Counted from the stretch's first letter, positions 1 through 64,000 are shown. The stretch: DNA of 64,000 nt from Bacteriovoracia bacterium (GCA_050246755.1 JBFWVL010000005.1:64001-128000), one strand, 5' to 3'. Notes: generated by a model not told the origin, from the sequence alone. Translations and numbers: made by a program.

Positions 1-1035
1 CTTTTGGCGCCGCCGTGGGCCCTCTATCCGCTGGTAGTGCTCTCCACCACCGCGTCGGTAATCGCTTCCCAGGCATTGATCTCCGGAATCTTTTCGCTCA
101 CTCGCCAGGCGATCCAGCTCGGCTATATTCCCCGGCTCTCCATCGTGCATACGTCGCGCGCGGAGATTGGCCAGATCTACGTGCCGCTGATCAACTGGGT
201 TTTGCTTGCGTCCACTATTTGGCTGGTGATCACTTTTCGCTCTTCCTCCGCCCTCGCCGCCGCCTATGGCTTGGCGGTAACGGCTACCATGGCTTGCACC
301 ACCATCCTCGCGTACTTCGTGGCCCGCCGTACCTGGGGCTGGAGCCGCCTAGCGGCAGTTTCCTTGGTGTCCGCTTTTCTGTTCATCGATCTCGCCTTCC
401 TCGCGGCCAATGTGGTGAAGATCCCCCAGGGCGGTTGGTTCCCCCTCGCGGTGGGCGCCTTCATGTATTTCCTGATGTCCACCTGGCAGCATGGCCGCGC
501 GATCGTGGCCGGCCGTCTCAAGCGCAACGCCATCCCGGTGGCGCAATTCGTGCGCGACGTGGAACGGCAGAGCCCCTTTCGCGTGCCCGGCATCGCCGTG
601 TTCATGACGAGCGATCCCGATTCCACGCCCGCCGCGCTACTGCATAATCTTAAGCATAATAAAGTGATGCACGAACAGGTAGCTTTGCTCACGATCACTA
701 CCACTGATGAGCCTTACGTGCGTCACCGCGATCGCACCACTCTCGATATCGTGGCCCCGAATTTTTTCCGCATCGTGGCCAGCTATGGCTTCATGCAGAC
801 GCCGAATATTTTCGAGATTTTGGAATCCGCCAAGAAACGCGGTTTCGAATACAATTTCGAGACGATCACGTTTTTCCTTGGCCGCGAAACGATCCTGCCT
901 TCGCACCGCCCGGGCATGGCGATCTGGCGCGAGCGGATCTTTGCCTTCATGCTCAGAAATGCCCAGAGGGCCACGGCCTTCTTCCAGATTCCTCCCGATC
1001 AGGTGATCGAAGTAGGGATTCAGGTGGAGATTTAA
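1..1035 (+). CDS. kup: KUP/HAK/KT potassium transporter, 5'-truncated by window edge
   Basis: Motifs ASQALISGIFSLTRQAIQLGYIPR, GQIYVPLINW, LAAAYGLAV, ALLHNLKHNKVMHE, TFFLGRETI and C-terminal VIEVGIQVEI; frame open from base 1. Confidence 0.97.
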   Translation, partial: LLAPPWALYPLVVLSTTASVIASQALISGIFSLTRQAIQLGYIPRLSIVHTSRAEIGQIYVPLINWVLLASTIWLVITFRSSSALAAAYGLAVTATMACTTILAYFVARRTWGWSRLAAVSLVSAFLFIDLAFLAANVVKIPQGGWFPLAVGAFMYFLMSTWQHGRAIVAGRLKRNAIPVAQFVRDVERQSPFRVPGIAVFMTSDPDSTPAALLHNLKHNKVMHEQVALLTITTTDEPYVRHRDRTTLDIVAPNFFRIVASYGFMQTPNIFEILESAKKRGFEYNFETITFFLGRETILPSHRPGMAIWRERIFAFMLRNAQRATAFFQIPPDQVIEVGIQVEI

Positions 1036-1724
1036 TTTTTCTTCTTGCCCTTAGGCGCAGTTTCGAACGAAACGCTGAGCTTCTTACCCTTCTTGAACAG
1101 CTTCAGGGCTTCCTGGGCCTGGTCGATCCGCTCCGGATTATCGTCCATGAACTTTTGGATATCGATCACGGTTTCCATCGTCTGCGAAGCCTGCTTGAAA
1201 TCGCGTTGCTCGGCGAGCACCGTGGCGTAGGTATCGAGCAGCGCCACGATATTGGGCTGGTGCTGGAATAAAAACTTCATGATGCTCTCCGCCCGGTCGG
1301 CGTCGCGAAGGAGCTTGTCTTCACAGGTAACGAGCATATAGGCGAGGTTATTGAAGGCGAGCGGGTAGCCGCCCTCGGCGCTCTTCTCGTACCAGTTCAT
1401 GGCCTTGCTGCAGCTCTTCTCGATGCCGGCCATGCCGGTGGCGTAGAAGCCGCCCACGAGGTCCATGGAGGGGGCATCGCCGAGCTCGGCGGCTTCGGAA
1501 AGTTTCTCGAATGCTTTGGCGGGATTCTTCACGCGAGGATCTTTGGAGTAGAGCATCTCCACGCCCTCGGCGTGCAGGGCCGCGATTTTTTTAGCCTGCT
1601 CTTCATCGGGGGATGGGAGAGGAGCGATGGGGGCAACCACGAGCGGGGTTTCCGCTTTGGGGCTTTTATGCGAGCAAGCCGTGAGCGCGAACAGCGCTAC
1701 GCAGATGAGCGCCCGCGTTTTCAC
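1032..1724 (-). CDS. Sel1-like repeat lipoprotein
   Basis: Lipobox LTAC; Sel1 repeats (AFEKLSEAAELGDAPSMDLVGGFYATG, AMNWYEKSAEGGYPLAFNNLA). Confidence 0.8.
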   Translation of the reverse strand: MKTRALICVALFALTACSHKSPKAETPLVVAPIAPLPSPDEEQAKKIAALHAEGVEMLYSKDPRVKNPAKAFEKLSEAAELGDAPSMDLVGGFYATGMAGIEKSCSKAMNWYEKSAEGGYPLAFNNLAYMLVTCEDKLLRDADRAESIMKFLFQHQPNIVALLDTYATVLAEQRDFKQASQTMETVIDIQKFMDDNPERIDQAQEALKLFKKGKKLSVSFETAPKGKKKN

Positions 1725-2443
1725 TATTTCACCGCCGCGTAGATACGGTGCACGTCTTCTTGGTCGTCGATCGCTTGCAGGAACTCGCCCACTTCTTTCA
1801 TTTGCTCGCCGGAGAGCTCCACGAGATTTTTCGGCTTGTAACTGAATTCGGATTTGGTCACTTTCCAGCCGGCGCTGCTCAAAGCGTTGGACACGGCGTT
1901 CAGGTCGGTAAGCTCGGTATAAAAATAGGCGCCCACTTTGGCGTCGGAAAGATCTTCCTTGTCCATGGCTTCCACGTTCTGCGCGCCGGCCTCGATCGCG
2001 GCTTCTTCGATGTCTTTCATTTCCGCGTGTGTGGCTTCCACCACGCCGAGGTGATCGAACATCCAGGCCACCGAGCCGCTATTTCCCAGCTGGCCTTTGC
2101 GGAAAAGCACGCGTACGTCGGAATTGGTACGGTTCTTATTGTCGGTGAGGGCTTCCACGATCACCGGAACTTTGTGGGGAGCGAAGCCTTCGAAGGTGAT
2201 GGTTTCGTAGTTCACTTTTTCGTCGAGGAGGCCGGCGCCTTTTTTAATATTGCGCTCGATCACGTCCTTATTTACGGACTGTTTTTTCGCGGCTTCCACG
2301 GCGGCGCGCAGGCGGGGATTCGAGCCCGGATCGGGTCCCCCGAGTTTTGCGGCCACGCTGATCTCTTTCGCCAGTTTCGAAACGATCGCGCCCATCGCGG
2401 CTGATTTTGCTGCTTTACCCTGTACTTTCCATTGTGCGCCCAT
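1724..2443 (-). CDS. yebC: YebC/PmpR family protein
   Basis: GGPDPGSNPRLR, YETITFEG, VIVEALTDNKNRT, GSVAWMFD, DDQEDVHRIY; start-stop coupled to the downstream gene. Confidence 0.95.
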   Translation of the reverse strand: MGAQWKVQGKAAKSAAMGAIVSKLAKEISVAAKLGGPDPGSNPRLRAAVEAAKKQSVNKDVIERNIKKGAGLLDEKVNYETITFEGFAPHKVPVIVEALTDNKNRTNSDVRVLFRKGQLGNSGSVAWMFDHLGVVEATHAEMKDIEEAAIEAGAQNVEAMDKEDLSDAKVGAYFYTELTDLNAVSNALSSAGWKVTKSEFSYKPKNLVELSGEQMKEVGEFLQAIDDQEDVHRIYAAVK

Positions 2444-2648
2444 AGGGGATCTTTTCTACCAAGCCCCGGGAAGGCCAGCAAGGCGGTTTTGTGCCCAGAT
2501 AGCTACGCAGCGGAGAAGCGGAGCGTTAATTTGGTGCCGGAGCCTAGCCCGTAACGAAGCTCACGCCTCCAGGACTGCCTATACTGCTCGTCACCCGGGC
2601 ATAACTCCTGCAATTCCCCTCTGGATTTCAACCACCCAAAGGAAGCTT

Positions 2649-3024
2649 ATGCCAAAAACTTTTTTCGCCGTTCTCGCCTTTTCCCTCCTCGCCGCCTCTT
2701 CGGCCCGTGCCGAAATAGTGGAGATCACCGGCCTAAACTCCGAAACTTCCTCGTTCAGCGTGGGCTCGAGCAAAAGCAGCGTATACGGAATGGATAATTA
2801 CGGACGCAAACGCATTCTCGTCCGCGAAGAAGACGGGAAAAATCTTTGTTCCAAAAGGCAGAGAGATTCGCCAAAGCGGCCCGGATGGCCCCATCGAACG
2901 CGCCCTCACGAAAAGCTGCCTAAAGCTGAATATCGAGAACGATAAGCTCGTGGATTTCAAGAACAGCTGTGAGCACTCGGAGCTTGAGCAAGACGAAGCT
3001 TACGGCGCGCAAGACGCCGGCTAA
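2649..3024 (+). pseudogene. Small secreted protein apparently interrupted by a +1 frameshift (or a sequencing error)
   Basis: Signal peptide MPKTFFAVLAFSLLAASSARA. Frame 0 stops at 2945; removing one A from GGGAAAAA (2835-2842) gives a continuous ...EDGKIFVPKGREIRQSGPDGPIERALTKSC...QDAG* ending at 3024, just before the convergent gene. Confidence 0.55.
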
Positions 3025-3030
3025 GCCTAT

Positions 3031-4950
3031 CTACTTCGTGCAGGCAGGGATCTTGTTGGGAAAAAACTCTATCAACGGGTAGAAATTCTCCTTCTCATAG
3101 ATCGGAATCGGCGCAAACTCACCGTCAGGAGTCACGAGGAGTTTCGAATCTAGCTGTCGCTGTTTCCAATTGGCTAGAGGCTTGAAATCAAGGTCGGTGC
3201 TAAAAACAAAATAGGGAATCACGAGCTCCGTGCCGGCGGGAGGGGCTCCTTTGATACAGCGGGGAACTACCACTATTCCCGGATAGGCTCCGTCGCGTAT
3301 CTTGATATTAGTCCATTCGGCGGTTTGCGCACGATCCTGCTTCCATTTTTCCACCGCGGCTTCCATTTTCGTAAATGCTTCTTCTCCTAGCTGCAGCTGG
3401 GGGCGTTCTTCGGCCGGAGCGGCCTTGGCATTTAGTATGTCGGTTATATTTTCGAACCAGTCTAAGGATGTACCGACGCCGATATTGTTGAATTCACCGC
3501 GATTCTCGTGCCAGCAAGGCGGAAATTCGAAAAGGTCGTTTCGGTAACGGCTTTGTACCAATTCAAGAAAAAGCCTTTGATTGATTTGCCCTTTGGCTAG
3601 GCCCACTAGCGCGCCATCCTCGCTATAGATGGGAGATCCAGAGTTTCCTGGGCCGATTTTGCAGTTTCTGAGCTCTAGGTGCCGCATTCCTCTTTCTTCT
3701 CTTCCCGGTATGGCGATAACGCCGTCGAAAAACTCGCAAGTTTGATCATCGATATAATCGTTATTATCAAAATTTCCGGCAAACATGCGCGCTTCGGAGT
3801 TGGTGGCGCTTTTATCGGCAGGCGAAAAAATTGCCAGATCGTCGATTGGCTGGTTTAGCTTAATTAGGGTAAAGCCGGAACCTTGGCTGCTCGCCACGCA
3901 ATGCCGGCGCTGCGGTTTGCCCGAAGAGTCGCGAAAACTAAATTTTTTTACCCAGCAGAAATTGGAAGGAAGAGCCAGTGAGCCCGGGATGAACACGATA
4001 TCCCTCTCGATCGCCACGGCGGCATTCGAATCGGTATCGAATCCAACGCCGGCCTCGCAGTCCTCTGTCTTTTTGCAGAAAACATTATTTCCCGAACTGA
4101 TCAGAAACTTCCGGTCTATTTCTTCCAGCATAGGATCGCTTGGAGCAGAAATCTCGCTGAAATTTAGCTTGGCCGCGTTGATCTCGGAAGCATTCACCTT
4201 GAGAATTTTTCCGCCGCTTTGCCGTATGCCTAAAATTTTCTTATTTTTCGCGTCGAGCAGGAGATTATCTCTCTTGTCGGCCAAAACGGTAAAGGCTCTC
4301 TCACGGGGAGTGGGAGCGGAAATTTTGCAGCTATCTTCATTTTGGCGGCACGCAATAGAATCTAGGGCATCGATGCCAATTTCAGCGGGAGCATTTACCG
4401 AAGTGATCGTGACTTTCTGTGGCCCTTTGAGGCGTAGAGCGTTTGTTCTTATCGGAGGAACGGTGCGGTTCGGCATTGGCTTGGTCAGCTCAAAGATGGC
4501 GTAGTCGTCTTTTTCATGGCTAACGGTGAGCACTTTCTTGCAAGAGGCCAGATCGAAGGGAAGAGGAGGCTTCGCCGGAAAAGCAAAATGAATCAGGCCT
4601 AAACAGCCATCGCCGGGCTTTAAGCCGGGAGGGAGGCAATGCCTATTCATAATCACCTGGTTGGATTGCTCAAATAGGGAAGCCGTGCAGTTTGCCTCGT
4701 TGAAATTGACCGTGCTTGCATTAAAAACCCTAATAAGCGCCCTTGCCACCGCCGGGTTGCAAGTTGCAAGATCTCCGCACTGCAGAGTTTGGGACAGTTT
4801 CTTCTCGGCCAATTGCTTTTGATAGTATTCTTCGAGTTTTTCGGGAGTCCAGCCTAACGTTGGGTATCCGTACGGCAGCGCTTCGGCCGAGGCCCAGAGG
4901 GGAACGAAAGAAAAAAGCAGTAGCTGGAATAAAGCGAACTGTTTAAGCAT
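3031..4950 (-). CDS. Secreted trypsin-like serine protease with internal duplication
   Basis: Signal peptide; CTASL...MNRHC (His104), DDYAIFEL (Asp149), CKIGPGNSGSP (Ser437); start overlaps the murF stop. Confidence 0.75.
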   Translation of the reverse strand: MLKQFALFQLLLFSFVPLWASAEALPYGYPTLGWTPEKLEEYYQKQLAEKKLSQTLQCGDLATCNPAVARALIRVFNASTVNFNEANCTASLFEQSNQVIMNRHCLPPGLKPGDGCLGLIHFAFPAKPPLPFDLASCKKVLTVSHEKDDYAIFELTKPMPNRTVPPIRTNALRLKGPQKVTITSVNAPAEIGIDALDSIACRQNEDSCKISAPTPRERAFTVLADKRDNLLLDAKNKKILGIRQSGGKILKVNASEINAAKLNFSEISAPSDPMLEEIDRKFLISSGNNVFCKKTEDCEAGVGFDTDSNAAVAIERDIVFIPGSLALPSNFCWVKKFSFRDSSGKPQRRHCVASSQGSGFTLIKLNQPIDDLAIFSPADKSATNSEARMFAGNFDNNDYIDDQTCEFFDGVIAIPGREERGMRHLELRNCKIGPGNSGSPIYSEDGALVGLAKGQINQRLFLELVQSRYRNDLFEFPPCWHENRGEFNNIGVGTSLDWFENITDILNAKAAPAEERPQLQLGEEAFTKMEAAVEKWKQDRAQTAEWTNIKIRDGAYPGIVVVPRCIKGAPPAGTELVIPYFVFSTDLDFKPLANWKQRQLDSKLLVTPDGEFAPIPIYEKENFYPLIEFFPNKIPACTK

Positions 4951-6316
4951 TCAGCGCCTTCCAAACATTCTCCATCCTCATCCCTCGAGAACCCTTGAGC
5001 AGGATGCGGTCGCCGTTTTTGGCTTGCCGGCGCAGCGCCTCGGCCATCGCCTCTTGGCTTTCAAAATGCTTCACGTCTTTATGCCCGCGCTTTTTTAATT
5101 CCGCCTCGAGCTTCTGCATGCGGGGGCCAAAGAGCAGCACGTGGCGCACGTCGTGTTTCAGGATCGGATCGGCGAGCCCGCGGTGCATGCTCTCTTCAAG
5201 CGTGCCGAGCTCCAGCATATCTCCCAGGCATACCCAGGTTTCTCCGCTGCGCTTGGTGGCGAAGAGCGTGTCCAGTGCGGCCTCCACCGAAGCGGGATTG
5301 GCGTTGTACGTATCGGCCAGTACCTTGCAGCCACGCCATTCGTGCACTTCCGAACGGCCGGGGGGAGCTATGAAGGTGGCTAGGCCTCGCTGCATCTCTT
5401 CGGGGCTCAGTCCGAGGCCGTGAGCCAGGGTGAGGGCGCCCAGGAGGTTCCTGGCATTGTGGAGGCCTTCTAAGGGCACCTTGAATTGTTCCGCCAGGCC
5501 AGGGCGGAGGTTTTCCACGTCGAGGAAGAGGTCGTCGCCTTTGTTCACCGGGTAGCCGCGGAGATCGCCGGCTCTATCCACGCCGTAGGTAATTTTCTTG
5601 GCGCTCTTCAGGTGGAGTTTGGCCTGGTTGCGGATGCGATCGTCGTCGTTATTCACCGCGGCGAGGCCTTGGCTCTTTTCCAATACCTGGAAGAGGAGGC
5701 CTTCCTCTTTTTCCACCGTGTCGAGATCGATGAGTTTTTCCAGGTGCTCAGGGCCGATCGAGCTCAGCAATCCAGCGGTAGGCGCCACGAGCTCCAGGTG
5801 CTGGATCATGGAGTCCGGTTCGTCGATGCCCACTTCGATCACGGCCACTTCGTGCGCGGAGCGGATTCTCAGCAGGGTGGTGGGCACGCCTTGGAAGCCG
5901 TTTTGCGAAGCCAGGGTTTGCAGCACGTTTTTGTATTTCCCGCGTAGGATGGCGGCGAGCATTTCCTTCGAGGTGGTTTTCCCGGCGCTCCCGGCCACGG
6001 CGATCACGGGGATCTTGAATTCCTTGCGCCAGGCTTTGGCGAGTAAACGAAAAGCATGGAGGGTATCTGCCACGGGAAAAGAGACCATGCCGGAGGGCGG
6101 AGTGAAATCTTTGTGGTGCACGATCGCGGAGGCGCCGGCGGCTTTGGCTTTTTCGGCGAACTCGTGGCCGTCGGTGGTTTCGCCCTTGAGGGCCACGAAG
6201 AGGGAATGCGCGCGGATCTCGCGGGTATCGGAGCTGAGGCCGGCCACGGGGGAATTTATGGGGGGCAGGGGAAGGCTCAGGGCCTTGGCGATCCAGTGTA
6301 GGGAGAGGAAATCCAT
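4943..6316 (-). CDS. murF: UDP-N-acetylmuramoyl-tripeptide--D-Ala-D-Ala ligase
   Basis: LFVALKGETTDGHEF, VAGSAGKTTSKEM, DTYNANPAS, LGDMLELG, LLKGSRGMRME. Confidence 0.97.
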   Translation of the reverse strand: MDFLSLHWIAKALSLPLPPINSPVAGLSSDTREIRAHSLFVALKGETTDGHEFAEKAKAAGASAIVHHKDFTPPSGMVSFPVADTLHAFRLLAKAWRKEFKIPVIAVAGSAGKTTSKEMLAAILRGKYKNVLQTLASQNGFQGVPTTLLRIRSAHEVAVIEVGIDEPDSMIQHLELVAPTAGLLSSIGPEHLEKLIDLDTVEKEEGLLFQVLEKSQGLAAVNNDDDRIRNQAKLHLKSAKKITYGVDRAGDLRGYPVNKGDDLFLDVENLRPGLAEQFKVPLEGLHNARNLLGALTLAHGLGLSPEEMQRGLATFIAPPGRSEVHEWRGCKVLADTYNANPASVEAALDTLFATKRSGETWVCLGDMLELGTLEESMHRGLADPILKHDVRHVLLFGPRMQKLEAELKKRGHKDVKHFESQEAMAEALRRQAKNGDRILLKGSRGMRMENVWKALNA

Positions 6317-6466
6317 ATGGGTAATCGTAGCAGGAAGAATGGCCGGAATCAGTACGAACGGTGGTTGGATTTCGGGTTTCGCTGGGAGAAAACGGTGAGA
6401 TTTTCGGGGGCTTTCGACTTCTTACCAGGAACAGTGTTTGCGTTGCTGCGAGTAAGGAGAATCAGA

Positions 6467-6727
6467 ATGTTTAACACGCTAAGTTATGCTAAAAAATTGG
6501 AAGGGGTAGGCGTTTCGCGCGAACAGGCCGAAGCCCATGTGCAGATTATTGCGGAAATTGTCGAAGGTGGCTTGGCCACAAAGCAGGACATACGTGATCT
6601 TCGCGAGATAGATCTCAAAGCAATACGCGATGACATGCAGAAGATTGAATATCGTATGACCATTAAACTGGGCGCTTTTTTTGTTGCAGGGATAGCGATC
6701 CTCGCTTCGATCATGAAAATACACTGA
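6467..6727 (+). CDS. DUF1640/CCDC90-like coiled-coil protein with C-terminal TM anchor (86 aa)
   Basis: RBS AAGGAG; MFNTLSYAKKLEGVGVSREQAEAHV...LATKQDI...TIKLG plus hydrophobic tail. Confidence 0.8.
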   Translation: MFNTLSYAKKLEGVGVSREQAEAHVQIIAEIVEGGLATKQDIRDLREIDLKAIRDDMQKIEYRMTIKLGAFFVAGIAILASIMKIH

Positions 6728-6911
6728 GATAGTAGGGGGGCGTTTGGACACCAAGCAGGACATCAGAAGTGTTAGGGATGAAATTCAAGATCTCAGAGAT
6801 GAAATGAAGAGATTCGAATATCGGTTAACGATCAAATTTGGTGTGGTCATAATGGGCGGTTTTACGATTGCCGGATTTATCTTATCGTCGCTTCTAAAAA
6901 CCCACTCTTAA
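6726..6911 (+). pseudogene. 5'-truncated paralogous C-terminal cassette of the upstream DUF1640 gene (possible TTG start at 6744)
   Basis: Manual translation EIVGGRLDTKQDIRSVRDEIQDLRDEMKRFEYRLTIKFGVVIMGGFTIAGFILSSLLKTHS* aligns with EIVEGGLATKQDIRD...IRDDMQKIEYRMTIKLG... Confidence 0.7.
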
Positions 6912-6945
6912 AATATTAGCGCGAGACTCCGCGCAAAATTAAGAC

Positions 6946-6998
6946 AAAAAGTGGCCGCATCGCTCAGGGGGTGGTTAACACCGCTGAAGATGCGGCCA
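6946..6998 (-). terminator. Intrinsic terminator
   Basis: TGGCCGCATC (6952-6961) / GATGCGGCCA (6989-6998) stem with inner pairing, followed by TTTTT on the minus strand. Confidence 0.7.
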
Positions 6999-7124
6999 AG
7001 AGATCCGGTATGCCAATCCTCTTTAGGGACTAAATTTCCACCCTAAAGAGGAGGGCCACCATCATTCTGCTAGTACAACAACTCATGCAGTGACCACCCC
7101 CTTTCTAGAAGCGTCTAGCTCCTA
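6946..7124 (-). ncRNA. Candidate ~180-nt structured small transcript (sRNA or mRNA for an 18-aa peptide at 7030-7086)
   Basis: Upstream sigma70-like promoter, 5' hairpin AGGAGC/GCTTCT, 11-bp stem CCTCTTTAGGG/CCCTAAAGAGG, terminator, and 10-bp complementarity between the RBS and the terminator. Confidence 0.5.
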
Positions 7125-7129
7125 GAACT

Positions 7130-7159
7130 ATGATAGCATTCAGTTGAAAATTCCCGCAA
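7130..7159 (-). promoter_or_regulatory. sigma70-type promoter with extended -10
   Basis: TTGCGG-N18-TATCAT with TGn immediately before the -10. Confidence 0.55.
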
Positions 7160-7172
7160 GAGGGGGCTTAGA

Positions 7173-8000
7173 TTGAGCGGTCTGAAATCATTGAAGTATT
7201 TGGGATATTCCGCCGCATTTAACGCAAATAAATCGGCCCGAATAGCCGATTGCGATACCTGGTATTCGGTGAAAAATCCGCGCGGCGTGATTTTGCTTAC
7301 CCACGGCTTGAATTTGAAGCCCGCGCGCATGGACGACCTCGCCGAGGTGTTTCGCTCCGCGGGCTATAGTGTGTTCCGGCCGGCCTTCACCGGGCACTGT
7401 GGTCACAATAAATATTATTTAAGCGTGGATGCCGCTGACTGGGACCGCGATGCCCGCGAGTTTCACGAGCTCGCGAAGGCCAAGGCCGATGAGCTCGGCG
7501 TGCCGCTGCACCTCGTGGCTTATTCCTTCAGCGCGGCGATCTACCAGGCCCTCGCCGAAGAGCTGCGCTTCACGAGTAAAATTTATTTTGCGCCGGCCAT
7601 CGCGATTCGCTTCTGGTTTCCCGTGGCCGCTTTCCTCGCCCGTGCGATTCCCCGCATTACCTACCGCTCGATGAATCTCCAGGGCTACTACGCGAACGCG
7701 ACGAGTGGAATGCTGGCGGTGCAGGCGCTCGAGCATTTCGTGCGCCGGGTGGCGGCGCTACGAAAGAAAAATGATTCTACGCCCACGCTGGTGTGGATCG
7801 ATCCTAGGGATGAGCTCGTGAGCTATAAGGGGATTCGAATCCAGGCGGGAAGGCGCAAGAGCTGGCGCTTGGAAAAAGTTTCAAATGCGGGAGCGCGGAT
7901 GAATCCGGCTTACCATCACCTGATCATCAATGAAGATTCACTTGGGAAAAAGGAGTGGGAGCGGGTGACGGAGGGAAGCGTACGTTTCCTGGAAAAGTAA
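7173..8000 (+). CDS. Alpha/beta hydrolase fold protein (esterase/lipase-like)
   Basis: LLTHGLN, FRPAFTGH, nucleophile elbow variant LVAYSFSA, DPRDELV, C-terminal HHLII; start uncertain. Confidence 0.75.
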   Translation: MSGLKSLKYLGYSAAFNANKSARIADCDTWYSVKNPRGVILLTHGLNLKPARMDDLAEVFRSAGYSVFRPAFTGHCGHNKYYLSVDAADWDRDAREFHELAKAKADELGVPLHLVAYSFSAAIYQALAEELRFTSKIYFAPAIAIRFWFPVAAFLARAIPRITYRSMNLQGYYANATSGMLAVQALEHFVRRVAALRKKNDSTPTLVWIDPRDELVSYKGIRIQAGRRKSWRLEKVSNAGARMNPAYHHLIINEDSLGKKEWERVTEGSVRFLEK

Positions 8001-8064
8001 ATTTTACGTTCTGCACCGAAGGTAAAAATCACCTCCGACGTCGAAGGTAAATTTTGCCGTCCGG
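8001..8064. repeat. Short alternating palindromic repeat cluster between convergent genes
   Basis: CGAAGGTAAA occurs twice, interleaved with degenerate reverse complements (TTTTACGTTC, TCACCTCCG, TTTTGCCGTC). Confidence 0.45.
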
Positions 8065-8069
8065 ATTTC

Positions 8070-8939
8070 CTACGCATCCATCTTGTAGCGGCGGCGGAAG
8101 AGCTTGCTCATCTCGTCTACCTTGAGCATCATGAAGAAATCGTAGCAGCCAAAATCGCGGTCGAGCGCGGGTTCGCCGTAGAATTTCGTGCCGGCCAGAA
8201 TATAACTTTGGATCAAGGGAGGAAGTTCCATTTTCGTTCCTTCCCGGGAACCTACCTCGAAAAGTTCGGAGCGGTACTCGGGGGTAGGGCGCACTCCGTA
8301 CTCGGAAGAGCTCAAACCTCGCTCGCGGAGATCGCTAAGCAGACTGCTCGCTTCGAGCAGATCCGTGGTTTGCACACTCGCGCAGCCGAAAAGATACTTC
8401 GCGCCGGTTTTCTGGATGTATTCCGCGATGCCTTTCCAGAGCAAGTTGATGATGGCACCGTTTCGGTAGTTCTGATGAATGCAGGCGCGGCCCAGTTCCA
8501 GCTTTGAACCCGGTAGGCGGAGGATCTCGTCGATGGAAAATTCTCCCTCGGAATAGAAGCGATCCGAGAAATTCGAGGAAATTAGGCGATAGGTGCCCAC
8601 TACGAGGCCAGATACCTTATCGATGATGAGAAGGTGGTCGCAAACGAGGTCGAGCTCGTCCACATCGAGGCGATCCGCATTCTCTTTGCTTTGTAGTTCC
8701 CGGTAAAAAACCTCGTGGCGCAGCTGCAGGGCCTGGCGGAGCTCGAAAGGATTGGCGGCGGTTTTGAGAAGGAAGCGTTCGGTGCTCTGGAGCAAGTTCA
8801 CCTTCTGGCGGAAGTGATGAAGGGGAATTTTACCTGGACGGCGGAAGAGCGGTCGGAAGCTTTTGAGTAGGGCGAGGGGAAACCGGGCGGTGCGTCGGCT
8901 GGCACGGGCGAGTTTTCTGGCGTTTGCTGCGTTGAGCAT
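8070..8939 (-). CDS. GNAT-family N-acyltransferase (OlsB/putative haemolysin-like)
   Basis: LRHEVFYRE, DVDELDLVCDHLLI, VGTYRL, FYSEGEF, LELGRACIHQNYRNG, YLFGCAS, GEPALDRDFG; RBS AGGAG before ATG 8939. Confidence 0.85.
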   Translation of the reverse strand: MLNAANARKLARASRRTARFPLALLKSFRPLFRRPGKIPLHHFRQKVNLLQSTERFLLKTAANPFELRQALQLRHEVFYRELQSKENADRLDVDELDLVCDHLLIIDKVSGLVVGTYRLISSNFSDRFYSEGEFSIDEILRLPGSKLELGRACIHQNYRNGAIINLLWKGIAEYIQKTGAKYLFGCASVQTTDLLEASSLLSDLRERGLSSSEYGVRPTPEYRSELFEVGSREGTKMELPPLIQSYILAGTKFYGEPALDRDFGCYDFFMMLKVDEMSKLFRRRYKMDA

Positions 8940-9033
8940 ATGGTATTCTCCTTCTAAGAAAACGATTGCACGCAATTGTCCCTTCCATGGTTAGAACTCG
9001 GTTAGGGATCTGCCAGGATTTGATAGGAAGAAA

Positions 9034-9684
9034 ATGATCAATACCATCCTCTTTGACCTCGACGGAACCATCATCGATTCCGAGCCGGCCGCGCTCCAGT
9101 CCATTTTGGATTGCACCCAGGCTTGGGGCGTGCCGGTCACCAAAGAAGACGCGGCTTCGGTGGCGGGAAAAAAATGGGAAGTGGCTTTCGATCTTCTCTA
9201 CGCGAAACACCAGATGCCGCTCCCGCAGGAAGAGGCTTCACGCCTCATCGTGGCCCGCTATAAAGAATTAGTGCACTCGAGCCTGCAGGTGGTTCCCGGA
9301 TCGGTGGCGGCCGTACAGGATTTTGCGAAGCACTTTCAGCTCGCGGTGGTGTCTGGTTCGCTGCGTTCCGATATTTTCTGGGCGCTCGAGCACCTGAAGA
9401 TCATCCAGCACTTCCAGCATATTCTTGGCTCCGAGGATTACCCGCTGAGCAAACCCGCTCCCGATGGTTACCTTAAAGCCATCAAGCTTTTCGGCGCCGA
9501 CCCCAAGCATACGCTGATTTTCGAGGATTCGGCTCCCGGCATCGCTTCCGCCCAGGCCGCCGGCGTGAAGGTGGTGGCGGTTACCTCCACCAATCACTAC
9601 GGCCACGATCAGAGCACCGCCGATGCGCATATCAAAAATTTCGAAGGCATCACCGCCGATTGGGTGAAAGCAAAATTTCCCTGA
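9034..9684 (+). CDS. HAD-IA family phosphatase
   Basis: LFDLDGTIIDS, KPAPDGY, IFEDSAPGIASA. Confidence 0.93.
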   Translation: MINTILFDLDGTIIDSEPAALQSILDCTQAWGVPVTKEDAASVAGKKWEVAFDLLYAKHQMPLPQEEASRLIVARYKELVHSSLQVVPGSVAAVQDFAKHFQLAVVSGSLRSDIFWALEHLKIIQHFQHILGSEDYPLSKPAPDGYLKAIKLFGADPKHTLIFEDSAPGIASAQAAGVKVVAVTSTNHYGHDQSTADAHIKNFEGITADWVKAKFP

Positions 9685-9693
9685 GGTTCTAGA

Positions 9694-10644
9694 ATGGGTA
9701 TCTCGCTAGTTCGATTCGAGACGAAAACCGGCCCAGAATGGGGCGCACTGAAACACGACGAGGTAATTCTCCTGGGGGCCGCTCCCGCTTCGCTCGGCGA
9801 TTTTTTGCGGTCGGACTGGCGTTCCCGGATAGGAAGCGCTCTCCCCACGCTGCGCCTCGAGGATATCAAGCTTCTCTCGCCCGTGACCGCGCCTTGCCAA
9901 ATTATTTGCCAGGGTAAAAACTACCTCGATCACCTCGTGGAAACGGGGATGAAGCCCAAAGACAAAGACTTCAATCTACTGTTTACCAAAGCCGATTCCA
10001 CCCTGGCTCCGCCAAGCGGAAAGGTGCGGCGCCCGGAAAAAGTTTCCCTCTTCGACTACGAGCTGGAATTAGGCTTGGTTCTGGGCAAAGCCATTGGCGC
10101 CGATGCGGAGATCACCGCCGAAAATCTCCACGAATACGTGGCCGGCTTCGTGATGGCCAATGATCTCTCCGCGCGCGACGTGCAGATTCCCGAGCGTCAG
10201 TGGTTCAAAGGGAAAAGCTTCCGCGGGTTTTGCCCGGTGGGGCCTGTGCTCTATATTCCGGACCGCGCTGAGTTTCCCAAGCTCTTCGAGCTCGAGCTGG
10301 AATTAAAAGTGAACGGAAAGGTAAGGCAGAAGGCGAAGACCTCTCAGCTCATCCATGGCCCGACCGCTACTCTCCAGGAGATCTCTGGAATCTTCGATTT
10401 ACGCCCCGGAGATCTATTGCTCACGGGCACGCCCGGCGGCGTGGCCATGCGGGTGAAGCCCAAGGCGTGGTGGGAGGAATTATTGGCGGCCCTGAAAAGC
10501 GATAGGCAAAAGTTTGCGGAATTCGTGAGCGCGCAGGCCGCGAGCGGGCGCTATTTGCAGGCCGGCGATAAGATCGAGAGTTTTATCCGCACGCCAGACG
10601 GAAGCATTGATCTCGGCATGCAGCGGCTAATGATAGAAAATTAA
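9694..10644 (+). CDS. Fumarylacetoacetate hydrolase family protein
   Basis: GKNYLDH, DYELEL, ANDLSARDVQ, GKSF, PGDLLLTGTPGGV. Confidence 0.93.
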   Translation: MGISLVRFETKTGPEWGALKHDEVILLGAAPASLGDFLRSDWRSRIGSALPTLRLEDIKLLSPVTAPCQIICQGKNYLDHLVETGMKPKDKDFNLLFTKADSTLAPPSGKVRRPEKVSLFDYELELGLVLGKAIGADAEITAENLHEYVAGFVMANDLSARDVQIPERQWFKGKSFRGFCPVGPVLYIPDRAEFPKLFELELELKVNGKVRQKAKTSQLIHGPTATLQEISGIFDLRPGDLLLTGTPGGVAMRVKPKAWWEELLAALKSDRQKFAEFVSAQAASGRYLQAGDKIESFIRTPDGSIDLGMQRLMIEN

Positions 10645-11090
10645 CGGAATCGCGCCACGGCGTAGGGCACGGAGATGGCCCCGCCGTAGCTCATGGCTTG
10701 CTCATAGCGAGCGCGGTCGGAGCTGATCACGAGATTCACCGTGGTGAATCCGGAGGTGGCGAAGCTGAGCGACTGGCCATTCACGGAGAAAGCGTCGAAG
10801 CACTGGGGCTGAACGGGCACGCTCGCCTGAGGGTAAGCGCAGATATTATAGTTCAGGGTGGTATTCGAGCGCACGATGATGGAGCTCGCGTCGGCTCCGG
10901 GGCACACGCTCAGGGCGCCGAGGATATTCGCGTCGGTACTGCCGGCCTGGGCATTCTGCAGCTGGGCAGGGGCGCAAGCGCCGCTTACGCCGAAGACGGA
11001 TTTTTTATAGGGATTTTTTGCGCTGGGTTTTAATTGTCCGCAGGACATCAAAGCAATCGCGACCACTGGGAGCAATAACAACATCTTCAT
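10641..11090 (-). CDS. Hypothetical lipoprotein
   Basis: Hydrophobic signal with LMSC lipobox; four further Cys. Confidence 0.7.
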   Translation of the reverse strand: MKMLLLLPVVAIALMSCGQLKPSAKNPYKKSVFGVSGACAPAQLQNAQAGSTDANILGALSVCPGADASSIIVRSNTTLNYNICAYPQASVPVQPQCFDAFSVNGQSLSFATSGFTTVNLVISSDRARYEQAMSYGGAISVPYAVARFR

Positions 11091-11401
11091 AAACAAATCC
11101 TATTCTACAACAACAACGGGGTGTAATTCGGGGGAGCTACTTCAAGTTCCATGCCGGAGTATGGAAGAACCGAGGAGCGCATAAAAGCGAGCTGGCTCTT
11201 TTCTCCCCGGAAAATCGCTAACGCCTGTCGAAAAAATAGACGGTCTTTTTCGGGGTTCCCGCTAGGTGCCTGATCTCAGGCACGAAAATCTGCCTAAAGA
11301 TTGAGTATGGTTTTGGGAGGCGGGTGGGGTGTAGGATCGCCTTCTGTTTGGGAAAACAGTTTGAGAGCAGGGCCGGGCGCGCGAAAGTGCGTCCGGCTTT
11401 T

Positions 11402-11848
11402 TTATTTCGCTTCGGGAAGCTGGGCGTACTGCGTGGTGAGCTCGCCGTCGAAATTCGAATAAGAATAGCGGAAGCGAAGCTCTCGGTTCGGGTGCAGCTC
11501 AAAACCCATGAACTCCGAAACCTGGGAGTTCCCCCGGAAGATCGAGATTTTCTTTGGGAATACATCGCCGATTTTTTTGTCTTTCGCGAAGATCTGCTCG
11601 CCGCGGATTTCGTAGTCGCTATGGTAGCAGGAGGTTTTCTTCTCGGGGTAGGGCATGGGAATGGTCCAGCACTGGTCGATCGTGAAATGGGAGGTGCTCT
11701 GGGCGAGCACGAGATCGAATTCCGCGTCTACGGGCCTCAGCATTCCGTCCGATTGGTAGAGGCCCATTCCGTTCCAGTGCCCAGTGAATTCCGTGGCAGC
11801 ATGGGCTTTGTTCGCGAAGAGGAAGAGGCAGAAAATAAGGGTGCGCAT
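11402..11848 (-). CDS. Hypothetical secreted protein
   Basis: Signal peptide MRTLIFCLFLFANKAHA; beta-rich mature region. Confidence 0.7.
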   Translation of the reverse strand: MRTLIFCLFLFANKAHAATEFTGHWNGMGLYQSDGMLRPVDAEFDLVLAQSTSHFTIDQCWTIPMPYPEKKTSCYHSDYEIRGEQIFAKDKKIGDVFPKKISIFRGNSQVSEFMGFELHPNRELRFRYSYSNFDGELTTQYAQLPEAK

Positions 11849-11874
11849 GCTTTTAGGATGCCTCAAGTTCACCC

Positions 11875-11914
11875 AAATAAAAAAGGCAGAGCTTGCGCCC
11901 TGCCTTTTTTATTT
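11875..11914. terminator. Bidirectional intrinsic terminator downstream of the RRM gene
   Basis: AAATAAAAAAGGCAG...CTGCCTTTTTTATTT inverted repeat. Confidence 0.9.
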
Positions 11915-11933
11915 TGAGTAACAGGGGCTGGTA

Positions 11934-12329
11934 CTACCAGCGATCGCGTCCGCCGCCACCGCCGCCGCCACGACCGCCGCGTCCACCGCCGCCGCCGCCA
12001 CCGCCGTAACCACCGCCGCCACCACCACCGTAGCCACCGCCGCCGCCGCCGCCGAAGCCACGACCGCCACCTTCACGGGGAGCTTGGGGACGAGCTTCGG
12101 AAACGTTCAGAGCACGTCCGTCGAGCATTTGTCCGTTGAGGGTTTCGATTGCTTTGGTTGCGTCGCTGTCGGATCCCATTTCCACGAAACCGAAGCCTTT
12201 GCTGCGTCCGGAATCGCGATCCATGATTACCTTCGCCGACTCAACTTGACCTGCTTGCGAAAAGTGCTGCGCCAAGCTGTCATCGGTAGCCGAGTACGGA
12301 AGGTTGCCTACATAGAGTTTCTTGCCCAT
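11934..12329 (-). CDS. RRM RNA-binding protein with Gly-rich tail
   Basis: RNP2 LYVGNL, RNP1 KGFGFVEM, GGGGGY repeats. Confidence 0.96.
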   Translation of the reverse strand: MGKKLYVGNLPYSATDDSLAQHFSQAGQVESAKVIMDRDSGRSKGFGFVEMGSDSDATKAIETLNGQMLDGRALNVSEARPQAPREGGGRGFGGGGGGGYGGGGGGGYGGGGGGGGRGGRGGGGGGGRDRW

Positions 12330-12573
12330 TACTATTTATCTCCTAGAGGGATCCTCGCAGGAGCTTCAGGACGAGCATAGGTCTCTTCAATCTCATTGCG
12401 AACGGTATCCAGTTAACGTTACGGAAAAATGGTATACCACTGCACCGCGGTATTGCTATAGCGAATTTTCATCCTAGATGCCGCAGCTTCCCCATGAAAA
12501 TTGAGGGCTTGCTACGGGGCGGTAAATCCTCGAATCGTATGAATTTTTCTGATTCGGGGGCTATCATTCTGGG

Positions 12574-14247
12574 ATGTCTCGAGATTTTTACCAACAAGGC
12601 CCGACCCTCCAAAACCAGTTCCGCAGCGATTCCTTACTGCAGGCGTACTTGCAGGAAGTGATGCCGAAGGATCTCTACCTCGCGCTCGAGCCCGATCTTC
12701 GACGCATGGGAGAAAGGGCCGTCACCGATTTACTAGCCCTTTCTCGACGAGCGGAACGCGAAGAGCCTGAGCATATTCCCTACGATCCTTGGGGAAAACG
12801 TTTGGACGAACTGCGCATGAGCCCGGCCTGGGATGCGATCACTGCGGTGGCCGCGGAAGAAGGAATCGTGGCCACGGGCTACGAAAGAAAATTCGGCGCG
12901 TATTCGCGGCTGGCGCAGTTTGCGAAACTTTACCTCTTTCACGCTTCTTCGGCGTTCGTGTCTTGCCCGCTGGCGATGACGGACGGGGCGGCGCGCGCGC
13001 TCGAGCTTTACGGCGATGAGGAATTACAGAAAGGCGCATTTAAGCACCTGACCTCCTGGGATCCCAAAACGTTTTGGACTTCTGGGCAGTGGATGACGGA
13101 GCGAACCGGGGGATCGGACGTTTCCGGCACGTCCACCACGGCCAAGCCACTCGGCGGGGACCGCTATGCCCTCACCGGCACCAAATGGTTCACCTCGGCC
13201 ACAAACTCGCAGATGGCGATGGCGCTCGCAAGAATTGATGGGCACCCGGAAGGCGGGCGCGGGCTGAGTTTGTTCTACGTGGAATTGCGCGATCACGCGG
13301 GCAAACTCCAGAATATCGAGATCCATCGACTGAAAGATAAGCTCGGCACCCGCGGACTACCCACCGCCGAGCTCAGCCTAAACGGCACTCCCGCCAAGCT
13401 CGTGGGCGGGGAAGGGGGCGGCGTGAAGAAGATCGCGTCCCTTTTCAATATCACCCGAATGTACAACGCAGTATGCGCGCTCTCGGCGGCCCGCAGGGCC
13501 TTGGTGCTGGCGGTGGACTATGCGGGCAAGCGCTCGGCGTTTGGCAAGATATTGCTCGAACATCCCCTGCACGTGGAAACCCTCGCGGACCTCTCGGTGG
13601 AGTTTGAGGGAAATTTCCTGCTCACCTTTCACCTCGCGGAGCTGCTCGGTAAAGACGAAACGGGCTCAGCTTCCGCGGAAGAGAGCGCCGTGCTTCGCTT
13701 GCTCACGCCGATCGCAAAATTATATACGGCCAAGAGCTGCATGGCGATCACTAGCGAAGTGGTGGAGAGCTTCGGCGGCGCGGGTTATATCGAAGATACG
13801 GGCCTTCCCACCTTGCTGAGGGACGCCCAGGTTTTCTCGATCTGGGAGGGCACCACGAACGTACTTTCCCTCGATGTGATCCGCGCGATCGAAAAAGAAA
13901 ATGCCTTTCCGCCTTTCGTGGCGGAGATTCTCGGCAGAATGAATGGTTTGACTGGATTCGATTCCGAGGTGGCCCAAGTGAAAGCCGCCTGCGGTGATTT
14001 GCAAAAATTCCTAGGGCTGGCGATGAAAGAGGGCGGAGATTTCGTGCAAGCCGGCGCCCGCCATTTTGCCTACTCTCTGGCCCGCACCTATATCGCCTCG
14101 CTTCTGCTGGAGCGCGCTTTTTTGGCTAAAGATATCCGGGTGGCCGAGGTGGCGCGTCGCTGGTGCCGCGGCGGCCTCACCCCTTTGCTCTTGGCCGATA
14201 GCGCGCACCGCGATTCCTCGAAAAGAATAGTCGAAGCCGTTATCTAA
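12574..14247 (+). CDS. Acyl-CoA dehydrogenase (AidB-like)
   Basis: SCPLAMTDGA, GQWMTERTGGSDV, GTKWFTSA, RLKDKLGTR, IWEGTTNVL. Confidence 0.93.
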   Translation: MSRDFYQQGPTLQNQFRSDSLLQAYLQEVMPKDLYLALEPDLRRMGERAVTDLLALSRRAEREEPEHIPYDPWGKRLDELRMSPAWDAITAVAAEEGIVATGYERKFGAYSRLAQFAKLYLFHASSAFVSCPLAMTDGAARALELYGDEELQKGAFKHLTSWDPKTFWTSGQWMTERTGGSDVSGTSTTAKPLGGDRYALTGTKWFTSATNSQMAMALARIDGHPEGGRGLSLFYVELRDHAGKLQNIEIHRLKDKLGTRGLPTAELSLNGTPAKLVGGEGGGVKKIASLFNITRMYNAVCALSAARRALVLAVDYAGKRSAFGKILLEHPLHVETLADLSVEFEGNFLLTFHLAELLGKDETGSASAEESAVLRLLTPIAKLYTAKSCMAITSEVVESFGGAGYIEDTGLPTLLRDAQVFSIWEGTTNVLSLDVIRAIEKENAFPPFVAEILGRMNGLTGFDSEVAQVKAACGDLQKFLGLAMKEGGDFVQAGARHFAYSLARTYIASLLLERAFLAKDIRVAEVARRWCRGGLTPLLLADSAHRDSSKRIVEAVI

Positions 14248-14255
14248 AGGAAAAA

Positions 14256-15188
14256 ATGAATCACAAAGAGAAGTTCGACAAATTTCGCGCGCAGCTGGAA
14301 GAGCAAGTGATGGGGCAGAGCGAAGCGGTGGAGCTGACGCTAGTGGCGCTGCTCGCGGGCGGCCACGTGCTTCTCGAAGGACCTCCCGGAGTGGGAAAAA
14401 CTGCCTTGGCCCAAGGGGTGGCGGCGCTCTTTCACGGCAGCTTCCGCCGCGTGCAGCTCACTAGTGATCTGTTGCCGAGTGATATCGTGGGCACCTTGCG
14501 CTTACGGCCCGGCAGTGGGGAATTCGAGTTTCGCCGGGGCCCGATTTTCTCCCAGGTTCTGCTCGCGGACGAATTGAACCGCACCAGCCCGAAAACCCAA
14601 GCCGCATTGCTCGAAGCGATGGCGGAAGGCAAAGTAACGGTGGATGGAGTGACCCATCCTTTGCCGGAGCCTTTCTTCGTGATCGCCACGCAAAATCCGC
14701 AGGAGTTCCAGGGAGTATTCCCGCTCTCGGAAAGCCAGCTCGATCGTTTTCTCGTGCACGTTTCGATGGGCCTGCCATCCGCCGAAGTGGAGCTTCGTCT
14801 ATACCAGCGCCACGTGAGCGCGGGATCCGCGGCCAAGCAGGATTTGGCTCTGCTGGAGCCGGCGGAACTTTTGCGCTTGCGCGCGGAGGTGAAAAAAATT
14901 TTCGTGGAGCCGAGTCTCGTGAAGTACCTGCAAGAAATCGCCGCCGCCGTGCGCGGAGCCGAGGATGTGCTCTATGGCGCTTCCGTGCGCGCGGTGCTTC
15001 AGTGGATCGATGCCGCTAAGGCGCGCGCCTTCTTGAGTGGGCGGGATTTCGTAAGTCCGGAGGATATCCGCGTGCTTGCTCCTTCCGTGCTGGGGCATCG
15101 TCTCTTCACCCGCGGTACGGATTTGGCTTTCCGGCTGCGGAAGGAGATCGTGAGCGATGCGCTGGCTTCTGTCGCTGCTCCACAATAA
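14256..15188 (+). CDS. MoxR family AAA+ ATPase
   Basis: GHVLLEGPPGVGKT, DLLPSDIVG, LADELNRTSPKTQAALLEAM, IATQNP, QLDRF. Confidence 0.96.
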   Translation: MNHKEKFDKFRAQLEEQVMGQSEAVELTLVALLAGGHVLLEGPPGVGKTALAQGVAALFHGSFRRVQLTSDLLPSDIVGTLRLRPGSGEFEFRRGPIFSQVLLADELNRTSPKTQAALLEAMAEGKVTVDGVTHPLPEPFFVIATQNPQEFQGVFPLSESQLDRFLVHVSMGLPSAEVELRLYQRHVSAGSAAKQDLALLEPAELLRLRAEVKKIFVEPSLVKYLQEIAAAVRGAEDVLYGASVRAVLQWIDAAKARAFLSGRDFVSPEDIRVLAPSVLGHRLFTRGTDLAFRLRKEIVSDALASVAAPQ

Positions 15189-16038
15189 GCACCGTAAACT
15201 GGAAATTTCGGTGGGCGGGCGCTGGTACCTGCTGTTTACGATCCTGCTCGGCGTGGTGGCGATCTTTTCGGGTAATAACGTAATTTATTTATTAGAAAGC
15301 CTGCTCCTCAGCGCGTTGATCTTGTCGGGCGTGCTCTCCGAGCTCACGATCTCCCGTATCCGCCTTTCGCGGGAACTGGGCCAGGCCGAGGTGGGGCGGG
15401 CGGGCCAGGATTTTTTGGTGGCGGAGAATACCGGGATTTTGCCGCTCTACTGCGTGGAGTTTTTGGAATGGACGGAAACGGGGGAGCAGAACCTCGGCTT
15501 CGCACTGTATTTACCGGGCCGCCGTCGCCAGCGCATCCGTTCCCTGCAGGCATTTTCTACCCGCGGCAAGCATACCTGGCGCGGCTTCGCGATTGCCACC
15601 AGCTTCCCTTTCGGATTTGCCCGCAAGCTCCGCTTCGTGGAAGTTCCGGGAAAACGAATCGTGTGGCCGCGGCGGCCTGAAAATGAATCCGCTGGCCTAT
15701 CGCGGTCGGCCCGGGCGCGGCCGGAGCTGGAGGTATCGCTGGGAGATCTGGAAGAGGTGGGCGCCGCCGACGATATTTCCCGCGTGCATTGGCCCTCCAC
15801 CGCCAGATCCGGGCGCCTGCTGGCGCGACCGATGCGCAGGATCGAATCCGACGAAGAAGTTATTCTTCATTTCCTCCGTTCAGGCCCCGAGATGGAAAAA
15901 GCAATTTCGCTCGCGGCGGGCCGGCTTCGCCGTGCCACGCAAACGCTGATGCTCTACCAGGGCAAGGATTCCCGGCGTATCACCGGGGCTTATCCGGCGC
16001 TCGACGCTTTGGCTCTGCTGCCGAAGGAGCAGGCGTGA
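15157..16038 (+). CDS. DUF58 domain membrane protein
   Basis: N-terminal TMs with GNN, TSFPFGF, DDISRVHWPSTAR; typical MoxR-DUF58-transglutaminase order. Confidence 0.85.
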   Translation: MRWLLSLLHNKHRKLEISVGGRWYLLFTILLGVVAIFSGNNVIYLLESLLLSALILSGVLSELTISRIRLSRELGQAEVGRAGQDFLVAENTGILPLYCVEFLEWTETGEQNLGFALYLPGRRRQRIRSLQAFSTRGKHTWRGFAIATSFPFGFARKLRFVEVPGKRIVWPRRPENESAGLSRSARARPELEVSLGDLEEVGAADDISRVHWPSTARSGRLLARPMRRIESDEEVILHFLRSGPEMEKAISLAAGRLRRATQTLMLYQGKDSRRITGAYPALDALALLPKEQA

Positions 16039-17918
16039 AAATTCCTTTGCGCCGGCTTTTTCCCATCACCGCGCTGGCCTGTGAAGCGCTCAGTTTGGCG
16101 GCCCTTTTCTTAAGCGAGGAGGTTCCCCGCTCCTTGTTCTTTATTCCGCTGGTGATCGGCGCCGCCGCTTTTGTGGTGAAACTAAGGGATCGCTGGCTCT
16201 TGCCGCTCATCGCCTCGGTGGTGATCGCCGGCCTATACGCTGGAGTCCGCTCCGGCTTGCCCACCGCGGTGGTGGTGGCTTTTCCGATGGTGGCGGTGCA
16301 CGCACTCACCTGGCTCGCCCCCGAGCAGGGGCGCTACCGCTACTGGCGGATTGGCCTCGCTTTTCTGGAAATGATTCTCGCTGCCATTCTCGCCCCCGAA
16401 GCGCATATGTTCCTGCTGATCTTTCTTTTCGTGATCGTGGTTTCCCTCACGCTTTCTTTTGGTTTTCTCGAGCAGAATTTCGCGAGCCGTGATCCGGCGG
16501 GTCTGAATCGGCCGCTGCGCCCCACCTACTTGGCCGCCGTGCTTTCTCTTTCTTTCGTGATTTTCCTCTCGAGCCTCGCGATCTTTCCCCTCTTGCCGCG
16601 AAAAGAAAACGTGGATATGAATTCTCTGGGGGCGATGCCGGGATATTCGGAAGAGGTAAGTTTTCAGACCGCTACCTTCTATTGGACGGGAGACGAATCT
16701 CGGCCGGTGATGTGGCTTTTCCTTCCTCCGGGAAAGACCTGGGCCGAAGCGGTTCCCTTTGGGTTATTGCGGGGAAAAACCCTGGAGCGGTTCAACGGGA
16801 GAACTTGGCGCCAGGGAAACAGGCGAGGGAACCAGCTTCATTCAGCCGGCGTGTCCGCGATTGATCTCGAGATCTTGCGTGAGCCCATGCCCACCGAGGC
16901 GTTGCCCTCGCCTTACGGCACGGAAGGCATGGAGCTTGCGGGGGAAGCGCGCCCATTTCGCTACGATACCGGGGAATGGTATCAGCCGGCCGGCCGGGGG
17001 CGCCGCCTGAAGTATACCGCTAGGGTCGTTCCCGGCGCCGCCCGGGACCGCGTGGTAGACCAGCGCAGCGCGGAAATGCCGGGAGAGGGATACGAGCGGC
17101 TCGCCGCGCTCGGGCGCAGCTTGCAAAAAAATACCCGCAGCGATCGCGAGCGGGTTACGGCCGTGGTGAAGTATTTTCAGGACGGGAGTTTCCGGGCGGA
17201 GCAAGTGCCGTTGGCGGCCGTGGCGGAAAAAGGATCCAGCCCGGTGGAGAATTTTCTCTTCGAGCGAAAGGCGGGGCACTGCGAATTATTCGCCACCGCG
17301 GCGGCGCTCCTGTTGCGCTCCATGGGCATGCCGACGCGCTTAGTGGTGGGATTCCGAGCGCCGGTTGGCAGCACGGCCTCCGTGCTCACGATCCGGAACG
17401 GAGACGCACACGCCTGGGTGGAGGTATGGACCAGCGAAGGATGGATGGTGATTGACCCCACTCCCGCGATTCCGCTGGAGCAGGCGCGCTGGCAAGCCGT
17501 CCGTGACTTCTACGATTGGGTAACCGCCTACTGGCATCGCTATATTTTAGGCTACGAGTTCGACGCGCTGGCCACCTTGAAATGGGTGGGCGGAGCGGGA
17601 ACGGCGCTCACTGGAATTTTCCTCCTGACGGGAATCTTTCGTGTTTTCCGCCGGATCGCCAATCGCCCGAAAAAGGGGCCGCGGGAAGAGGTGGCGCGGG
17701 TAAGGATCTCAATGCAGAAGCGCCTGGCGCCCGCCGATCACATGTTCCGCGCGAGGCTCACCGCTTTGCCCGGTGGAAAGGAATGGTGGGAAAAGTACGA
17801 GCGGCTCCGTTTTGGGGAAGCTTTACCCAGCGAGGAAGCGATTCGAAATTTCCGGCGGGATTCGGAAATTATTCTTAGAGCCGCTCGAGCAGAACCACCT
17901 GGCCCGCCAGTCCGTTAA
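16035..17918 (+). CDS. DUF3488/transglutaminase-like membrane protein (TgpA-like)
   Basis: GTG start overlapping the DUF58 stop (GTGA); multiple TMs; triad GHCELFATA, HAWVEVW, DPTP. Confidence 0.9.
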   Translation: MKIPLRRLFPITALACEALSLAALFLSEEVPRSLFFIPLVIGAAAFVVKLRDRWLLPLIASVVIAGLYAGVRSGLPTAVVVAFPMVAVHALTWLAPEQGRYRYWRIGLAFLEMILAAILAPEAHMFLLIFLFVIVVSLTLSFGFLEQNFASRDPAGLNRPLRPTYLAAVLSLSFVIFLSSLAIFPLLPRKENVDMNSLGAMPGYSEEVSFQTATFYWTGDESRPVMWLFLPPGKTWAEAVPFGLLRGKTLERFNGRTWRQGNRRGNQLHSAGVSAIDLEILREPMPTEALPSPYGTEGMELAGEARPFRYDTGEWYQPAGRGRRLKYTARVVPGAARDRVVDQRSAEMPGEGYERLAALGRSLQKNTRSDRERVTAVVKYFQDGSFRAEQVPLAAVAEKGSSPVENFLFERKAGHCELFATAAALLLRSMGMPTRLVVGFRAPVGSTASVLTIRNGDAHAWVEVWTSEGWMVIDPTPAIPLEQARWQAVRDFYDWVTAYWHRYILGYEFDALATLKWVGGAGTALTGIFLLTGIFRVFRRIANRPKKGPREEVARVRISMQKRLAPADHMFRARLTALPGGKEWWEKYERLRFGEALPSEEAIRNFRRDSEIILRAARAEPPGPPVR

Positions 17919-18477
17919 CGCGGAATTTTCTTTCCTGTCGGGTGCGCCAGTCTTCGGGAGAAATATAATGGATGATATCCAGCGCCTGCCCAGGATGGCG
18001 GAGTTTTTGCCAGAGGCCGTAAACTATATTCTCGGGAAGGGTGAGGGTGGCGATCGCCCAGAGGCCGCCCGGTTTCGCCACGCGGCGGGCCTCATGGCAG
18101 GTCATATAGAGCTCGTCCATCCGCAAGTATTCTAGGAAATGGGGCGTGAGCAGAAGATCCTGGCTCGAATCGGGAATGGAAATTCCGCTCGCCGGCTCAA
18201 ATGCGGAGAGGGTGATCTGTTCGGGCTTGGCTTCGGCGGGCGCGCGGAATTTTTTTAGGAGAGCGGGTTCGCTATCGAAGCAGCGGTAGTGAGTGGGAGC
18301 CTTTCCGGTGAAAAAATGCGGTGCCAGGGAGCAGGTGCCCGCACCGAGCTCGGTGATGGTCGAGTAGTGTCCTGCGGGCAAGAGTGTGGCGATCTCTTCG
18401 AGCGAACGAGTCTCCAGTAATCCTGCTTTCGCAAACCTCCGGCGATTACCTGCCACCGGCACCTTGAACTGCTGCAT
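17875..18477 (-). CDS. Class I SAM-dependent methyltransferase
   Basis: ELGAGT, SQDLLLTPHFLEYL, EARRVAKPGG. Confidence 0.8.
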   Translation of the reverse strand: MQQFKVPVAGNRRRFAKAGLLETRSLEEIATLLPAGHYSTITELGAGTCSLAPHFFTGKAPTHYRCFDSEPALLKKFRAPAEAKPEQITLSAFEPASGISIPDSSQDLLLTPHFLEYLRMDELYMTCHEARRVAKPGGLWAIATLTLPENIVYGLWQKLRHPGQALDIIHYISPEDWRTRQERKFRVNGLAGQVVLLERL

Positions 18478-18479
18478 CG

Positions 18480-18926
18480 CTACCTTGCCGCCAGCAATGC
18501 GCCCGCGAGGGCCAAGGCAGCGCCGGTAGCGCGCATCGGATCCACGGGCAGCGATTCCACGAAATAGTCCCAGAGGATGCTGGTAAAAATCTGGGCCACG
18601 ATCACGCCGATGAAAACTTTCGTAGCGCCTACGCTTTCAATTGCCCAAGGAGCGGTGGCCACGATGAGAAATCCCAGCAATCCGGGAATAAAAAGCCACC
18701 AGCCGAAAGCAAAGCCATTTTCGCTGGCCTGGTAAAGGCCGGGAATATTTTTCGCGGGGATAAAGCGCAGCCCGAAATAAAAAATCAGAGCACCGAAAAA
18801 TAATATGATTCCGTTGAACACGAGGGCCATCGGAATGCCCATATTCGCGGCGTAGCGCCGGTTCATGGTGTTTTGCAAAACGCCCATCACGCCGATCAAA
18901 AACGGCAGCAGGAATCCGAGCAGCAT
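18480..18926 (-). CDS. DMT family transporter (YdcZ/DUF606-like)
   Basis: Five TMs; LQNTMN, WWLFIPGLLG, AQIFTSILWDYF. Confidence 0.85.
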   Translation of the reverse strand: MLLGFLLPFLIGVMGVLQNTMNRRYAANMGIPMALVFNGIILFFGALIFYFGLRFIPAKNIPGLYQASENGFAFGWWLFIPGLLGFLIVATAPWAIESVGATKVFIGVIVAQIFTSILWDYFVESLPVDPMRATGAALALAGALLAAR

Positions 18927-19531
18927 TAAGTCACCACCACCACCGTGCCGCGCAGTATTTCACGATAAGCACAGTAGAGCATAAGGATGGAGACGGGGGC
19001 GGTAACCAGGATCCCGATCCCGGCGAGGAGAAAGCCCGACACGAAGAGCAGCGTGGCAAAGAACCAGAGGCCGAATACGGTGAACCAATTTCCTCGCACC
19101 AGCGCGCGGCTGCCTTCGAGCGCTTCCCAGAACGTCTTTTTTTCCTCGAGCACGATCAGTTGCGCGAACGTATAGGAAACAGCTAGGTAGATTCCCGGCA
19201 AGAGGAAGCAAATGAGCCCGATGGTCACGAAAATCGTGCGGAGCAATGCCACCATTAGCAGCTGGGGTGCGAGCGGAAGCACATTTTTCAGTACCGAGAA
19301 GTCGGCTTTGCCATTTTTTCGGTCTTGTTCCGCCAATAAAAATACGCTCGGATAAAAGAGGGGCGTGACCAGGAGGGTCAAGAGTGGGCCCAAGAGCGGA
19401 AGATGAGCGCACACGTAGTAGAGGAGTAGGTAAGCGAGCGTTAAAATCGTGAATACTTCTGGGGCCCGGAGGAAAATATTCCAGGCATCCTGCAGCGCTT
19501 TACCGATATGAATTTCGTAGGTTGACTTCAT
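18926..19531 (-). CDS. Hypothetical integral membrane protein
   Basis: Several TMs, LLPGIYL, WEALEGSRALVRGNW motif; RBS GAGG before ATG 19531. Confidence 0.75.
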   Translation of the reverse strand: MKSTYEIHIGKALQDAWNIFLRAPEVFTILTLAYLLLYYVCAHLPLLGPLLTLLVTPLFYPSVFLLAEQDRKNGKADFSVLKNVLPLAPQLLMVALLRTIFVTIGLICFLLPGIYLAVSYTFAQLIVLEEKKTFWEALEGSRALVRGNWFTVFGLWFFATLLFVSGFLLAGIGILVTAPVSILMLYCAYREILRGTVVVVT

Positions 19532-19592
19532 TGTTTTTTCCTCTTCCGTTCTCCATACTATGGGAGAGTTTTTGCAGGACAAAGGAAAAATC

Positions 19593-20666
19593 ATGAAGTC
19601 GAGCATCAGCCTGGTTTGTTTGTTGGTCATCCTAAGCGGCTGCGCCTCCGTTTCCCCGCAGAAAGGCCCCGAGCCGGCCTCGGTGATGCCGGAAAATTAC
19701 GCTTCGAAAGCGGTGGCGCTTTCGCTGGAATGCGTGGACCAAGAGGTTCCTCATTCCTATGATCGTGGCGCTTACCCCAAAGCCAAGATCCTGCACCCAT
19801 CTTTTTACGGATGCTACGACTGGCACTCGGCGGTGCATGGGCACTGGGCGATGCTGCGCCTCCTCGACCAAAATCCCGCCTTGCCCGAACGCGCGGCCAT
19901 CGTGAAAAAATTGAACCGGCATTTATCCCCGAAAAATATTCGCGGGGAGCTCAAGTACCTACAAAAAAATCCATTATTCGAATGGCCCTACGGCGACGCC
20001 TGGCTGTTGCGCCTTTCCCAGGAAGTAGCGCAATCTTCTTTGCCGGAAGCCAAAGCTTGGCGAAAGGCGCTCCAGCCCCTCACGGATTTGATGGTGCAGC
20101 GGTTTATCGAATTATTACCGGGCGAAAAGGAAGCGGTTCGCGAAGGCATGCATGATAATACCGCTTTTGCGCTCACCCACGCCTGGGACTACGCGCAGGC
20201 AGCCGGTGATAAAGCGCTCACGGAATTGATCTTGGCTAAAGCCACGGAGCTTTTCGGGAACGATCGCAATTGCGCGATCGAGAGCGAGCCTGGGGCGCAC
20301 GATTTTATTTCGCCCTGCCTCGTGGAAGCGGATCTGATGCGCAGGTTGATGCCGGCGCAGGAATTTCGCGCTTGGTTCCAGCGCTTCCTGCCCAGAATCC
20401 CGGATTCATTCCTGCAGCCGACGATCCCGAACAACCCTAAAGACTACCAGGAAAGCCACCTGATCGGCCTGCTCTACCAGAAAGCTAGCTCGATGCGGGC
20501 CGTGGCCGCGCGCCTCGGGGAAAATGATCCTAAGCGCACACAGCTGAAGAAAGCCATCGATCGGCACGTGCAGGCGGCTTGGAAACTCATGTTCGACTCC
20601 GGTTACGGCGGCACGCACTGGATCGCCTCGTTCGCAATTTTTTACTATACCGACGCCGGGCTCTAG
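19593..20666 (+). CDS. DUF2891 domain lipoprotein
   Basis: Lipobox LSGC; HPSFYGCYDWHSAVHGHW, FEWPYGDAW, REGMHDNTAF, EPGAHDFISP, YGGTHWIASF. Confidence 0.88.
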   Translation: MKSSISLVCLLVILSGCASVSPQKGPEPASVMPENYASKAVALSLECVDQEVPHSYDRGAYPKAKILHPSFYGCYDWHSAVHGHWAMLRLLDQNPALPERAAIVKKLNRHLSPKNIRGELKYLQKNPLFEWPYGDAWLLRLSQEVAQSSLPEAKAWRKALQPLTDLMVQRFIELLPGEKEAVREGMHDNTAFALTHAWDYAQAAGDKALTELILAKATELFGNDRNCAIESEPGAHDFISPCLVEADLMRRLMPAQEFRAWFQRFLPRIPDSFLQPTIPNNPKDYQESHLIGLLYQKASSMRAVAARLGENDPKRTQLKKAIDRHVQAAWKLMFDSGYGGTHWIASFAIFYYTDAGL

Positions 20667-20676
20667 GGAGATAGGC

Positions 20677-21333
20677 ATGAAAAAAGCGGCAGTAGTGTTC
20701 TGTGGGTCCGGCTATAAAGACGGCAGCGAAATCCGTGAGGCGGTGGGGATTCTCTGGGCGCTTTCGGCGGAGAAAATTTCCGTGCAGATTTTCGCGCCCG
20801 ATGAAAAACAGACGGAGGTGGTAAATTGCCTGACGGGCGAAACCGCACCCGAGAGCCGCAATCAGCTGGTGGAGGCCGCCCGGATCGCGCGGGGAGAGAT
20901 AATTTCGCTCGCTAAATTACGCGCTGGCGATTTCGATCTGCTCCTAATTCCCGGGGGATTTGGCGCGGCTAAAAATCTTTGCAGTTTCGCCTCCGAAGGC
21001 AGCAAGGGCAAAGTGAACGCCGAAATGAAAAGGGTACTGCAGGAGTTTCGCCTGGCCTCCAAGCCGATCGGCGCCGTGTGCATTGCTCCCGCCATCTTGG
21101 CGCTCACCTTCGCCGGAGAAGGTTTGGAGCTCACGGTGGGCGCGCGCTCGGAGGCAGCGGGAGAGATCGAGAAACTCGGCCATACCCACGTGGAAAAAGC
21201 CGCCCACGAATGGCATATCGACCGGGCCAAAAAGATCGGAACGTCACCGGCCTATATGTACGACGCCGCGCCCCTCGACCAAATTTTTCTGGGGATTCGC
21301 GGCCTCGTGCGCGAGCTCAGCCAGCTAGCGTGA
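20677..21333 (+). CDS. elbB: ElbB/ES1 family (DJ-1/PfpI superfamily) protein
   Basis: GYKDGSEIREAV, EAARIARG, PGGFGAAKNL, GAVCIAP, SPAYM. Confidence 0.9.
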   Translation: MKKAAVVFCGSGYKDGSEIREAVGILWALSAEKISVQIFAPDEKQTEVVNCLTGETAPESRNQLVEAARIARGEIISLAKLRAGDFDLLLIPGGFGAAKNLCSFASEGSKGKVNAEMKRVLQEFRLASKPIGAVCIAPAILALTFAGEGLELTVGARSEAAGEIEKLGHTHVEKAAHEWHIDRAKKIGTSPAYMYDAAPLDQIFLGIRGLVRELSQLA

Positions 21334-21337
21334 TCAC

Positions 21338-22417
21338 GTGAATGCTTCGCCCGACCGTAAAGCCCTCCTCGTCGTGCTCGCGATCATCGTCGCGCTCGCG
21401 CTCATTTATGCCGGCAAACGCCGCCGGCTCAATTCCGAGTTCGATCGGACGCATCCGCTTACCGCCGCCGCCAGCCAAATCAGCGCGTCGCGGAATCGCG
21501 AGTGGTGCGACGATCAAGTAGCCAAGCGAAGGCTCTACGTTTCGGAGGTGATGGACCGCTATCATCCCAAGATCGCCGGACTATGGCGGCAGCGTGAGCA
21601 GAAACCCGGCAAAGAAGTTCCCACTATTGCCTTGGGGCCAATCCGGCTGCGCGTGAGTGAAGAAAAGAATGCGTCCACCAACCTAGAGTTCGAAGATTCT
21701 TCGTGGAGCTGGGAAGAGGCCTACGGTTCCCTGAGAAAAACTCAGGATGGTCTGCTGAGCGAAAACGAGCTGAAAGAAACTTGGCGCGATGTGGACACCA
21801 TGACCAGCTTTCTCCTGCAAAAAGACTACGGGCGCGTAATGGCGGGCAAGAAGTTTCTTGCCCCCGAGCTTACCGAACAGCTGTTTCGTCCGAACGCGGC
21901 CGTGGAGCGTACGGGAAAACATGAGTTCACGGTGAAACTGGACTCTGGCCCCTTCAGTGCCTACGAAAGCACGCTGGCGCAACTGATCGAGAAGGAATGG
22001 CAAGGCGGAGCGCACCGTGTGCACGTGCGCTGGGTGAAAAACGATCCGGCCGCTTACCGCTTAGAGCCCAATTTGGAATCCGGCCGCTCTTTCGTGAATC
22101 ACCAGCGAAAGGCGATCGTGCTCGAGAATCTGGCTTGGACCAAAACTCTCGCCCACGAGTTTGGCCACGTGCTCGGCTTCGAGGATCACTACTACGTGGT
22201 CTGGAATCCTACGGGATGTTACTACCGGCAGCTTTCTCGCTATGGAGATTTGATGTCGAATTCCCAAAGTGGCCGCGTTTCGAAAAAGCACTGGGAGATT
22301 TTGGAGCAGGCCTATCCGCCGAAGGCGGTGCTGCGGCCCGCGTTCATTTACCTATTTCAGCCGGAAAAACCGCTACACCACGGGCAGGGAAATAACGTAG
22401 GTGGACTGGGAAGATAA
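21338..22417 (+). CDS. Membrane-anchored putative zinc metallopeptidase
   Basis: N-terminal TM; AHEFGHVLGFEDHY (HExxHxxGxxD) and Met-turn-like DLMS. Confidence 0.65.
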   Translation: MNASPDRKALLVVLAIIVALALIYAGKRRRLNSEFDRTHPLTAAASQISASRNREWCDDQVAKRRLYVSEVMDRYHPKIAGLWRQREQKPGKEVPTIALGPIRLRVSEEKNASTNLEFEDSSWSWEEAYGSLRKTQDGLLSENELKETWRDVDTMTSFLLQKDYGRVMAGKKFLAPELTEQLFRPNAAVERTGKHEFTVKLDSGPFSAYESTLAQLIEKEWQGGAHRVHVRWVKNDPAAYRLEPNLESGRSFVNHQRKAIVLENLAWTKTLAHEFGHVLGFEDHYYVVWNPTGCYYRQLSRYGDLMSNSQSGRVSKKHWEILEQAYPPKAVLRPAFIYLFQPEKPLHHGQGNNVGGLGR

Positions 22418-23431
22418 CTGTTCGAAGGAAAATTGCCCGGAATGAGCGCGGATAACCGATTCGCAAACTGAAAGTGCTTCTTCGCTCATCACGTTTCCGC
22501 CCGTAATCCGAATTTCCACCGAATCGGCTCGTTTGTTCATCATGATGGTGATTTTTCTTTTTTCGCCAGAATCCATCGCATTCATACCCTGATCGAGCAG
22601 CTTCAGCACCACCTGGAGAATTTCCATCGGTCTTACGCGCACCGAGATTTCTTCGTCCATGAGGTCGAGCTCGGATTCCACATTAGCCAGGCGTAATTTT
22701 TCGCGGCTGATCGCCAGTGCGTCGCGCACGATGGTTTGGGGACGGATCTGTTTGGGTTTGGCCCGGCGCGAATAAGAAGCGTAGGTGGAAAGAGTGCGTG
22801 TGACCTCGCTGATGCGGGTGCTGGTTTTGCGCAGCATTTCCACGGCGGCCTCGATCTGCTTCGTATTGATCGGCTTGAGGGGGTCTTGGGATTGCTCTCC
22901 CAGAATTTCCATCTGGATCACGAGGGCGCCGAGCGGAGAATTAATTTCGTGGGCGATTCCTCCGGCTAGCTCGCCGATGGCCGCCATTTCCCGTGCGGAC
23001 GAGGCCGAGACGCGCTGGGCGTCGAGCTCGCGGCGCATGGCGCGGTCTTCGGTGATGTCCTCGGAAATTCCGAGGAGAAAACGGCGGGGTGGATTCGAAA
23101 GCACCAGCGGCACTTTGCGGGTGCGCAGCCAGTACTTTCCTCCGGGAACATGTAGCTCTTCTTCGGGGATCAGAATCGGCCCTAGCGCCTGCATGGTTTC
23201 TTCGTCTTTTTTCCGGAAAAACTCGGCTTGCTGAGGCGGGAAAAGCTGGAAATCGTTTTTGCCCACGGCCTCGGCCGCTTTAATTCCCCAGAGTCGTTCG
23301 GCGTGCCGGTTCCAGAACACCAGGCGAAAATCGTCGTCGGCGTCTTTGCAAAAAACCGCGGCGGGCATTTCGTCCAGGATCCGTCGCACGAATTCGTCGG
23401 AAATGTCGAGTTGGTTAAAGGATTCGAGCAT
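22373..23431 (-). CDS. PAS-domain histidine kinase-like protein with degenerate ATP-binding domain
   Basis: PAS (VFCKD...WNRHAE...GKNDFQLFP); H-box GIAHEINSPL; N, G1 and G2 boxes not recognisable. Confidence 0.8.
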   Translation of the reverse strand: MLESFNQLDISDEFVRRILDEMPAAVFCKDADDDFRLVFWNRHAERLWGIKAAEAVGKNDFQLFPPQQAEFFRKKDEETMQALGPILIPEEELHVPGGKYWLRTRKVPLVLSNPPRRFLLGISEDITEDRAMRRELDAQRVSASSAREMAAIGELAGGIAHEINSPLGALVIQMEILGEQSQDPLKPINTKQIEAAVEMLRKTSTRISEVTRTLSTYASYSRRAKPKQIRPQTIVRDALAISREKLRLANVESELDLMDEEISVRVRPMEILQVVLKLLDQGMNAMDSGEKRKITIMMNKRADSVEIRITGGNVMSEEALSVCESVIRAHSGQFSFEQLSSQSTYVISLPVV

Positions 23432-23511
23432 AACTTATCAGGTTCGCCAAAATTCTAGAGCTTGGCCAGGAGAAAATTTAAACGGCATAGTTAAAATTAA
23501 TCTAGCGATGC

Positions 23512-24282
23512 TTAGCTGGGACGCCGGTGCACCCAAATTAACAAGCAGATTCCCGTAGCGATCATTAGGAGGGCCGAAGCCTGAGAAAAGGTGAGCCAGG
23601 CGTATCCCAGAAAACCGTGGGTCAAATCTCCGCGAAAAAAATCGAGGGCAAAACGCAGCCACGCGTAGAAAAATACGGAGAGAATGCCCAAGGTGCCCAC
23701 CGGAAAGCGCCGTAGCTTTAGTTCGCGGAGAAAGAAGAAGGCTAGCAGGAGAAGGGAAAAGGATTCGTAGAGCTGCGTGGGGTGCAGGTGCTCGGTGGCC
23801 AGTTCCGGTGGCACCAGGCGCGAGGATAAATGCACTCCCCAGGGAAGCTGGGTGGGTATGCCGAAGCAGCAGCCGGCGCAAAAGCAGCCGAGCCGGATTA
23901 TTCCCATCGCCAAGGGGAGAACGGGGGAGGCGATATCGGAGCTTTCCAGTATCGGCAGTTTCGAAAAGTACAGAAAGGCGAGAAAAGAAGGGAAGGCGAA
24001 AAAGAAGCCGCCATGAAAGGAAAGGCCGCCCTCCCAGAGCAGGAATCCGTGCAGCCAGCGCCCGGCGAATTCGCTTTGGTGGCCCAGCACGTAGGCTACC
24101 CGCGCACCGAAGAGGCCCGTTACCAGCACCACGAAGATGAGGTCCACGTATTTGCCCACAGGAAGGCCCCGGCGCCTTACCAGCGTGAGCAGGAGAGCGA
24201 TGCCGGCCAGGTGGGCCAGGGCGAGAAATATCCCGTAGGTAGAAATGGGGGGCAGAAAGGGAAGGTGCAGAAAAGGAAGCAT
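23512..24282 (-). CDS. lgt: Prolipoprotein diacylglyceryl transferase
   Basis: GARVAYV, WEGGLSFHG, IRLGCFCAGCCFG, HPTQLYE, RFALDFFRGD. Confidence 0.93.
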   Translation of the reverse strand: MLPFLHLPFLPPISTYGIFLALAHLAGIALLLTLVRRRGLPVGKYVDLIFVVLVTGLFGARVAYVLGHQSEFAGRWLHGFLLWEGGLSFHGGFFFAFPSFLAFLYFSKLPILESSDIASPVLPLAMGIIRLGCFCAGCCFGIPTQLPWGVHLSSRLVPPELATEHLHPTQLYESFSLLLLAFFFLRELKLRRFPVGTLGILSVFFYAWLRFALDFFRGDLTHGFLGYAWLTFSQASALLMIATGICLLIWVHRRPS

Positions 24283-24297
24283 GGTTTATTTTGGCAT

Positions 24298-24333
24298 AAA
24301 AAAAGAGAGAAGCGTTTCCGCTTCTCTCTTTTT
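24298..24333. terminator. Intrinsic terminator (bidirectional)
   Basis: AAAAAGAGAGAAGCG-TTTC-CGCTTCTCTCTTTTT. Confidence 0.9.
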
Positions 24334-24348
24334 GCAAGACCGTTCCTA

Positions 24349-24543
24349 CTAGTTCGTAATGGTCGTAGTAGCGGTAGTGGTTGCCGTAGCGGTAGTGGTG
24401 GTATTCACCGTGTTTACCGAAGTGGCAGTTACCGTATACGCTTGGCCACCGGCTTCGCCGCCTCCGCCTCCGCCGCAAGCCGCAAATACGACCATCGCGA
24501 GAGACAAGCCCACCAGTCCTAGGATTTTTACGTTCGTGTTCAT
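24349..24543 (-). CDS. Small Gly/Thr-rich lipoprotein (64 aa)
   Basis: Lipobox FAAC, Gly6 linker, Thr-rich tail; followed by a strong terminator. Confidence 0.75.
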   Translation of the reverse strand: MNTNVKILGLVGLSLAMVVFAACGGGGGGEAGGQAYTVTATSVNTVNTTTTATATTTATTTITN

Positions 24544-24565
24544 ACTCCATCACCCCTTTTGTTGT

Positions 24566-25633
24566 TTATCTAGAATCTACTAGATTTTTCTTCGCCACAA
24601 GCCCCGGGGTCAATTTTCGGTAACGCGCCGAGACTGTTTTGAATATAGTCTCGTTATCGGCCATTAAGTTGTCGGCCTGCATGAAGTCTTTTAGCGCATC
24701 GGGATTATCTTTAAGCCCAATATAGAATCCCATTTTATCCGGATAGGAACCCTGCTTTTCAGGAGCGGTGGAGGCCGGTGCCCGCTCGGTTTTCGGGGCT
24801 TCGGCCACCGCCGGCGGGTTTGGAGCGGAAGCCACCACGTTGGGAGCGGCAGGTTCGGTGGAAGGAGCCGTGGGGGCGGCGGCCACTTGGGAGCCGGTAT
24901 TTTTCCAGCTGTCTTTATAAAAAGCCATCGCCTCGCCCAGCATTTTCTGGCGAATCGCCACGGGAACCAAGTTTTCTGCGCGCTCCAGGCCATCGCGGAA
25001 ATCTTTATTGGGGATGCTCGCCTTGAAGGCTTGGAAACGCTGCTCTAGTTTTGAGTATAGTTCGGGGTCGTCGTAGGTGTACTGGGCATCGGTGGCGGCG
25101 GCGAGGTGCTTGAAAAATTCCTCCCGCTTCATGCCCGAGCGTTTTTCAAATTCTTCGGCCACGGCCGCGGTTTCGCCCTTGTACATAAAAGAAGGGTCGA
25201 GGCGGCTGAGGGTGGTAACGTTTTTTTTCCCGCTCACGCCGCTATCCTTATCGTTGGCGGCTAAGCCCTTCGCGCCGGTCACACCCGAAAGCAGGCCCGC
25301 CGTGTCCGCGGAGGTCATCAGCCCTTTGAGGCGCTTGGTTTTCGCCTCAAGGTCGTCGAGTTTCTCGGAATTGATGTAGTTGCCGTAAGCCTCGTATCCC
25401 TTGGAGATGGCACCTGGAATATTCAGGGCGGCGAGGTTCATGAACGCCTTCATCGCGTTCCGGTAGGCTTCATCTTGATCGTCGTCGGAACCACGGCGGT
25501 TGGTAGTGGAGGCGGTATGCTGCGCGTCGGCTTGGCTAATAGCGAATGCCAGGGGTGAAAATACGAGGCCAAGCCCCAGGGCGAAAATCGCCGGAGTTTG
25601 GATCGTTTTCCAAGCTTGAGAGTAGCTAGACAT
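24566..25633 (-). CDS. Hypothetical secreted protein with Pro/Ala linker
   Basis: Signal peptide ending AFA; ERAPAS linker; C-terminal IFKTVSARY. Confidence 0.75.
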   Translation of the reverse strand: MSSYSQAWKTIQTPAIFALGLGLVFSPLAFAISQADAQHTASTTNRRGSDDDQDEAYRNAMKAFMNLAALNIPGAISKGYEAYGNYINSEKLDDLEAKTKRLKGLMTSADTAGLLSGVTGAKGLAANDKDSGVSGKKNVTTLSRLDPSFMYKGETAAVAEEFEKRSGMKREEFFKHLAAATDAQYTYDDPELYSKLEQRFQAFKASIPNKDFRDGLERAENLVPVAIRQKMLGEAMAFYKDSWKNTGSQVAAAPTAPSTEPAAPNVVASAPNPPAVAEAPKTERAPASTAPEKQGSYPDKMGFYIGLKDNPDALKDFMQADNLMADNETIFKTVSARYRKLTPGLVAKKNLVDSR

Positions 25634-25652
25634 GAGTCCCCCAGAAAGGAAA

Positions 25653-25668
25653 TGCAAGACGGAGGCCC
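25653..25668 (-). promoter_or_regulatory. Possible sigma54 promoter
   Basis: GGCCTCCGTCTTGCA fits GG-N10-GC, about 20 nt upstream of ATG 25633. Confidence 0.35.
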
Positions 25669-25907
25669 TTGGCTAAACCGTTAAATCTATTGGATCGAAA
25701 TTTGGAGAAAGCGCCTAACTTTTAGGCAGTGTTTAAACCTTGGCCAAAGGAGGAAGGTTTGACTCGCTGCGCTCTGTTGCTTTGTGGATGTCTTGTGGGC
25801 CGAATGTGAGTAAATGCAGGGGTTCTGCGGCTGAATATCCTTTTAGTAAATATTCTAGGTAGGGTATTAACAGAGTTCTAGCAAAAAAAGCCGCAGGAAG
25901 CGTATTG

Positions 25908-26276
25908 ATGATCGCCCAAAATAGGAAAATCCTCGTAGTGGAAGACGATGCCGGAATTCGCGAAAGCCTATTGGAGCTATTCGAAAGTGAAGGCTACGAA
26001 GTATTTCTAGCCGAGAATGGGCTCCGCGGGATCGAGATGATGCGCGATGTGCGGCCCTTCCTGGTTTTGCTGGATTTGATGATGCCCGTGATGGACGGAA
26101 GCGCATTTTTGGCGGACCTCGAAAAATCCACCGATAAAAAAGTGGCCGCCACGCCGGTGGTTCTGCTTACCGCCGCGGGCGCAAAGAATACGTCTGGCTG
26201 TAAAGTGAACGAAGTGCTCACCAAGCCCATCGATATCGAGGCCCTGCTCTCCGTGGCCGCTAAATACTGCGCTTAG
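25908..26276 (+). CDS. Single-domain response regulator receiver
   Basis: [25 protein letters not shown]. Confidence 0.93.
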
Positions 26277-26947
26277 CTTTCTCCCTGGATCAGCGCGTTC
26301 GCCCGCGAGAAAACCCGGTCGAACATCGGCTCGGTCAGCCGCTTGGTAAATGTATTTTGTTGGCTTGGATGGTAAGAGAGCAGCAGCGTGCGCCCTCCGC
26401 CCAGCTTCGTTTCGCGCCCGTGGCCGAAGTCCGGCCTTTTTTTTCCGCCGCCGATTTTCGGCCAGAGCGCGGCTAAGGCGATTTGTCCGAGCGCAAGGTA
26501 TACCTTCGCCGAGCGCAGCGCCTCGAGCTCTCTTACCAAGTAGCCGGCGCAATTTCCTATCTCTTCCGGCGTGGGTTTGTTGTCGGGTGGCGCGCAGTGC
26601 GCGGTAGCGGAAATCCAGGCGCCACGAAGCTTCAAGCCGTCCTGCGCGGAGGTGGCCTCCGGCTGATTGGCGAATCCGGCCTTATGGAGCGCGCGGTAGA
26701 GCCACTCGCCGGACCGGTCCCCGGTGAACATTCTTCCCGTGCGATTCGCGCCGTGTGCGGCCGGAGCCAGGCCCACGATCACCAGGCCCGCATTTGGGTC
26801 TCCCCAGGAAGGAACGGGAAGTCCCCAGTATTTTTCTCCAGCAAAGGCCGCGCGCTTTTCGATGGCTATTTTCTGGCAATGCGCGAGGAGGCGCGGGCAG
26901 CGTTGGCAAGCCACGATCTCTCGCTGAATTTTTTCTAAGGCAGTCAC
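26273..26947 (-). CDS. Uracil-DNA glycosylase family 5 (UdgB-like, Fe-S)
   Basis: [45 protein letters not shown]. Confidence 0.93.
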
Positions 26948-27135
26948 GGGTACCCAAGCGGAATATTTGCCCCACCATGGAGCAGAGGAAACACGCTCAG
27001 TATGCCATAGCTTTTGGAGTTCTCGAATTATCCGGTTCGGCGCGGGGCATTGTGGGACATAAGGGCCTGGTGAGCCTCTTGCAGTCTCCGACGATAGATG
27101 AATTCGCTCATCGATTATTTAAAAAAGGAGCCTGT

Positions 27136-27408
27136 ATGAAACGCGCAGTTGGATTGGTATTTGGAATGGTGGCCGTCGGTGTTTTGCTCGATCGCGCCCG
27201 TTTAGCCGCAAAAGCCTATGCCGGAGTGAAGAAGATGGAGCCTGACTACGCCGGTAATTACGACATCGATGGTGTGTCCTACGATTCTCACGATAAAAAA
27301 GTGGTGGTGGGATCCGATAGCCGCGTGAAAGCGCCTTCCCTCACGAGCGGAAGGCACCAGATTGAATGCGGGGAAAAGCACGAAAAACGCGCAGGCCCCG
27401 CCGCTTAG
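27136..27408 (+). CDS. Hypothetical protein (90 aa) with N-terminal hydrophobic segment
   Basis: RBS AAGGAG before ATG 27136. Confidence 0.55.
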   Translation: MKRAVGLVFGMVAVGVLLDRARLAAKAYAGVKKMEPDYAGNYDIDGVSYDSHDKKVVVGSDSRVKAPSLTSGRHQIECGEKHEKRAGPAA

Positions 27409-29177
27409 TCGGCGGCGTATTCACGACGGGCGGCACGGAGCAGGGTAAAATCTTGCTCCTCTTTTCGCAGCAGCGCATTTTCCACCACCAAGAGCTCAAT
27501 TCCCGAGCCGAGAAAACAGCGAAACGCGTCTTCGGGGGAAGTCACGATCGGTTCTCCACGCACGTTAAAACTCGTATTGATCAAGACCGGGCAGCCGGTT
27601 CTCGCAAAAAATAAGGTGAGCAGGCGGTGAAAGCGCGGATGCGTTTGCGCCGACACGGTTTGCAGCCGGGCCGACTGATCCACGTGGGTCACGGCGGGAA
27701 TTTGTCCGCGGTACTCCGGTTTCACTTCCGCGGTGAACATCATATAGGGGCTAGTTTTTTCCCAGGCGAACCACTTGTTCGCTTCTTCTTCGAGCACCGC
27801 CGGTGCGAAGGGACGAAACGATTCGCGGAACTTCACTTTCCTATTGAGCACGCTTTGCATCGCGGGGGAGCGGGGATCGGCGAGAATAGACCTGGCGCCG
27901 AGGGCCCGTGGGCCAAATTCCATGCGTCCTTGAACCCAGCCCACGGCTTTACCGCACACCAGCGCATTCACCGTTTCTTCGAGCAAGGCTTCTTCGGGCA
28001 ATCGATGAAAGCGGGCTCCTTCTGCTGCCAGCCGCTCGGCCACCTCGGCTTCGCTGTAAGAAGGGCCGAGCAGGGAGCCGCTCATCGAGTCCGCGCGGTT
28101 CACGCGCCGGGGCTGTTTCAGGTAAAGATAGTTTGCGGTCAGCGCGGCGCCCACGGCTCCGCCGGCGTCCCCGGCTGCCGGCTGCACCCAAATATTTTCA
28201 AAAATTCCCGCGCGCGCCAGCTTGCCATTCGCCACGCAGTTGAGCGCCACTCCACCCGCGAGGCAGAGATTTTTCATTTTGGTTTCTTGGGCCAGCGCCT
28301 TCGCGATCCGCAGTACTACTTCTTCAGTTACCGCCTGCACCGAGGCGGCGAGGTCCATGTGAGCCTGGGTAAGGGGGGATTCCGGAATTCGCGGCGCCAT
28401 TCCGAATAAAGTGGCGAAGCGGGCATTGGTCATGGAATCGCTGGTGCAGTACGAAAAATATTCCTGGTGAAGCCGGAAAGATCCATCGGGCTTGAGGTCG
28501 ATCAATTTTTCCAGGATCAGGTTCCGGTAGACTGGTTGGCCCAAAGGGGCGAGACCCATCACCTTGTATTCGCCCGAGTTCACGCGGAACCCGAGAAAAG
28601 CCGTAAAGGCGGCGTAGAGCAGGCCGAGGGAATGCGGGAAGTGAATTTCCTTCAGCACGCGCAGATCCGCCCCCGTTCCGATCGCCACGGAAGAAGTGGT
28701 CCATTCGCCCACGCCGTCGAGGGTAAGCACCGCGGCTTCGCCGAAGGGCGAAGGGAAAAAAGCGGAAGCGGCGTGGCTTAGGTGGTGCTCGGAGAAAAGC
28801 AGCTTCGTGCGCCAGTTGAATTCGGGATCGATGCGCTCGAATTCCTTTCCGAGGAGGTGTTTTTGGAAAAGCTTTTCCTTGATCCACGCCGGAAAGCTTT
28901 CCCGGAAGGAAGCGAAACCGCGCGGGGCCGTGGCGAGGTAGGTTTCCAGCAGTCTTTCGAATTTCAGAAAAGGCTTGTCGTAGAAAGCTACGTAGTCGAG
29001 CTCACTCAGCCGAATTCCACCTTCGCGCAGGCAGTAGGCGATGGCGTGGAGCGGAATGCGAGAATCGTGCTTCACGCGGGTGAAACGTTCTTCCTGGGCC
29101 GCGGCCACGATTTCTCCCTCTACCAGCAGCGCGGCGGCACTATCGTGGTAAAGGCCGGAGATTCCGAGGATCTTCAT
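27405..29177 (-). CDS. NodU/CmcH family O-carbamoyltransferase
   Basis: HDSAAAL, EERFTRVKHD, HHLSHAASAF, DGVGE, GEYKVMGLA, GGVALNC, EFGPRALGARS, RESFRPFAP, NTSFNVRGEP. Confidence 0.96.
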   Translation of the reverse strand: MKILGISGLYHDSAAALLVEGEIVAAAQEERFTRVKHDSRIPLHAIAYCLREGGIRLSELDYVAFYDKPFLKFERLLETYLATAPRGFASFRESFPAWIKEKLFQKHLLGKEFERIDPEFNWRTKLLFSEHHLSHAASAFFPSPFGEAAVLTLDGVGEWTTSSVAIGTGADLRVLKEIHFPHSLGLLYAAFTAFLGFRVNSGEYKVMGLAPLGQPVYRNLILEKLIDLKPDGSFRLHQEYFSYCTSDSMTNARFATLFGMAPRIPESPLTQAHMDLAASVQAVTEEVVLRIAKALAQETKMKNLCLAGGVALNCVANGKLARAGIFENIWVQPAAGDAGGAVGAALTANYLYLKQPRRVNRADSMSGSLLGPSYSEAEVAERLAAEGARFHRLPEEALLEETVNALVCGKAVGWVQGRMEFGPRALGARSILADPRSPAMQSVLNRKVKFRESFRPFAPAVLEEEANKWFAWEKTSPYMMFTAEVKPEYRGQIPAVTHVDQSARLQTVSAQTHPRFHRLLTLFFARTGCPVLINTSFNVRGEPIVTSPEDAFRCFLGSGIELLVVENALLRKEEQDFTLLRAARREYAAD

Positions 29178-29209
29178 GGGAAAGTTTTAACAGGGCGGCA
29201 TTCGGAAAG

Positions 29210-29359
29210 CTAAAACAACGTATAAATAAACGGCGACACCGCCGTGCCGCCCGCGAACACGATGAGGAATCCCATCACTAGGCTCACCACGATGATCGGC
29301 AACAGGAAAAGTTTTTTTCGCGTTTTCGCAAATTCCCAAAGCTCGGAAAAAAAATTCAT
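29210..29359 (-). CDS. DUF5989/SxtK-like small membrane protein (49 aa; not in ORF track)
   Basis: Manual translation MNFFSELWEFAKTRKKLFLLPIIVVSLVMGFLIVFAGGTAVSPFIYTLF. Confidence 0.9.
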   Translation of the reverse strand: MNFFSELWEFAKTRKKLFLLPIIVVSLVMGFLIVFAGGTAVSPFIYTLF

Positions 29360-29369
29360 TTCGTCTCCC

Positions 29370-29780
29370 TTAAAATTGGCGGTTCAGGTGCACGCCGGGG
29401 TTGGTATCCCCTTCGCGGGGGATCCAGTAAGAGGGAGCTCCGGGATCGGTTTTCCGGCGCAGGGGATCCTGGCGAAAAAAACGCTGGACCAAGCCAAAGG
29501 GCGTGAACAAGAAAAAATAAACCGCGCCGAGCGCCACCGGGCTCACGATGCGCTGGAGCAAGCGCCCAAATGCCAGCCATAGCCGATGGAGAGTTCCCAG
29601 GCTGGAAGGTTTTACCAGCGCCAGGAACACGAAGGCTAGGGCCACCCATAACCAAGGCAAGCGCGGGCTGCCGTGCCTCCACCAGGGAAGGAGCCCCAGG
29701 AGGGTAAAAAAAATGCCCATCACGAGGCCGAAGGCTTGGTCGGAGGATTTCGGTTCGTTTTCGGCGCGGTGGAGGCTCAT
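29370..29780 (-). CDS. SxtJ family membrane protein
   Basis: FGLVMG, W..FG..L..IVSP, FTPFGL, DPLRR, SYWIPR, C-terminal RQF. Confidence 0.9.
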   Translation of the reverse strand: MSLHRAENEPKSSDQAFGLVMGIFFTLLGLLPWWRHGSPRLPWLWVALAFVFLALVKPSSLGTLHRLWLAFGRLLQRIVSPVALGAVYFFLFTPFGLVQRFFRQDPLRRKTDPGAPSYWIPREGDTNPGVHLNRQF

Positions 29781-29887
29781 TTCTCCTAGGTTAGTCAGGA
29801 ATTCCCTACTTGGCTATAGCGCATGGCGGCGCGATGGGCTTGCTTATGGCTTCACAGCTTCCGCGAAGTGATTTATCGTTTCCCTCT

Positions 29888-31354
29888 ATGCAAAATCGGG
29901 AAACAGTTGCCTGCGATAATTTTATCGCGGGAAAGTGGGTTAAGGGCGCAGCGGGCGAGCGGGAAATTTTCTCCGCCCAAGACGGAACGAAGCTCGGTAC
30001 CTACAGCATTCCTTCCGCCGCTCAGGTAGACGAGGCGATCGCCTTCGCCGCCAAAGCCCAAAAAGAATGGGGAGCGCTTCCCATTAAGGAAAGATCCAAA
30101 GTTCTCTTCCACGCGCGGAATATACTCCAGCGCGAAGCCGACGCGATTTCCACGCTCAAAGGCTCCGAGTGCGGAAAAACTTTCGACGAAGGCAAAGCCG
30201 GCCTCATGAAGGGCATCGAAGTTTTGGAATACGCGCTCTCTATCCAGAATCTAGATCTCGGCGGCAAAGTAGAAGTTTCCCGCGGGGTAACCTGCGAGTT
30301 TCGCCGCGAAGCCCTCGGCGTGGTGGCCAGCATCACGCCCTTTAATTTCCCGGCCATGGTGCCGATGTGGACGATTCCCATCGCGATCGCGCTCGGTAAC
30401 GCCTATATCTGGAAGCCTTCGGAAAAAACCCCGCTCACCGCGCGGAAAATCGCCGAGGCTTTCGCCGAAGCCGGCCTCCCTCCCGGTATTCTCACCGTGC
30501 TTCACGGCACCGCCGATACGGTGAACCAGATCCTCGATCATGCCACCGTGAAGGCCGCCGCCTTCGTGGGTTCCACCAAGGTTGCGAAGCTCGTGTACCA
30601 ACGCGGAACCCAAGCCGGGAAACGGGTGCTTGCCCTCGGCGGCGCGAAGAACCATATTATTTTATTGCCCGACGCGAACCTCGAGCTGAGCGGCCCGGGA
30701 ATTTCCGATTCCTTCACGGGCTGTGCCGGCCAGCGGTGCATGGCCGCCTCGGTGGTGCTCGCCGTGGGAGATGTGGACGAGCATATCGCGCGCATCGTGA
30801 AGCGGGCGAGCTCCCTTACCATGGGGAAAGATCTCGGGGCGATCATCAGCCCGGAGCAGGTGGAGTTTTTGAAAGGCGCGATCGATCGGGCCGAGAAGGC
30901 GGGCGCGAAGGTGCTCCTCGATGGGCGCAAGGCCCGGCCGCCTAAAGAGCTCGAGGGCGGAAATTGGATCGGCCCCACCGTGCTCGATAACGTGAAGCCC
31001 GGATCGGAAGCCGCCACGGTGGAATTGTTCGGCCCGGTGCTGAGCATCGTGCGCTGCAAAGATCTTTCGCACGCGCTCGAGATCGAAAAATCTTGCGACT
31101 ACGGAAATGCCTGCAGCGTATTTACCTCGAGCGGCCCTCTCGCCGAGCGCGTGGCGCGCGAAGCCACCGCCGGGATGGTGGGCGTGAACGTGGGCGTGCC
31201 GGTTCCCCGCGAGCCCTTCTCGTTCGGCGGAATCAACGCCTCCAAATTCGGCCACGGAGATATCACTGGCGCGCATTCGCTGGATTTCTGGTCGAACCTG
31301 AAAAAAATTACGGTGAAATGGGAAAAACAAACCGAATCCAACTGGATGTCCTAG
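29888..31354 (+). CDS. mmsA: CoA-acylating (methyl)malonate-semialdehyde dehydrogenase
   Basis: ITPFNFPAMVPMW, KPSEK, FVGST, LGGAKNH, GCAGQRCMA, ELFGPV, GMVGVNVGVPVP; start could be 29846. Confidence 0.9.
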   Translation: MQNRETVACDNFIAGKWVKGAAGEREIFSAQDGTKLGTYSIPSAAQVDEAIAFAAKAQKEWGALPIKERSKVLFHARNILQREADAISTLKGSECGKTFDEGKAGLMKGIEVLEYALSIQNLDLGGKVEVSRGVTCEFRREALGVVASITPFNFPAMVPMWTIPIAIALGNAYIWKPSEKTPLTARKIAEAFAEAGLPPGILTVLHGTADTVNQILDHATVKAAAFVGSTKVAKLVYQRGTQAGKRVLALGGAKNHIILLPDANLELSGPGISDSFTGCAGQRCMAASVVLAVGDVDEHIARIVKRASSLTMGKDLGAIISPEQVEFLKGAIDRAEKAGAKVLLDGRKARPPKELEGGNWIGPTVLDNVKPGSEAATVELFGPVLSIVRCKDLSHALEIEKSCDYGNACSVFTSSGPLAERVAREATAGMVGVNVGVPVPREPFSFGGINASKFGHGDITGAHSLDFWSNLKKITVKWEKQTESNWMS

Positions 31355-31357
31355 CTT

Positions 31358-32623
31358 ATGAACAAACTCGAACCCAAAAAACGCTCGAACCACGTGATCC
31401 TCGCCTCGCATTCGAACTTCCGCTACAAAACTTCTTTGCCCATCAAATGGGGCGCCCGAGATCCCCTGGAGCGCGGGCCGGTGGTAGCTTCGCTCACCGA
31501 TCCAAAGGCCCGCAACGCGATCGGCACCCACAGCGGGAGTTATACGGTATACCGCGCGCTTTCGATCGCCAGCGGGAAGTTCGCGTCCACGCATAAACCC
31601 GATTTGCACAATACCCAGAGCCCCGTGAAGCTCGGCCCTTATCCGCAATGGTTCGATCCCAAGAAAATCGTTTCGCTGGATCCCTGGGGCCTCGATCCGC
31701 AGATCCATTTCAAAAAGCTCTACGAGAAGGGCCTCGATATCCGCCCCTCGATTTCGGTAACCCAGGCGCATCTGCAGATTCCCGAATTGGAAGACGCGAT
31801 CGCGAAGGGGCGGCTGAAGAAAGACGGAAAAATCATTCGCGAGAGCGGGGATATCTGCGTAACCAAAGTGGCGCTCGATCCCGTTTGGTACCTTCCGGGG
31901 ATCGCCGAACGGCTCAAGGTTACCGAAGGGGAGCTACGCCGTTTGCTGTTCCAGGAAACGGGCGGGATGTATTCCGATCTGATCACGCGGCCCGACCTTA
32001 AAGTTTGGCTGCCTCCGATCGGCTCTTCCACCGCGTATATTTTTGGCAACCCGCAGAACCTCGCCGACACGAAAGTGGAGCTTACCTGCCGCGTGCACGA
32101 CGAATGCAACGGCTCCGACGTATTCGGCTCCGATATCTGCACTTGCCGCCCCTACCTCATGTACGGCATCGAGGATGCCGCCCGCACCGCGCAGCGCGGG
32201 GGCGTGGGCATCATCGTTTACTACCGCAAAGAGGGCCGCGCCCTCGGAGAAGTGACGAAGTTTCTCGTGTACAATGCGCGTAAGCGCCAAGAGGGCGGGG
32301 ACACCGCCGCAACCTACTTCCGCCGCACCGAATGCGTGGCCGGTGTGGAGGACGCGCGCTTCCAGGAATTCATGCCCGACGTATTGCACTTCTTCGGGAT
32401 CAAGAAAATCCATAACCTCCACTCGATGAGTAACATGAAATACGACGCCATCGTGGGCGGCGGCATCAAAGTGGTGAACCGCATCTCGATTCCCGATAAT
32501 CTGATCCCCCAGGATGCCCAGGTGGAAATGGAAGCCAAGAAGGCGGCCGGCTATTTTACAAAAGAGAAAAGAAAATCGAAAGAAGAGCTGAAGAAGGTGA
32601 AGGGGCGCAAAATTGAAGAATGA
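31358..32623 (+). CDS. URC1-like GTP cyclohydrolase II family protein (N-terminal extension)
   Basis: IKWGA...RGPVVAS, RNAIGTHSGSY, PVWYLPGIA, RVHDECNGSDVFGSDICTCRPYL, RKEGRALGEVTK. Confidence 0.92.
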   Translation: MNKLEPKKRSNHVILASHSNFRYKTSLPIKWGARDPLERGPVVASLTDPKARNAIGTHSGSYTVYRALSIASGKFASTHKPDLHNTQSPVKLGPYPQWFDPKKIVSLDPWGLDPQIHFKKLYEKGLDIRPSISVTQAHLQIPELEDAIAKGRLKKDGKIIRESGDICVTKVALDPVWYLPGIAERLKVTEGELRRLLFQETGGMYSDLITRPDLKVWLPPIGSSTAYIFGNPQNLADTKVELTCRVHDECNGSDVFGSDICTCRPYLMYGIEDAARTAQRGGVGIIVYYRKEGRALGEVTKFLVYNARKRQEGGDTAATYFRRTECVAGVEDARFQEFMPDVLHFFGIKKIHNLHSMSNMKYDAIVGGGIKVVNRISIPDNLIPQDAQVEMEAKKAAGYFTKEKRKSKEELKKVKGRKIEE

Positions 32624-33830
32624 GCTGAGCCTTTCCCCGTCCGAAATTGATTTTATCCTTTCGCCCGCCGCGATTCGCGAGCGCGCGCAAAAACTATTTG
32701 CCCGCACCGAAGCGGCCCAGGGTGCTTTTGCGTATCACCCCGAAAAGCTTGCGTCCACCGTGAGCTACGTACTCGAAGTGATCCGAAAGAATTACCCTTC
32801 ACTGGAAATTCCCTTTCATTCCCGCTGGGGGCATTTCCGCGCCGGCGGCGTGGATCGCACCAAGCTTCTCAACGATAAGCTTGCTCCGCTCAAGCCTCTC
32901 GAGCGTGCCCGTGTGAAGATCGATCTCGTGATTCCCTCGGTACTTCTCGATGCTGGCGCCGGGCCGAGATGGAAATTTCGTGACCAAGACGACAAGTACT
33001 ACGGGCGTTCCGAAGGCCTTGGGCTCGCGAGTTTCTATATGTTTCTGGACGGCGCGATGAGCGCCACCGGCCGGGCGCTTCGCGCGGAAAAAGACGGGCT
33101 CAAGAACATCACCGCCGTTCAGCTCGAGAGAAGCTTCCAGGTAGACGAGCATAATCCGCTCGTGGGCGTGGAAGGCCGCGTGCAGTTGCTCAATAATCTC
33201 GCGCGCGCGCTTGAGAACAAGGAGATTTTCGCCAAGGGCCGCCCCGGCGACCTCGTGGATTATCTCCAAGGGAAATATGGGCAAGAAATTCCGGCCACTG
33301 GTTTGCTCCGCGCCGTGCTCGATGGGCTGGGGCCGATCTGGCCGGGAAGAATCGTGGCGAACGGCACCAACCTCGGCGACGTTTGGCGCCACTCCGCCCT
33401 CGGCGAGGGAATCGAGGCCCTCGTTCCTTTCCATAAGCTTTCGCAGTGGATGACCTATTCCCTCATTGAGCCCATAGAAGAGGCGGGCCTGAAAGTTACC
33501 GGCGTGGAAAATCTCACCGGCCTCGCCGAGTATCGCAATGGCGGGTTATTCATCGATTCGGGCTTGATCTCCTTCCGGAATCCCGGCGATGCCGAGAAAA
33601 CCTGGGCTCCCGATTCCGACCTCATCATCGAGTGGCGCGCCCTCACCGTGCACTTCCTCGATATCGTGGGCGCCGAAGTGCAAAAGGCCCTCGGAAAAAC
33701 TCCCCAGAACTTTCCTCTGGCGAAAGTGCTCGAGGGCGGAACTTGGTGGGCCGGGCGCTTCCTCGCGCAGAAGAACCGCGAGAGCGGCGAGCCCCCGATT
33801 AAAATTAAGAGCGACGGTACCGTTTTTTAG
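32613..33830 (+). CDS. URC4/urg3 family protein (DUF1688)
   Basis: IPFHSRWGHF, SVLLDAGAG, RSEGLGLAS, FHKLSQWMTYSL, LTGLAEYRNGGL, LEGGTW, SDGTVF. Confidence 0.93.
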   Translation: MKNELSLSPSEIDFILSPAAIRERAQKLFARTEAAQGAFAYHPEKLASTVSYVLEVIRKNYPSLEIPFHSRWGHFRAGGVDRTKLLNDKLAPLKPLERARVKIDLVIPSVLLDAGAGPRWKFRDQDDKYYGRSEGLGLASFYMFLDGAMSATGRALRAEKDGLKNITAVQLERSFQVDEHNPLVGVEGRVQLLNNLARALENKEIFAKGRPGDLVDYLQGKYGQEIPATGLLRAVLDGLGPIWPGRIVANGTNLGDVWRHSALGEGIEALVPFHKLSQWMTYSLIEPIEEAGLKVTGVENLTGLAEYRNGGLFIDSGLISFRNPGDAEKTWAPDSDLIIEWRALTVHFLDIVGAEVQKALGKTPQNFPLAKVLEGGTWWAGRFLAQKNRESGEPPIKIKSDGTVF

Positions 33831-33839
33831 GAAATAAAC

Positions 33840-34472
33840 ATGAAGAAAAATCTCATCCTCCTCGATCACCCTCTCCTTAAGCATAAGCTCGGCTACTTGC
33901 GCGATAAGAATACCCGCTCCGCCGAGTTCCGCGAGCTCGTGAAAGAAATCAGCCGTAGCCTGGCCTACGAGGCCATGAGCGATTGGACGGACATGGCCTC
34001 CGTTTCCATCGAGACACCGATCGCCCGCACCAAGGTGGACCGCATCCAGAATCCTCCCGTGGTGGTCTCGATCATGCGCGCCGGAAACGGGATGCTCGAT
34101 CCCGTGCTCTCGATGATCCCCTTCGCCTCGGCGGGCTTCATCGGGATTTACCGCGATAAGTTCATCAACAATACGGTGGAATACTATTTCAAGATGCCTG
34201 CCGACATCGCGGGGCGCCTCGCGATCCTCTGCGATCCCCTGGTTTCCACCGCCGATACCATGATCGCCGCCATCGATCGCCTGAAGAGCTACGAGGTGAA
34301 GAATATCAAGGTTCTATCGATCCTGATCTCGAGCTTCGCGGTGGAGAAAATCCACCATTTCCATCCCGACGTGCAGATCTTCGCTCTCGGCGTGGAAAAA
34401 GAAATCAACGAGCTCGGCTACCTCGTTCCCGGCCTAGGAGATGCGGGTGACCGGCTCTACCAAACCAAGTAA
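33840..34472 (+). CDS. upp: Uracil phosphoribosyltransferase
   Basis: HKLGYLRDKNT, IMRAGNGM, GFIGIYRD, DPLVST, YLVPGLGDAGDRL. Confidence 0.95.
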   Translation: MKKNLILLDHPLLKHKLGYLRDKNTRSAEFRELVKEISRSLAYEAMSDWTDMASVSIETPIARTKVDRIQNPPVVVSIMRAGNGMLDPVLSMIPFASAGFIGIYRDKFINNTVEYYFKMPADIAGRLAILCDPLVSTADTMIAAIDRLKSYEVKNIKVLSILISSFAVEKIHHFHPDVQIFALGVEKEINELGYLVPGLGDAGDRLYQTK

Positions 34473-35079
34473 GCCTTTTTTGCTAGGCGTGGCCGGCGGC
34501 AGCGGGTCGGGGAAAACCTTTTTCGCGCGCGCTTTGCGCGAACGGCTCGGCCCTCACGCCTGCGAAATTATTTATCAGGATAATTTTTATTTCGATCAAT
34601 CGAAACGTTTTGATTTCGACGGCGGCTCCGTGAACTTCGACCACCCTGACGCCATCGACTTCGCGCGCCTAGCTTTGAGCCTGCGCACTTTGAAGTCCGG
34701 CCAGGCTACCGAAATTCCCATCTACGATTTCAAGACGCATAGCCGCTCTCCGTCCACTTTACGCGTGGAGCCCCTGCGCGTGATCGTCACCGATGGTATC
34801 CTTATTTTTCACTCTTCCGAAGTGCGCGCGCTCTTCGACGAGCTAGTCTTTTTCGATACTCCCGAGGAACTGCGCTTTATGCGCCGTCTGGAGCGCGATG
34901 TGGCCGAGCGCGGGCGCACGCCCGAGGGCGTGAAGAATCAGTTTTATAAACAGGTGAAGCCCATGCATGATCAATTCGTGGCGCCCTCGAAGGAGTTCGC
35001 GCACCACGTGGTGATGGACATCGGAGGCTGCGATCAGGCGCTGGAGAGTTACTGTGAGAGACTCCGCGGCGGTGCCTGA
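34441..35079 (+). CDS. udk: Uridine kinase
   Basis: GVAGGSGSGKT, NFDHPDA, PIYDF, RRLERDVAERGR, VKPMHDQFVAPSK. Confidence 0.95.
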   Translation: MRVTGSTKPSKPFLLGVAGGSGSGKTFFARALRERLGPHACEIIYQDNFYFDQSKRFDFDGGSVNFDHPDAIDFARLALSLRTLKSGQATEIPIYDFKTHSRSPSTLRVEPLRVIVTDGILIFHSSEVRALFDELVFFDTPEELRFMRRLERDVAERGRTPEGVKNQFYKQVKPMHDQFVAPSKEFAHHVVMDIGGCDQALESYCERLRGGA

Positions 35080-35864
35080 AACCAGCCCGCCATCGAGCGC
35101 GCCTGGCAAGGCGCGTATTCGAATTTCGCCTTGAAGTCCCACTTCGCGAGATCAACGCGTGCCTCAACGGCATCCTCGTTCTTCATCCCGTGCAGGAAAT
35201 CCAATCGCGCAAATGCCTCGAGCTGATCCACGGGCATCGCGTAGCTCGCGGAAAGCTGATCGGCATCGGTCGGGATCAGGAGCGCCATCGCCTGGCCGGT
35301 TTGCGTGGCGAGCACTTTGTAAAAATATTTGGGTACGGCCACGTTGCCGCCGCCGATGGAATCGAGCCCGCCTTGCAGCACGGGGCCGGTGGTCACCCAT
35401 AGCCCGCCCGTTCGCATCGCCCACGCGCGCACGAGGCTTTCGAGACGGCTCCAGAGCCCGCGGTTAAATTTTGGCGGCTGCGGGCTGATATTCGAGAGCA
35501 GGAAGGATTCGTTCATCGCGTCGTCCGACCATTTATTGTCGCCCGCGGGGCTGAGATGCCCGCGGTCGAGGCCGGAGCCTTTATAGTCGCTGAGTTGCGC
35601 CGACTGTCCGCGCGGTACTTGGGGGTCGGGGCGGAAATTGCTCGGGCGATCGTAGCAATCCTGCAGTTGATCGGGGCCGAGGGAGTAAAATACCCAGTCG
35701 GATTGTTTATAGCTGGGATTGTAGGAGAGGGTAAGCGCGGTCTTTTTCAGCGCGAAGCTCCCCTCCGGAACGATCGGGGTGGGAGAACCAGCGGCGGCGT
35801 TGCCGGCGGCCAGCAAGAGAGCTAGCGCAAACGTCCGCGATATCCGTAACCATCCTTGGTGCAT
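35049..35864 (-). CDS. Secreted DNA/RNA non-specific endonuclease (NucA/EndoG type)
   Basis: Signal peptide; YKGSGLDRGHLSPA, SFLLSNISPQ, FNRGLW, VPKYFYKV. Confidence 0.95.
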   Translation of the reverse strand: MHQGWLRISRTFALALLLAAGNAAAGSPTPIVPEGSFALKKTALTLSYNPSYKQSDWVFYSLGPDQLQDCYDRPSNFRPDPQVPRGQSAQLSDYKGSGLDRGHLSPAGDNKWSDDAMNESFLLSNISPQPPKFNRGLWSRLESLVRAWAMRTGGLWVTTGPVLQGGLDSIGGGNVAVPKYFYKVLATQTGQAMALLIPTDADQLSASYAMPVDQLEAFARLDFLHGMKNEDAVEARVDLAKWDFKAKFEYAPCQARSMAGWFQAPPRSLSQ

Positions 35865-35928
35865 CGGAACCTCTTGTCACCAGTGTAGCAAGGCGAAGCC
35901 AGAAAGATAGGTTAGGATTTAGTTATAG

Positions 35929-36289
35929 TTAAAAATAGTGGTTAATCTGCGGCACCGCGTGCTGCGCGCCCAGGCCCACTTGCTGGGCTTCCTTGCCTTT
36001 GCCGTTAGCAAGGCCGATGCAGTGGTCGAAGAATAGTAGTCGTGGAAGGATTTCTCGTCGAGCGAGCCGTTTTTTACGGCTTTCGCGGCCGCGAAGGAGA
36101 GGCCGAATTCACAGGCGTCTTTCCATGGGCGGGCGAAGGTGGCTACGTCGAGTGTATTCTTCGCGCCTTCGCCGTTCACAAAGTCTTACGATTGCCGCAG
36201 TATTTGTCGACGATCTAGTCGTAGGCCGGAATGGCCAAGGCATTCTGACGAAAAAGCAACACGGCAGCCGGTAAGGAGAGAGTTCTCAT
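35929..36289 (-). pseudogene. Degraded gene for a small secreted protein
   Basis: RBS+ATG, signal-like MRTLSLPAAVLLFRQNALA, in-frame TAG at codon 25, then two apparent frameshifts joining ...DFVNGEGAKNTLD... and ...FFDHCIGLANGKG...NHYF*. Confidence 0.45.
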
Positions 36290-36384
36290 TCCTTCCTGAT
36301 CGTAGCTAAGTTGCTTGCTCTTGAGCTAGGTCAAAATACTTACACGGAAGCGCTAAGGTTTGGAAATCTTGCATGAACTTACAT

Positions 36385-36411
36385 TAAGCCGAGCCGGTTC
36401 TCTGCCGAAGA
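36385..36411 (+). promoter_or_regulatory. FliA (sigma28)-like promoter
   Basis: TAAG-N15-GCCGAAGA directly upstream of ATG 36419. Confidence 0.45.
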
Positions 36412-36418
36412 GTAGCCA

Positions 36419-37558
36419 ATGATTCAGCGCTTATTCATTCTCACTTCATTGCTGGTGGCGCTCGCCATCTCGCTCGGCGTGGCCCAGGCGGCTCCCGCGA
36501 GGTATCCCATCAAGGTGAAAGTGAGTGTTTCGGGGGCCGAGAGCACCACGGTGTATATCATTCCGCCCGAAAAAAAATATTCTCTCTCGGTTAATAATTC
36601 CGAACAGAAGCGCACGAAGATTGCCCTGTACGATAAAGACGGAAATAAAAAAGAAGGGCTCTACTGGATCGCTAACGCGGACCTTGAAAAAGTAATGCGG
36701 AAACCGATCGCCGACGTATTGACTACGCTCCAAAATCGTCCAACGGCCGCTCCCTGCGCCAACTGTGGAGTCGACGATGCGCAGAATCGTCCTGAGCCCA
36801 CCGCGGAACCCGCCAACGCTCCGGCGCCCGCTTCGGTTTCATCTTCCGCGAATCCCCTTTGCAATCGTTTCCACGAATTCGTGAAAAAAGGCGTGCCCGA
36901 AGCTCCGCTGAAACAAGCCTTGCTTTACTATAGCCGTTTTAAGAAAAAATTCGCGGGCAACGATCGCTATATCAGCATAGCGGATTATTCCCAGCGTTCG
37001 AACAAAAAGCGTTTTTATATGCTCGACCTGAAAACCGGGGAGCTGATGAACGAAAAAGTTTCTCACGGCAGCGGCATGTCGCGCGGGCGTATCGTAAGCG
37101 ATCCTAATAACGACGGCATGGTGGACCGCTGTGAACATCCCGACCGGGTGCTCGCCGCCAAAAGAAATCCTCGCCGCGCCTATAAGACCCGCGAAAATAT
37201 GACGAGACCGGGTTTTTTTGCCACCGGATCCCTGAACCTTTCCGTGGCCCATGCCCGCAAATGGCCGCGCGTAACGAGTCGTACCAATAGTCTTTTACTA
37301 AACGGCCTTTCGGGAAAGATCAACGGCTCCGCCCGCCAAGACGGGGTGTTCATGCACGAAACCTACTATAATTTCGACGGCCCGGGCCTCATGGGAAAAA
37401 CCTTCGGCTGCCCGGGATTCGTGCAGAGAAAAGGTACGCCGATCTTCAAGAAGATCGTGGGCGGGAGTCTCTATTATTCCTACGTACCCGTCTGCAAAGA
37501 CGATATGGACTACGTGCTCCAGGACATCAAGGACTGGGACAAATTCTGCGAAGAATAG
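36419..37558 (+). CDS. Murein L,D-transpeptidase catalytic domain family protein (YkuD_2)
   Basis: Signal peptide; IADYSQRSNKKRFYMLDL, VSHGSG, LNGL...N..AR..GVFMH, GKTFGCP. Confidence 0.85.
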   Translation: MIQRLFILTSLLVALAISLGVAQAAPARYPIKVKVSVSGAESTTVYIIPPEKKYSLSVNNSEQKRTKIALYDKDGNKKEGLYWIANADLEKVMRKPIADVLTTLQNRPTAAPCANCGVDDAQNRPEPTAEPANAPAPASVSSSANPLCNRFHEFVKKGVPEAPLKQALLYYSRFKKKFAGNDRYISIADYSQRSNKKRFYMLDLKTGELMNEKVSHGSGMSRGRIVSDPNNDGMVDRCEHPDRVLAAKRNPRRAYKTRENMTRPGFFATGSLNLSVAHARKWPRVTSRTNSLLLNGLSGKINGSARQDGVFMHETYYNFDGPGLMGKTFGCPGFVQRKGTPIFKKIVGGSLYYSYVPVCKDDMDYVLQDIKDWDKFCEE

Positions 37559-37584
37559 CTTTGCGCTGCCAACTTGATAAATAA

Positions 37585-38466
37585 TTATTCGCCCGAAGCG
37601 AAGAGACGTGGATATTTTCCGCCGGTGATTTTATTCAGGCGGGATTTAATCCCTAGATCCAGCCTGGTTTGTGCGCTGATTAAGTCGCGGTTCTGAATTT
37701 CCATATTGCGGCCATAGCATTCGATCATGGCCGTCTGAAACTTAGAGAAGGGATCCCACTGGGTTTCGAACGTACGTACGATCTGGATCATCCAGAGTGG
37801 GATCTTGCGTTCGCACTTCAGCTCCAGAATAGCATAGCGGCTCTGGTACTGGTCCTCAAAGGTTTCGTTATGGTCGTAGTGGCTCATCCGGCTTTCGTCG
37901 GGTTTTACGTTGTAGGTATTTTCTTCCATGTAACGGAGGTCGCGATCAATGGTCACGCGTGCGTACTCGTCGTGGCGGGAAAGCCAGGCGCGGCGGCGGT
38001 ATTGGCTGAGCACTTGGGGCTGAAGGCCGAAGGTTTCGTGCTTCTCCAAAAAATCGCGCATATTCTTGTCCGCGTAGGGATCGAAATCCTTAATGGCCGA
38101 AGGATTTTCGAAAAGATCCGAGATATTTTCGAGGGGAAATTTCGAGCGGCGTTTTTTACAGAAGTTTTCGATTTTCTGTTTGCTCTCGAGGTAATAAGGA
38201 GGCTTGGGATCAGCCCCATAAGAGCGGATGCGGAAGCTGGAATAGGCGAACTCGATCCCGAGCGGGCGCCGCATCATGATGCGGTTCATGCTGTCGAGGT
38301 AGAGGCTATTGATAATGTAGAAACCGCCGGGCGAGATTTGGGAATAGTAATCCATCTCGCAGTATTGGTTCACGTAGTCGGTGATCGGCTCGATCAGCGA
38401 AATCGGAATGCGGTACTTTAGCTCGTAGCGATCCAGGTTCAGGGGTGATACGGCTTTAGCGGTCAT
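37585..38466 (-). CDS. VTC-domain (polyphosphate polymerase-like, CYTH/TTM) protein
   Basis: RYELKY, INSLYLD, FRIRSY, LESKQK, YRRRAW, RVTIDRDL, ILELK, FSKF. Confidence 0.9.
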   Translation of the reverse strand: MTAKAVSPLNLDRYELKYRIPISLIEPITDYVNQYCEMDYYSQISPGGFYIINSLYLDSMNRIMMRRPLGIEFAYSSFRIRSYGADPKPPYYLESKQKIENFCKKRRSKFPLENISDLFENPSAIKDFDPYADKNMRDFLEKHETFGLQPQVLSQYRRRAWLSRHDEYARVTIDRDLRYMEENTYNVKPDESRMSHYDHNETFEDQYQSRYAILELKCERKIPLWMIQIVRTFETQWDPFSKFQTAMIECYGRNMEIQNRDLISAQTRLDLGIKSRLNKITGGKYPRLFASGE

Positions 38467-39803
38467 GCGCCTATCCTCCGGTTCGTTTTCGAGAGGTGGT
38501 TCAGGTCAGCGTCTTCGGCCAAGCGGCCCGTTTCGTAGAGAAATTCGATATAGAGCGTGCGGATCTCGCCCAGAAGCTTGATCCGGTAGAGGCGCTTGGA
38601 AATGCTGGCGCGTTGGAGCTCCATCGCGAGCGCGGGATCGTTGCGGAGCAAGCTGTCGGTGATATTGGCTTTGCCTTCGCTGGAATTCAGGTAGGCGGCC
38701 ACTTTTTCTTTCACGATTTCGCGCAGGGCGGCCGCATGCTCCCCGGCTTCGTCGGATTCCACCTGGGCCTCCACTTCGAGGCGCGCCACTTTAATGCGGT
38801 CACGCTGTTCGTCTAGGTCGCCGGCCGCGAGGAAAGGCAGGTTGAACGTGATGCCGAGGCTATAGGAGGTTCCGCGGCGCGTTTCGTTGGGAAACTGGTT
38901 AGAGTCCGGAATGGTGGCGCCGTCGAATTGGTACTGGTCGTAGCGGTGGCTTTTAATGGAATCCACTCCTTTGCCAACGGAAAATTTGATTCCGTCGATC
39001 CATTTGGAATTTTTCTCCAGGCCGTACTTATGTCGCGCGCGCTCCACCGTGAGGTCGTTCAGCACGTCTTCGCTGGTTAAGCTGGAGATGTCGGTCATGC
39101 CTTTGAGGCGCTCGCCGATATCCTGGGCCGATACCACTTGGTCGATCTCGAGTTCGTTCAGCGTTAGGCCGCGGCGGGAGAGGCTATGATTCACGCCCGC
39201 GATGATGCTGGAGATTTCCGCCATTTCATTTTTGGCTTTATCGATTTCCCCGGCGGCTTTCAGCACGGCTTTCGCGTCGCCCTCCGAGCGGGCGGTGATT
39301 CCGCTGAGGCGCTGTGAGCGATCGAGCACGAGATTCCATTCGTTGAGCAGGGCCTGCTCTTCACGGGCCTGTGCGGCCCGGGCCAAAAGCTCGTGGGCGG
39401 CCTTGGCGCTTTTCGACTGCAGGATTTTTCGCTCGAGCGCGGTACGCGATTTGAGGGTCTTCTCGTATTTATAATAAGAGATGGCCTCGAATATTCCCTT
39501 GGGCTTCAGCTCGAGGGACAGCTTATTAGCATACTCGCTCTCATCGCGGTCGCGAATGCGGGTCTTGATACGGTCGGTCGGGGTGTTTCCGTACACGAGC
39601 GTTTCCGAGCGGCCGAGGGAATCGCCCCAGGAATGCTCGAATCCTAGCTTGATTTCCGATACCGGATTCAAAAATTGCCGAGAGGTGGCCTCCTCTAGTT
39701 CAGGCACGCGCGCGGCCGATTTCTGGAGCAGTAGCTCCGGAGTATAGGCCGCCGCGTTCTGAGCGGCGAGTAGCGCGGTTACGGTGAGGGCAAGGCGAAG
39801 CAC
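38463..39803 (-). CDS. TolC-like outer membrane efflux protein (divergent)
   Basis: Signal peptide; two repeats of beta-strand pair plus long helices; SLGITFNLPF strand-to-helix motif; follows a HlyD gene. Confidence 0.6.
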   Translation of the reverse strand: MLRLALTVTALLAAQNAAAYTPELLLQKSAARVPELEEATSRQFLNPVSEIKLGFEHSWGDSLGRSETLVYGNTPTDRIKTRIRDRDESEYANKLSLELKPKGIFEAISYYKYEKTLKSRTALERKILQSKSAKAAHELLARAAQAREEQALLNEWNLVLDRSQRLSGITARSEGDAKAVLKAAGEIDKAKNEMAEISSIIAGVNHSLSRRGLTLNELEIDQVVSAQDIGERLKGMTDISSLTSEDVLNDLTVERARHKYGLEKNSKWIDGIKFSVGKGVDSIKSHRYDQYQFDGATIPDSNQFPNETRRGTSYSLGITFNLPFLAAGDLDEQRDRIKVARLEVEAQVESDEAGEHAAALREIVKEKVAAYLNSSEGKANITDSLLRNDPALAMELQRASISKRLYRIKLLGEIRTLYIEFLYETGRLAEDADLNHLSKTNRRIGA

Positions 39804-39815
39804 AGGATTCTCCTA

Positions 39816-41594
39816 CTAACGGCCCGAACGTGGTCCGGTGATCGTAGTGATTTTTGAACCACGCGATCCCAGGTCGAAGGTGATCAAGAACAGATTTTTC
39901 TCGGCGTTATAAGCCACGCCTTCCGGGCTGTCGGCCTTGAACTTGCGGATCAGCTTGGGCTTAAGCTCGTTCTCACTGAGGCTCCAGAAGCCGCCGCAAG
40001 ACTCGCTTTTGCAGGAAGTGGTAAAGTACGCGGTATTGCCCACGAACGTGAGGTCCGTCATGCGGTAGGTGGAGCCGTCGTTCTCGTCGAACTTCACGGT
40101 TTTCCAAACTTCGAGCTCGGTATTTTCACCCTTGGCGGTGAACAAGGCATCCACGCTCGGCACGCGCAGGATGAGGGAAGCGTTATCGGCGGTCTGCGGG
40201 GCCTTGAGGCCGATATAGAGCGCGCCGTCGCGGATATCGTGGGCTTCCACCTCGAATTTGTCCATGCCGTCTTCGGCCATGGCCTGCAGCAGCGGATGTT
40301 CAGAATTTTTGATGAGCTTGCGAACCAGCTTGCCGAGGTTTACTTCCTGGGTGTCGGAGAGAACCACGCCCTTGCGTTTCATGCGCACAAAGAGGTTGCG
40401 GGCTTTTTTGATATCGCTTTCCTTCTTCGCGGTGAGGGAGGTCATCACGTAGAGGTAATCGCCCGCCACGCTCACCGATTCCATGTCGTTGATTTCTTTC
40501 ACGCCGGGAATGCGCAGGGTTTGCTCGTCCACTTCTCCGTCCTGCGACATCAGGAAGAGCCAAGGCGCGTTCGATTCGTCGGTATCGTCCGATACCACGA
40601 GGTATTTCTTGAGGTCGGGCAGATACACCGCGCCGGAAGCCTCGAAGCTGGATTTGTCGGAGAGCGAGGGGGGTAGCTTCACTTGCACGGGCGCCTGGCC
40701 TTCGGCCTTAGCGGCGGCGTCTTCGTCGTCGGCTCTGGCCACGAGGGCAGGCAGCAGGGAAACCACGGGGGAAATCTGCACTTTTTCGCCGAGGATAATA
40801 TTGCTCTCTTTAGGAATTTCAATCATCACTTCGCGGCCCCAGATGGGCACGCCGTTGCGGCCGCCGGAAGTGGGCGCTAAGCGGAGGGGAAGCTCCACGA
40901 ATCGGGCGCCCACGCTGACCACCTTGCCGTCTACCGAGCTGCCGTTATTAGTGAGCGAGCTGATGCGCACGTGGCTGCCGGGATGCACGCTGGTTTGCAG
41001 CGCTTCGTTCACAAAGCCTTGCACGAAGGTGGGGCTATCGGGGGAAATGGTCACGAGCGAAGAGAAAGCGGGCGCGCGTTCGCCGCGCTTGAAGTTCACG
41101 CTGCCCACGATGCCGTCGATTTCGGCGAACACGTAGAGGTTATTGCGCTGGCGTTCCAGGAAGCCGCGCTCTTCTTCGAGCTCGCGGAGCTCTACCGATA
41201 AAGGATCTTCTCCCACGGCGAGGCTAGTATTGCCCACGGCCTTGTTCATCTGTTCGCGCACCGAGCGCTCGGCGCGGAGCTTTTGCACTTGGGCGGTGAG
41301 CTGACGGATCTGGGTATTGAGCTCGGTCTGATTGAGCTCAATCAGGAGGTCGCCTTTTTGTACGCGTTGCCCTTGGATCACGTGCACACGCTTGATTTCC
41401 ACTGGGTACTCGAAGTTAACGTTGGATTCGCGCGAGCCGGCCACGCCGTGGAAGCTGAGATCGGGGGAGTTCAGGTAGAAACCCATGCCCACGATCACCA
41501 CCACCGCCGCGAGGATGCACCAGGCGTGGAAGGTATTTTCGGAACCGATGATTTCGTCTTTGATAAAAGTAAGGGGATTGAATCTTTTTTTCAT
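39816..41594 (-). CDS. HlyD-family periplasmic adaptor fused to an acidic beta-propeller domain
   Basis: TM anchor, lipoyl halves (VHVIQGQRVQKGDLLIEL; FAEIDGIVGSV), coiled coil; C-terminal FEASG, VSDD, DMES, PEGVAY blades (DUF3616/SdiA-regulated-like). Confidence 0.85.
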   Translation of the reverse strand: MKKRFNPLTFIKDEIIGSENTFHAWCILAAVVVIVGMGFYLNSPDLSFHGVAGSRESNVNFEYPVEIKRVHVIQGQRVQKGDLLIELNQTELNTQIRQLTAQVQKLRAERSVREQMNKAVGNTSLAVGEDPLSVELRELEEERGFLERQRNNLYVFAEIDGIVGSVNFKRGERAPAFSSLVTISPDSPTFVQGFVNEALQTSVHPGSHVRISSLTNNGSSVDGKVVSVGARFVELPLRLAPTSGGRNGVPIWGREVMIEIPKESNIILGEKVQISPVVSLLPALVARADDEDAAAKAEGQAPVQVKLPPSLSDKSSFEASGAVYLPDLKKYLVVSDDTDESNAPWLFLMSQDGEVDEQTLRIPGVKEINDMESVSVAGDYLYVMTSLTAKKESDIKKARNLFVRMKRKGVVLSDTQEVNLGKLVRKLIKNSEHPLLQAMAEDGMDKFEVEAHDIRDGALYIGLKAPQTADNASLILRVPSVDALFTAKGENTELEVWKTVKFDENDGSTYRMTDLTFVGNTAYFTTSCKSESCGGFWSLSENELKPKLIRKFKADSPEGVAYNAEKNLFLITFDLGSRGSKITTITGPRSGR

Positions 41595-41595
41595 A

Positions 41596-42279
41596 CTAAA
41601 TCTCCACCACCGCTTCTTGCATCATGAGGTTCACGCTTTTGGCGCCCTCGATGTTTTTCACTTCGCGCACGAATGCTTCGCGCCCGGCGTCTTTCTTAAA
41701 TTTCACGTGGTAAGCGAAATCGATGATATTGCCCTGGCCCATCTCTCGCAGGGAGACGAGGTTATAGTTTTTGCAGTGGGTATTGAGCACTTGCTCGAGC
41801 TCACGCTGCTGCTTCTCGGTGGCGGTAAGATTCAGGCGGAGGAGGGCATCGTACTGTGGACCGTGCGCGAAGGGAGTTTTCGCGAGAATCACCACCGCAA
41901 TGCCGAAGCAGATCGCGCCCATGGCGGCTACCGAGTAGTTGTGCACTCCGCAAGCGAGGCCCACCGAGAGGGCGGCGAAGATAAAGAGCATATCGCGGGG
42001 GTCTTTGATGTCGGTGCGGAAGCGCAGGAGCGAGATCGTGCCCACCATGCCGATACCGCGGGCCACGTTGTCGCCGATGGCTTGCATGGCTACGGCCGTG
42101 AGGATGGGACAGAGCACGAGGCAGTGAAGGAAGTTACGCGAATAGGAAAGGCCACGGAAAGTTTTGATATAGAGAATCGTGATCCCGCTGCCCAATACGA
42201 AAGACAATAAGAAGGCGTAGAACACCGTGAAAAGCGTTGGGTTCGCAACGGCGGACGAGAGGGATTGAATATCAAGCAT
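41596..42279 (-). CDS. DUF4956 domain membrane protein
   Basis: YSRNF, IGDNVARGIGMVGTISLLRFRT, KDPRDMLFIF, GLACG, C-terminal ACT-like domain. Confidence 0.92.
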   Translation of the reverse strand: MLDIQSLSSAVANPTLFTVFYAFLLSFVLGSGITILYIKTFRGLSYSRNFLHCLVLCPILTAVAMQAIGDNVARGIGMVGTISLLRFRTDIKDPRDMLFIFAALSVGLACGVHNYSVAAMGAICFGIAVVILAKTPFAHGPQYDALLRLNLTATEKQQRELEQVLNTHCKNYNLVSLREMGQGNIIDFAYHVKFKKDAGREAFVREVKNIEGAKSVNLMMQEAVVEI

Positions 42280-42322
42280 GCGGACTGGCCTCGAGCTACA
42301 AAGTTTGCTGCGGTGCAATATA

Positions 42323-42340
42323 TTAGGAAATTGTTAGGAA
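42323..42340 (-). promoter_or_regulatory. 11-bp-period direct repeat (possible OmpR/PhoB-family site)
   Basis: TTAGGAA at 42323 and 42334, about 45 nt upstream of the DUF4956 start. Confidence 0.4.
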
Positions 42341-42394
42341 GTAAAGTTAAATAGTCGGAAATTATGCTCTAGTCGATTATAGAAGCGTTAGACC

Positions 42395-42537
42395 TGGCCT
42401 AGTTGATTGTTGATGGACACCGCTAACCAATTGTAGTTATTGAATAATTTCTAAAATAGTTTCTGATTTATACCAGTTGAAGCTAAGTTTGCGAAACAGC
42501 GCGCGAATGGCCGTAAAAACAACAATTAAGTAGACCA
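42395..42537. mobile_element. 143-bp MITE-like element, copy 1
   Basis: Imperfect 18-bp TIR TGGCCTAGTTGATTGTTG / CAACAATTAAGTAGACCA; aligns without gaps to the reverse complement of 48318-48460 (107/143 identical by manual count). Confidence 0.7.
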
Positions 42538-42580
42538 GCTAGTGACAAATACCTTAGCAAAATGATAATGCATTGCATCA

Positions 42581-43942
42581 ATGCGTGTAAGTTTTCAATA
42601 TTCCGCTCTTTTCTTGATTGCCAGCCTAGTCACCGGTTGCGCGGGCGGTTTGCAATTGGACGGCAAAACTTCGCCGCGCTCGAATCGAACCGTGGTGCTT
42701 TTCCTGGTGGACGGACTGGGCGCCAAGCTCCTTCAGAGCGGAATTTCTTCGGGACTCATGCCCAATACGCGTCGTTTTTTTCTGAAAAATAAAACGGCCT
42801 TCGCGCAAGGGCAGGCCGCCTTTCCCTCGCTCACGTACCCCAATCTTTCGGGAGTTCTCACCTCGAAGGCGGTGGGCGATCAGCCCGTAACCTCCAATAA
42901 GGTGGCCGTGAACGGAAAAGTGGTGAATTATGAATCTCCTTTCCACCACGATGATCTCGAGCGGGCGGTCCGGCCCCAGAGTATTTTCACGCGTCTCGCG
43001 AGCCAGGGAAAAACCAGCGCCAGCTTTTCCTTCGTGCTCGGAGAGGATGCCACCGACCATATGGCCGTGGGCCTGCGCGAAGGCCTTGAATACCAAAGCC
43101 ATGAGTACCGCGAGCTCGACGAGCGGCTGCTCACGAATCTTGAAGAATATCTGGCCGACAAGGAAAACCCCGCCACCTGGCCTTCCTTCATCTACGTGCA
43201 TCTCGTGGGAGTAGATGGAACAGCCCACCATTTCGGCGTGCGCTCCCGGCAAACCCGCGAATACCTGGCTTGGCTCGATCGGCGGTTGGCGCCGGTTTTT
43301 AAAATCCTCGTCGCGGCCGAAAAACGCAAACAAGTAACCAGTATCCTCACGGCTGATCACGGCTTCGTGGACACGGAACGCTTCGTGGATTTGGAAAAAT
43401 TCGTCCGTAAGACCGATAAGACCCTGCTCGTGACCAACGAGAGCCGTTTCTTGGGCCTCTACCGCAAGCCCGGAGCTCGGCCCGAAGCCCTCGAAGAGCT
43501 GCTTGTCCATATTCGCTCCGTGCCCGGCGTGGAGCTCACCGTTTTGCGAAAAGAAAATCGTCTTGAATTCTCCACGGCGCGCCAAACCTTAGCCTTCGGG
43601 TATGGCCCGGCCTTATGCGAGTCCGCTAGTTTTTCGCTCGCTCCTGCAAATGAGAGCGCGAGCCTCGCCTCCGGCACGTTTCGCTGCCCGGATGAGCTCA
43701 ATCCCGTGATCCAGCCCTATCCCTTTCTCGTGAGCGGTCTCTCGCGCTACCTGAATGCCCCTAATCATCCCGACGCGGTGGTGATCGCCAAGCCCGATAC
43801 CTCGTTCACCAAAGACCATAAGGGCAACCATGGCGGCCCCACTGCCGACGAAATGCTCGTTCCCATCCTTTTGCGTAACGCGGCCATCGCCGGAGCGTTT
43901 CCTCACACTAGTGACTTGCTGAAAACCCTCGATAAGCTTTAA
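42581..43942 (+). CDS. Alkaline phosphatase superfamily lipoprotein (nucleotide pyrophosphatase/phosphodiesterase-like)
   Basis: Lipobox VTGC; FLVDGLG, FPSLTYPN, DGTAHHFG, TADHG, GNHGG, EMLVP. Confidence 0.9.
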   Translation: MRVSFQYSALFLIASLVTGCAGGLQLDGKTSPRSNRTVVLFLVDGLGAKLLQSGISSGLMPNTRRFFLKNKTAFAQGQAAFPSLTYPNLSGVLTSKAVGDQPVTSNKVAVNGKVVNYESPFHHDDLERAVRPQSIFTRLASQGKTSASFSFVLGEDATDHMAVGLREGLEYQSHEYRELDERLLTNLEEYLADKENPATWPSFIYVHLVGVDGTAHHFGVRSRQTREYLAWLDRRLAPVFKILVAAEKRKQVTSILTADHGFVDTERFVDLEKFVRKTDKTLLVTNESRFLGLYRKPGARPEALEELLVHIRSVPGVELTVLRKENRLEFSTARQTLAFGYGPALCESASFSLAPANESASLASGTFRCPDELNPVIQPYPFLVSGLSRYLNAPNHPDAVVIAKPDTSFTKDHKGNHGGPTADEMLVPILLRNAAIAGAFPHTSDLLKTLDKL

Positions 43943-43954
43943 TCTCCGCTTTCT

Positions 43955-45784
43955 ATGTCGGAAAACCTCCTCCAGCTCCAATCGGCCGCCAAATCCTACG
44001 GCTCTCGCTTTCTCTTCGAGAACGCCACTTTTTCCGTGAACAGCGGGGAGCATATCGGCGTGATCGGCCCCAACGGGGCGGGCAAAACCACGATGTTCAA
44101 GATCCTGGCTCAGCAGGAAGAGATGGACCACGGCCAGCTCATCCGCTCCAAAAAACTTTCCCTGGGCTATCTCTCGCAGCACGATAAGTGGGAGCCGGAA
44201 GAAACCGGCAATTCCTTCCTCGAGCGCGTAACGCAGATCCCGATCTGGGAACTAAAAGCCCGCGGCCGCGAGCTGCAGGTAACGGAAGAACTGCTCGACC
44301 GGCAAATCGTCTCGCTCAGCGGCGGCTACCGCATGCGCATCAAGCTGATGGGCCTGCTCGGTTCCGCGCCTAACCTCATGCTGCTCGACGAGCCCACCAA
44401 CTATTTGGATCTCGAAACCACGCTTCTGCTCGAGCGCTTCCTGCAAGGCTACGAAGGTGCATTCCTCTTAATCTCCCACGACCGCGAATTCCTCCGCCGC
44501 ACCACCGATCATATCCTCGAGGTAGAGGGCGGCGATATGACCAAGTACAATGGGAATATCGACGACTACTTCGAGCAGAAAGAATTGTTGCGTACCCAGC
44601 TCGAAGCGAGCGCTGCCGGCCAAGCCAAGAAAAAAGAAGCCATCATGGACTTCGTGAACCGCTTCGGCGCGAAAGCCACGAAGGCCAAGCAGGCGCAATC
44701 TCGGTTAAAAAGTTTGGCGAAAATGGAAACGATCGAGATCAAGCCCCTGCCGAACGCCACCGTGATCAATATTCCCCCGCCCGCGAAAACCGGCAAAGCC
44801 ATTCTCTCGGTGGAAAACGCGCGTTTCGGCTACGGCGAAAAAACGATTCTCTCCGACGTGACCCTCACCGTAATGAAGGGCGATCACGTGGCGGTGGTGG
44901 GGCTGAACGGCGCTGGGAAATCCACGCTGCTCAAAGGCATCTCCGGAACCCTGTCTCCGCTCACCGGTAAGTTCGAGTTCGGCCTCGACGTGAAAATCGC
45001 TTTCTTCGCCCAGCACGTGATCGAGGCCCTCGACGCGGAAGACACCGTCTACCGCTCCCTCGAGAAAGCCGCCCACAAAGACGTGAAGCCCCAGGAGATC
45101 CTGAACCTCGCGGGCTCCCTATTATTTTCCGGCGACGACGTGAAGAAACCCGTTTCGGTGCTTTCGGGCGGCGAAAAATCCCGCGTGGCCCTCGGGCGCG
45201 TGCTTTTGCAAAAAGCTCCCTGTCTCGTACTCGATGAGCCCACCAACCATTTGGATTTCCAAACCGTGGAAGCGCTCACGAATGCGCTGCGCGCGTATGA
45301 GGGCACGGTAATCGTGGTGAGCCACGACCGTGGTTTCATCCGGCGCGTGGGCACTAAGATCCTCGAAGTGGCCAATGGAAAAGTGCGGCTTTACCCCGGC
45401 ACCTACGAAGAGTACGTATGGAGCGTACAGCAGGGATTGGCGGCGGGTGATAGTCCTGAAGAGAAGCCGGCGAAGAAGAAAACCGTAGTGGTGGAAGCCG
45501 TGGTGGAGCAGGCCAAGCCCACGAACTGGAAAGACCAGAAGAAGCAGCTCGAGAGGGAACTGAAATCCTGCGAGAGAAAATTCCGCGACTGCGAGAAAGA
45601 GCTCACCGATCTGCAAACCGAGAACGAAGAGCTGAATAAAAAACTCATGGAAGCCGTGGACATGACCCTCGTGCGCCGGATGACCGCGAACGGGTCCCGC
45701 ATCGCCGAGCTCGAGGCGCTATGGCTGCAATTAGCCGAAGAGAAAGAGCGCTGGGCTAAGGCCGTGGAAGAGATGAAGGGTTAA
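43955..45784 (+). CDS. ABC-F family ATP-binding protein
   Basis: Two ABC domains (GPNGAGKT, LSGG, DEPTNYLD; GLNGAGKS, LSGGE, DEPTNHLD), linker KAKQAQSR, no TM. Confidence 0.96.
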   Translation: MSENLLQLQSAAKSYGSRFLFENATFSVNSGEHIGVIGPNGAGKTTMFKILAQQEEMDHGQLIRSKKLSLGYLSQHDKWEPEETGNSFLERVTQIPIWELKARGRELQVTEELLDRQIVSLSGGYRMRIKLMGLLGSAPNLMLLDEPTNYLDLETTLLLERFLQGYEGAFLLISHDREFLRRTTDHILEVEGGDMTKYNGNIDDYFEQKELLRTQLEASAAGQAKKKEAIMDFVNRFGAKATKAKQAQSRLKSLAKMETIEIKPLPNATVINIPPPAKTGKAILSVENARFGYGEKTILSDVTLTVMKGDHVAVVGLNGAGKSTLLKGISGTLSPLTGKFEFGLDVKIAFFAQHVIEALDAEDTVYRSLEKAAHKDVKPQEILNLAGSLLFSGDDVKKPVSVLSGGEKSRVALGRVLLQKAPCLVLDEPTNHLDFQTVEALTNALRAYEGTVIVVSHDRGFIRRVGTKILEVANGKVRLYPGTYEEYVWSVQQGLAAGDSPEEKPAKKKTVVVEAVVEQAKPTNWKDQKKQLERELKSCERKFRDCEKELTDLQTENEELNKKLMEAVDMTLVRRMTANGSRIAELEALWLQLAEEKERWAKAVEEMKG

Positions 45785-45788
45785 CCTT

Positions 45789-46037
45789 TTACTCGCACGC
45801 ATCCACTTTGCCTTCACCGAACGAGCAGTCGTACGAAGTGGGCCAGCATTCGGATCCCCATACCTTCACGCGCTGGTCGTTGGCTTCCAGCACGGCATAG
45901 CAGCGGTAAACATTTTCTTGGGGAAAATGGCGCTTTTGGCAGTAGTTAGGTTCGTGGCTCCAGCTTTGTTCCACCACTTTGCAGTCGGAGGCGAAAGAAG
46001 AGTGGACGAAGAGGCTAACGAAAAGAAAAGTGAGCAT
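45789..46037 (-). CDS. Small secreted six-Cys protein (82 aa)
   Basis: RBS-like AAGAAG; signal peptide ending SFA; six Cys in the mature part. Confidence 0.6.
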   Translation of the reverse strand: MLTFLFVSLFVHSSFASDCKVVEQSWSHEPNYCQKRHFPQENVYRCYAVLEANDQRVKVWGSECWPTSYDCSFGEGKVDACE

Positions 46038-46163
46038 ACAGTCTTCTTGTCTCCTGATAGTACCCGAAAGCCGAATTGTAACTTCCTTACGTGGAGGCGT
46101 CGCGTCAATTTTTCTTGCCTCCTCCAATTCCCGGTGCTATTCCTCCTCCAACTGGAGTTCCCC

Positions 46164-46475
46164 ATGCTTATTCTTTCTCTGCTCGCTTTCGCCACCGCCG
46201 CTCACGCCGACGTGATCCTCCTCGATTGCAATGTGGAAGGAGGGGATCAGCAAGTGCGCGTATCGGATGGCGCCCTCGGCCTCGAACTGCAGGAGCTCAC
46301 GAGTAAAGGTTCCTGGAAAACCCGCTCCCTTTCGGCCAAAGAGTGGGAATCGAAAAATATCCGCCTCCAGAGCAGCCCCGGCGAAACGTACGTGCTGTAT
46401 TTTCAAGACAAGGCCTGGCTCTACCAGAGCGTAGGCTCGGGATTCCGCCAGTCCGGCTTCGCCGACTGCAATTAG
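46164..46475 (+). CDS. Small secreted hypothetical protein
   Basis: RBS GGAG; signal MLILSLLAFATAAHA; Cys near both ends of the mature protein. Confidence 0.65.
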   Translation: MLILSLLAFATAAHADVILLDCNVEGGDQQVRVSDGALGLELQELTSKGSWKTRSLSAKEWESKNIRLQSSPGETYVLYFQDKAWLYQSVGSGFRQSGFADCN

Positions 46476-46531
46476 TCACCGCCCTCCGTGTAAACCCTCA
46501 ATTCTCCTGCGCTAAAAGACGATAAGCCCTC

Positions 46532-48316
46532 GTGGACAAACGTCTTTTTCAGCTATTGCTGGCGCTCTGGCTTCTCGCCGCGCCCTTTGCCTTCGCCGCG
46601 CGTGACGTGGAAAAGCTTCTGCGCGAAGAAGGTGCCCGCGCAAAAGCAAATGCCGGTCTCTACTACGACGAAATTTTCGATCGAGACGGCCAGCTCCGCC
46701 CTCAATACAAAGATATTTACCCGCGCTTGCTCGAAAAAGAGCCCAGCGAACTGAAGAAAATCCGCGCGCTCACCAAAAAAGATTTCTTGGGTGACAACGC
46801 GCTTTCTCCCGTGGCCCTCATCACCGAAAAATCCGAGCACGATCTGAAGCGCCAAGGCGTGGCGCAGCGGGGGCGCGCCTTGCTGGAATTCCTGAAGGAT
46901 CACTATTCTGGCAAAAAAACCTATAGTGAGGTGATGCACCCCGCCCTCGTAGACCGCATCATCGCCCGCACCGGGGAAACCAGCTACGCGGGCCACATCA
47001 ATCCCGAGAGCATTCGCTTTATGTACGGCCCCGACATCATCCGCGATGCCGATGGGGTATTCCGCGTGCTTGAGGACAATACGAATTTTCTCGGCGGGCA
47101 GGGCGATCTGGTGAAGGCCCGTGAGTCGCTCTGGAAGCGGCTGCCAGAATACGCCACCGCTTTGGACAAAGAGGAAATTGCGCAGCCGATGGATTTTTAT
47201 AAAAGTCTCCTGACGCGCTACCGCCGCGAGATGCCGGATCCGAAAGCGCCGGTGGTTTTTTTCAGCGTTCCGCCTTATCCCGATAACGAAGATGTGCGCC
47301 TCAACAAAATCTGGAAAGAGCTCGGCGTAGAAACGGTTACCCCTTTCACGCGCAATCCTAAGCTGGTGAAGAAGAAAGACGGCCTTTACCTGGAGCGTAA
47401 AGTAGGCGCGAAAGTTCGCGCGGAGAAAATCGGCTACCTAATCCTCAATACCGAGTTCGGCGGCCTCGATCCCGGTTTTGCGCCGTCTCATCATCAGTTT
47501 TTGTTTGAAGCGGCAAAAGAGCATCTCGGCGCCAAAGGCCGGGAAGCGATTTCCAGGAAAAATAGGGAAGCGCTGGAAAAGGCGCTTGTGCCCGATCCCA
47601 GCGGAAACATCGACTATGCGGAAGTGGAGAACGTCTTGCGCAAGAAACTTGGCCTATCTCATTTCACCGAAGGCACGGAACGGGGCCTGGTGGAGGCGAT
47701 CGTGAAAGGCCAGGTGCTCTCGAACAATACTCCCGGGATCGATTTCATCAACGATAAAGAATTCAATATTTACGTGGAAGATCTGATCCGCCACTACCTG
47801 AAAGAAGAGCCCATTCTGCGCAATCTTCCCGCCCGCCGCCTGTATGCCGTGAATAAGGCCGGGGAGCGAGTGGTGGACGAGAAAGTTTTCCGTGACCTCG
47901 AGCGAGATACCGGTAAGTACGTGGTGAAGGTGGTGGATGGGCGCGGGGGAGAGGGCGTGTGGGTGGGGCCGAGGCTGAGCGCCGAGGGGCGGGCCGCGAT
48001 GCTGCAGAAACTGCAAGAGGATACAGGCCGTGAGGTGATTGTGCAGGAATACCGGCACCCCTCGGTGTTGGCGGGAGATATCGTGGATGAACGCGTGCTC
48101 GCGCAAGTGGGTCCCCGCGAGATTGGCGGAAAATTCGTGGAGGTTTCGGAAACGGGATGGTCGCGGGGTGTGAGCATGGCCGGAGACGGAAAAGTGAACC
48201 TCAGTGCCGGCAAGGCCCATGAGGTGACGGTCCTGCAACGGAGGCTAGATGTGAAAACGGGGCTTCCCGTTCGGCCGCGTTCCTGTTCCGAGCTTTACCG
48301 CGAGGCGCTTTATTAG
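46532..48316 (+). CDS. Circularly permuted type-2 ATP-grasp protein with signal peptide
   Basis: GPDIIRDADGVFRVLEDN, NNTPG..NDK, EEPILRN, VVKVVDGRGGEGVWVGP, VQE, VDER, VNLSAG; signal MDKRLFQLLLALWLLAAPFAFA. Confidence 0.85.
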   Translation: MDKRLFQLLLALWLLAAPFAFAARDVEKLLREEGARAKANAGLYYDEIFDRDGQLRPQYKDIYPRLLEKEPSELKKIRALTKKDFLGDNALSPVALITEKSEHDLKRQGVAQRGRALLEFLKDHYSGKKTYSEVMHPALVDRIIARTGETSYAGHINPESIRFMYGPDIIRDADGVFRVLEDNTNFLGGQGDLVKARESLWKRLPEYATALDKEEIAQPMDFYKSLLTRYRREMPDPKAPVVFFSVPPYPDNEDVRLNKIWKELGVETVTPFTRNPKLVKKKDGLYLERKVGAKVRAEKIGYLILNTEFGGLDPGFAPSHHQFLFEAAKEHLGAKGREAISRKNREALEKALVPDPSGNIDYAEVENVLRKKLGLSHFTEGTERGLVEAIVKGQVLSNNTPGIDFINDKEFNIYVEDLIRHYLKEEPILRNLPARRLYAVNKAGERVVDEKVFRDLERDTGKYVVKVVDGRGGEGVWVGPRLSAEGRAAMLQKLQEDTGREVIVQEYRHPSVLAGDIVDERVLAQVGPREIGGKFVEVSETGWSRGVSMAGDGKVNLSAGKAHEVTVLQRRLDVKTGLPVRPRSCSELYREALY

Positions 48317-48317
48317 T

Positions 48318-48460
48318 TGGTCTACTTGATTGTTGTTTTTACGGCGATTCGCGCGTGAATTCATGGACCTGCATCTATCTAGTATAAATCTGAAACCATT
48401 TTAAAAATTGTCTAGTGACTGCACGTGGTTAGCGGATTTCACCAACAATTAAGTAGACCA
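48318..48460. mobile_element. 143-bp MITE-like element, copy 2 (core inverted relative to copy 1)
   Basis: 18-bp TIR TGGTCTACTTGATTGTTG / CAACAATTAAGTAGACCA (17/18 match). Confidence 0.7.
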
Positions 48461-48519
48461 GATTTTAGTATTTACATGATGCGTCAATTCGTTTATACCT
48501 CCCTTCAGTTGAGGGACGA

Positions 48520-48993
48520 ATGCACCGTTTTCTACTTTTCGTTTTAACCGTGATTTCGCTGAGCCCTTCTGCTCAGGCCAAGCTCGAGATCCATAATCCG
48601 CATCACTACGATATCCTCAAGCCTAACTCTTCGCTGGAGTGCCGCTTCGTCGCCGACAATTCCTTCGGCTATTTGTTCGAGCGCGGCGGCGATGACCGCA
48701 TTCAGGTAAGCTTAATCACGAACGGCGTGAATGAGGGAAGTAAGAGTGCTTTCACCGTGGCCATCAAAGCGCAGGAAGCCATCGGTCTGCACCTCTATCT
48801 TTATGAGCGAACGGGGCAATTTGGCCGCTTCGTGGAGTTCGAGCTCCGTAATCAGCGCGACTCTTTCCTGAAATACGATTTTCCCGGACTGGCGATGCAA
48901 GTGAGCGCCATGTACGAGCCCGACGGTAAGGGCGGCGAGAAAGAAAATCTTTACCCCGACCTCATGAAGCGGATGGCTTGCCGCATTCTCTAA
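48520..48993 (+). CDS. Hypothetical secreted protein
   Basis: RBS GAGG; signal peptide ending AQA. Confidence 0.7.
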   Translation: MHRFLLFVLTVISLSPSAQAKLEIHNPHHYDILKPNSSLECRFVADNSFGYLFERGGDDRIQVSLITNGVNEGSKSAFTVAIKAQEAIGLHLYLYERTGQFGRFVEFELRNQRDSFLKYDFPGLAMQVSAMYEPDGKGGEKENLYPDLMKRMACRIL

Positions 48994-49056
48994 GTTATTT
49001 GCAAAGCGACCCGCATTGCCTTATTTCTGAATGGGCCTGGATTTCCGGAGGTTACG

Positions 49057-49299
49057 ATGGACGAAGATTTCGAAAAACTAAAGACCCGTGCTAAGCGCAT
49101 GGCCGAAGAAGCCACCGCCGGCGTGAAGGAAAAGCTGGAGGGCCTGCAGGATTCGGAAGAGTGGGAAGAAATTCGCGCCATGGCCACCGGCATGGCTAAA
49201 GATGCTGCCGAGCTAGTGCGTAAATATCCTTTGCAGTCCGTGCTCGGCGCCGCCGCCGCCGGATTTCTTTTAAGTTCACTTTTAAACCGCAAACGCTAA
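49057..49299 (+). CDS. ElaB/YqjD/DUF883-like tail-anchored protein
   Basis: VRKYPLQSVLGAAAAGFLL plus basic C-terminus; RBS GGAGG. Confidence 0.8.
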   Translation: MDEDFEKLKTRAKRMAEEATAGVKEKLEGLQDSEEWEEIRAMATGMAKDAAELVRKYPLQSVLGAAAAGFLLSSLLNRKR

Positions 49300-49309
49300 G
49301 GAGCCCGCG

Positions 49310-49735
49310 ATGAAATGGATCCCTCTTCTCCTGCAGCTGGTTTTATTTCGTAAAAATTGGCTCGAGTCCCAAACGATGGTGGAAACGGCGCAGGCGATGG
49401 CCGAGAAGAGCAAGCGCGTAGCGATTTTGCTCGTGGGTCTTTTTTTCTCCTCTATTTTTCTTATCTCCGGCATCGTCGTGGCCGTGCTCGAACTCGGCAC
49501 GCAGATCGATCGCGGGAACGGCATTCACTATTCGGGGATCATGATCTCCGCCACGATCCTGCTTTTCCTGGGGCTCGCGATCGTGGCCTTCGCGGTCTTT
49601 TCAGGCCCTAAAGTTCCCCAAAGAGCGGAACGCGCGCCGAGCGGAGATCGCCTGAAGGATCTCGCCGAAGAATGCATTTCGGTTTTCCTCACGCAGCTGC
49701 GTAAGCCTTCCGATCGGAATCCTCCGCAGGGCTAG
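49310..49735 (+). CDS. Two-TM membrane protein (YqjE/holin-like position)
   Basis: Two TM helices; directly follows the DUF883-like gene. Confidence 0.65.
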   Translation: MKWIPLLLQLVLFRKNWLESQTMVETAQAMAEKSKRVAILLVGLFFSSIFLISGIVVAVLELGTQIDRGNGIHYSGIMISATILLFLGLAIVAFAVFSGPKVPQRAERAPSGDRLKDLAEECISVFLTQLRKPSDRNPPQG

Positions 49736-50850
49736 CCGTGCAGTCGTAGAAGGGTAATTTCGGCGGGCACCCAGAGCCGCAGTGGTGGTCCCCAGAATCC
49801 CGTGCCCACGTTCACGTACACCTGCAAGTGCTCGTGCTGATTCAGTCCCTTGCTGTAGGGATTGAATTTTCCTACCAGTAAATTGAACGGAAAAAATTGT
49901 CCGTTATGGGTATGCCCGGAGAGCATGAGATCGAAGCCCGCCTTGGCGGCAGCGAATACGCTTTTGGGCTGGTGGGCCAGCAGGATTTTCGGCATGTCGG
50001 CGGCGGATTTTTTTGGCAATGCCTTTTCCGGCTGAGAGGCGTTACCGGCAGAGTAGTCGGGCACGCCGCCGATCCAAAGGTGGCCATTTCCGTGAGCTAT
50101 TTTTTCTCCTTCATTGAAGAGCACGTGAAATCCGAGCGCTCGTCCCGCTTTCATCCAGGATTGGGCATTCCAATAATACTCGTGGTTGCCGATCACGTAG
50201 AAGGTTCCGTGCCGCGATCGGATATCACGCAGCGAAGCTAAATCCTCGGTAAGCTCGTGCACGAAGCTATCGCCGAGGTCACCCGTCACTGCCACCGCAT
50301 CGGCGTGGAGGGCGTTGAGCTTGGCCACCACTTTTTCCACGTACGGTTTTTTAATCAGCGGCCCCACGTGCAGGTCGCTGATCTGCGCGAGCAGAAACGG
50401 CGGTGCTCCGCTGGGCCAGTGTGGCAGCTTCACGTTGATCTCGACCACCGCGGGGCCCGCCCAGGCGGTGCGCACTCCCCAGAGATTTCCTAGCGCCGCG
50501 ATCGCGAAAGTGGCGAGAGAAATTTGGCGCTGCCCGGCGGAAGAGAATAAGAAATCACCGTAGGGAGAATAGCTGAGGGCGAGGAGCAATACGTCTTTGG
50601 CGAGCGTGGCCACGAACAGCTGAGCCATAAGCCCGAGCAGCAGGTAGGTAACGAGCTGGAGGCCGCGGCGATCATGAAAAAAATCGTGGAGGAGCCAGCG
50701 GGCGGGCTGTAGGCCAAAGGAGACGAAGAAAAAAGCGGCCAAGGGAATTTGCAGGGCGGCCGGAGGGGTAGCTGGGCTCACGAGCCGGAACCAGATATAG
50801 AGCCAGACGAAAGCCAGTACGGAGGTAATGATGAGCACAAAAGTTCGCAT
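49732..50850 (-). CDS. Membrane-anchored metallophosphoesterase (YkuE-like)
   Basis: SDLH, TGDLGD, GNHE, LAHQP, SGHTH. Confidence 0.93.
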   Translation of the reverse strand: MRTFVLIITSVLAFVWLYIWFRLVSPATPPAALQIPLAAFFFVSFGLQPARWLLHDFFHDRRGLQLVTYLLLGLMAQLFVATLAKDVLLLALSYSPYGDFLFSSAGQRQISLATFAIAALGNLWGVRTAWAGPAVVEINVKLPHWPSGAPPFLLAQISDLHVGPLIKKPYVEKVVAKLNALHADAVAVTGDLGDSFVHELTEDLASLRDIRSRHGTFYVIGNHEYYWNAQSWMKAGRALGFHVLFNEGEKIAHGNGHLWIGGVPDYSAGNASQPEKALPKKSAADMPKILLAHQPKSVFAAAKAGFDLMLSGHTHNGQFFPFNLLVGKFNPYSKGLNQHEHLQVYVNVGTGFWGPPLRLWVPAEITLLRLHG

Positions 50851-50914
50851 ATCGGACCAGTATAGCAGGCTTTAGGGATTTGGGGCTTTTCCCGGCAAAT
50901 GTTATCTTACGAAG

Positions 50915-51550
50915 ATGAGCGCCTCCTTTTCCTATGCCGTCCATCTTCCTGCCGCGGGGTTTACGCGTGTTCCCTGGAAAAATGGCGAGGGCATTAGTTC
51001 CGAAATCGCCATTTTTCCGCCCGGCACGAGCTTGAAAGGTGGCGACTTCCTCTGGCGGCTCAGCGCGGCCGAAATAAACCAGCCAGGGGATTTTTCCGCG
51101 TTCCCGGGATTCGAGCGGGTTCTTGCCTTGGTGGCTGGTAGGGAGTTGGTATTGCGCACGGCGGACCAAATGGTGGCTTTGTCGCAGGGGGAAGTATTTC
51201 GTTTTTCCGGGCAGGACGCCTTCCGCTCGGAGCTCACCCATGGGCCGGTGAAAGATTTTGGCGTCATCTTCCGTGCCTCCGCGGTAAAGGTGGAGATGAA
51301 GGTGCTGGATTTTCAGAAGCGTGCGCGCTCTTTCACCTTGCCGTCGGCCACCAATTTTTTCTTCGTGGTGGCGGGGGAGTTCTCGGCGGAAGCCTATCCC
51401 GGCGAGCTCACGTTTCCGCTTGGTCCGGGCGATGCACTCCGCGTTAATCCCCTCGAAGGAGAGCGTATCGTTCTGCTCCAGCCAAATGCGAAACAGGGCC
51501 GCATCGTGGCGGTGGAGATCGTGGATTTAGGCGAGGCCATCAGCAATTAG
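50915..51550 (+). CDS. HutD/Ves family protein
   Basis: PWKNGEGISSEI, WRLSAAEI, FSAFPGFER, FSG. Confidence 0.88.
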   Translation: MSASFSYAVHLPAAGFTRVPWKNGEGISSEIAIFPPGTSLKGGDFLWRLSAAEINQPGDFSAFPGFERVLALVAGRELVLRTADQMVALSQGEVFRFSGQDAFRSELTHGPVKDFGVIFRASAVKVEMKVLDFQKRARSFTLPSATNFFFVVAGEFSAEAYPGELTFPLGPGDALRVNPLEGERIVLLQPNAKQGRIVAVEIVDLGEAISN

Positions 51551-51600
51551 GGGCCGATTTTTTCCTCCGGCAATGGTAGTAAAGAGCAGAGGGAAACATC

Positions 51601-52653
51601 GTGAAATCACCCGCCGTGCAAAGATTCGTCCGCATCGCGATCGCCATTTTGGTTTTCGTGCTGTTCGCTACCATTTTCATTCCGTTTTTTAAGGCAATTC
51701 TGATGGCGGCACTCTTCGCCTTTGCGCTGGATCGCTTGATCAGCCGTTTTTCGGTGAAGCGCTCCACGCGATTCATGCCTACTTTCTTGGTATTGGTGGC
51801 ATTTTTTCTGATTATTGCGAGCCCGATCGCGCTCGTCGCTTTTCGTCTTACCTCCTCCGTGCGCGGGCTCACCCAGAGTGGCTTCGCGAATTCGGCCGCT
51901 TATAAGTCTTTGAATGAGCTCGCCGGCAAAGCCGAGACCATTTCTCATTTCGTAATCCGTATTTTAAAGCTTCCTCCGGAAGCCATGGCCGGCCCCCAGG
52001 ATTTCGTCAAGAACGCCGGTACTTGGCTGCTCACCGGCTTAGGTACGCTCGCGGCCACCGCGCCCGAACTCGTGATGGATCTTTTTATTTTTAGTATCGC
52101 ACTCTATTTCTTTCTCACTGAAGCCAAGAGTATCCGCAAAACCGTTTCGAGTCTGAAGATCCTCACCGAAAGGGAGCTGGATCAAATCATTCTCGTGATC
52201 CAGCGAAGCAGTTATTTCACCCTGGTGGTTTCGGCGGCGGTGGGCGCAGTACAGGCTCTGATCGTCGCGCTCGGCGGCGTATTTTTCGGGTACTACGAAT
52301 TTCTACTGCTCTTCGCGATCACGTTTTTTACTTCCTTCATCCCGGTGATCGGCGCGGCCCCCGTGGCCATTCTCCTGGCGCTCTTTAGCCTTATTCAGGG
52401 GGAAGTGGGGGCGGCCATTGGCCTCGGCGTGGTGGCGCTGGTGGCGGGCAGTATCGACAATTTGCTCAAGCCCTACTTGGTGTCTTCGGGTTCGGAAGAG
52501 TCCCTCAATCCGGTCGTCTCGCTGCTCGCCATCATCGGGGCAGTAATCGTCTACGGGCTTCCGGGCCTTTTGCTCGGGCCCGTGCTCATGGAGCTCGCGA
52601 TAAAAATCATTCCTATTTTATTTGGCGATGAGGAAGAAGTGAATGGCGCTTAG
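51601..52653 (+). CDS. AI-2E family transporter
   Basis: Multiple TMs; SFIPVIG, IDNLLKP, GLLLGP. Confidence 0.9.
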   Translation: MKSPAVQRFVRIAIAILVFVLFATIFIPFFKAILMAALFAFALDRLISRFSVKRSTRFMPTFLVLVAFFLIIASPIALVAFRLTSSVRGLTQSGFANSAAYKSLNELAGKAETISHFVIRILKLPPEAMAGPQDFVKNAGTWLLTGLGTLAATAPELVMDLFIFSIALYFFLTEAKSIRKTVSSLKILTERELDQIILVIQRSSYFTLVVSAAVGAVQALIVALGGVFFGYYEFLLLFAITFFTSFIPVIGAAPVAILLALFSLIQGEVGAAIGLGVVALVAGSIDNLLKPYLVSSGSEESLNPVVSLLAIIGAVIVYGLPGLLLGPVLMELAIKIIPILFGDEEEVNGA

Positions 52654-52933
52654 CATTCCCGCCGAATCCAGATTTGCGCCCGCCGAGAATATTCGTTCCC
52701 GCCAAGTGGAGGGAGAAGTGGTGGTGGTGAATATGACGAGCGGGAACTACTACGTGCTCGATGAGGTAAGCACTTTTCTGTGGCGGCAGCTCGAAGAGAA
52801 GCCGGTTCGCGTGAGGGAAATGCTTGAGAATCTTCTCGCGGAATACGAAACCACGCCCGAGGAATGTCTGGGAAATATCGAAAATTTCTGCCGCTATATG
52901 CTCGAAGAAAAGCTGGTGATGGTTAAAAGCTAG
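52643..52933 (+). CDS. PqqD family (RiPP recognition element-like) protein
   Basis: EGEVVVVN...YYVLDEVSTFLWRQLE...LLAEYE...F...EEKLV pattern. Confidence 0.85.
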   Translation: MALSIPAESRFAPAENIRSRQVEGEVVVVNMTSGNYYVLDEVSTFLWRQLEEKPVRVREMLENLLAEYETTPEECLGNIENFCRYMLEEKLVMVKS

Positions 52934-55127
52934 ATTTTTCCTTAGGATTCGCGAACTGCAGATCGGTATTTTTGTGATTCGCTTCCAAGTAAGCCATCGC
53001 CCGTTTTCCCCATTTGAAAATAAACCGGCTCATTCCCTGCTCCAGGATTTTTAGGCGATTCATGGAGTTTCCTTCGAACGACATATTGCCGAAGTGATGC
53101 ACGTACACGTCCTTCGCGCATACTAGCTTCAGCCCGGCATCCGAAACGCGCAGGCAGTAATCGTCGTCCTCGAAGTAGCCGATACCGAAGCCTTCGTCGA
53201 GGAGCCCCACTTTTTCGATCGTATTCCGCGGAAGGTAGAAACAGAGCCCGCTCACCTTCGTGATCACGTCCCATGCTCCTCCGCTTTTTTCGTGGAGAAT
53301 TTCGTTGTAGCCGAAAAATTCTGCCACCGAATTATACCGCGCGCCCGGCACCGACTGGGCCGGCTCGGTATTCGTGCTGGGACCCAGCAGGCCGAGATCG
53401 GGAATCGTGCGCGCGTGGCGTAGCAGCCTTTCCAGCCAGCCAGGTGAAACCACCGTGTCGTTATTCAGCAGCACGACGTCCCGGCCTTTGGCCGCGCGGA
53501 TGCCCACGTTATTTCCCGCCGCGAAACCTAGGTTCTTGGCATTTTTGATCACGCGCAGGTTGGGGATCTTGGCCGCGAGTCTGGCGGTGCCGTCGGCGGA
53601 GGCGTTGTCTACGAGCAGAAACTCCGCCTTGAGGCCCGGGCTTTGTTTCTGGGCGTAAGCGAGGCTGCGCAGGCAAAGTTCGGTTACCGGCCACTGGTTA
53701 TAGGTGAGTAGGATCACGGTGATATCAGGTTTGGCTACTTTTGCGAATTTGGCGGGCGGCAGAACGATTTTCTTATTTTTTTTGGCCTTCTTCGCCAGCT
53801 GATAGCTCCGGATTTTCTCCAGAGAGAAAGAGCCGAGGAATTTTTCGCGAATAACGGGCGCGATTTTGTCTCGGGAGTAGGTGCCGATGAAGCTCTGTGC
53901 ATTTTTCTGAAGTTTTTCCCAGAGGGATTTGTCTTCGTAGAGACGCCGGATCTGGCCGGCGAACGCCTCGGCATTCTCTCCCACCAGACAGTTTTCTTCC
54001 GCGGTGAGGCTCATTAATGCGGCTCCTAGGGGGGTGGTCACCACCGGTAGCCCGGCGGCCATTGCTTCGCCGATTTTCTGGCTCATCCCGGAATCGAAGA
54101 ATACGGGAGCCAAGCTAACCCGGGCGCGGCGCAGAAAAATGCCCAGGTCTTTCACGTAGCCCGTCACTTTCAGCGCGCCCGCGAAGGCGCCGTATTTTTG
54201 CATCGTCTTCACGAGATAGATCGGATTATTGCCCACGAAGGTGAGGGGGCCGTGGGTCGTGGGATCGAGCAGGGGCGCCACTTCGTGCTTCAGAAAGATG
54301 GCCGCCGAAACATTGGGATGGTGGTCGAAATTTCCGATCAGCACCGCGCCTTTCCGTTTTTCCCAGCCGGGCGGATTTATTTCGTTTGGTTCGTAGGTAT
54401 TCGGGAAGAGCAAAACTTTTTCGGCGGGGAAACGCTCGCGCAGCTTTTCCTGATCGTCGGCGCTCGCCGCGACCACTACGTCGGCCTGGGCATATACTCG
54501 AAGCTCGTCCGCCTTCACTTGCCGGGCGTAGGAATAGTGCTCCGCCACTTTGGCGTGGTAGGCCTCGCCCAGTTCCTCTTTTTCCTGCTTCACGTTCACC
54601 ACGAACTTCACCGTTTTGTCGAGGTGCGTGGCCTGCCGTTCCAGGCGTAGGTAGTGGAGATCCACCGTGTCTACGTATACCTTTGCCCAAGGCTGAAAGC
54701 GGCGGATCTCGCTCAGGTAACGGTCGGCGATATAGAAATACTCTATCCACACGAGGTCGTAGATTTTCGCTTCGAGAAACTCGCGGAGGTCGTAGTCGTT
54801 CGTGGGGCGCAGGGTGAGAGGGCGGGGGAAGGGATCATTTAGGGGATTTACGTTTATGCTTCGTAGATCCTCAAAGTAGCCTTTCTCGATGAAATCGAAG
54901 CGCTCGCGGCGGAAATTTCCGTCCCGGACGGCGTAGTAGGCGTCAGTTTTATTGATTTTCTCTTCAAGGTTATGCATCACGTGGTTGGTGGCCACGAAGT
55001 CGATGTCTATTTCCGGAGAAAGCGCGCGCAAGATCTCAAATAGCCTTCGGTCGCTGCCGGAGCGGTCGTGCATCACGGGTGTCTTCCCGATCACTAGCAT
55101 TCTGGGTTTATGGCTTCCGGCTTTCAT
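52923..55127 (-). CDS. Bifunctional glycosyltransferase (GT4-like + GT2)
   Basis: KIGEAMAAGLPVVTT (GT-B); VDNASADG, GFAAGNN, LLNND, YFEDDDYC (GT-A). Confidence 0.92.
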   Translation of the reverse strand: MKAGSHKPRMLVIGKTPVMHDRSGSDRRLFEILRALSPEIDIDFVATNHVMHNLEEKINKTDAYYAVRDGNFRRERFDFIEKGYFEDLRSINVNPLNDPFPRPLTLRPTNDYDLREFLEAKIYDLVWIEYFYIADRYLSEIRRFQPWAKVYVDTVDLHYLRLERQATHLDKTVKFVVNVKQEKEELGEAYHAKVAEHYSYARQVKADELRVYAQADVVVAASADDQEKLRERFPAEKVLLFPNTYEPNEINPPGWEKRKGAVLIGNFDHHPNVSAAIFLKHEVAPLLDPTTHGPLTFVGNNPIYLVKTMQKYGAFAGALKVTGYVKDLGIFLRRARVSLAPVFFDSGMSQKIGEAMAAGLPVVTTPLGAALMSLTAEENCLVGENAEAFAGQIRRLYEDKSLWEKLQKNAQSFIGTYSRDKIAPVIREKFLGSFSLEKIRSYQLAKKAKKNKKIVLPPAKFAKVAKPDITVILLTYNQWPVTELCLRSLAYAQKQSPGLKAEFLLVDNASADGTARLAAKIPNLRVIKNAKNLGFAAGNNVGIRAAKGRDVVLLNNDTVVSPGWLERLLRHARTIPDLGLLGPSTNTEPAQSVPGARYNSVAEFFGYNEILHEKSGGAWDVITKVSGLCFYLPRNTIEKVGLLDEGFGIGYFEDDDYCLRVSDAGLKLVCAKDVYVHHFGNMSFEGNSMNRLKILEQGMSRFIFKWGKRAMAYLEANHKNTDLQFANPKEKSSF

Positions 55128-56888
55128 CTAGAGCTTAAGCTTGGCAGGCACGGGAAAAAAATGATCGCGCATGGCGTTCATTTCCAGGCGGAGAAAGGGG
55201 GTGATTTCGGTCCAGAGATCGCTGCTCGCTTGCATTGCCTTCAGGCGGTCGTTGATTTTCTGCACTTTGAGCGCCTCGAGCTGGGCCTTCACCACGCTCG
55301 CACGCTGGGGGTGCGTGCTCGCCAGGCGATTAGCCGCCTGAATCGTCTCTTCCCAAAAGGCGTCTTCTTCTTCGTTGCAGAGATTTAGGTAGCGGCCCAC
55401 TTGCTCGCGCACGTAGTCGGCGCGAGTGGGATGGCGCTCGGAATATTTTTCGAGCGCAGCATAGAAATCGGTGGCGATGAGATTGTGCTCTTCGGCCACC
55501 CGCAGCTGGATCACGAGATTGATCATACTTTCGATCACGTAGGAAAAATCGGGTGGAGGCTGAAAGCGGAGGGCCAGCGAAACTTCGGAGAAGGTTTTCT
55601 GCAGCATATTCTGCGGCAGGGTATTGGCTTTGCTGGTGAAGGCCGAAGAACGCACGCGGCCGTTGCTTTCGATCTCCATGCTCTGGTGCTCATGAAACGC
55701 GTGAAAGGGATTGTCGAGGAACGAGGTGCGCTCTACTTCGGCGAGGGTGCGCTCGCTGAGCGGGATCGCCACGCTGCTTTGGTCGAAGGAGCCGCCGGCC
55801 TCGCGGAGATCCGTGAGTACTTCCCGCATCTTTTCCAGGCTGGGCTCTTTGTTGAAGGGAAAAAATATGTGCGTGGTGGATCCGGAAACGAGGGTGCGAT
55901 GGATATGCTCTTTGTGGCGCAGGATCATACGCTCGGTGAAAAGCTCGCGCACGGCGTAGGAGTATTTATTGTCTTTGCCGAAGCGGTTATTCGAGGAGTG
56001 AGGAGTAAAGTGCACCACGGCTTCGCTGCTTTCTCCGTGCAGAGCCTCGGCGATTTCATGCAAGCAGAGGTAGGCGCGGTGGATGAGCGCGCTGAATAGG
56101 GCGAAGAGCTCCTCGCCTTGAAGCATCGGTTCTTTCAATTCCAGGAAGGCCCGCAAAGGCTGAAGGTTTCCGTACGTGGCCGGCAGGAGGGAGATCGCTT
56201 CCACGCGCCCGGCTTTCCAGAGTGGATCAAGCTCGGCTTTCGGCAAAGGGCGCAGAAAAGAGTAGTGCATGCGGAAAATATCCACCGCAGCTTTGGCGGC
56301 ATGCCGGAACTGGAGCGCAGGAAGATCGCTAGCGGAAAAAACCAGGTTCGGTTCGTGGAGGAGTGGACCGAGCAAGGCCCAGTAGGATTTCATGGTTTCC
56401 GAAAGCACGTCTCGCAGGTGGGGCAGGGCGGGGGAAGCCAGCTTTTCCAGCGTGGGCTCGCCCCAGAGGAGCTGCCAGGAGTATTTTGCCTCGAAGGCGC
56501 GCACCGTGGGCGTGGACCCCCAATTTGCTAATTCGTTGCGATCGGCCATCAGAGTTTCGCCGAGAAAGGGGAAGATTTTTTTCCAGGCGCGGAACTTCTC
56601 CCAAAAATTTTTCAGGAGAGTCATTTCGGTTTGCGCGTCGAGTTCTTCCAGCACTAAGAAAAAATCCAGGTCGCTGGCGCCCGGCACGAGCTCCCCGCGT
56701 CCTCCCCCTCGCCGTAAATAAACCGAAACCACGGGCGCTTTGGCGAATTGTCGGTTCAGGCGCACGGTAAACCGCAAAAATACTTTGGTGGCGAGTGAAT
56801 AGGCAAAACCGAAAAGGGCGCGAAAAAGGGCGGCCTTTCGCAGGGAAAGGAGGAAGCGATGCAGTGCTTCTCTATGTTCGGGTTTCAT
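55128..56888 (-). CDS. Hypothetical protein with N-terminal Pol-beta-type nucleotidyltransferase-like motif
   Basis: SVYLRRGGGRGELVPGASDLDFFLV; stop abuts the GT start. Confidence 0.6.
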   Translation of the reverse strand: MKPEHREALHRFLLSLRKAALFRALFGFAYSLATKVFLRFTVRLNRQFAKAPVVSVYLRRGGGRGELVPGASDLDFFLVLEELDAQTEMTLLKNFWEKFRAWKKIFPFLGETLMADRNELANWGSTPTVRAFEAKYSWQLLWGEPTLEKLASPALPHLRDVLSETMKSYWALLGPLLHEPNLVFSASDLPALQFRHAAKAAVDIFRMHYSFLRPLPKAELDPLWKAGRVEAISLLPATYGNLQPLRAFLELKEPMLQGEELFALFSALIHRAYLCLHEIAEALHGESSEAVVHFTPHSSNNRFGKDNKYSYAVRELFTERMILRHKEHIHRTLVSGSTTHIFFPFNKEPSLEKMREVLTDLREAGGSFDQSSVAIPLSERTLAEVERTSFLDNPFHAFHEHQSMEIESNGRVRSSAFTSKANTLPQNMLQKTFSEVSLALRFQPPPDFSYVIESMINLVIQLRVAEEHNLIATDFYAALEKYSERHPTRADYVREQVGRYLNLCNEEEDAFWEETIQAANRLASTHPQRASVVKAQLEALKVQKINDRLKAMQASSDLWTEITPFLRLEMNAMRDHFFPVPAKLKL

Positions 56889-56994
56889 TCGTGCGGGAAC
56901 GTATCGTAAGCCGCACTTGGACGCGGAGTGTTATTCCTCACCCGCCCGGCTAAATTCACCTGGGCAAGCGGGAACTCTGCTAAACTGAATCTTT

Positions 56995-58254
56995 ATGATT
57001 TACGCGATCGATTTCGGAACCTCCAATTCGCTCCTGAGCGCCGCCACCGAGCAGGAGCTATTTCAGGCTATTCCCCTCGATCCCGACGCAAAGGATCCGA
57101 GCATTATGCGCTCGATCTTGTACCTCCCGGATGCGCAGCGCTGTTATTTCGGCGCAAAGGCCACCCAGGAATACGTGAGCAACGACATGGAAGGGCGGCT
57201 CATCCGCTCGATCAAAAAATTCCTGCCGGTGCGTTCCTTTCTCGGCACCTTCGTGAACGATAAGGCTTTTTATATCGAAGACATCATCGCCACTTTTCTG
57301 GGCGAGATGCGCCGCCGGGCCAATACCCATTTTAATAAAGACGTGGACTCTGTTTTATTAGGCCGGCCCGCGCGGTTTGCCGAAGACGACGCTGATGACC
57401 GCTTTGCCCAGGATCGCCTCGAGACCGCGGCCAACCGCGCCGGCTTCAAGCACGTGGAGTTTTGCCCGGAACCGCTCGCGGCCGCGTATGAATTCAAGGC
57501 TACGATCACCGAGCCCAAAATTATTTTCGTGGCCGATTTTGGGGGAGGAACCTCCGATTTCACCGTGATCCGCCTCACGCCCGAATCCACCAATGAAGTG
57601 GAAGTGCTGGCTCTCGGCGGGGTGTCGGTGGCGGGAGACGCACTCGACGGATCGCTGATGCGAGGCCGGATCGCCAAGCATTTTGGCGCCGAAGTGCAGT
57701 ACCAGGTTCCCTTTGGCTCAAACGTGCTCACGATGCCCAAGCACCTCATGGAAAAAATCTGCTCGCCCGCCGAAATCTCCGTTTTACGCGAGCGCGATAC
57801 CCAGGAGTTTTTCCGGAACGTAAAAAGCTGGTCCCTCGGGCCTGAAGACCACCAGAAGATGGACAATCTTTTCAGCCTGATTCACGAGCAGATCGGCTTT
57901 TCGGTCTTCGAGGAAATCGAGGGTACTAAGCGCCGCCTGTCTGATGCAGAGGTGGCCGAGTTCGTGTTCAAATATTCCGGGATGGACCTAAGGGAGAAAT
58001 TCACACGCACGCAATTCGAGGAATATGCGGGCATCGTGATCCGCCGTATCCTGCGCTCGATGGATGATACGATGCGGGCCGCGGGTTTGCAGTATGGCGA
58101 CGTAGATCTCGTTTGCGCCACCGGCGGAACGGCGAAGGTCTTCGCGCTCCGAGCCGCGCTTTCCGAGCGGTTTGGCGAAGAGAAAATCCAGCAGCACAAA
58201 AACTTTCACTCGATCGTGTATGGTCTCTCTCGCGTGGCGCAGGGAATGCTCTAA
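56995..58254 (+). CDS. yegD: Hsp70 family protein (YegD-like)
   Basis: AIDFGTSNS, GRLIRSIK, LGRPARF, EPLAAA, DFGGGTSDF, TGGT. Confidence 0.88.
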   Translation: MIYAIDFGTSNSLLSAATEQELFQAIPLDPDAKDPSIMRSILYLPDAQRCYFGAKATQEYVSNDMEGRLIRSIKKFLPVRSFLGTFVNDKAFYIEDIIATFLGEMRRRANTHFNKDVDSVLLGRPARFAEDDADDRFAQDRLETAANRAGFKHVEFCPEPLAAAYEFKATITEPKIIFVADFGGGTSDFTVIRLTPESTNEVEVLALGGVSVAGDALDGSLMRGRIAKHFGAEVQYQVPFGSNVLTMPKHLMEKICSPAEISVLRERDTQEFFRNVKSWSLGPEDHQKMDNLFSLIHEQIGFSVFEEIEGTKRRLSDAEVAEFVFKYSGMDLREKFTRTQFEEYAGIVIRRILRSMDDTMRAAGLQYGDVDLVCATGGTAKVFALRAALSERFGEEKIQQHKNFHSIVYGLSRVAQGML

Positions 58255-58262
58255 GGGTAAGT

Positions 58263-58580
58263 CTACTTGGCTTTATGTTGGCGCAGGATCGAGTCGAGCA
58301 AACCGGGAAAACGCTTATTTAGCTCTTCTTGCCTTAGGCAATTAATTACCGCCACGCCTTTTTTTTCCGAACGGATCAGGCCGCTTTCGCGCAGCACCTT
58401 GTGGTGAAAAGAGATCGTGGAGGGGGAGAGGTTAGGGCAAGAAGCGCCCGAGCAGCTCATGCCTTCTCTATCGCCCAATAATTTTAGCACGATATCGCGG
58501 CGGACCGAATCGGAGAGGGCGTGCAGGATTCCATCCAGGGTAATGTCTTTCGCGGCGGGATGGGCAAATGCTCTGGGCAT
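58263..58580 (-). CDS. ArsR/SmtB family regulator
   Basis: LHALSDSVR, STISFHHKVLRESGLI, RFPGLLD. Confidence 0.9.
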   Translation of the reverse strand: MPRAFAHPAAKDITLDGILHALSDSVRRDIVLKLLGDREGMSCSGASCPNLSPSTISFHHKVLRESGLIRSEKKGVAVINCLRQEELNKRFPGLLDSILRQHKAK

Positions 58581-58640
58581 GTCCTTATTATAAGGGGCGT
58601 GGAATTTTTTGGCCAGGCCAATATTTCATTAATATAATAC

Positions 58641-58655
58641 TTCAATAATATTGAA
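58641..58655. promoter_or_regulatory. Palindromic operator, probably for the ArsR regulator
   Basis: Perfect TTCAATA-A-TATTGAA between the divergent arsR and alkene reductase genes. Confidence 0.65.
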
Positions 58656-58715
58656 ATATGAGTCGGCCCGGTATAGGATAGGTTTAATCAGTCTTGATTT
58701 AACCCAGAGGTAGCA

Positions 58716-59768
58716 ATGTCCGTCTTGTTCGAACCCATAACCGTCGGTGATCTTACTCTCCCCAACCGCATCGTGATGGCTCCGCTCACGCGCAGCCGAG
58801 CCGGCCAAGAAAGAATTCCCAATCAGCTGATGCGCGATTATTACGTACAGCGCGCCGGAGCCGGGCTCATTCTCACCGAGGCCACCGCGATCGATCCCAT
58901 GGGCGTCGGCTATGCCGATACGCCGGGCATCTGGTCGGAAGAGCAAGTGGCGGGCTGGAAAAATATCGTGGAGGGGGTGCACGCCGCCGGCGGGAGAATT
59001 TTTTCCCAGCTCTGGCATGTGGGCCGCATCTCAGATCCCTCTTTTTTGAACGGCGCAGTCCCGGTAGCACCCAGCGCGCTCGCCGCGCAGGGGAACGTGA
59101 GCCTCCTCCGCCCCCAGCGCCCCTTCGTTACTCCGCGGGCGCTAGAGCATGGCGAGGTAGTGGCCCTCGTGGAGAAATACCGCCAGGGAGCTCTCCACGC
59201 CAAGAAAGCGGGCTTCGACGGCGTGGAGATCCACGGCGCGAATGGATACCTACCCGATCAGTTCCTGCAAGACGGAAGCAATCAGCGCACCGACGAGTAC
59301 GGCGGCAGCATCGAGAATCGCGCGCGTTTTCTCCTGCAAATCACCGATGCGGCAATTTCCGTGTTCGGTGCCGGTCGGGTGGGCGTGCACCTCTCGCCCC
59401 GCAGCGATTCAAACTATATCAGCGATTCGAAGCCGCTGGAGACCTTCCCTTACGTGGCGCGAGAGCTGGCGAAGCGTAAAATCGCGTTTCTCTTTACCCG
59501 CGCAAAACAAGGCGAAGATGGCCTGGGCGCGAAGATGAAGGAAGCTTTCGGCGGTCCTTTCATCGCGAATGAAGGACTAACCTTCGAAGAAGCGGAACGT
59601 ATCGTAAAAAAAGGCGAAGCGGATCTAGTTTCCTTCGGAAAGCTTTTCATCGCCAATCCTGATTTAGTGAAGAGGCTGAAAGAAAAGGCGCCTTTAAATG
59701 CGCCGGATCCGAGCACTTTCTATTCTACCGGAGCCAAAGGCTATACCGATTATCCCGTCTTGGGATAG
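58716..59768 (+). CDS. Old yellow enzyme alkene reductase (NemA/XenB-like)
   Basis: NRIVMAPLTRSRA, QLWHVGR, EIHGANGYL, RTDEYGGSIENR, FIANPDL, GYTDYP. Confidence 0.95.
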   Translation: MSVLFEPITVGDLTLPNRIVMAPLTRSRAGQERIPNQLMRDYYVQRAGAGLILTEATAIDPMGVGYADTPGIWSEEQVAGWKNIVEGVHAAGGRIFSQLWHVGRISDPSFLNGAVPVAPSALAAQGNVSLLRPQRPFVTPRALEHGEVVALVEKYRQGALHAKKAGFDGVEIHGANGYLPDQFLQDGSNQRTDEYGGSIENRARFLLQITDAAISVFGAGRVGVHLSPRSDSNYISDSKPLETFPYVARELAKRKIAFLFTRAKQGEDGLGAKMKEAFGGPFIANEGLTFEEAERIVKKGEADLVSFGKLFIANPDLVKRLKEKAPLNAPDPSTFYSTGAKGYTDYPVLG

Positions 59769-60022
59769 CGCCGCTTTACTTCGCCTTGCAGGCAATGCAG
59801 CTGGTCGATGAGGTGCAGGATCACGGGCACCGCGGCGTCGTTTACGCCGAAATCGCGCTGCAGCTCCGCAATCAGGCGCGCCCGGGAAACGTCTTCTTCG
59901 TCGAGGAGCAATTGCTCGGGATCGGCTGGGCTCAGCCAAGAAAAAGAAATGAAGCGCAGCACGAGATCTTGGCTCAGGCCACATTCTTCCGCCGCTTCGT
60001 TTACCAGTTTTTTCCCAGCCAT
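59750..60022 (-). CDS. cbpM: Chaperone modulator CbpM
   Basis: RARLIAELQRDFGVN...ILHLIDQ; downstream of cbpA. Confidence 0.85.
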   Translation of the reverse strand: MAGKKLVNEAAEECGLSQDLVLRFISFSWLSPADPEQLLLDEEDVSRARLIAELQRDFGVNDAAVPVILHLIDQLHCLQGEVKRRYPKTG

Positions 60023-60024
60023 CG

Positions 60025-60918
60025 CTATGCCCTCGGATTATAAGAAAACTTTTCCTGCCATTCCCGCATCGATTTTTCGAGCTCTTCGGGAAGCTTTTTC
60101 GGCATCGCCACCCTGAGGCTCACGATCTGGTCGCCCCGCGTGCCGCTTGCGGAGCCGACGCCCTTACCCTTCACACGGAGCCGGCTGCCCGAGCTCACTC
60201 CCGGAGGAATTTTTAACGCCACCATTCCATCAATGGTGGGAACTTGGATTTCTGCGCCGAGGCCGGCCTCGAGAAAGCTGATCGGCACTTCCGTTTCAAT
60301 GTCTTTCCCTTTGCGCACGAAGCCGGCGAGCGGGCGCACGTTGATCTGTACGTAGGCGTCTCCCGAAGGCCCCTTTCCGATACCCGGCCCCCCTTGCCCG
60401 CGAAACCGGAGCCGCGCTCCAGTTTCCACGCCGGCCGGAATTTTTATCTGCAGCTTTTTCCCGCCCGGAAGCGTGATTTCCCGCTGGGCACCCAGCGCGG
60501 CGTCGCGAAATTCCACGTCCATCTGGTAGAGTTGATCTTCGCCCGGTAAATCACTGGAGCGCGCATGCATGCGCCCGCCGCGCCCGGCTTGGCGGAAGAG
60601 GTTTTCAAAAAAGTCGTCGTCCATGCCTCCGCCGAAATTAGACGAATAGCGACCGCCCTGGTTCTGGTAGTAATGCGCGCCCCCGCCGTATTGCTCTTGC
60701 ATTTGTTCGTCGGTTTCTCCGCGATCGAATTTCGCGCGCGCCTCAGCTTCGCCTATTTTTTCGTAAGCGGAAGCAATGTCCTTGAACTTGGCCTCACGTT
60801 CCTTGTTTCCTGGATTTAAGTCGGGATGGTATTTTTTTGCGAGGGAACGGTAGGCATTTTTAATGGCTTCCTGGGAAGCATCTTTCGAAACGCCGAGGAT
60901 TTGATAGGGGTCTTTCAT
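60025..60918 (-). CDS. cbpA: DnaJ-class chaperone CbpA
   Basis: J domain with HPD, G/F region, DnaJ C-terminal domain, no Zn finger. Confidence 0.9.
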   Translation of the reverse strand: MKDPYQILGVSKDASQEAIKNAYRSLAKKYHPDLNPGNKEREAKFKDIASAYEKIGEAEARAKFDRGETDEQMQEQYGGGAHYYQNQGGRYSSNFGGGMDDDFFENLFRQAGRGGRMHARSSDLPGEDQLYQMDVEFRDAALGAQREITLPGGKKLQIKIPAGVETGARLRFRGQGGPGIGKGPSGDAYVQINVRPLAGFVRKGKDIETEVPISFLEAGLGAEIQVPTIDGMVALKIPPGVSSGSRLRVKGKGVGSASGTRGDQIVSLRVAMPKKLPEELEKSMREWQEKFSYNPRA

Positions 60919-61032
60919 GGCCACTCCTTACCTTACCAATATGGGCATGAAACCCCCGTTGGCAAGATGCCGCGAATGCCCGACTAGAAAGCCTTTTTTT
61001 ATGGTAAGCGTAGGGAGTTAAAGGGGAAGCGC

Positions 61033-62466
61033 GTGCCGGTTGCCACTGATTCCGTAAAAAAACTTTTGCCCTGGTTGGTGGCCGTGGCCTTCTTCATGGA
61101 AGCCCTCGATACCACGATCTTGAATACGGCGGTTCCCCTAATTGCCGAAGCGCTCCACGTTCCTCCGCTCAGCATGAAGTCCGTGCTGAGTAGTTATACG
61201 CTCAGTCTCGCGGTTTTTATCCCGATTTCCAGCTGGATGGCCGATCGCTTCGGCACCAGAAAAGTTTTTGCCGCCGCAATCGGCACCTTCACCCTTGGCT
61301 CCTTACTATGCGGCATTTCCAATAGTATCCATTTGCTCGTTTTTTGCCGAATCCTGCAGGGCTGCGGCGGCGCGATGATGGTGCCGGTGGGGCGGCTCAC
61401 CTTAGTCCGCACCTTCCATAAATCTGAGCTTATCCGGGCGATGAGCTTCGTGGCTTTTCCGGCACTGATCGGTCCTCTGCTCGGTCCCTTGGCGGGTGGC
61501 TTGATCGTGGGTTACCTCCACTGGCGCATGATCTTCTTCGTGAATATTCCCATCGGGTTGGTGGGTCTTTATCTTGTGCACAAACATCTCCCTGACTACC
61601 GGGCTAAGCGCACGGATAAGATGGACGTGCTTGGGCTGATTCTTTTTGGATCCGGGATCGCGCTTTTTTCCTATGTGCTCGAGGTTTTTGGCGAGCATAC
61701 CCTCGGGACGCGGGAAATATTGGGGCTGCTGGCGATCTCGATTGCTTTGCTCGGGGGCTACGGCCTGCATGCCACGCAGGTAGCGCATCCCTTGCTACGC
61801 CTCGGTTTACTGCGCATCCGCACCTTGCGCATCGCCGTCACGGGTAGCCTGCTCACGCGCCTGGGCGTGGGAGGAATGCCTTTCCTCTTGCCGCTGCTCT
61901 ACCAGGTGGGGCTAGGGTATACCCCTTTGCAGTCCGGCTTATTGATCGTGCCGCAGTCGCTAGCGGCCATGGCGCTGAAGGTCGTGGTGGAACCTATCCT
62001 CGCGCGCCATGGATTCCGCCGCGTGCTCGTGGCGAATACATTGGTGATTGGCCTGCTGATCGTTCTTTTCGCCACGATTCGGGAAGGCACCCCCGTCTGG
62101 CTGATTCTGGCCCAGGCCTGCCTCTTCGGATTTTTCTCTTCGCTGCAGTTCACCAGCATGAATACGCTCGTGTACGCCGATATCACGGAGGAGGATACGA
62201 GTATGGCTTCCACCATCGTGAGCACCATGCAGCAGATGTCGTTGAGTTTCGGCGTGGCCGTCGCCTCGCTCGCCACCAGCTTTTTTGTGTCCAATCAGTT
62301 TCACTCTGAGCCGCACGAGATGATCCACGGCTTGCACCGGGCCTTCTACGTTTTAGGAGCGATCACGATGCTCTCGGCACTGATTTTCCGTGAGCTGCGT
62401 TCCGAGGATGGAAACAATATCAGCCTGCACAAGGCCGGGGCGGGCGTGGCGGATTCAGCGAAATAA
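61033..62466 (+). CDS. DHA2 family MFS efflux transporter
   Basis: FMEALDTTILNTA, WMADRFGTR, RILQGCGGAMMVPVGR, WRMIFFVNIPIG. Confidence 0.93.
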   Translation: MPVATDSVKKLLPWLVAVAFFMEALDTTILNTAVPLIAEALHVPPLSMKSVLSSYTLSLAVFIPISSWMADRFGTRKVFAAAIGTFTLGSLLCGISNSIHLLVFCRILQGCGGAMMVPVGRLTLVRTFHKSELIRAMSFVAFPALIGPLLGPLAGGLIVGYLHWRMIFFVNIPIGLVGLYLVHKHLPDYRAKRTDKMDVLGLILFGSGIALFSYVLEVFGEHTLGTREILGLLAISIALLGGYGLHATQVAHPLLRLGLLRIRTLRIAVTGSLLTRLGVGGMPFLLPLLYQVGLGYTPLQSGLLIVPQSLAAMALKVVVEPILARHGFRRVLVANTLVIGLLIVLFATIREGTPVWLILAQACLFGFFSSLQFTSMNTLVYADITEEDTSMASTIVSTMQQMSLSFGVAVASLATSFFVSNQFHSEPHEMIHGLHRAFYVLGAITMLSALIFRELRSEDGNNISLHKAGAGVADSAK

Positions 62467-62844
62467 ATCGCGCCCGAACAGGCTCGGGTTGAACACGTCT
62501 TTTTGTTCCAGGTAAATTCCCCAGCGGCATTTGGCGGTCAGCTCAATTCCTACCGAACTGGATTCTGCATTCCCTTTAGGCACCACGATTTCAATTCCCG
62601 TCTCGGCCTCCGGCTTTTCGCAGGGACTCTGATCGAGAGTCAAATACAGCAGTGGAGCGCCGGGCAGGGCGAGGGGCTCGATACCCAGGAGCTGAAGTTT
62701 GGTTCCTTCCGAAAAGGAAAGGCCAGTTTTGCCAAGTTCTACGTTCTGGCTGAGCACCAGGCGATCGCCCGTTTCCACTTCACTCCAGGGAATGGTGGGG
62801 GAGCTAAGGGGGAGCAACAGGGCGGCGAGCATCCAAGGTTTCAT
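62455..62844 (-). CDS. Hypothetical secreted protein
   Basis: RBS GGAG; N-terminal hydrophobic signal. Confidence 0.65.
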   Translation of the reverse strand: MKPWMLAALLLPLSSPTIPWSEVETGDRLVLSQNVELGKTGLSFSEGTKLQLLGIEPLALPGAPLLYLTLDQSPCEKPEAETGIEIVVPKGNAESSSVGIELTAKCRWGIYLEQKDVFNPSLFGRDLFR

Positions 62845-62950
62845 GGCGTTTCTCCAGATTCTTCCGAAATCTTAAAGGCAGAAGAAAGAGAATACAACGC
62901 CAGCTATGAGGCTATTTGACGTGGCATTTCGGCTATACTAAATTTCCGGA

Positions 62951-64000
62951 ATGGGCTGTCAAATCGAGATCGTGATTCGGGGGCAAAAGGCCGGAGGGGA
63001 AACGCTCAGCCTTTTCCTTGAGCCCACCGAAATTCCCCTAGCCAAGCGCTGGACGCGGGAGCTCAAACGGGTCCTCCGCGGCCCTCATATTCTCGAAAAG
63101 GACCAGTCTTTTTGTGGCTTTCCGCAGTCCGCGCGGAACGAAGCCCTCCTCTGCGCGGAGCTGAACCGAACCTGCGAAATTATCCGTAACTTTCGCGGCC
63201 CCGGCGTTTGGCAGCAGGGCTATAAGATCGAAGAGATCGCCTCCACCGAAAATCTTTCCAACGATCTCCTTAACGCCTACCACCACCATTTCGAGATGCT
63301 GCGCGGGCAAGCCTGGGATCCCAGCCCTTACTACTTGGCGGCCCAAAAATTTCTCGACGTCGACAACGCCATTCGGCAGCTCAATGTGCTGGTGCACCAG
63401 CTCGAAGGCATCATGCAATCGCGAAAGCTCGTCGCGGCCGGCGAAAGATTTTTCCCTTTCAGCGTATTTCATTTTCTCACGCCCGATTCCGATATCCGCT
63501 TGCCCCTGCACGACGAGGATTATGATTATTTTTCTTTCGAAGAAGACTTCGGCTTGGTGCAGATGCTCTACTGCCAGGTTGGCAAGACGCATTACCAGGC
63601 CTGGTGCGACGGCGACAAAGGCATCTTGGAAGATTACATGAATAATCTCCGCTACTATACCAGCGGCTTCATGATTTCCTGGGGAGAATTTACTAAGGGC
63701 ATCAAGAGTTCCGATTTATTTTTGCAGTGGCTGAAGGAAAGCGGAACCGACCTGCGCCACCGCACCTATTTCTACGATCGTAAAGGGAACAAGCAGGGCT
63801 TAGGTTTTTTGAACGTAGCGCGGGTCCCGTTCCGCCAGTTCGGCTCACGCAGCGTGCGCGAAGTGCAAGAGCTTCTCGCCCAGTACGACGACGTGTACAA
63901 GGTGCGCGTGCATGAAAATGGAAAGGTAGTGGAGCACAGCTACGAGTACCGGCTTTCTGACCCCAACTACCAGCAGATCGTGGCCCATCGGTTCAATTCC
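62951..64000 (+). CDS. Hypothetical protein, at least 350 aa, runs off the window (not in ORF track)
   Basis: Stop-free frame from ATG 62951 to the end; upstream TATACT -10-like box; LNAYHHHFE, LNVLVHQLE and YCQVGKT motifs. Confidence 0.85.
   Translation, partial: MGCQIEIVIRGQKAGGETLSLFLEPTEIPLAKRWTRELKRVLRGPHILEKDQSFCGFPQSARNEALLCAELNRTCEIIRNFRGPGVWQQGYKIEEIASTENLSNDLLNAYHHHFEMLRGQAWDPSPYYLAAQKFLDVDNAIRQLNVLVHQLEGIMQSRKLVAAGERFFPFSVFHFLTPDSDIRLPLHDEDYDYFSFEEDFGLVQMLYCQVGKTHYQAWCDGDKGILEDYMNNLRYYTSGFMISWGEFTKGIKSSDLFLQWLKESGTDLRHRTYFYDRKGNKQGLGFLNVARVPFRQFGSRSVREVQELLAQYDDVYKVRVHENGKVVEHSYEYRLSDPNYQQIVAHRFNS

Follow-up and report, generated by a model that had tools for sequence, protein, structure and literature searches.

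What could a triphosphate-tunnel enzyme of the VTC family, a DUF4956 membrane protein, an HlyD-type adaptor carrying a beta-propeller and a TolC-fold protein accomplish together when their genes stand side by side with no pump among them? The question is raised by a cassette of four co-directional minus-strand genes in the window, by which we mean the whole 64,000-nucleotide stretch of Bacteriovoracia bacterium DNA that was analyzed. The cassette looks like a candidate for an undescribed bacterial route for making and expelling polyphosphate, and full-text literature searches returned no description of such a system.

Organization of the cassette and its proteins

The features of the locus are collected in Table 1. 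The VTC and TolC-fold reading frames overlap by 4 nt, 12 nt separate the TolC-fold frame from the adaptor, and a single nucleotide separates the adaptor from DUF4956; the initial annotation had given these same values for four minus-strand genes, and the ORF coordinates reproduce them. GGAG-type ribosome sites lie at the cassette junctions, one ahead of each start. The promoter-like sites are consensus matches only, with five over 37300–42700 against 2.7 ± 1.6 in shuffles. The cassette arrangement is not a product of chance; the gene set recurs in other genomes and phyla with different flanks.

Table 1. Coordinates of the cassette, its parts and the divergent flank within the window
Feature	Position	Strand	Length	Remarks
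VTC triphosphate-tunnel protein	37585–38466	−	293 aa	Pfam PF09359; Vtc4-like catalytic site; soluble
Divergent TolC-fold outer-membrane factor	38463–39803	−	446 aa	GTG start; fold from model; N-terminal signal-like segment
HlyD-propeller adaptor	39816–41594	−	592 aa	
Adaptor, N-terminal part	40899–41594	−		Short cytoplasmic tail; TM helix 20–44; HlyD/membrane-fusion domain 55–232
Adaptor, C-terminal periplasmic beta-propeller	39816–40697	−		Residues 300–592 and stop codon; AF2 fold
DUF4956 membrane protein	41596–42279	−	227 aa	Pfam PF16316; ORF open to TTG 42318
DUF4956 ORF, longest call	41596–42318	−	240 aa	
Divergent intergenic region	42280–42580			AT-rich; promoter-like sites toward cassette and toward phosphodiesterase gene
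Type I phosphodiesterase/nucleotide pyrophosphatase-family lipoprotein	42581–43942	+	453 aa	Pfam PF01663

VTC is the sole Pfam domain of its protein (122.4 bits, cutoff 23, E = 2.8e-35, profile positions 2–231 of 235), which contains neither an SPX domain nor a fused transmembrane domain and shows no hydrophobic or transmembrane segment by hydropathy. A profile of the family matches Vtc4 (3g3q) most strongly (E = 2.1e-20), ahead of Vtc2 (1.9e-11) and Vtc3 (1.5e-07). According to a cryo-EM preprint, nine tunnel residues are critical in Vtc4, including K458, which has no counterpart in the inactive Vtc2 and Vtc3 (10.1101/2023.01.27.525886). In the profile alignment all nine are identical in the window protein, with Vtc4 K200, R264, R266, K281 and Y359 corresponding to K17, R79, R81, K96 and Y156, and R361, E426, S457 and K458 to R158, E215, S241 and K242. 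Among 21 VTC relatives, the K458 equivalent is a Lys in every protein, the S457 equivalent a Ser in 20 and the Y359 equivalent a Tyr in 18. The initial annotation had allowed that the protein might be only a triphosphatase. Retention of the nine residues, K458 among them, leaves an intact Vtc4-type active site that fits a polymerase, but conserved residues cannot separate polymerase from triphosphatase activity. PPK1 and PPK2 are present elsewhere in the same genome, so the ordinary polyphosphate of the cytoplasm does not depend on VTC, which favors a separate export role. Two observations tell against such a role: five other genomes of the class have VTC genes outside any cassette of this kind, and a search for a fused VTC-membrane protein found none, the latter being weak evidence.

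The DUF4956 assignment comes from PF16316 (57.5 bits, cutoff 30.6, E = 1.9e-15), and the Atlas neighbors of the protein are DUF4956 clusters without exception. ATG 42279 is the most likely start; 27 aligned relatives are mostly 217–228 aa long, and a promoter-like site at 42345–42317 overlaps the upstream TTG codon. Hydropathy suggests approximately four to five hydrophobic helices followed by a soluble C-terminal domain of ∼85 aa, and an R-F-R...D..D motif beside the helices is invariant in the alignment of the 27 relatives. The likeness to MgtC is one of resemblance rather than family membership, with PF02308 scoring 18.5 bits, below its cutoff of 31.4, and NF007431 scoring 15.5 against a cutoff of 214. 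MgtC is known as a regulator, not a channel, and members of its family have been linked to Mg homeostasis. The small size of DUF4956 and its MgtC likeness weigh against a role as a conduit.

The adaptor combines two parts. Residues 55–232 match the Pfam families HlyD_D23 (40.1 bits, cutoff 30) and HlyD_3 (40.0, cutoff 22.2), and the NCBIfam model RND_mfp TIGR01730 reaches 54.1 bits (E = 1.2e-14), below its cutoff of 94.9. The single hydrophobic segment, at 20–44, marks an N-terminal membrane anchor. The C-terminal 293 residues are predicted by AF2 to form a beta-propeller (pLDDT 92.9, pTM 0.92), whose top match among 48,161 chains (VIA) is the C-terminal domain of YjiK (3qqz, Z 19.8, rmsd 3.1 Å, 218/243), followed by glutaminyl cyclase (3mbr, Z 18.2) and a Ca-activated nucleotidase (2h2n, Z 17.8). 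Because other propellers score so close behind 3qqz, the model assigns a fold and not a family. Residues 300–592 have no Pfam match at E ≤ 10 other than two stray weak ones, and none to PF06977, PF13449 or PF12275; a distant homologue (P0058) carries a PF13449 annotation, and, as no more than a lead, the Atlas feature neighbors of the domain belong to DUF3616/Phytase-like clusters (score 0.93). Eight propeller residues are invariant (E19, D37, D38, D71, E73, D215, E259 and D275 in domain numbering). The domain had been described as acidic, and it is only slightly so, with 43 Asp and Glu against 38 Lys and Arg.

The 446-aa protein has no Pfam match at E ≤ 0.01, the OEP model included, no NCBIfam match at E ≤ 0.1 and nothing relevant by phmmer against the PDB. 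Its AF2 monomer model, built from a 25-sequence alignment (pLDDT 87), twice repeats the strand-strand-long helix-helix pattern of the TolC architecture, with DSSP placing the first repeat at E48–70, E80–101, H104–174 and H177–209 and the second at E269–289, E307–320, H330–373 and H390–425. Every Foldseek match through rank 44 is an outer-membrane factor of the TolC, OprM or CusC type (best E = 5e-11), and the first 29 VIA rows are likewise all outer-membrane factors, the best unrelated chain having a Z of 8.2; against TolC itself (1ek9) the model gives Z 20.7 with an rmsd of 4.7 Å over 387/428 residues. In six related loci, a Pfam OEP protein is encoded at the same operon position, and hhalign relates the 25-sequence family to these six proteins with a probability of 84% (E = 7.6e-6, 319 columns). 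The model thus indicates a full-length TolC fold, as had been anticipated for this protein, in a sequence too divergent for Pfam OEP.

Conservation of the gene set and the missing pump

We counted cassette genes in 30 loci that carry the propeller and that belong to Bdellovibrionota, Myxococcota, Desulfobacterota/Thermodesulfobacteriota, Acidobacteriota, Rokubacteria and Eisenbacteria. The counts are 28 for DUF4956, 25 for HlyD and 25 for VTC, and 22 loci have all three. A TolC-type gene is present in 15–16 of the 30 and was undetected in 12 whose sequence runs on past the cassette; for the family as a whole, the duct is an optional component. The expectation that the four genes co-occur without a pump is borne out across phyla for DUF4956, HlyD and VTC, but for the TolC-type gene only in these 15–16 loci. 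DUF4956 lies immediately upstream of HlyD in 25 of the loci; ORF coordinates put the two genes ≤27 nt apart in 22 of these and 480 nt apart in one, with an overlapping upstream ORF call in the remaining two. HlyD and the propeller are fused in 20 loci and encoded by separate adjacent genes in five. Depending on the phylum, VTC is first or last in the cassette, and the gene set stays together; three more genomes of the window's own family have the same gene order with other flanks. In three loci (L029, L030 and L035), VTC and DUF4956 are accompanied by stand-alone propellers but not by HlyD, and the first two of these hold a paralogous SdiA-regulated/Phytase-like propeller. Kinase-like neighbors also recur, PPDK_N in nine loci and CotH in four. 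These partners were absent from the initial annotation, and neither occurs in this window; CotH was not found in the window's genome (95.7% complete), and the genome's PPDK_N operon sits on another contig.

The divergent gene is assigned by Phosphodiest PF01663 (97.2 bits, cutoff 23, E = 1.9e-27), and an LVTGC lipobox is readable in its translation. This member of the alkaline-phosphatase superfamily had been noted as divergent from the cassette; relatives have other genes at that position, and the association is not conserved. The next gene (43955–45784) encodes an ABC-F ribosome-associated ATPase, the sole ABC protein found in the window, and since this is not a transporter, there is no pump in the window neighborhood. 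No ABC, RND or MacB component was found among 23, 133 and 56 neighboring proteins scanned in related loci, and 33 related loci show no ABC, RND or MFS inner-membrane transporter next to the cassette; one MFS gene, convergent to the cassette, occurs in L011 only. The reading of the locus as one with no conventional pump holds for the window and for the related loci scanned. Pfam assigned none of the cassette proteins to a cation-transporter family.

A proposed polymerization-driven route and its rivals

Our main reading, to which we give a probability of about 0.5, is that the cassette makes polyphosphate and, in a coupled step, extrudes it by way of DUF4956, the adaptor and the duct. It draws directly on how the genes are ordered and coupled, on the domain families and the two folds (TolC and propeller), and on the Vtc4-type site and the pump-free co-occurrence described above. 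The three checks named in the initial annotation, on the TolC fold, the VTC enzyme and pump-free co-occurrence, leave this reading standing. The four genes would encode one envelope-spanning machine, its proteins in contact with one another, in which a cytoplasmic VTC enzyme of the Vtc4 type, working at the inner membrane, would use ATP to build inorganic polyphosphate. The nascent chain would pass outward into DUF4956, which would replace the ABC, RND or MFS pump of tripartite systems, and the membrane-anchored HlyD adaptor would link the periplasm to the TolC-fold duct, through which the polymer would exit the cell. In relatives without a duct gene, the polymer may stop in the periplasm or leave through a TolC whose gene lies elsewhere. 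The driving force would be polymerization rather than a pump, comparable to the yeast VTC complex and synthase-dependent polysaccharide secretion, and the propeller, on the periplasmic side of the inner membrane, may bind the emerging polyanion with divalent cations, gate it or trim it. Trans-envelope export cannot be the whole story, because the three HlyD-free loci retain VTC, DUF4956 and propellers, and the PPDK_N and CotH partners hint at a phosphotransfer-type role outside the export model. More tentatively, and short of even odds, the Vtc4-type polymerase and DUF4956 might constitute the first known bacterial polyphosphate synthase-translocon, plugged into HlyD/TolC, with the propeller as a novel metal-dependent module for loading, gating or trimming the chain and with the exported polymer feeding CotH/PPDK_N-type enzymes in other phyla. 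If true, this would be an unrecognized bacterial secretion route in which polyphosphate is spun out by the energy of its own polymerization.

The same genes could serve a shorter journey, in which VTC and DUF4956 bring polyphosphate or short phosphoanhydrides to the periplasmic face only, for use by the propeller and, elsewhere, by exported CotH/PPDK_N-type kinases, while the adaptor and duct act as scaffold or overflow. The 12 loci without a detected duct gene, the stand-alone propellers of the HlyD-free loci, the recurrent CotH and PPDK_N proteins and the Ca-dependent nucleotidase among the best propeller fold matches are all consistent with such a role, as is the joint occurrence of CotH, VTC and DUF4956 in monoderm pel loci, as described in PMC7112168. 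However, the window has a complete adaptor and duct, CotH was not found in its genome and the PPDK_N operon lies apart from the cassette, and the propeller family is without any known enzyme activity; we regard this explanation as unlikely. A further reading starts from the enzyme. Many bacterial CYTH/TTM enzymes are triphosphatases, and if VTC belongs among these, or is some other tunnel-fold enzyme, the remaining proteins might handle divalent cations, for example, or a small phosphorylated metabolite. The many invariant acidic propeller residues would suit metal binding, and the link of the MgtC family to Mg homeostasis would fit as well, yet the profile matches catalytic Vtc4 best, the lysine whose loss marks inactive paralogues is kept and the cassette is without a detected cation-transporter family, so we judge this improbable.

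Least probable, in our estimate, is that adaptor and duct form a conventional efflux pair for a pump encoded elsewhere, with VTC and DUF4956 as unrelated or regulatory co-residents. Genes for TolC-type ducts often lie apart from those of the pumps they serve, DUF4956 gives weak subthreshold matches to MgtC, a regulatory membrane protein, and VTC and DUF4956 are found without HlyD in other contexts. Adaptors, however, normally adjoin the pump gene, and here it is DUF4956 that directly precedes HlyD in 25 of the 30 loci, often with overlapping codons; the scanned neighborhoods are without any pump gene, and the set stays together even though the gene order varies between phyla.

Relation to known systems

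The main reading, export driven by polymerization, can be set against several known systems. The catalytic tunnel domain with its critical residues is common to the cassette and the eukaryotic VTC complex (yeast Vtc4/Vtc3/Vtc1; 3g3q, 7ytj, 8i6v), and by analogy the proposed logic is alike, with synthesis at the cytoplasmic face tied to the polymer's movement through a membrane partner. The eukaryotic subunits have an SPX domain and a fused transmembrane domain, whereas the soluble window VTC has neither, and in place of the Vtc1-type three-helix protein of yeast it has the MgtC-like DUF4956 as a separate membrane partner. To the VTC theme the cassette adds an adaptor in the periplasm, a propeller and a duct in the outer membrane. 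Like AcrAB-TolC, MacAB-TolC, EmrAB-TolC and HlyBD-TolC, the cassette encodes an anchored HlyD-family adaptor together with a TolC-fold factor. Tripartite efflux and type I secretion systems have an ABC, RND or MFS transporter, in contrast to the window and the related operons scanned; the window adaptor also differs from tripartite-efflux adaptors in its C-terminal propeller, and the window duct in its divergence beyond Pfam OEP.

In synthase-dependent exopolysaccharide secretion (cellulose, alginate, Pel, PNAG), inner-membrane polymerization drives translocation, with a periplasm-spanning scaffold and an outer-membrane exit. The working principle would be the same as that proposed for the cassette, but neither the polymer nor the proteins are related, and the exit is a porin with a TPR scaffold rather than a TolC duct with an HlyD adaptor. 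Gram-positive pel loci carry cotH/polyphosphate-polymerase/DUF4956/DUF4832 accessory genes, which PMC7112168 describes simply as an accessory group of monoderms with no assigned function. VTC and DUF4956 form a conserved unit there too and CotH is shared with four of the related loci here, whereas the accessory group is without adaptor, duct and propeller and the window is without pel genes. Finally, the modeled C-terminal domain of the adaptor has its fold in common with the YjiK (SdiA-regulated), DUF3616 and Phytase-like propellers and the human nucleotidase SCAN (3qqz, 2h2n); it differs from the YjiK, DUF3616 and Phytase-like families in having no Pfam match to them and in being fused to an efflux-type adaptor.

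The four-gene cassette and its surroundings

The initial annotation described four closely packed minus-strand genes divergent from a fifth, and the ORF table, Pfam matches and gene spacing bear this layout out. The cassette is self-contained and 4.7 kb in size, and its host lineage is environmental and non-pathogenic. Counting from the VTC end, the first two genes overlap by 4 nt (ATGA), and the next junctions leave 12 nt and 1 nt between genes, with a GGAG-type ribosome site ahead of each downstream start. Both HlyD domains of the adaptor score above their Pfam cut-offs, and the translation of the divergent gene contains an LVTGC lipobox. The DUF4956 protein most likely starts at the ATG at 42279, giving 227 aa, because its relatives are mostly 217-228 aa long, a GAGG lies 9 nt ahead of this ATG, and the upstream TTG of the ORF is overlapped by a promoter-like site (42345-42317).

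Features of the cassette and its neighborhood in the window
Feature	Coordinates	Strand	Basis
VTC protein, 293 aa	37585-38466	-	ORF table; Pfam VTC, E 2.8e-35
Duct protein, 446 aa	38463-39803	-	ORF table; no Pfam or NCBIfam family matched
HlyD adaptor-propeller, 592 aa	39816-41594	-	ORF table; Pfam HlyD_D23 and HlyD_3 on residues 55-232
DUF4956 protein, ORF of 240 aa	41596-42318	-	ORF table; Pfam DUF4956, E 1.9e-15
Phosphodiest gene, 453 aa, divergent	42581-43942	+	ORF table; Pfam Phosphodiest, E 1.9e-27
ABC-F ATPase	43955-45784	+	NCBIfam ribo_prot_ABC_F, 429.8 bits (cut-off 380)
ATP-grasp protein, 594 aa	46532-48316	+	CP_ATPgrasp_1 and CP_ATPgrasp_2
Non-specific DNA/RNA endonuclease	35049-35864	-	
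YkuD_2 L,D-transpeptidase-like protein	36419-37558	+	

The divergent phosphodiesterase was rejected as a member of the system, as G005 and G002, two other genomes of the window's class, have in its place a beta-lactamase-like gene and a hydrolase, respectively. The ABC protein nearby was likewise rejected as a missing pump because it is an ABC-F ATPase of the ribosome-associated type without a membrane domain; it carries two ABC domains and ABC_tran_Xtn and follows the phosphodiesterase gene after 12 nt. The ATP-grasp domains of the 594-aa protein are circularly permuted, and no link between its gene and the cassette was seen in relatives. Upstream of the cassette, the stretch 32613-37558 also encodes a DUF1688 protein, a uracil phosphoribosyltransferase, and a uridine-kinase-family protein, which are unrelated to it, as are the endonuclease and the YkuD_2 protein. 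Genes of the YkuD type border the cassette in two loci from other genomes as well (L017 and L018).

Catalytic residues and predicted folds

A profile built from 21 VTC sequences matched the catalytic domain of Vtc4 (3g3q, E 2.1e-20), Vtc2 (1.9e-11), and Vtc3 (1.5e-07). The residues described as critical in Vtc4 are K200, R264, R266, K281, R361, K458, S457, and Y359, with E426 chelating the metal; the inactive Vtc2 and Vtc3 differ from Vtc4 at only one of these, K458 (10.1101/2023.01.27.525886). In the HMMER alignment, their counterparts in the window's VTC protein are, in the same order, K17, R79, R81, K96, R158, K242, S241, and Y156, with E215 for E426, and each is identical. Among the relatives, the K458 equivalent is Lys in 21/21, the S457 equivalent is Ser in 20/21, and the Y359 equivalent is Tyr in 18/21. 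Judged from these residues, the protein has an intact, polymerase-type active site, polymerase activity itself being a prediction. Neither a membrane segment nor an SPX domain was found in the protein by hydropathy and Pfam, and of 619 candidates for longer, fused VTC forms (514-2000 aa) none reached E<=0.001, which is weak evidence. This is the only VTC gene in the window's genome, which encodes PPK1 and PPK2 in addition.

Searches with phmmer against PDB sequences returned nothing useful for the 446-aa or the 592-aa protein. The duct family is very small: five proteins were found in a word-indexed search, and a profile search among 1.84 billion sequences found 24 representatives at E<=0.001. 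The alignment comprised 25 sequences after three entries were dropped, namely two fragments (124 and 80 aa) and one 3345-aa protein. In an AlphaFold2 model of the protein (pLDDT 87, pTM 0.75), a beta-hairpin is followed by a helix of 71 residues and then by another helix, after which the pattern repeats. When this model was compared with the PDB using Foldseek, all matches to rank 44 were outer-membrane factors (TolC, ST50, CusC, SilC, OprM, OprN, MtrE, CmeC, VceC, and NodT; best E 5e-11), and the first unrelated match had E 0.055. VIA-align superimposed 387/428 residues on TolC (1ek9, Z 20.7, rmsd 4.7 A), and its rows 1-29 were outer-membrane factors before the score fell to Z 8.2. In six related loci, Pfam OEP recognizes the gene at the duct's operon position, and a profile-profile comparison of the 446-aa family with these six proteins gave 84% probability (E 7.6e-6, 319 columns). 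On the predicted model, the TolC fold anticipated in the initial annotation is present, and we take the 446-aa protein to be a TolC-fold duct whose sequence has diverged strongly.

The adaptor has a single hydrophobic segment (residues 20-44), followed by the HlyD domains, an Ala/Glu-rich linker, and a C-terminal domain of 293 residues for which no Pfam family was matched. By sequence, conservation is higher in this domain than in the duct (80 vs 61% identity to the closest nonidentical relatives). Its model, from a 22-row alignment, is an all-beta propeller (pLDDT 92.9, pTM 0.92). Foldseek gave only generic propeller matches; a VIA search against 48,161 chains was more informative, with the C-terminal domain of E. 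coli YjiK at the top (3qqz, Z 19.8, rmsd 3.1 A, 218/243 residues), together with bacterial glutaminyl cyclases (Z 18.2 and 17.1), the human Ca-activated nucleotidase (2h2n, Z 17.8), and, after the latter, GH130 and GH43 enzymes (Z 14-16). We take these matches to be five-bladed propellers. Eight acidic residues are invariant across 22 sequences, which suggests a metal site. The domain had been called acidic, and it is only marginally so (D+E 43 vs K+R 38). Its feature neighbors in the Atlas are DUF3616/Phytase-like clusters (score 0.93), which we treat as a lead only.

The DUF4956 protein has four to five hydrophobic helices and a soluble tail of ∼85 residues. R86, R88, D93, and D96 are invariant in 27 sequences, as are several glycines; the resulting R-F-R...D..D motif comes after the third hydrophobic stretch and, by the positive-inside rule, would lie on the cytoplasmic face. 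Matches to MgtC were weak and sub-threshold, and an Atlas search returned DUF4956 clusters only, with no structure. Complex prediction for DUF4956 (27-row alignment) with VTC (21-row) scored 0.00 in both runs, which speaks neither for nor against contact.

Conservation and neighboring genes

Of 61 genomes from the class of the window, 10 carry the VTC family and four the duct protein (G000, the window's own genome, G002, G005, and G007). G005 and G002 have the window's order of DUF4956, adaptor-propeller, duct, and VTC genes within different flanks. In G007 the adaptor-propeller, duct, and VTC genes are present, and the contig begins inside the adaptor gene, which places the DUF4956 position off the contig. 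In G004 the duct gene is missing from the cassette. The cassette is absent at the other VTC loci examined (G034, twice, G036, G049, and G056, with G060 left out).

When the genomes of 185,579 species were scanned with the propeller alignment, using a single peptide pattern that sets a lower bound, at least 30 propeller loci were found in Bdellovibrionota, Myxococcota, Desulfobacterota/Thermodesulfobacteriota, Acidobacteriota, Rokubacteria, Eisenbacteria, and unclassified bins. Using HMMs built from our own alignments, and with one locus (L016) being the G005 contig again, we found DUF4956 in 28/30 loci, VTC in 25/30, and HlyD in 25/30, fused to the propeller in 20 and as a separate adjacent gene in five; DUF4956, HlyD, and VTC occur together in 22 of the 30. 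The duct HMM detects a duct gene in 10 loci, one of them a weak opposite-strand match (L036), and Pfam OEP detects it in six more. A contig edge ends three of the VTC-less loci (L015, L024, and L043), L036 is a 3-kb fragment, and L037 has the propeller alone. Gene order varies by lineage, with VTC closing the set in Bdellovibrionota and opening it in many Myxococcota, and DUF4956 immediately precedes HlyD wherever both are present, save in L027. Chance adjacency of the genes was rejected on this conserved synteny.

At L027, the sole locus where the two genes are not directly adjacent, they are separated by an ORF of 112 aa (2867-3205, +) that belongs to the '23S rRNA-intervening sequence protein' family. 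VTC is split into ORFs of 101 and 164 aa in Desulfamplus (L039:12463-13283), DUF4956 is split in two in L040 (8208-8861), and adaptor ORFs overlap in L020 (8854-10894); these are possibly frameshifts, pseudogenes, or assembly errors.

ORFs of >=110 aa within 4.5 kb were chosen greedily and compared with Pfam, a procedure that small or miscalled genes could escape. No ABC, RND, or MacB component was found among batches of 23 (E<=1e-3), 133 (E<=1e-5), and 56 (E<=1e-4) neighboring proteins. The sole transporters seen are a convergent MFS gene in L011 and, upstream in L018, an amino-acid permease and an EamA gene. PPDK_N-domain proteins occur in nine distinct loci (L009, which is L016, L020, L024, L025, L034, L038, L040, L041, and L043), CotH kinases in four (L018, L027, L032, and L039), lamin-tail-domain proteins in four, and calcineurin-like phosphoesterases in three. 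CotH was not found in the window's own genome (95.7% complete). A three-gene PPDK_N operon is the immediate neighbor of the cassette in G005 (L009) and L043, and the window's genome has this operon on another contig (47-65% identity). There, on contig 1 (L053:7748-12826, -), a 524-aa PPDK_N-domain protein is encoded with 460-aa and 702-aa proteins without a Pfam family, adjoining a beta-lactamase-like gene. In Myxococcota loci, PPDK_N proteins of ∼750 aa lie immediately upstream of VTC. In two loci from unclassified bins (L022:5300-7336 and L026:10119-12158), VTC is directly followed by a ∼680-aa protein that has three lamin-tail domains and, for sorting, a C-terminal Por secretion (T9SS) domain.

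Proposed polyphosphate export and alternative readings

Bacterial polyphosphate is attributed to cytoplasmic PPK1 and PPK2, and its route to the cell exterior is so far unexplained; we know of no polyphosphate exporter described in bacteria. Taking as our starting point the architecture, the folds, the catalytic residues, and the conserved, pump-free linkage, we infer the remainder of a synthase-driven export assembly, which is the best-supported reading at a probability of about 0.5. VTC would make the polyphosphate polymer at the membrane, DUF4956 would stand in for the pump, the adaptor and duct would lead the chain across the periplasm and outer membrane, and the propeller may handle the polyanion on the periplasmic face. 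The export interpretation, already proposed in the initial annotation, came through each computational test named for it and stays unproven.

The loci lacking the duct or HlyD, along with the kinase neighbors, would also fit a periplasmic phosphoryl-donor or processing role, which we consider rather unlikely. Among them, L029, L030, and L035 lack HlyD and combine VTC and DUF4956 with propellers that stand alone. A non-polymerase VTC serving another cargo such as cations is very unlikely given the polymerase-type site predicted for it, and more improbable still is an ordinary adaptor and duct pair working for a distant pump, as the adjacency of DUF4956 and HlyD speaks against it.

If synthase-driven export is correct, the eukaryote-style coupling of synthesis and translocation exists in bacteria too, a polymer synthase rather than a pump can drive adaptor and TolC assemblies, and there would be a function for DUF4956 as well as for a large propeller family. 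The cassette would join VTC-type coupled synthesis and translocation to an adaptor and TolC assembly and could prove to be a new secretion route. A full-text literature search, with subscription journals outside its scope, found no description of such a system or of a bacterial polyphosphate exporter, and nothing joining VTC, DUF4956, and HlyD or polyphosphate, Vtc4, and HlyD. In Gram-positive pel loci, the accessory genes listed, with no function given, include cotH and genes for a polyphosphate polymerase, DUF4956, and DUF4832 (PMC7112168). Traits specific to the window are the adaptor-propeller fusion, the Pfam-invisible TolC-fold duct, the CotH-less genome, and the Bdellovibrionota host, a lineage assigned from the records of close homologs.

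In two of the loci without HlyD, which come from Rokubacteria and Eisenbacteria (L029:1459-2304 and L030:1190-1948), a second propeller, matched by Pfam SdiA-regulated/Phytase-like, separates DUF4956 from the query-type propeller. The propellers are followed by a FlgD_ig-domain protein in L029 and by a 398-aa ORF without a Pfam match in L030.
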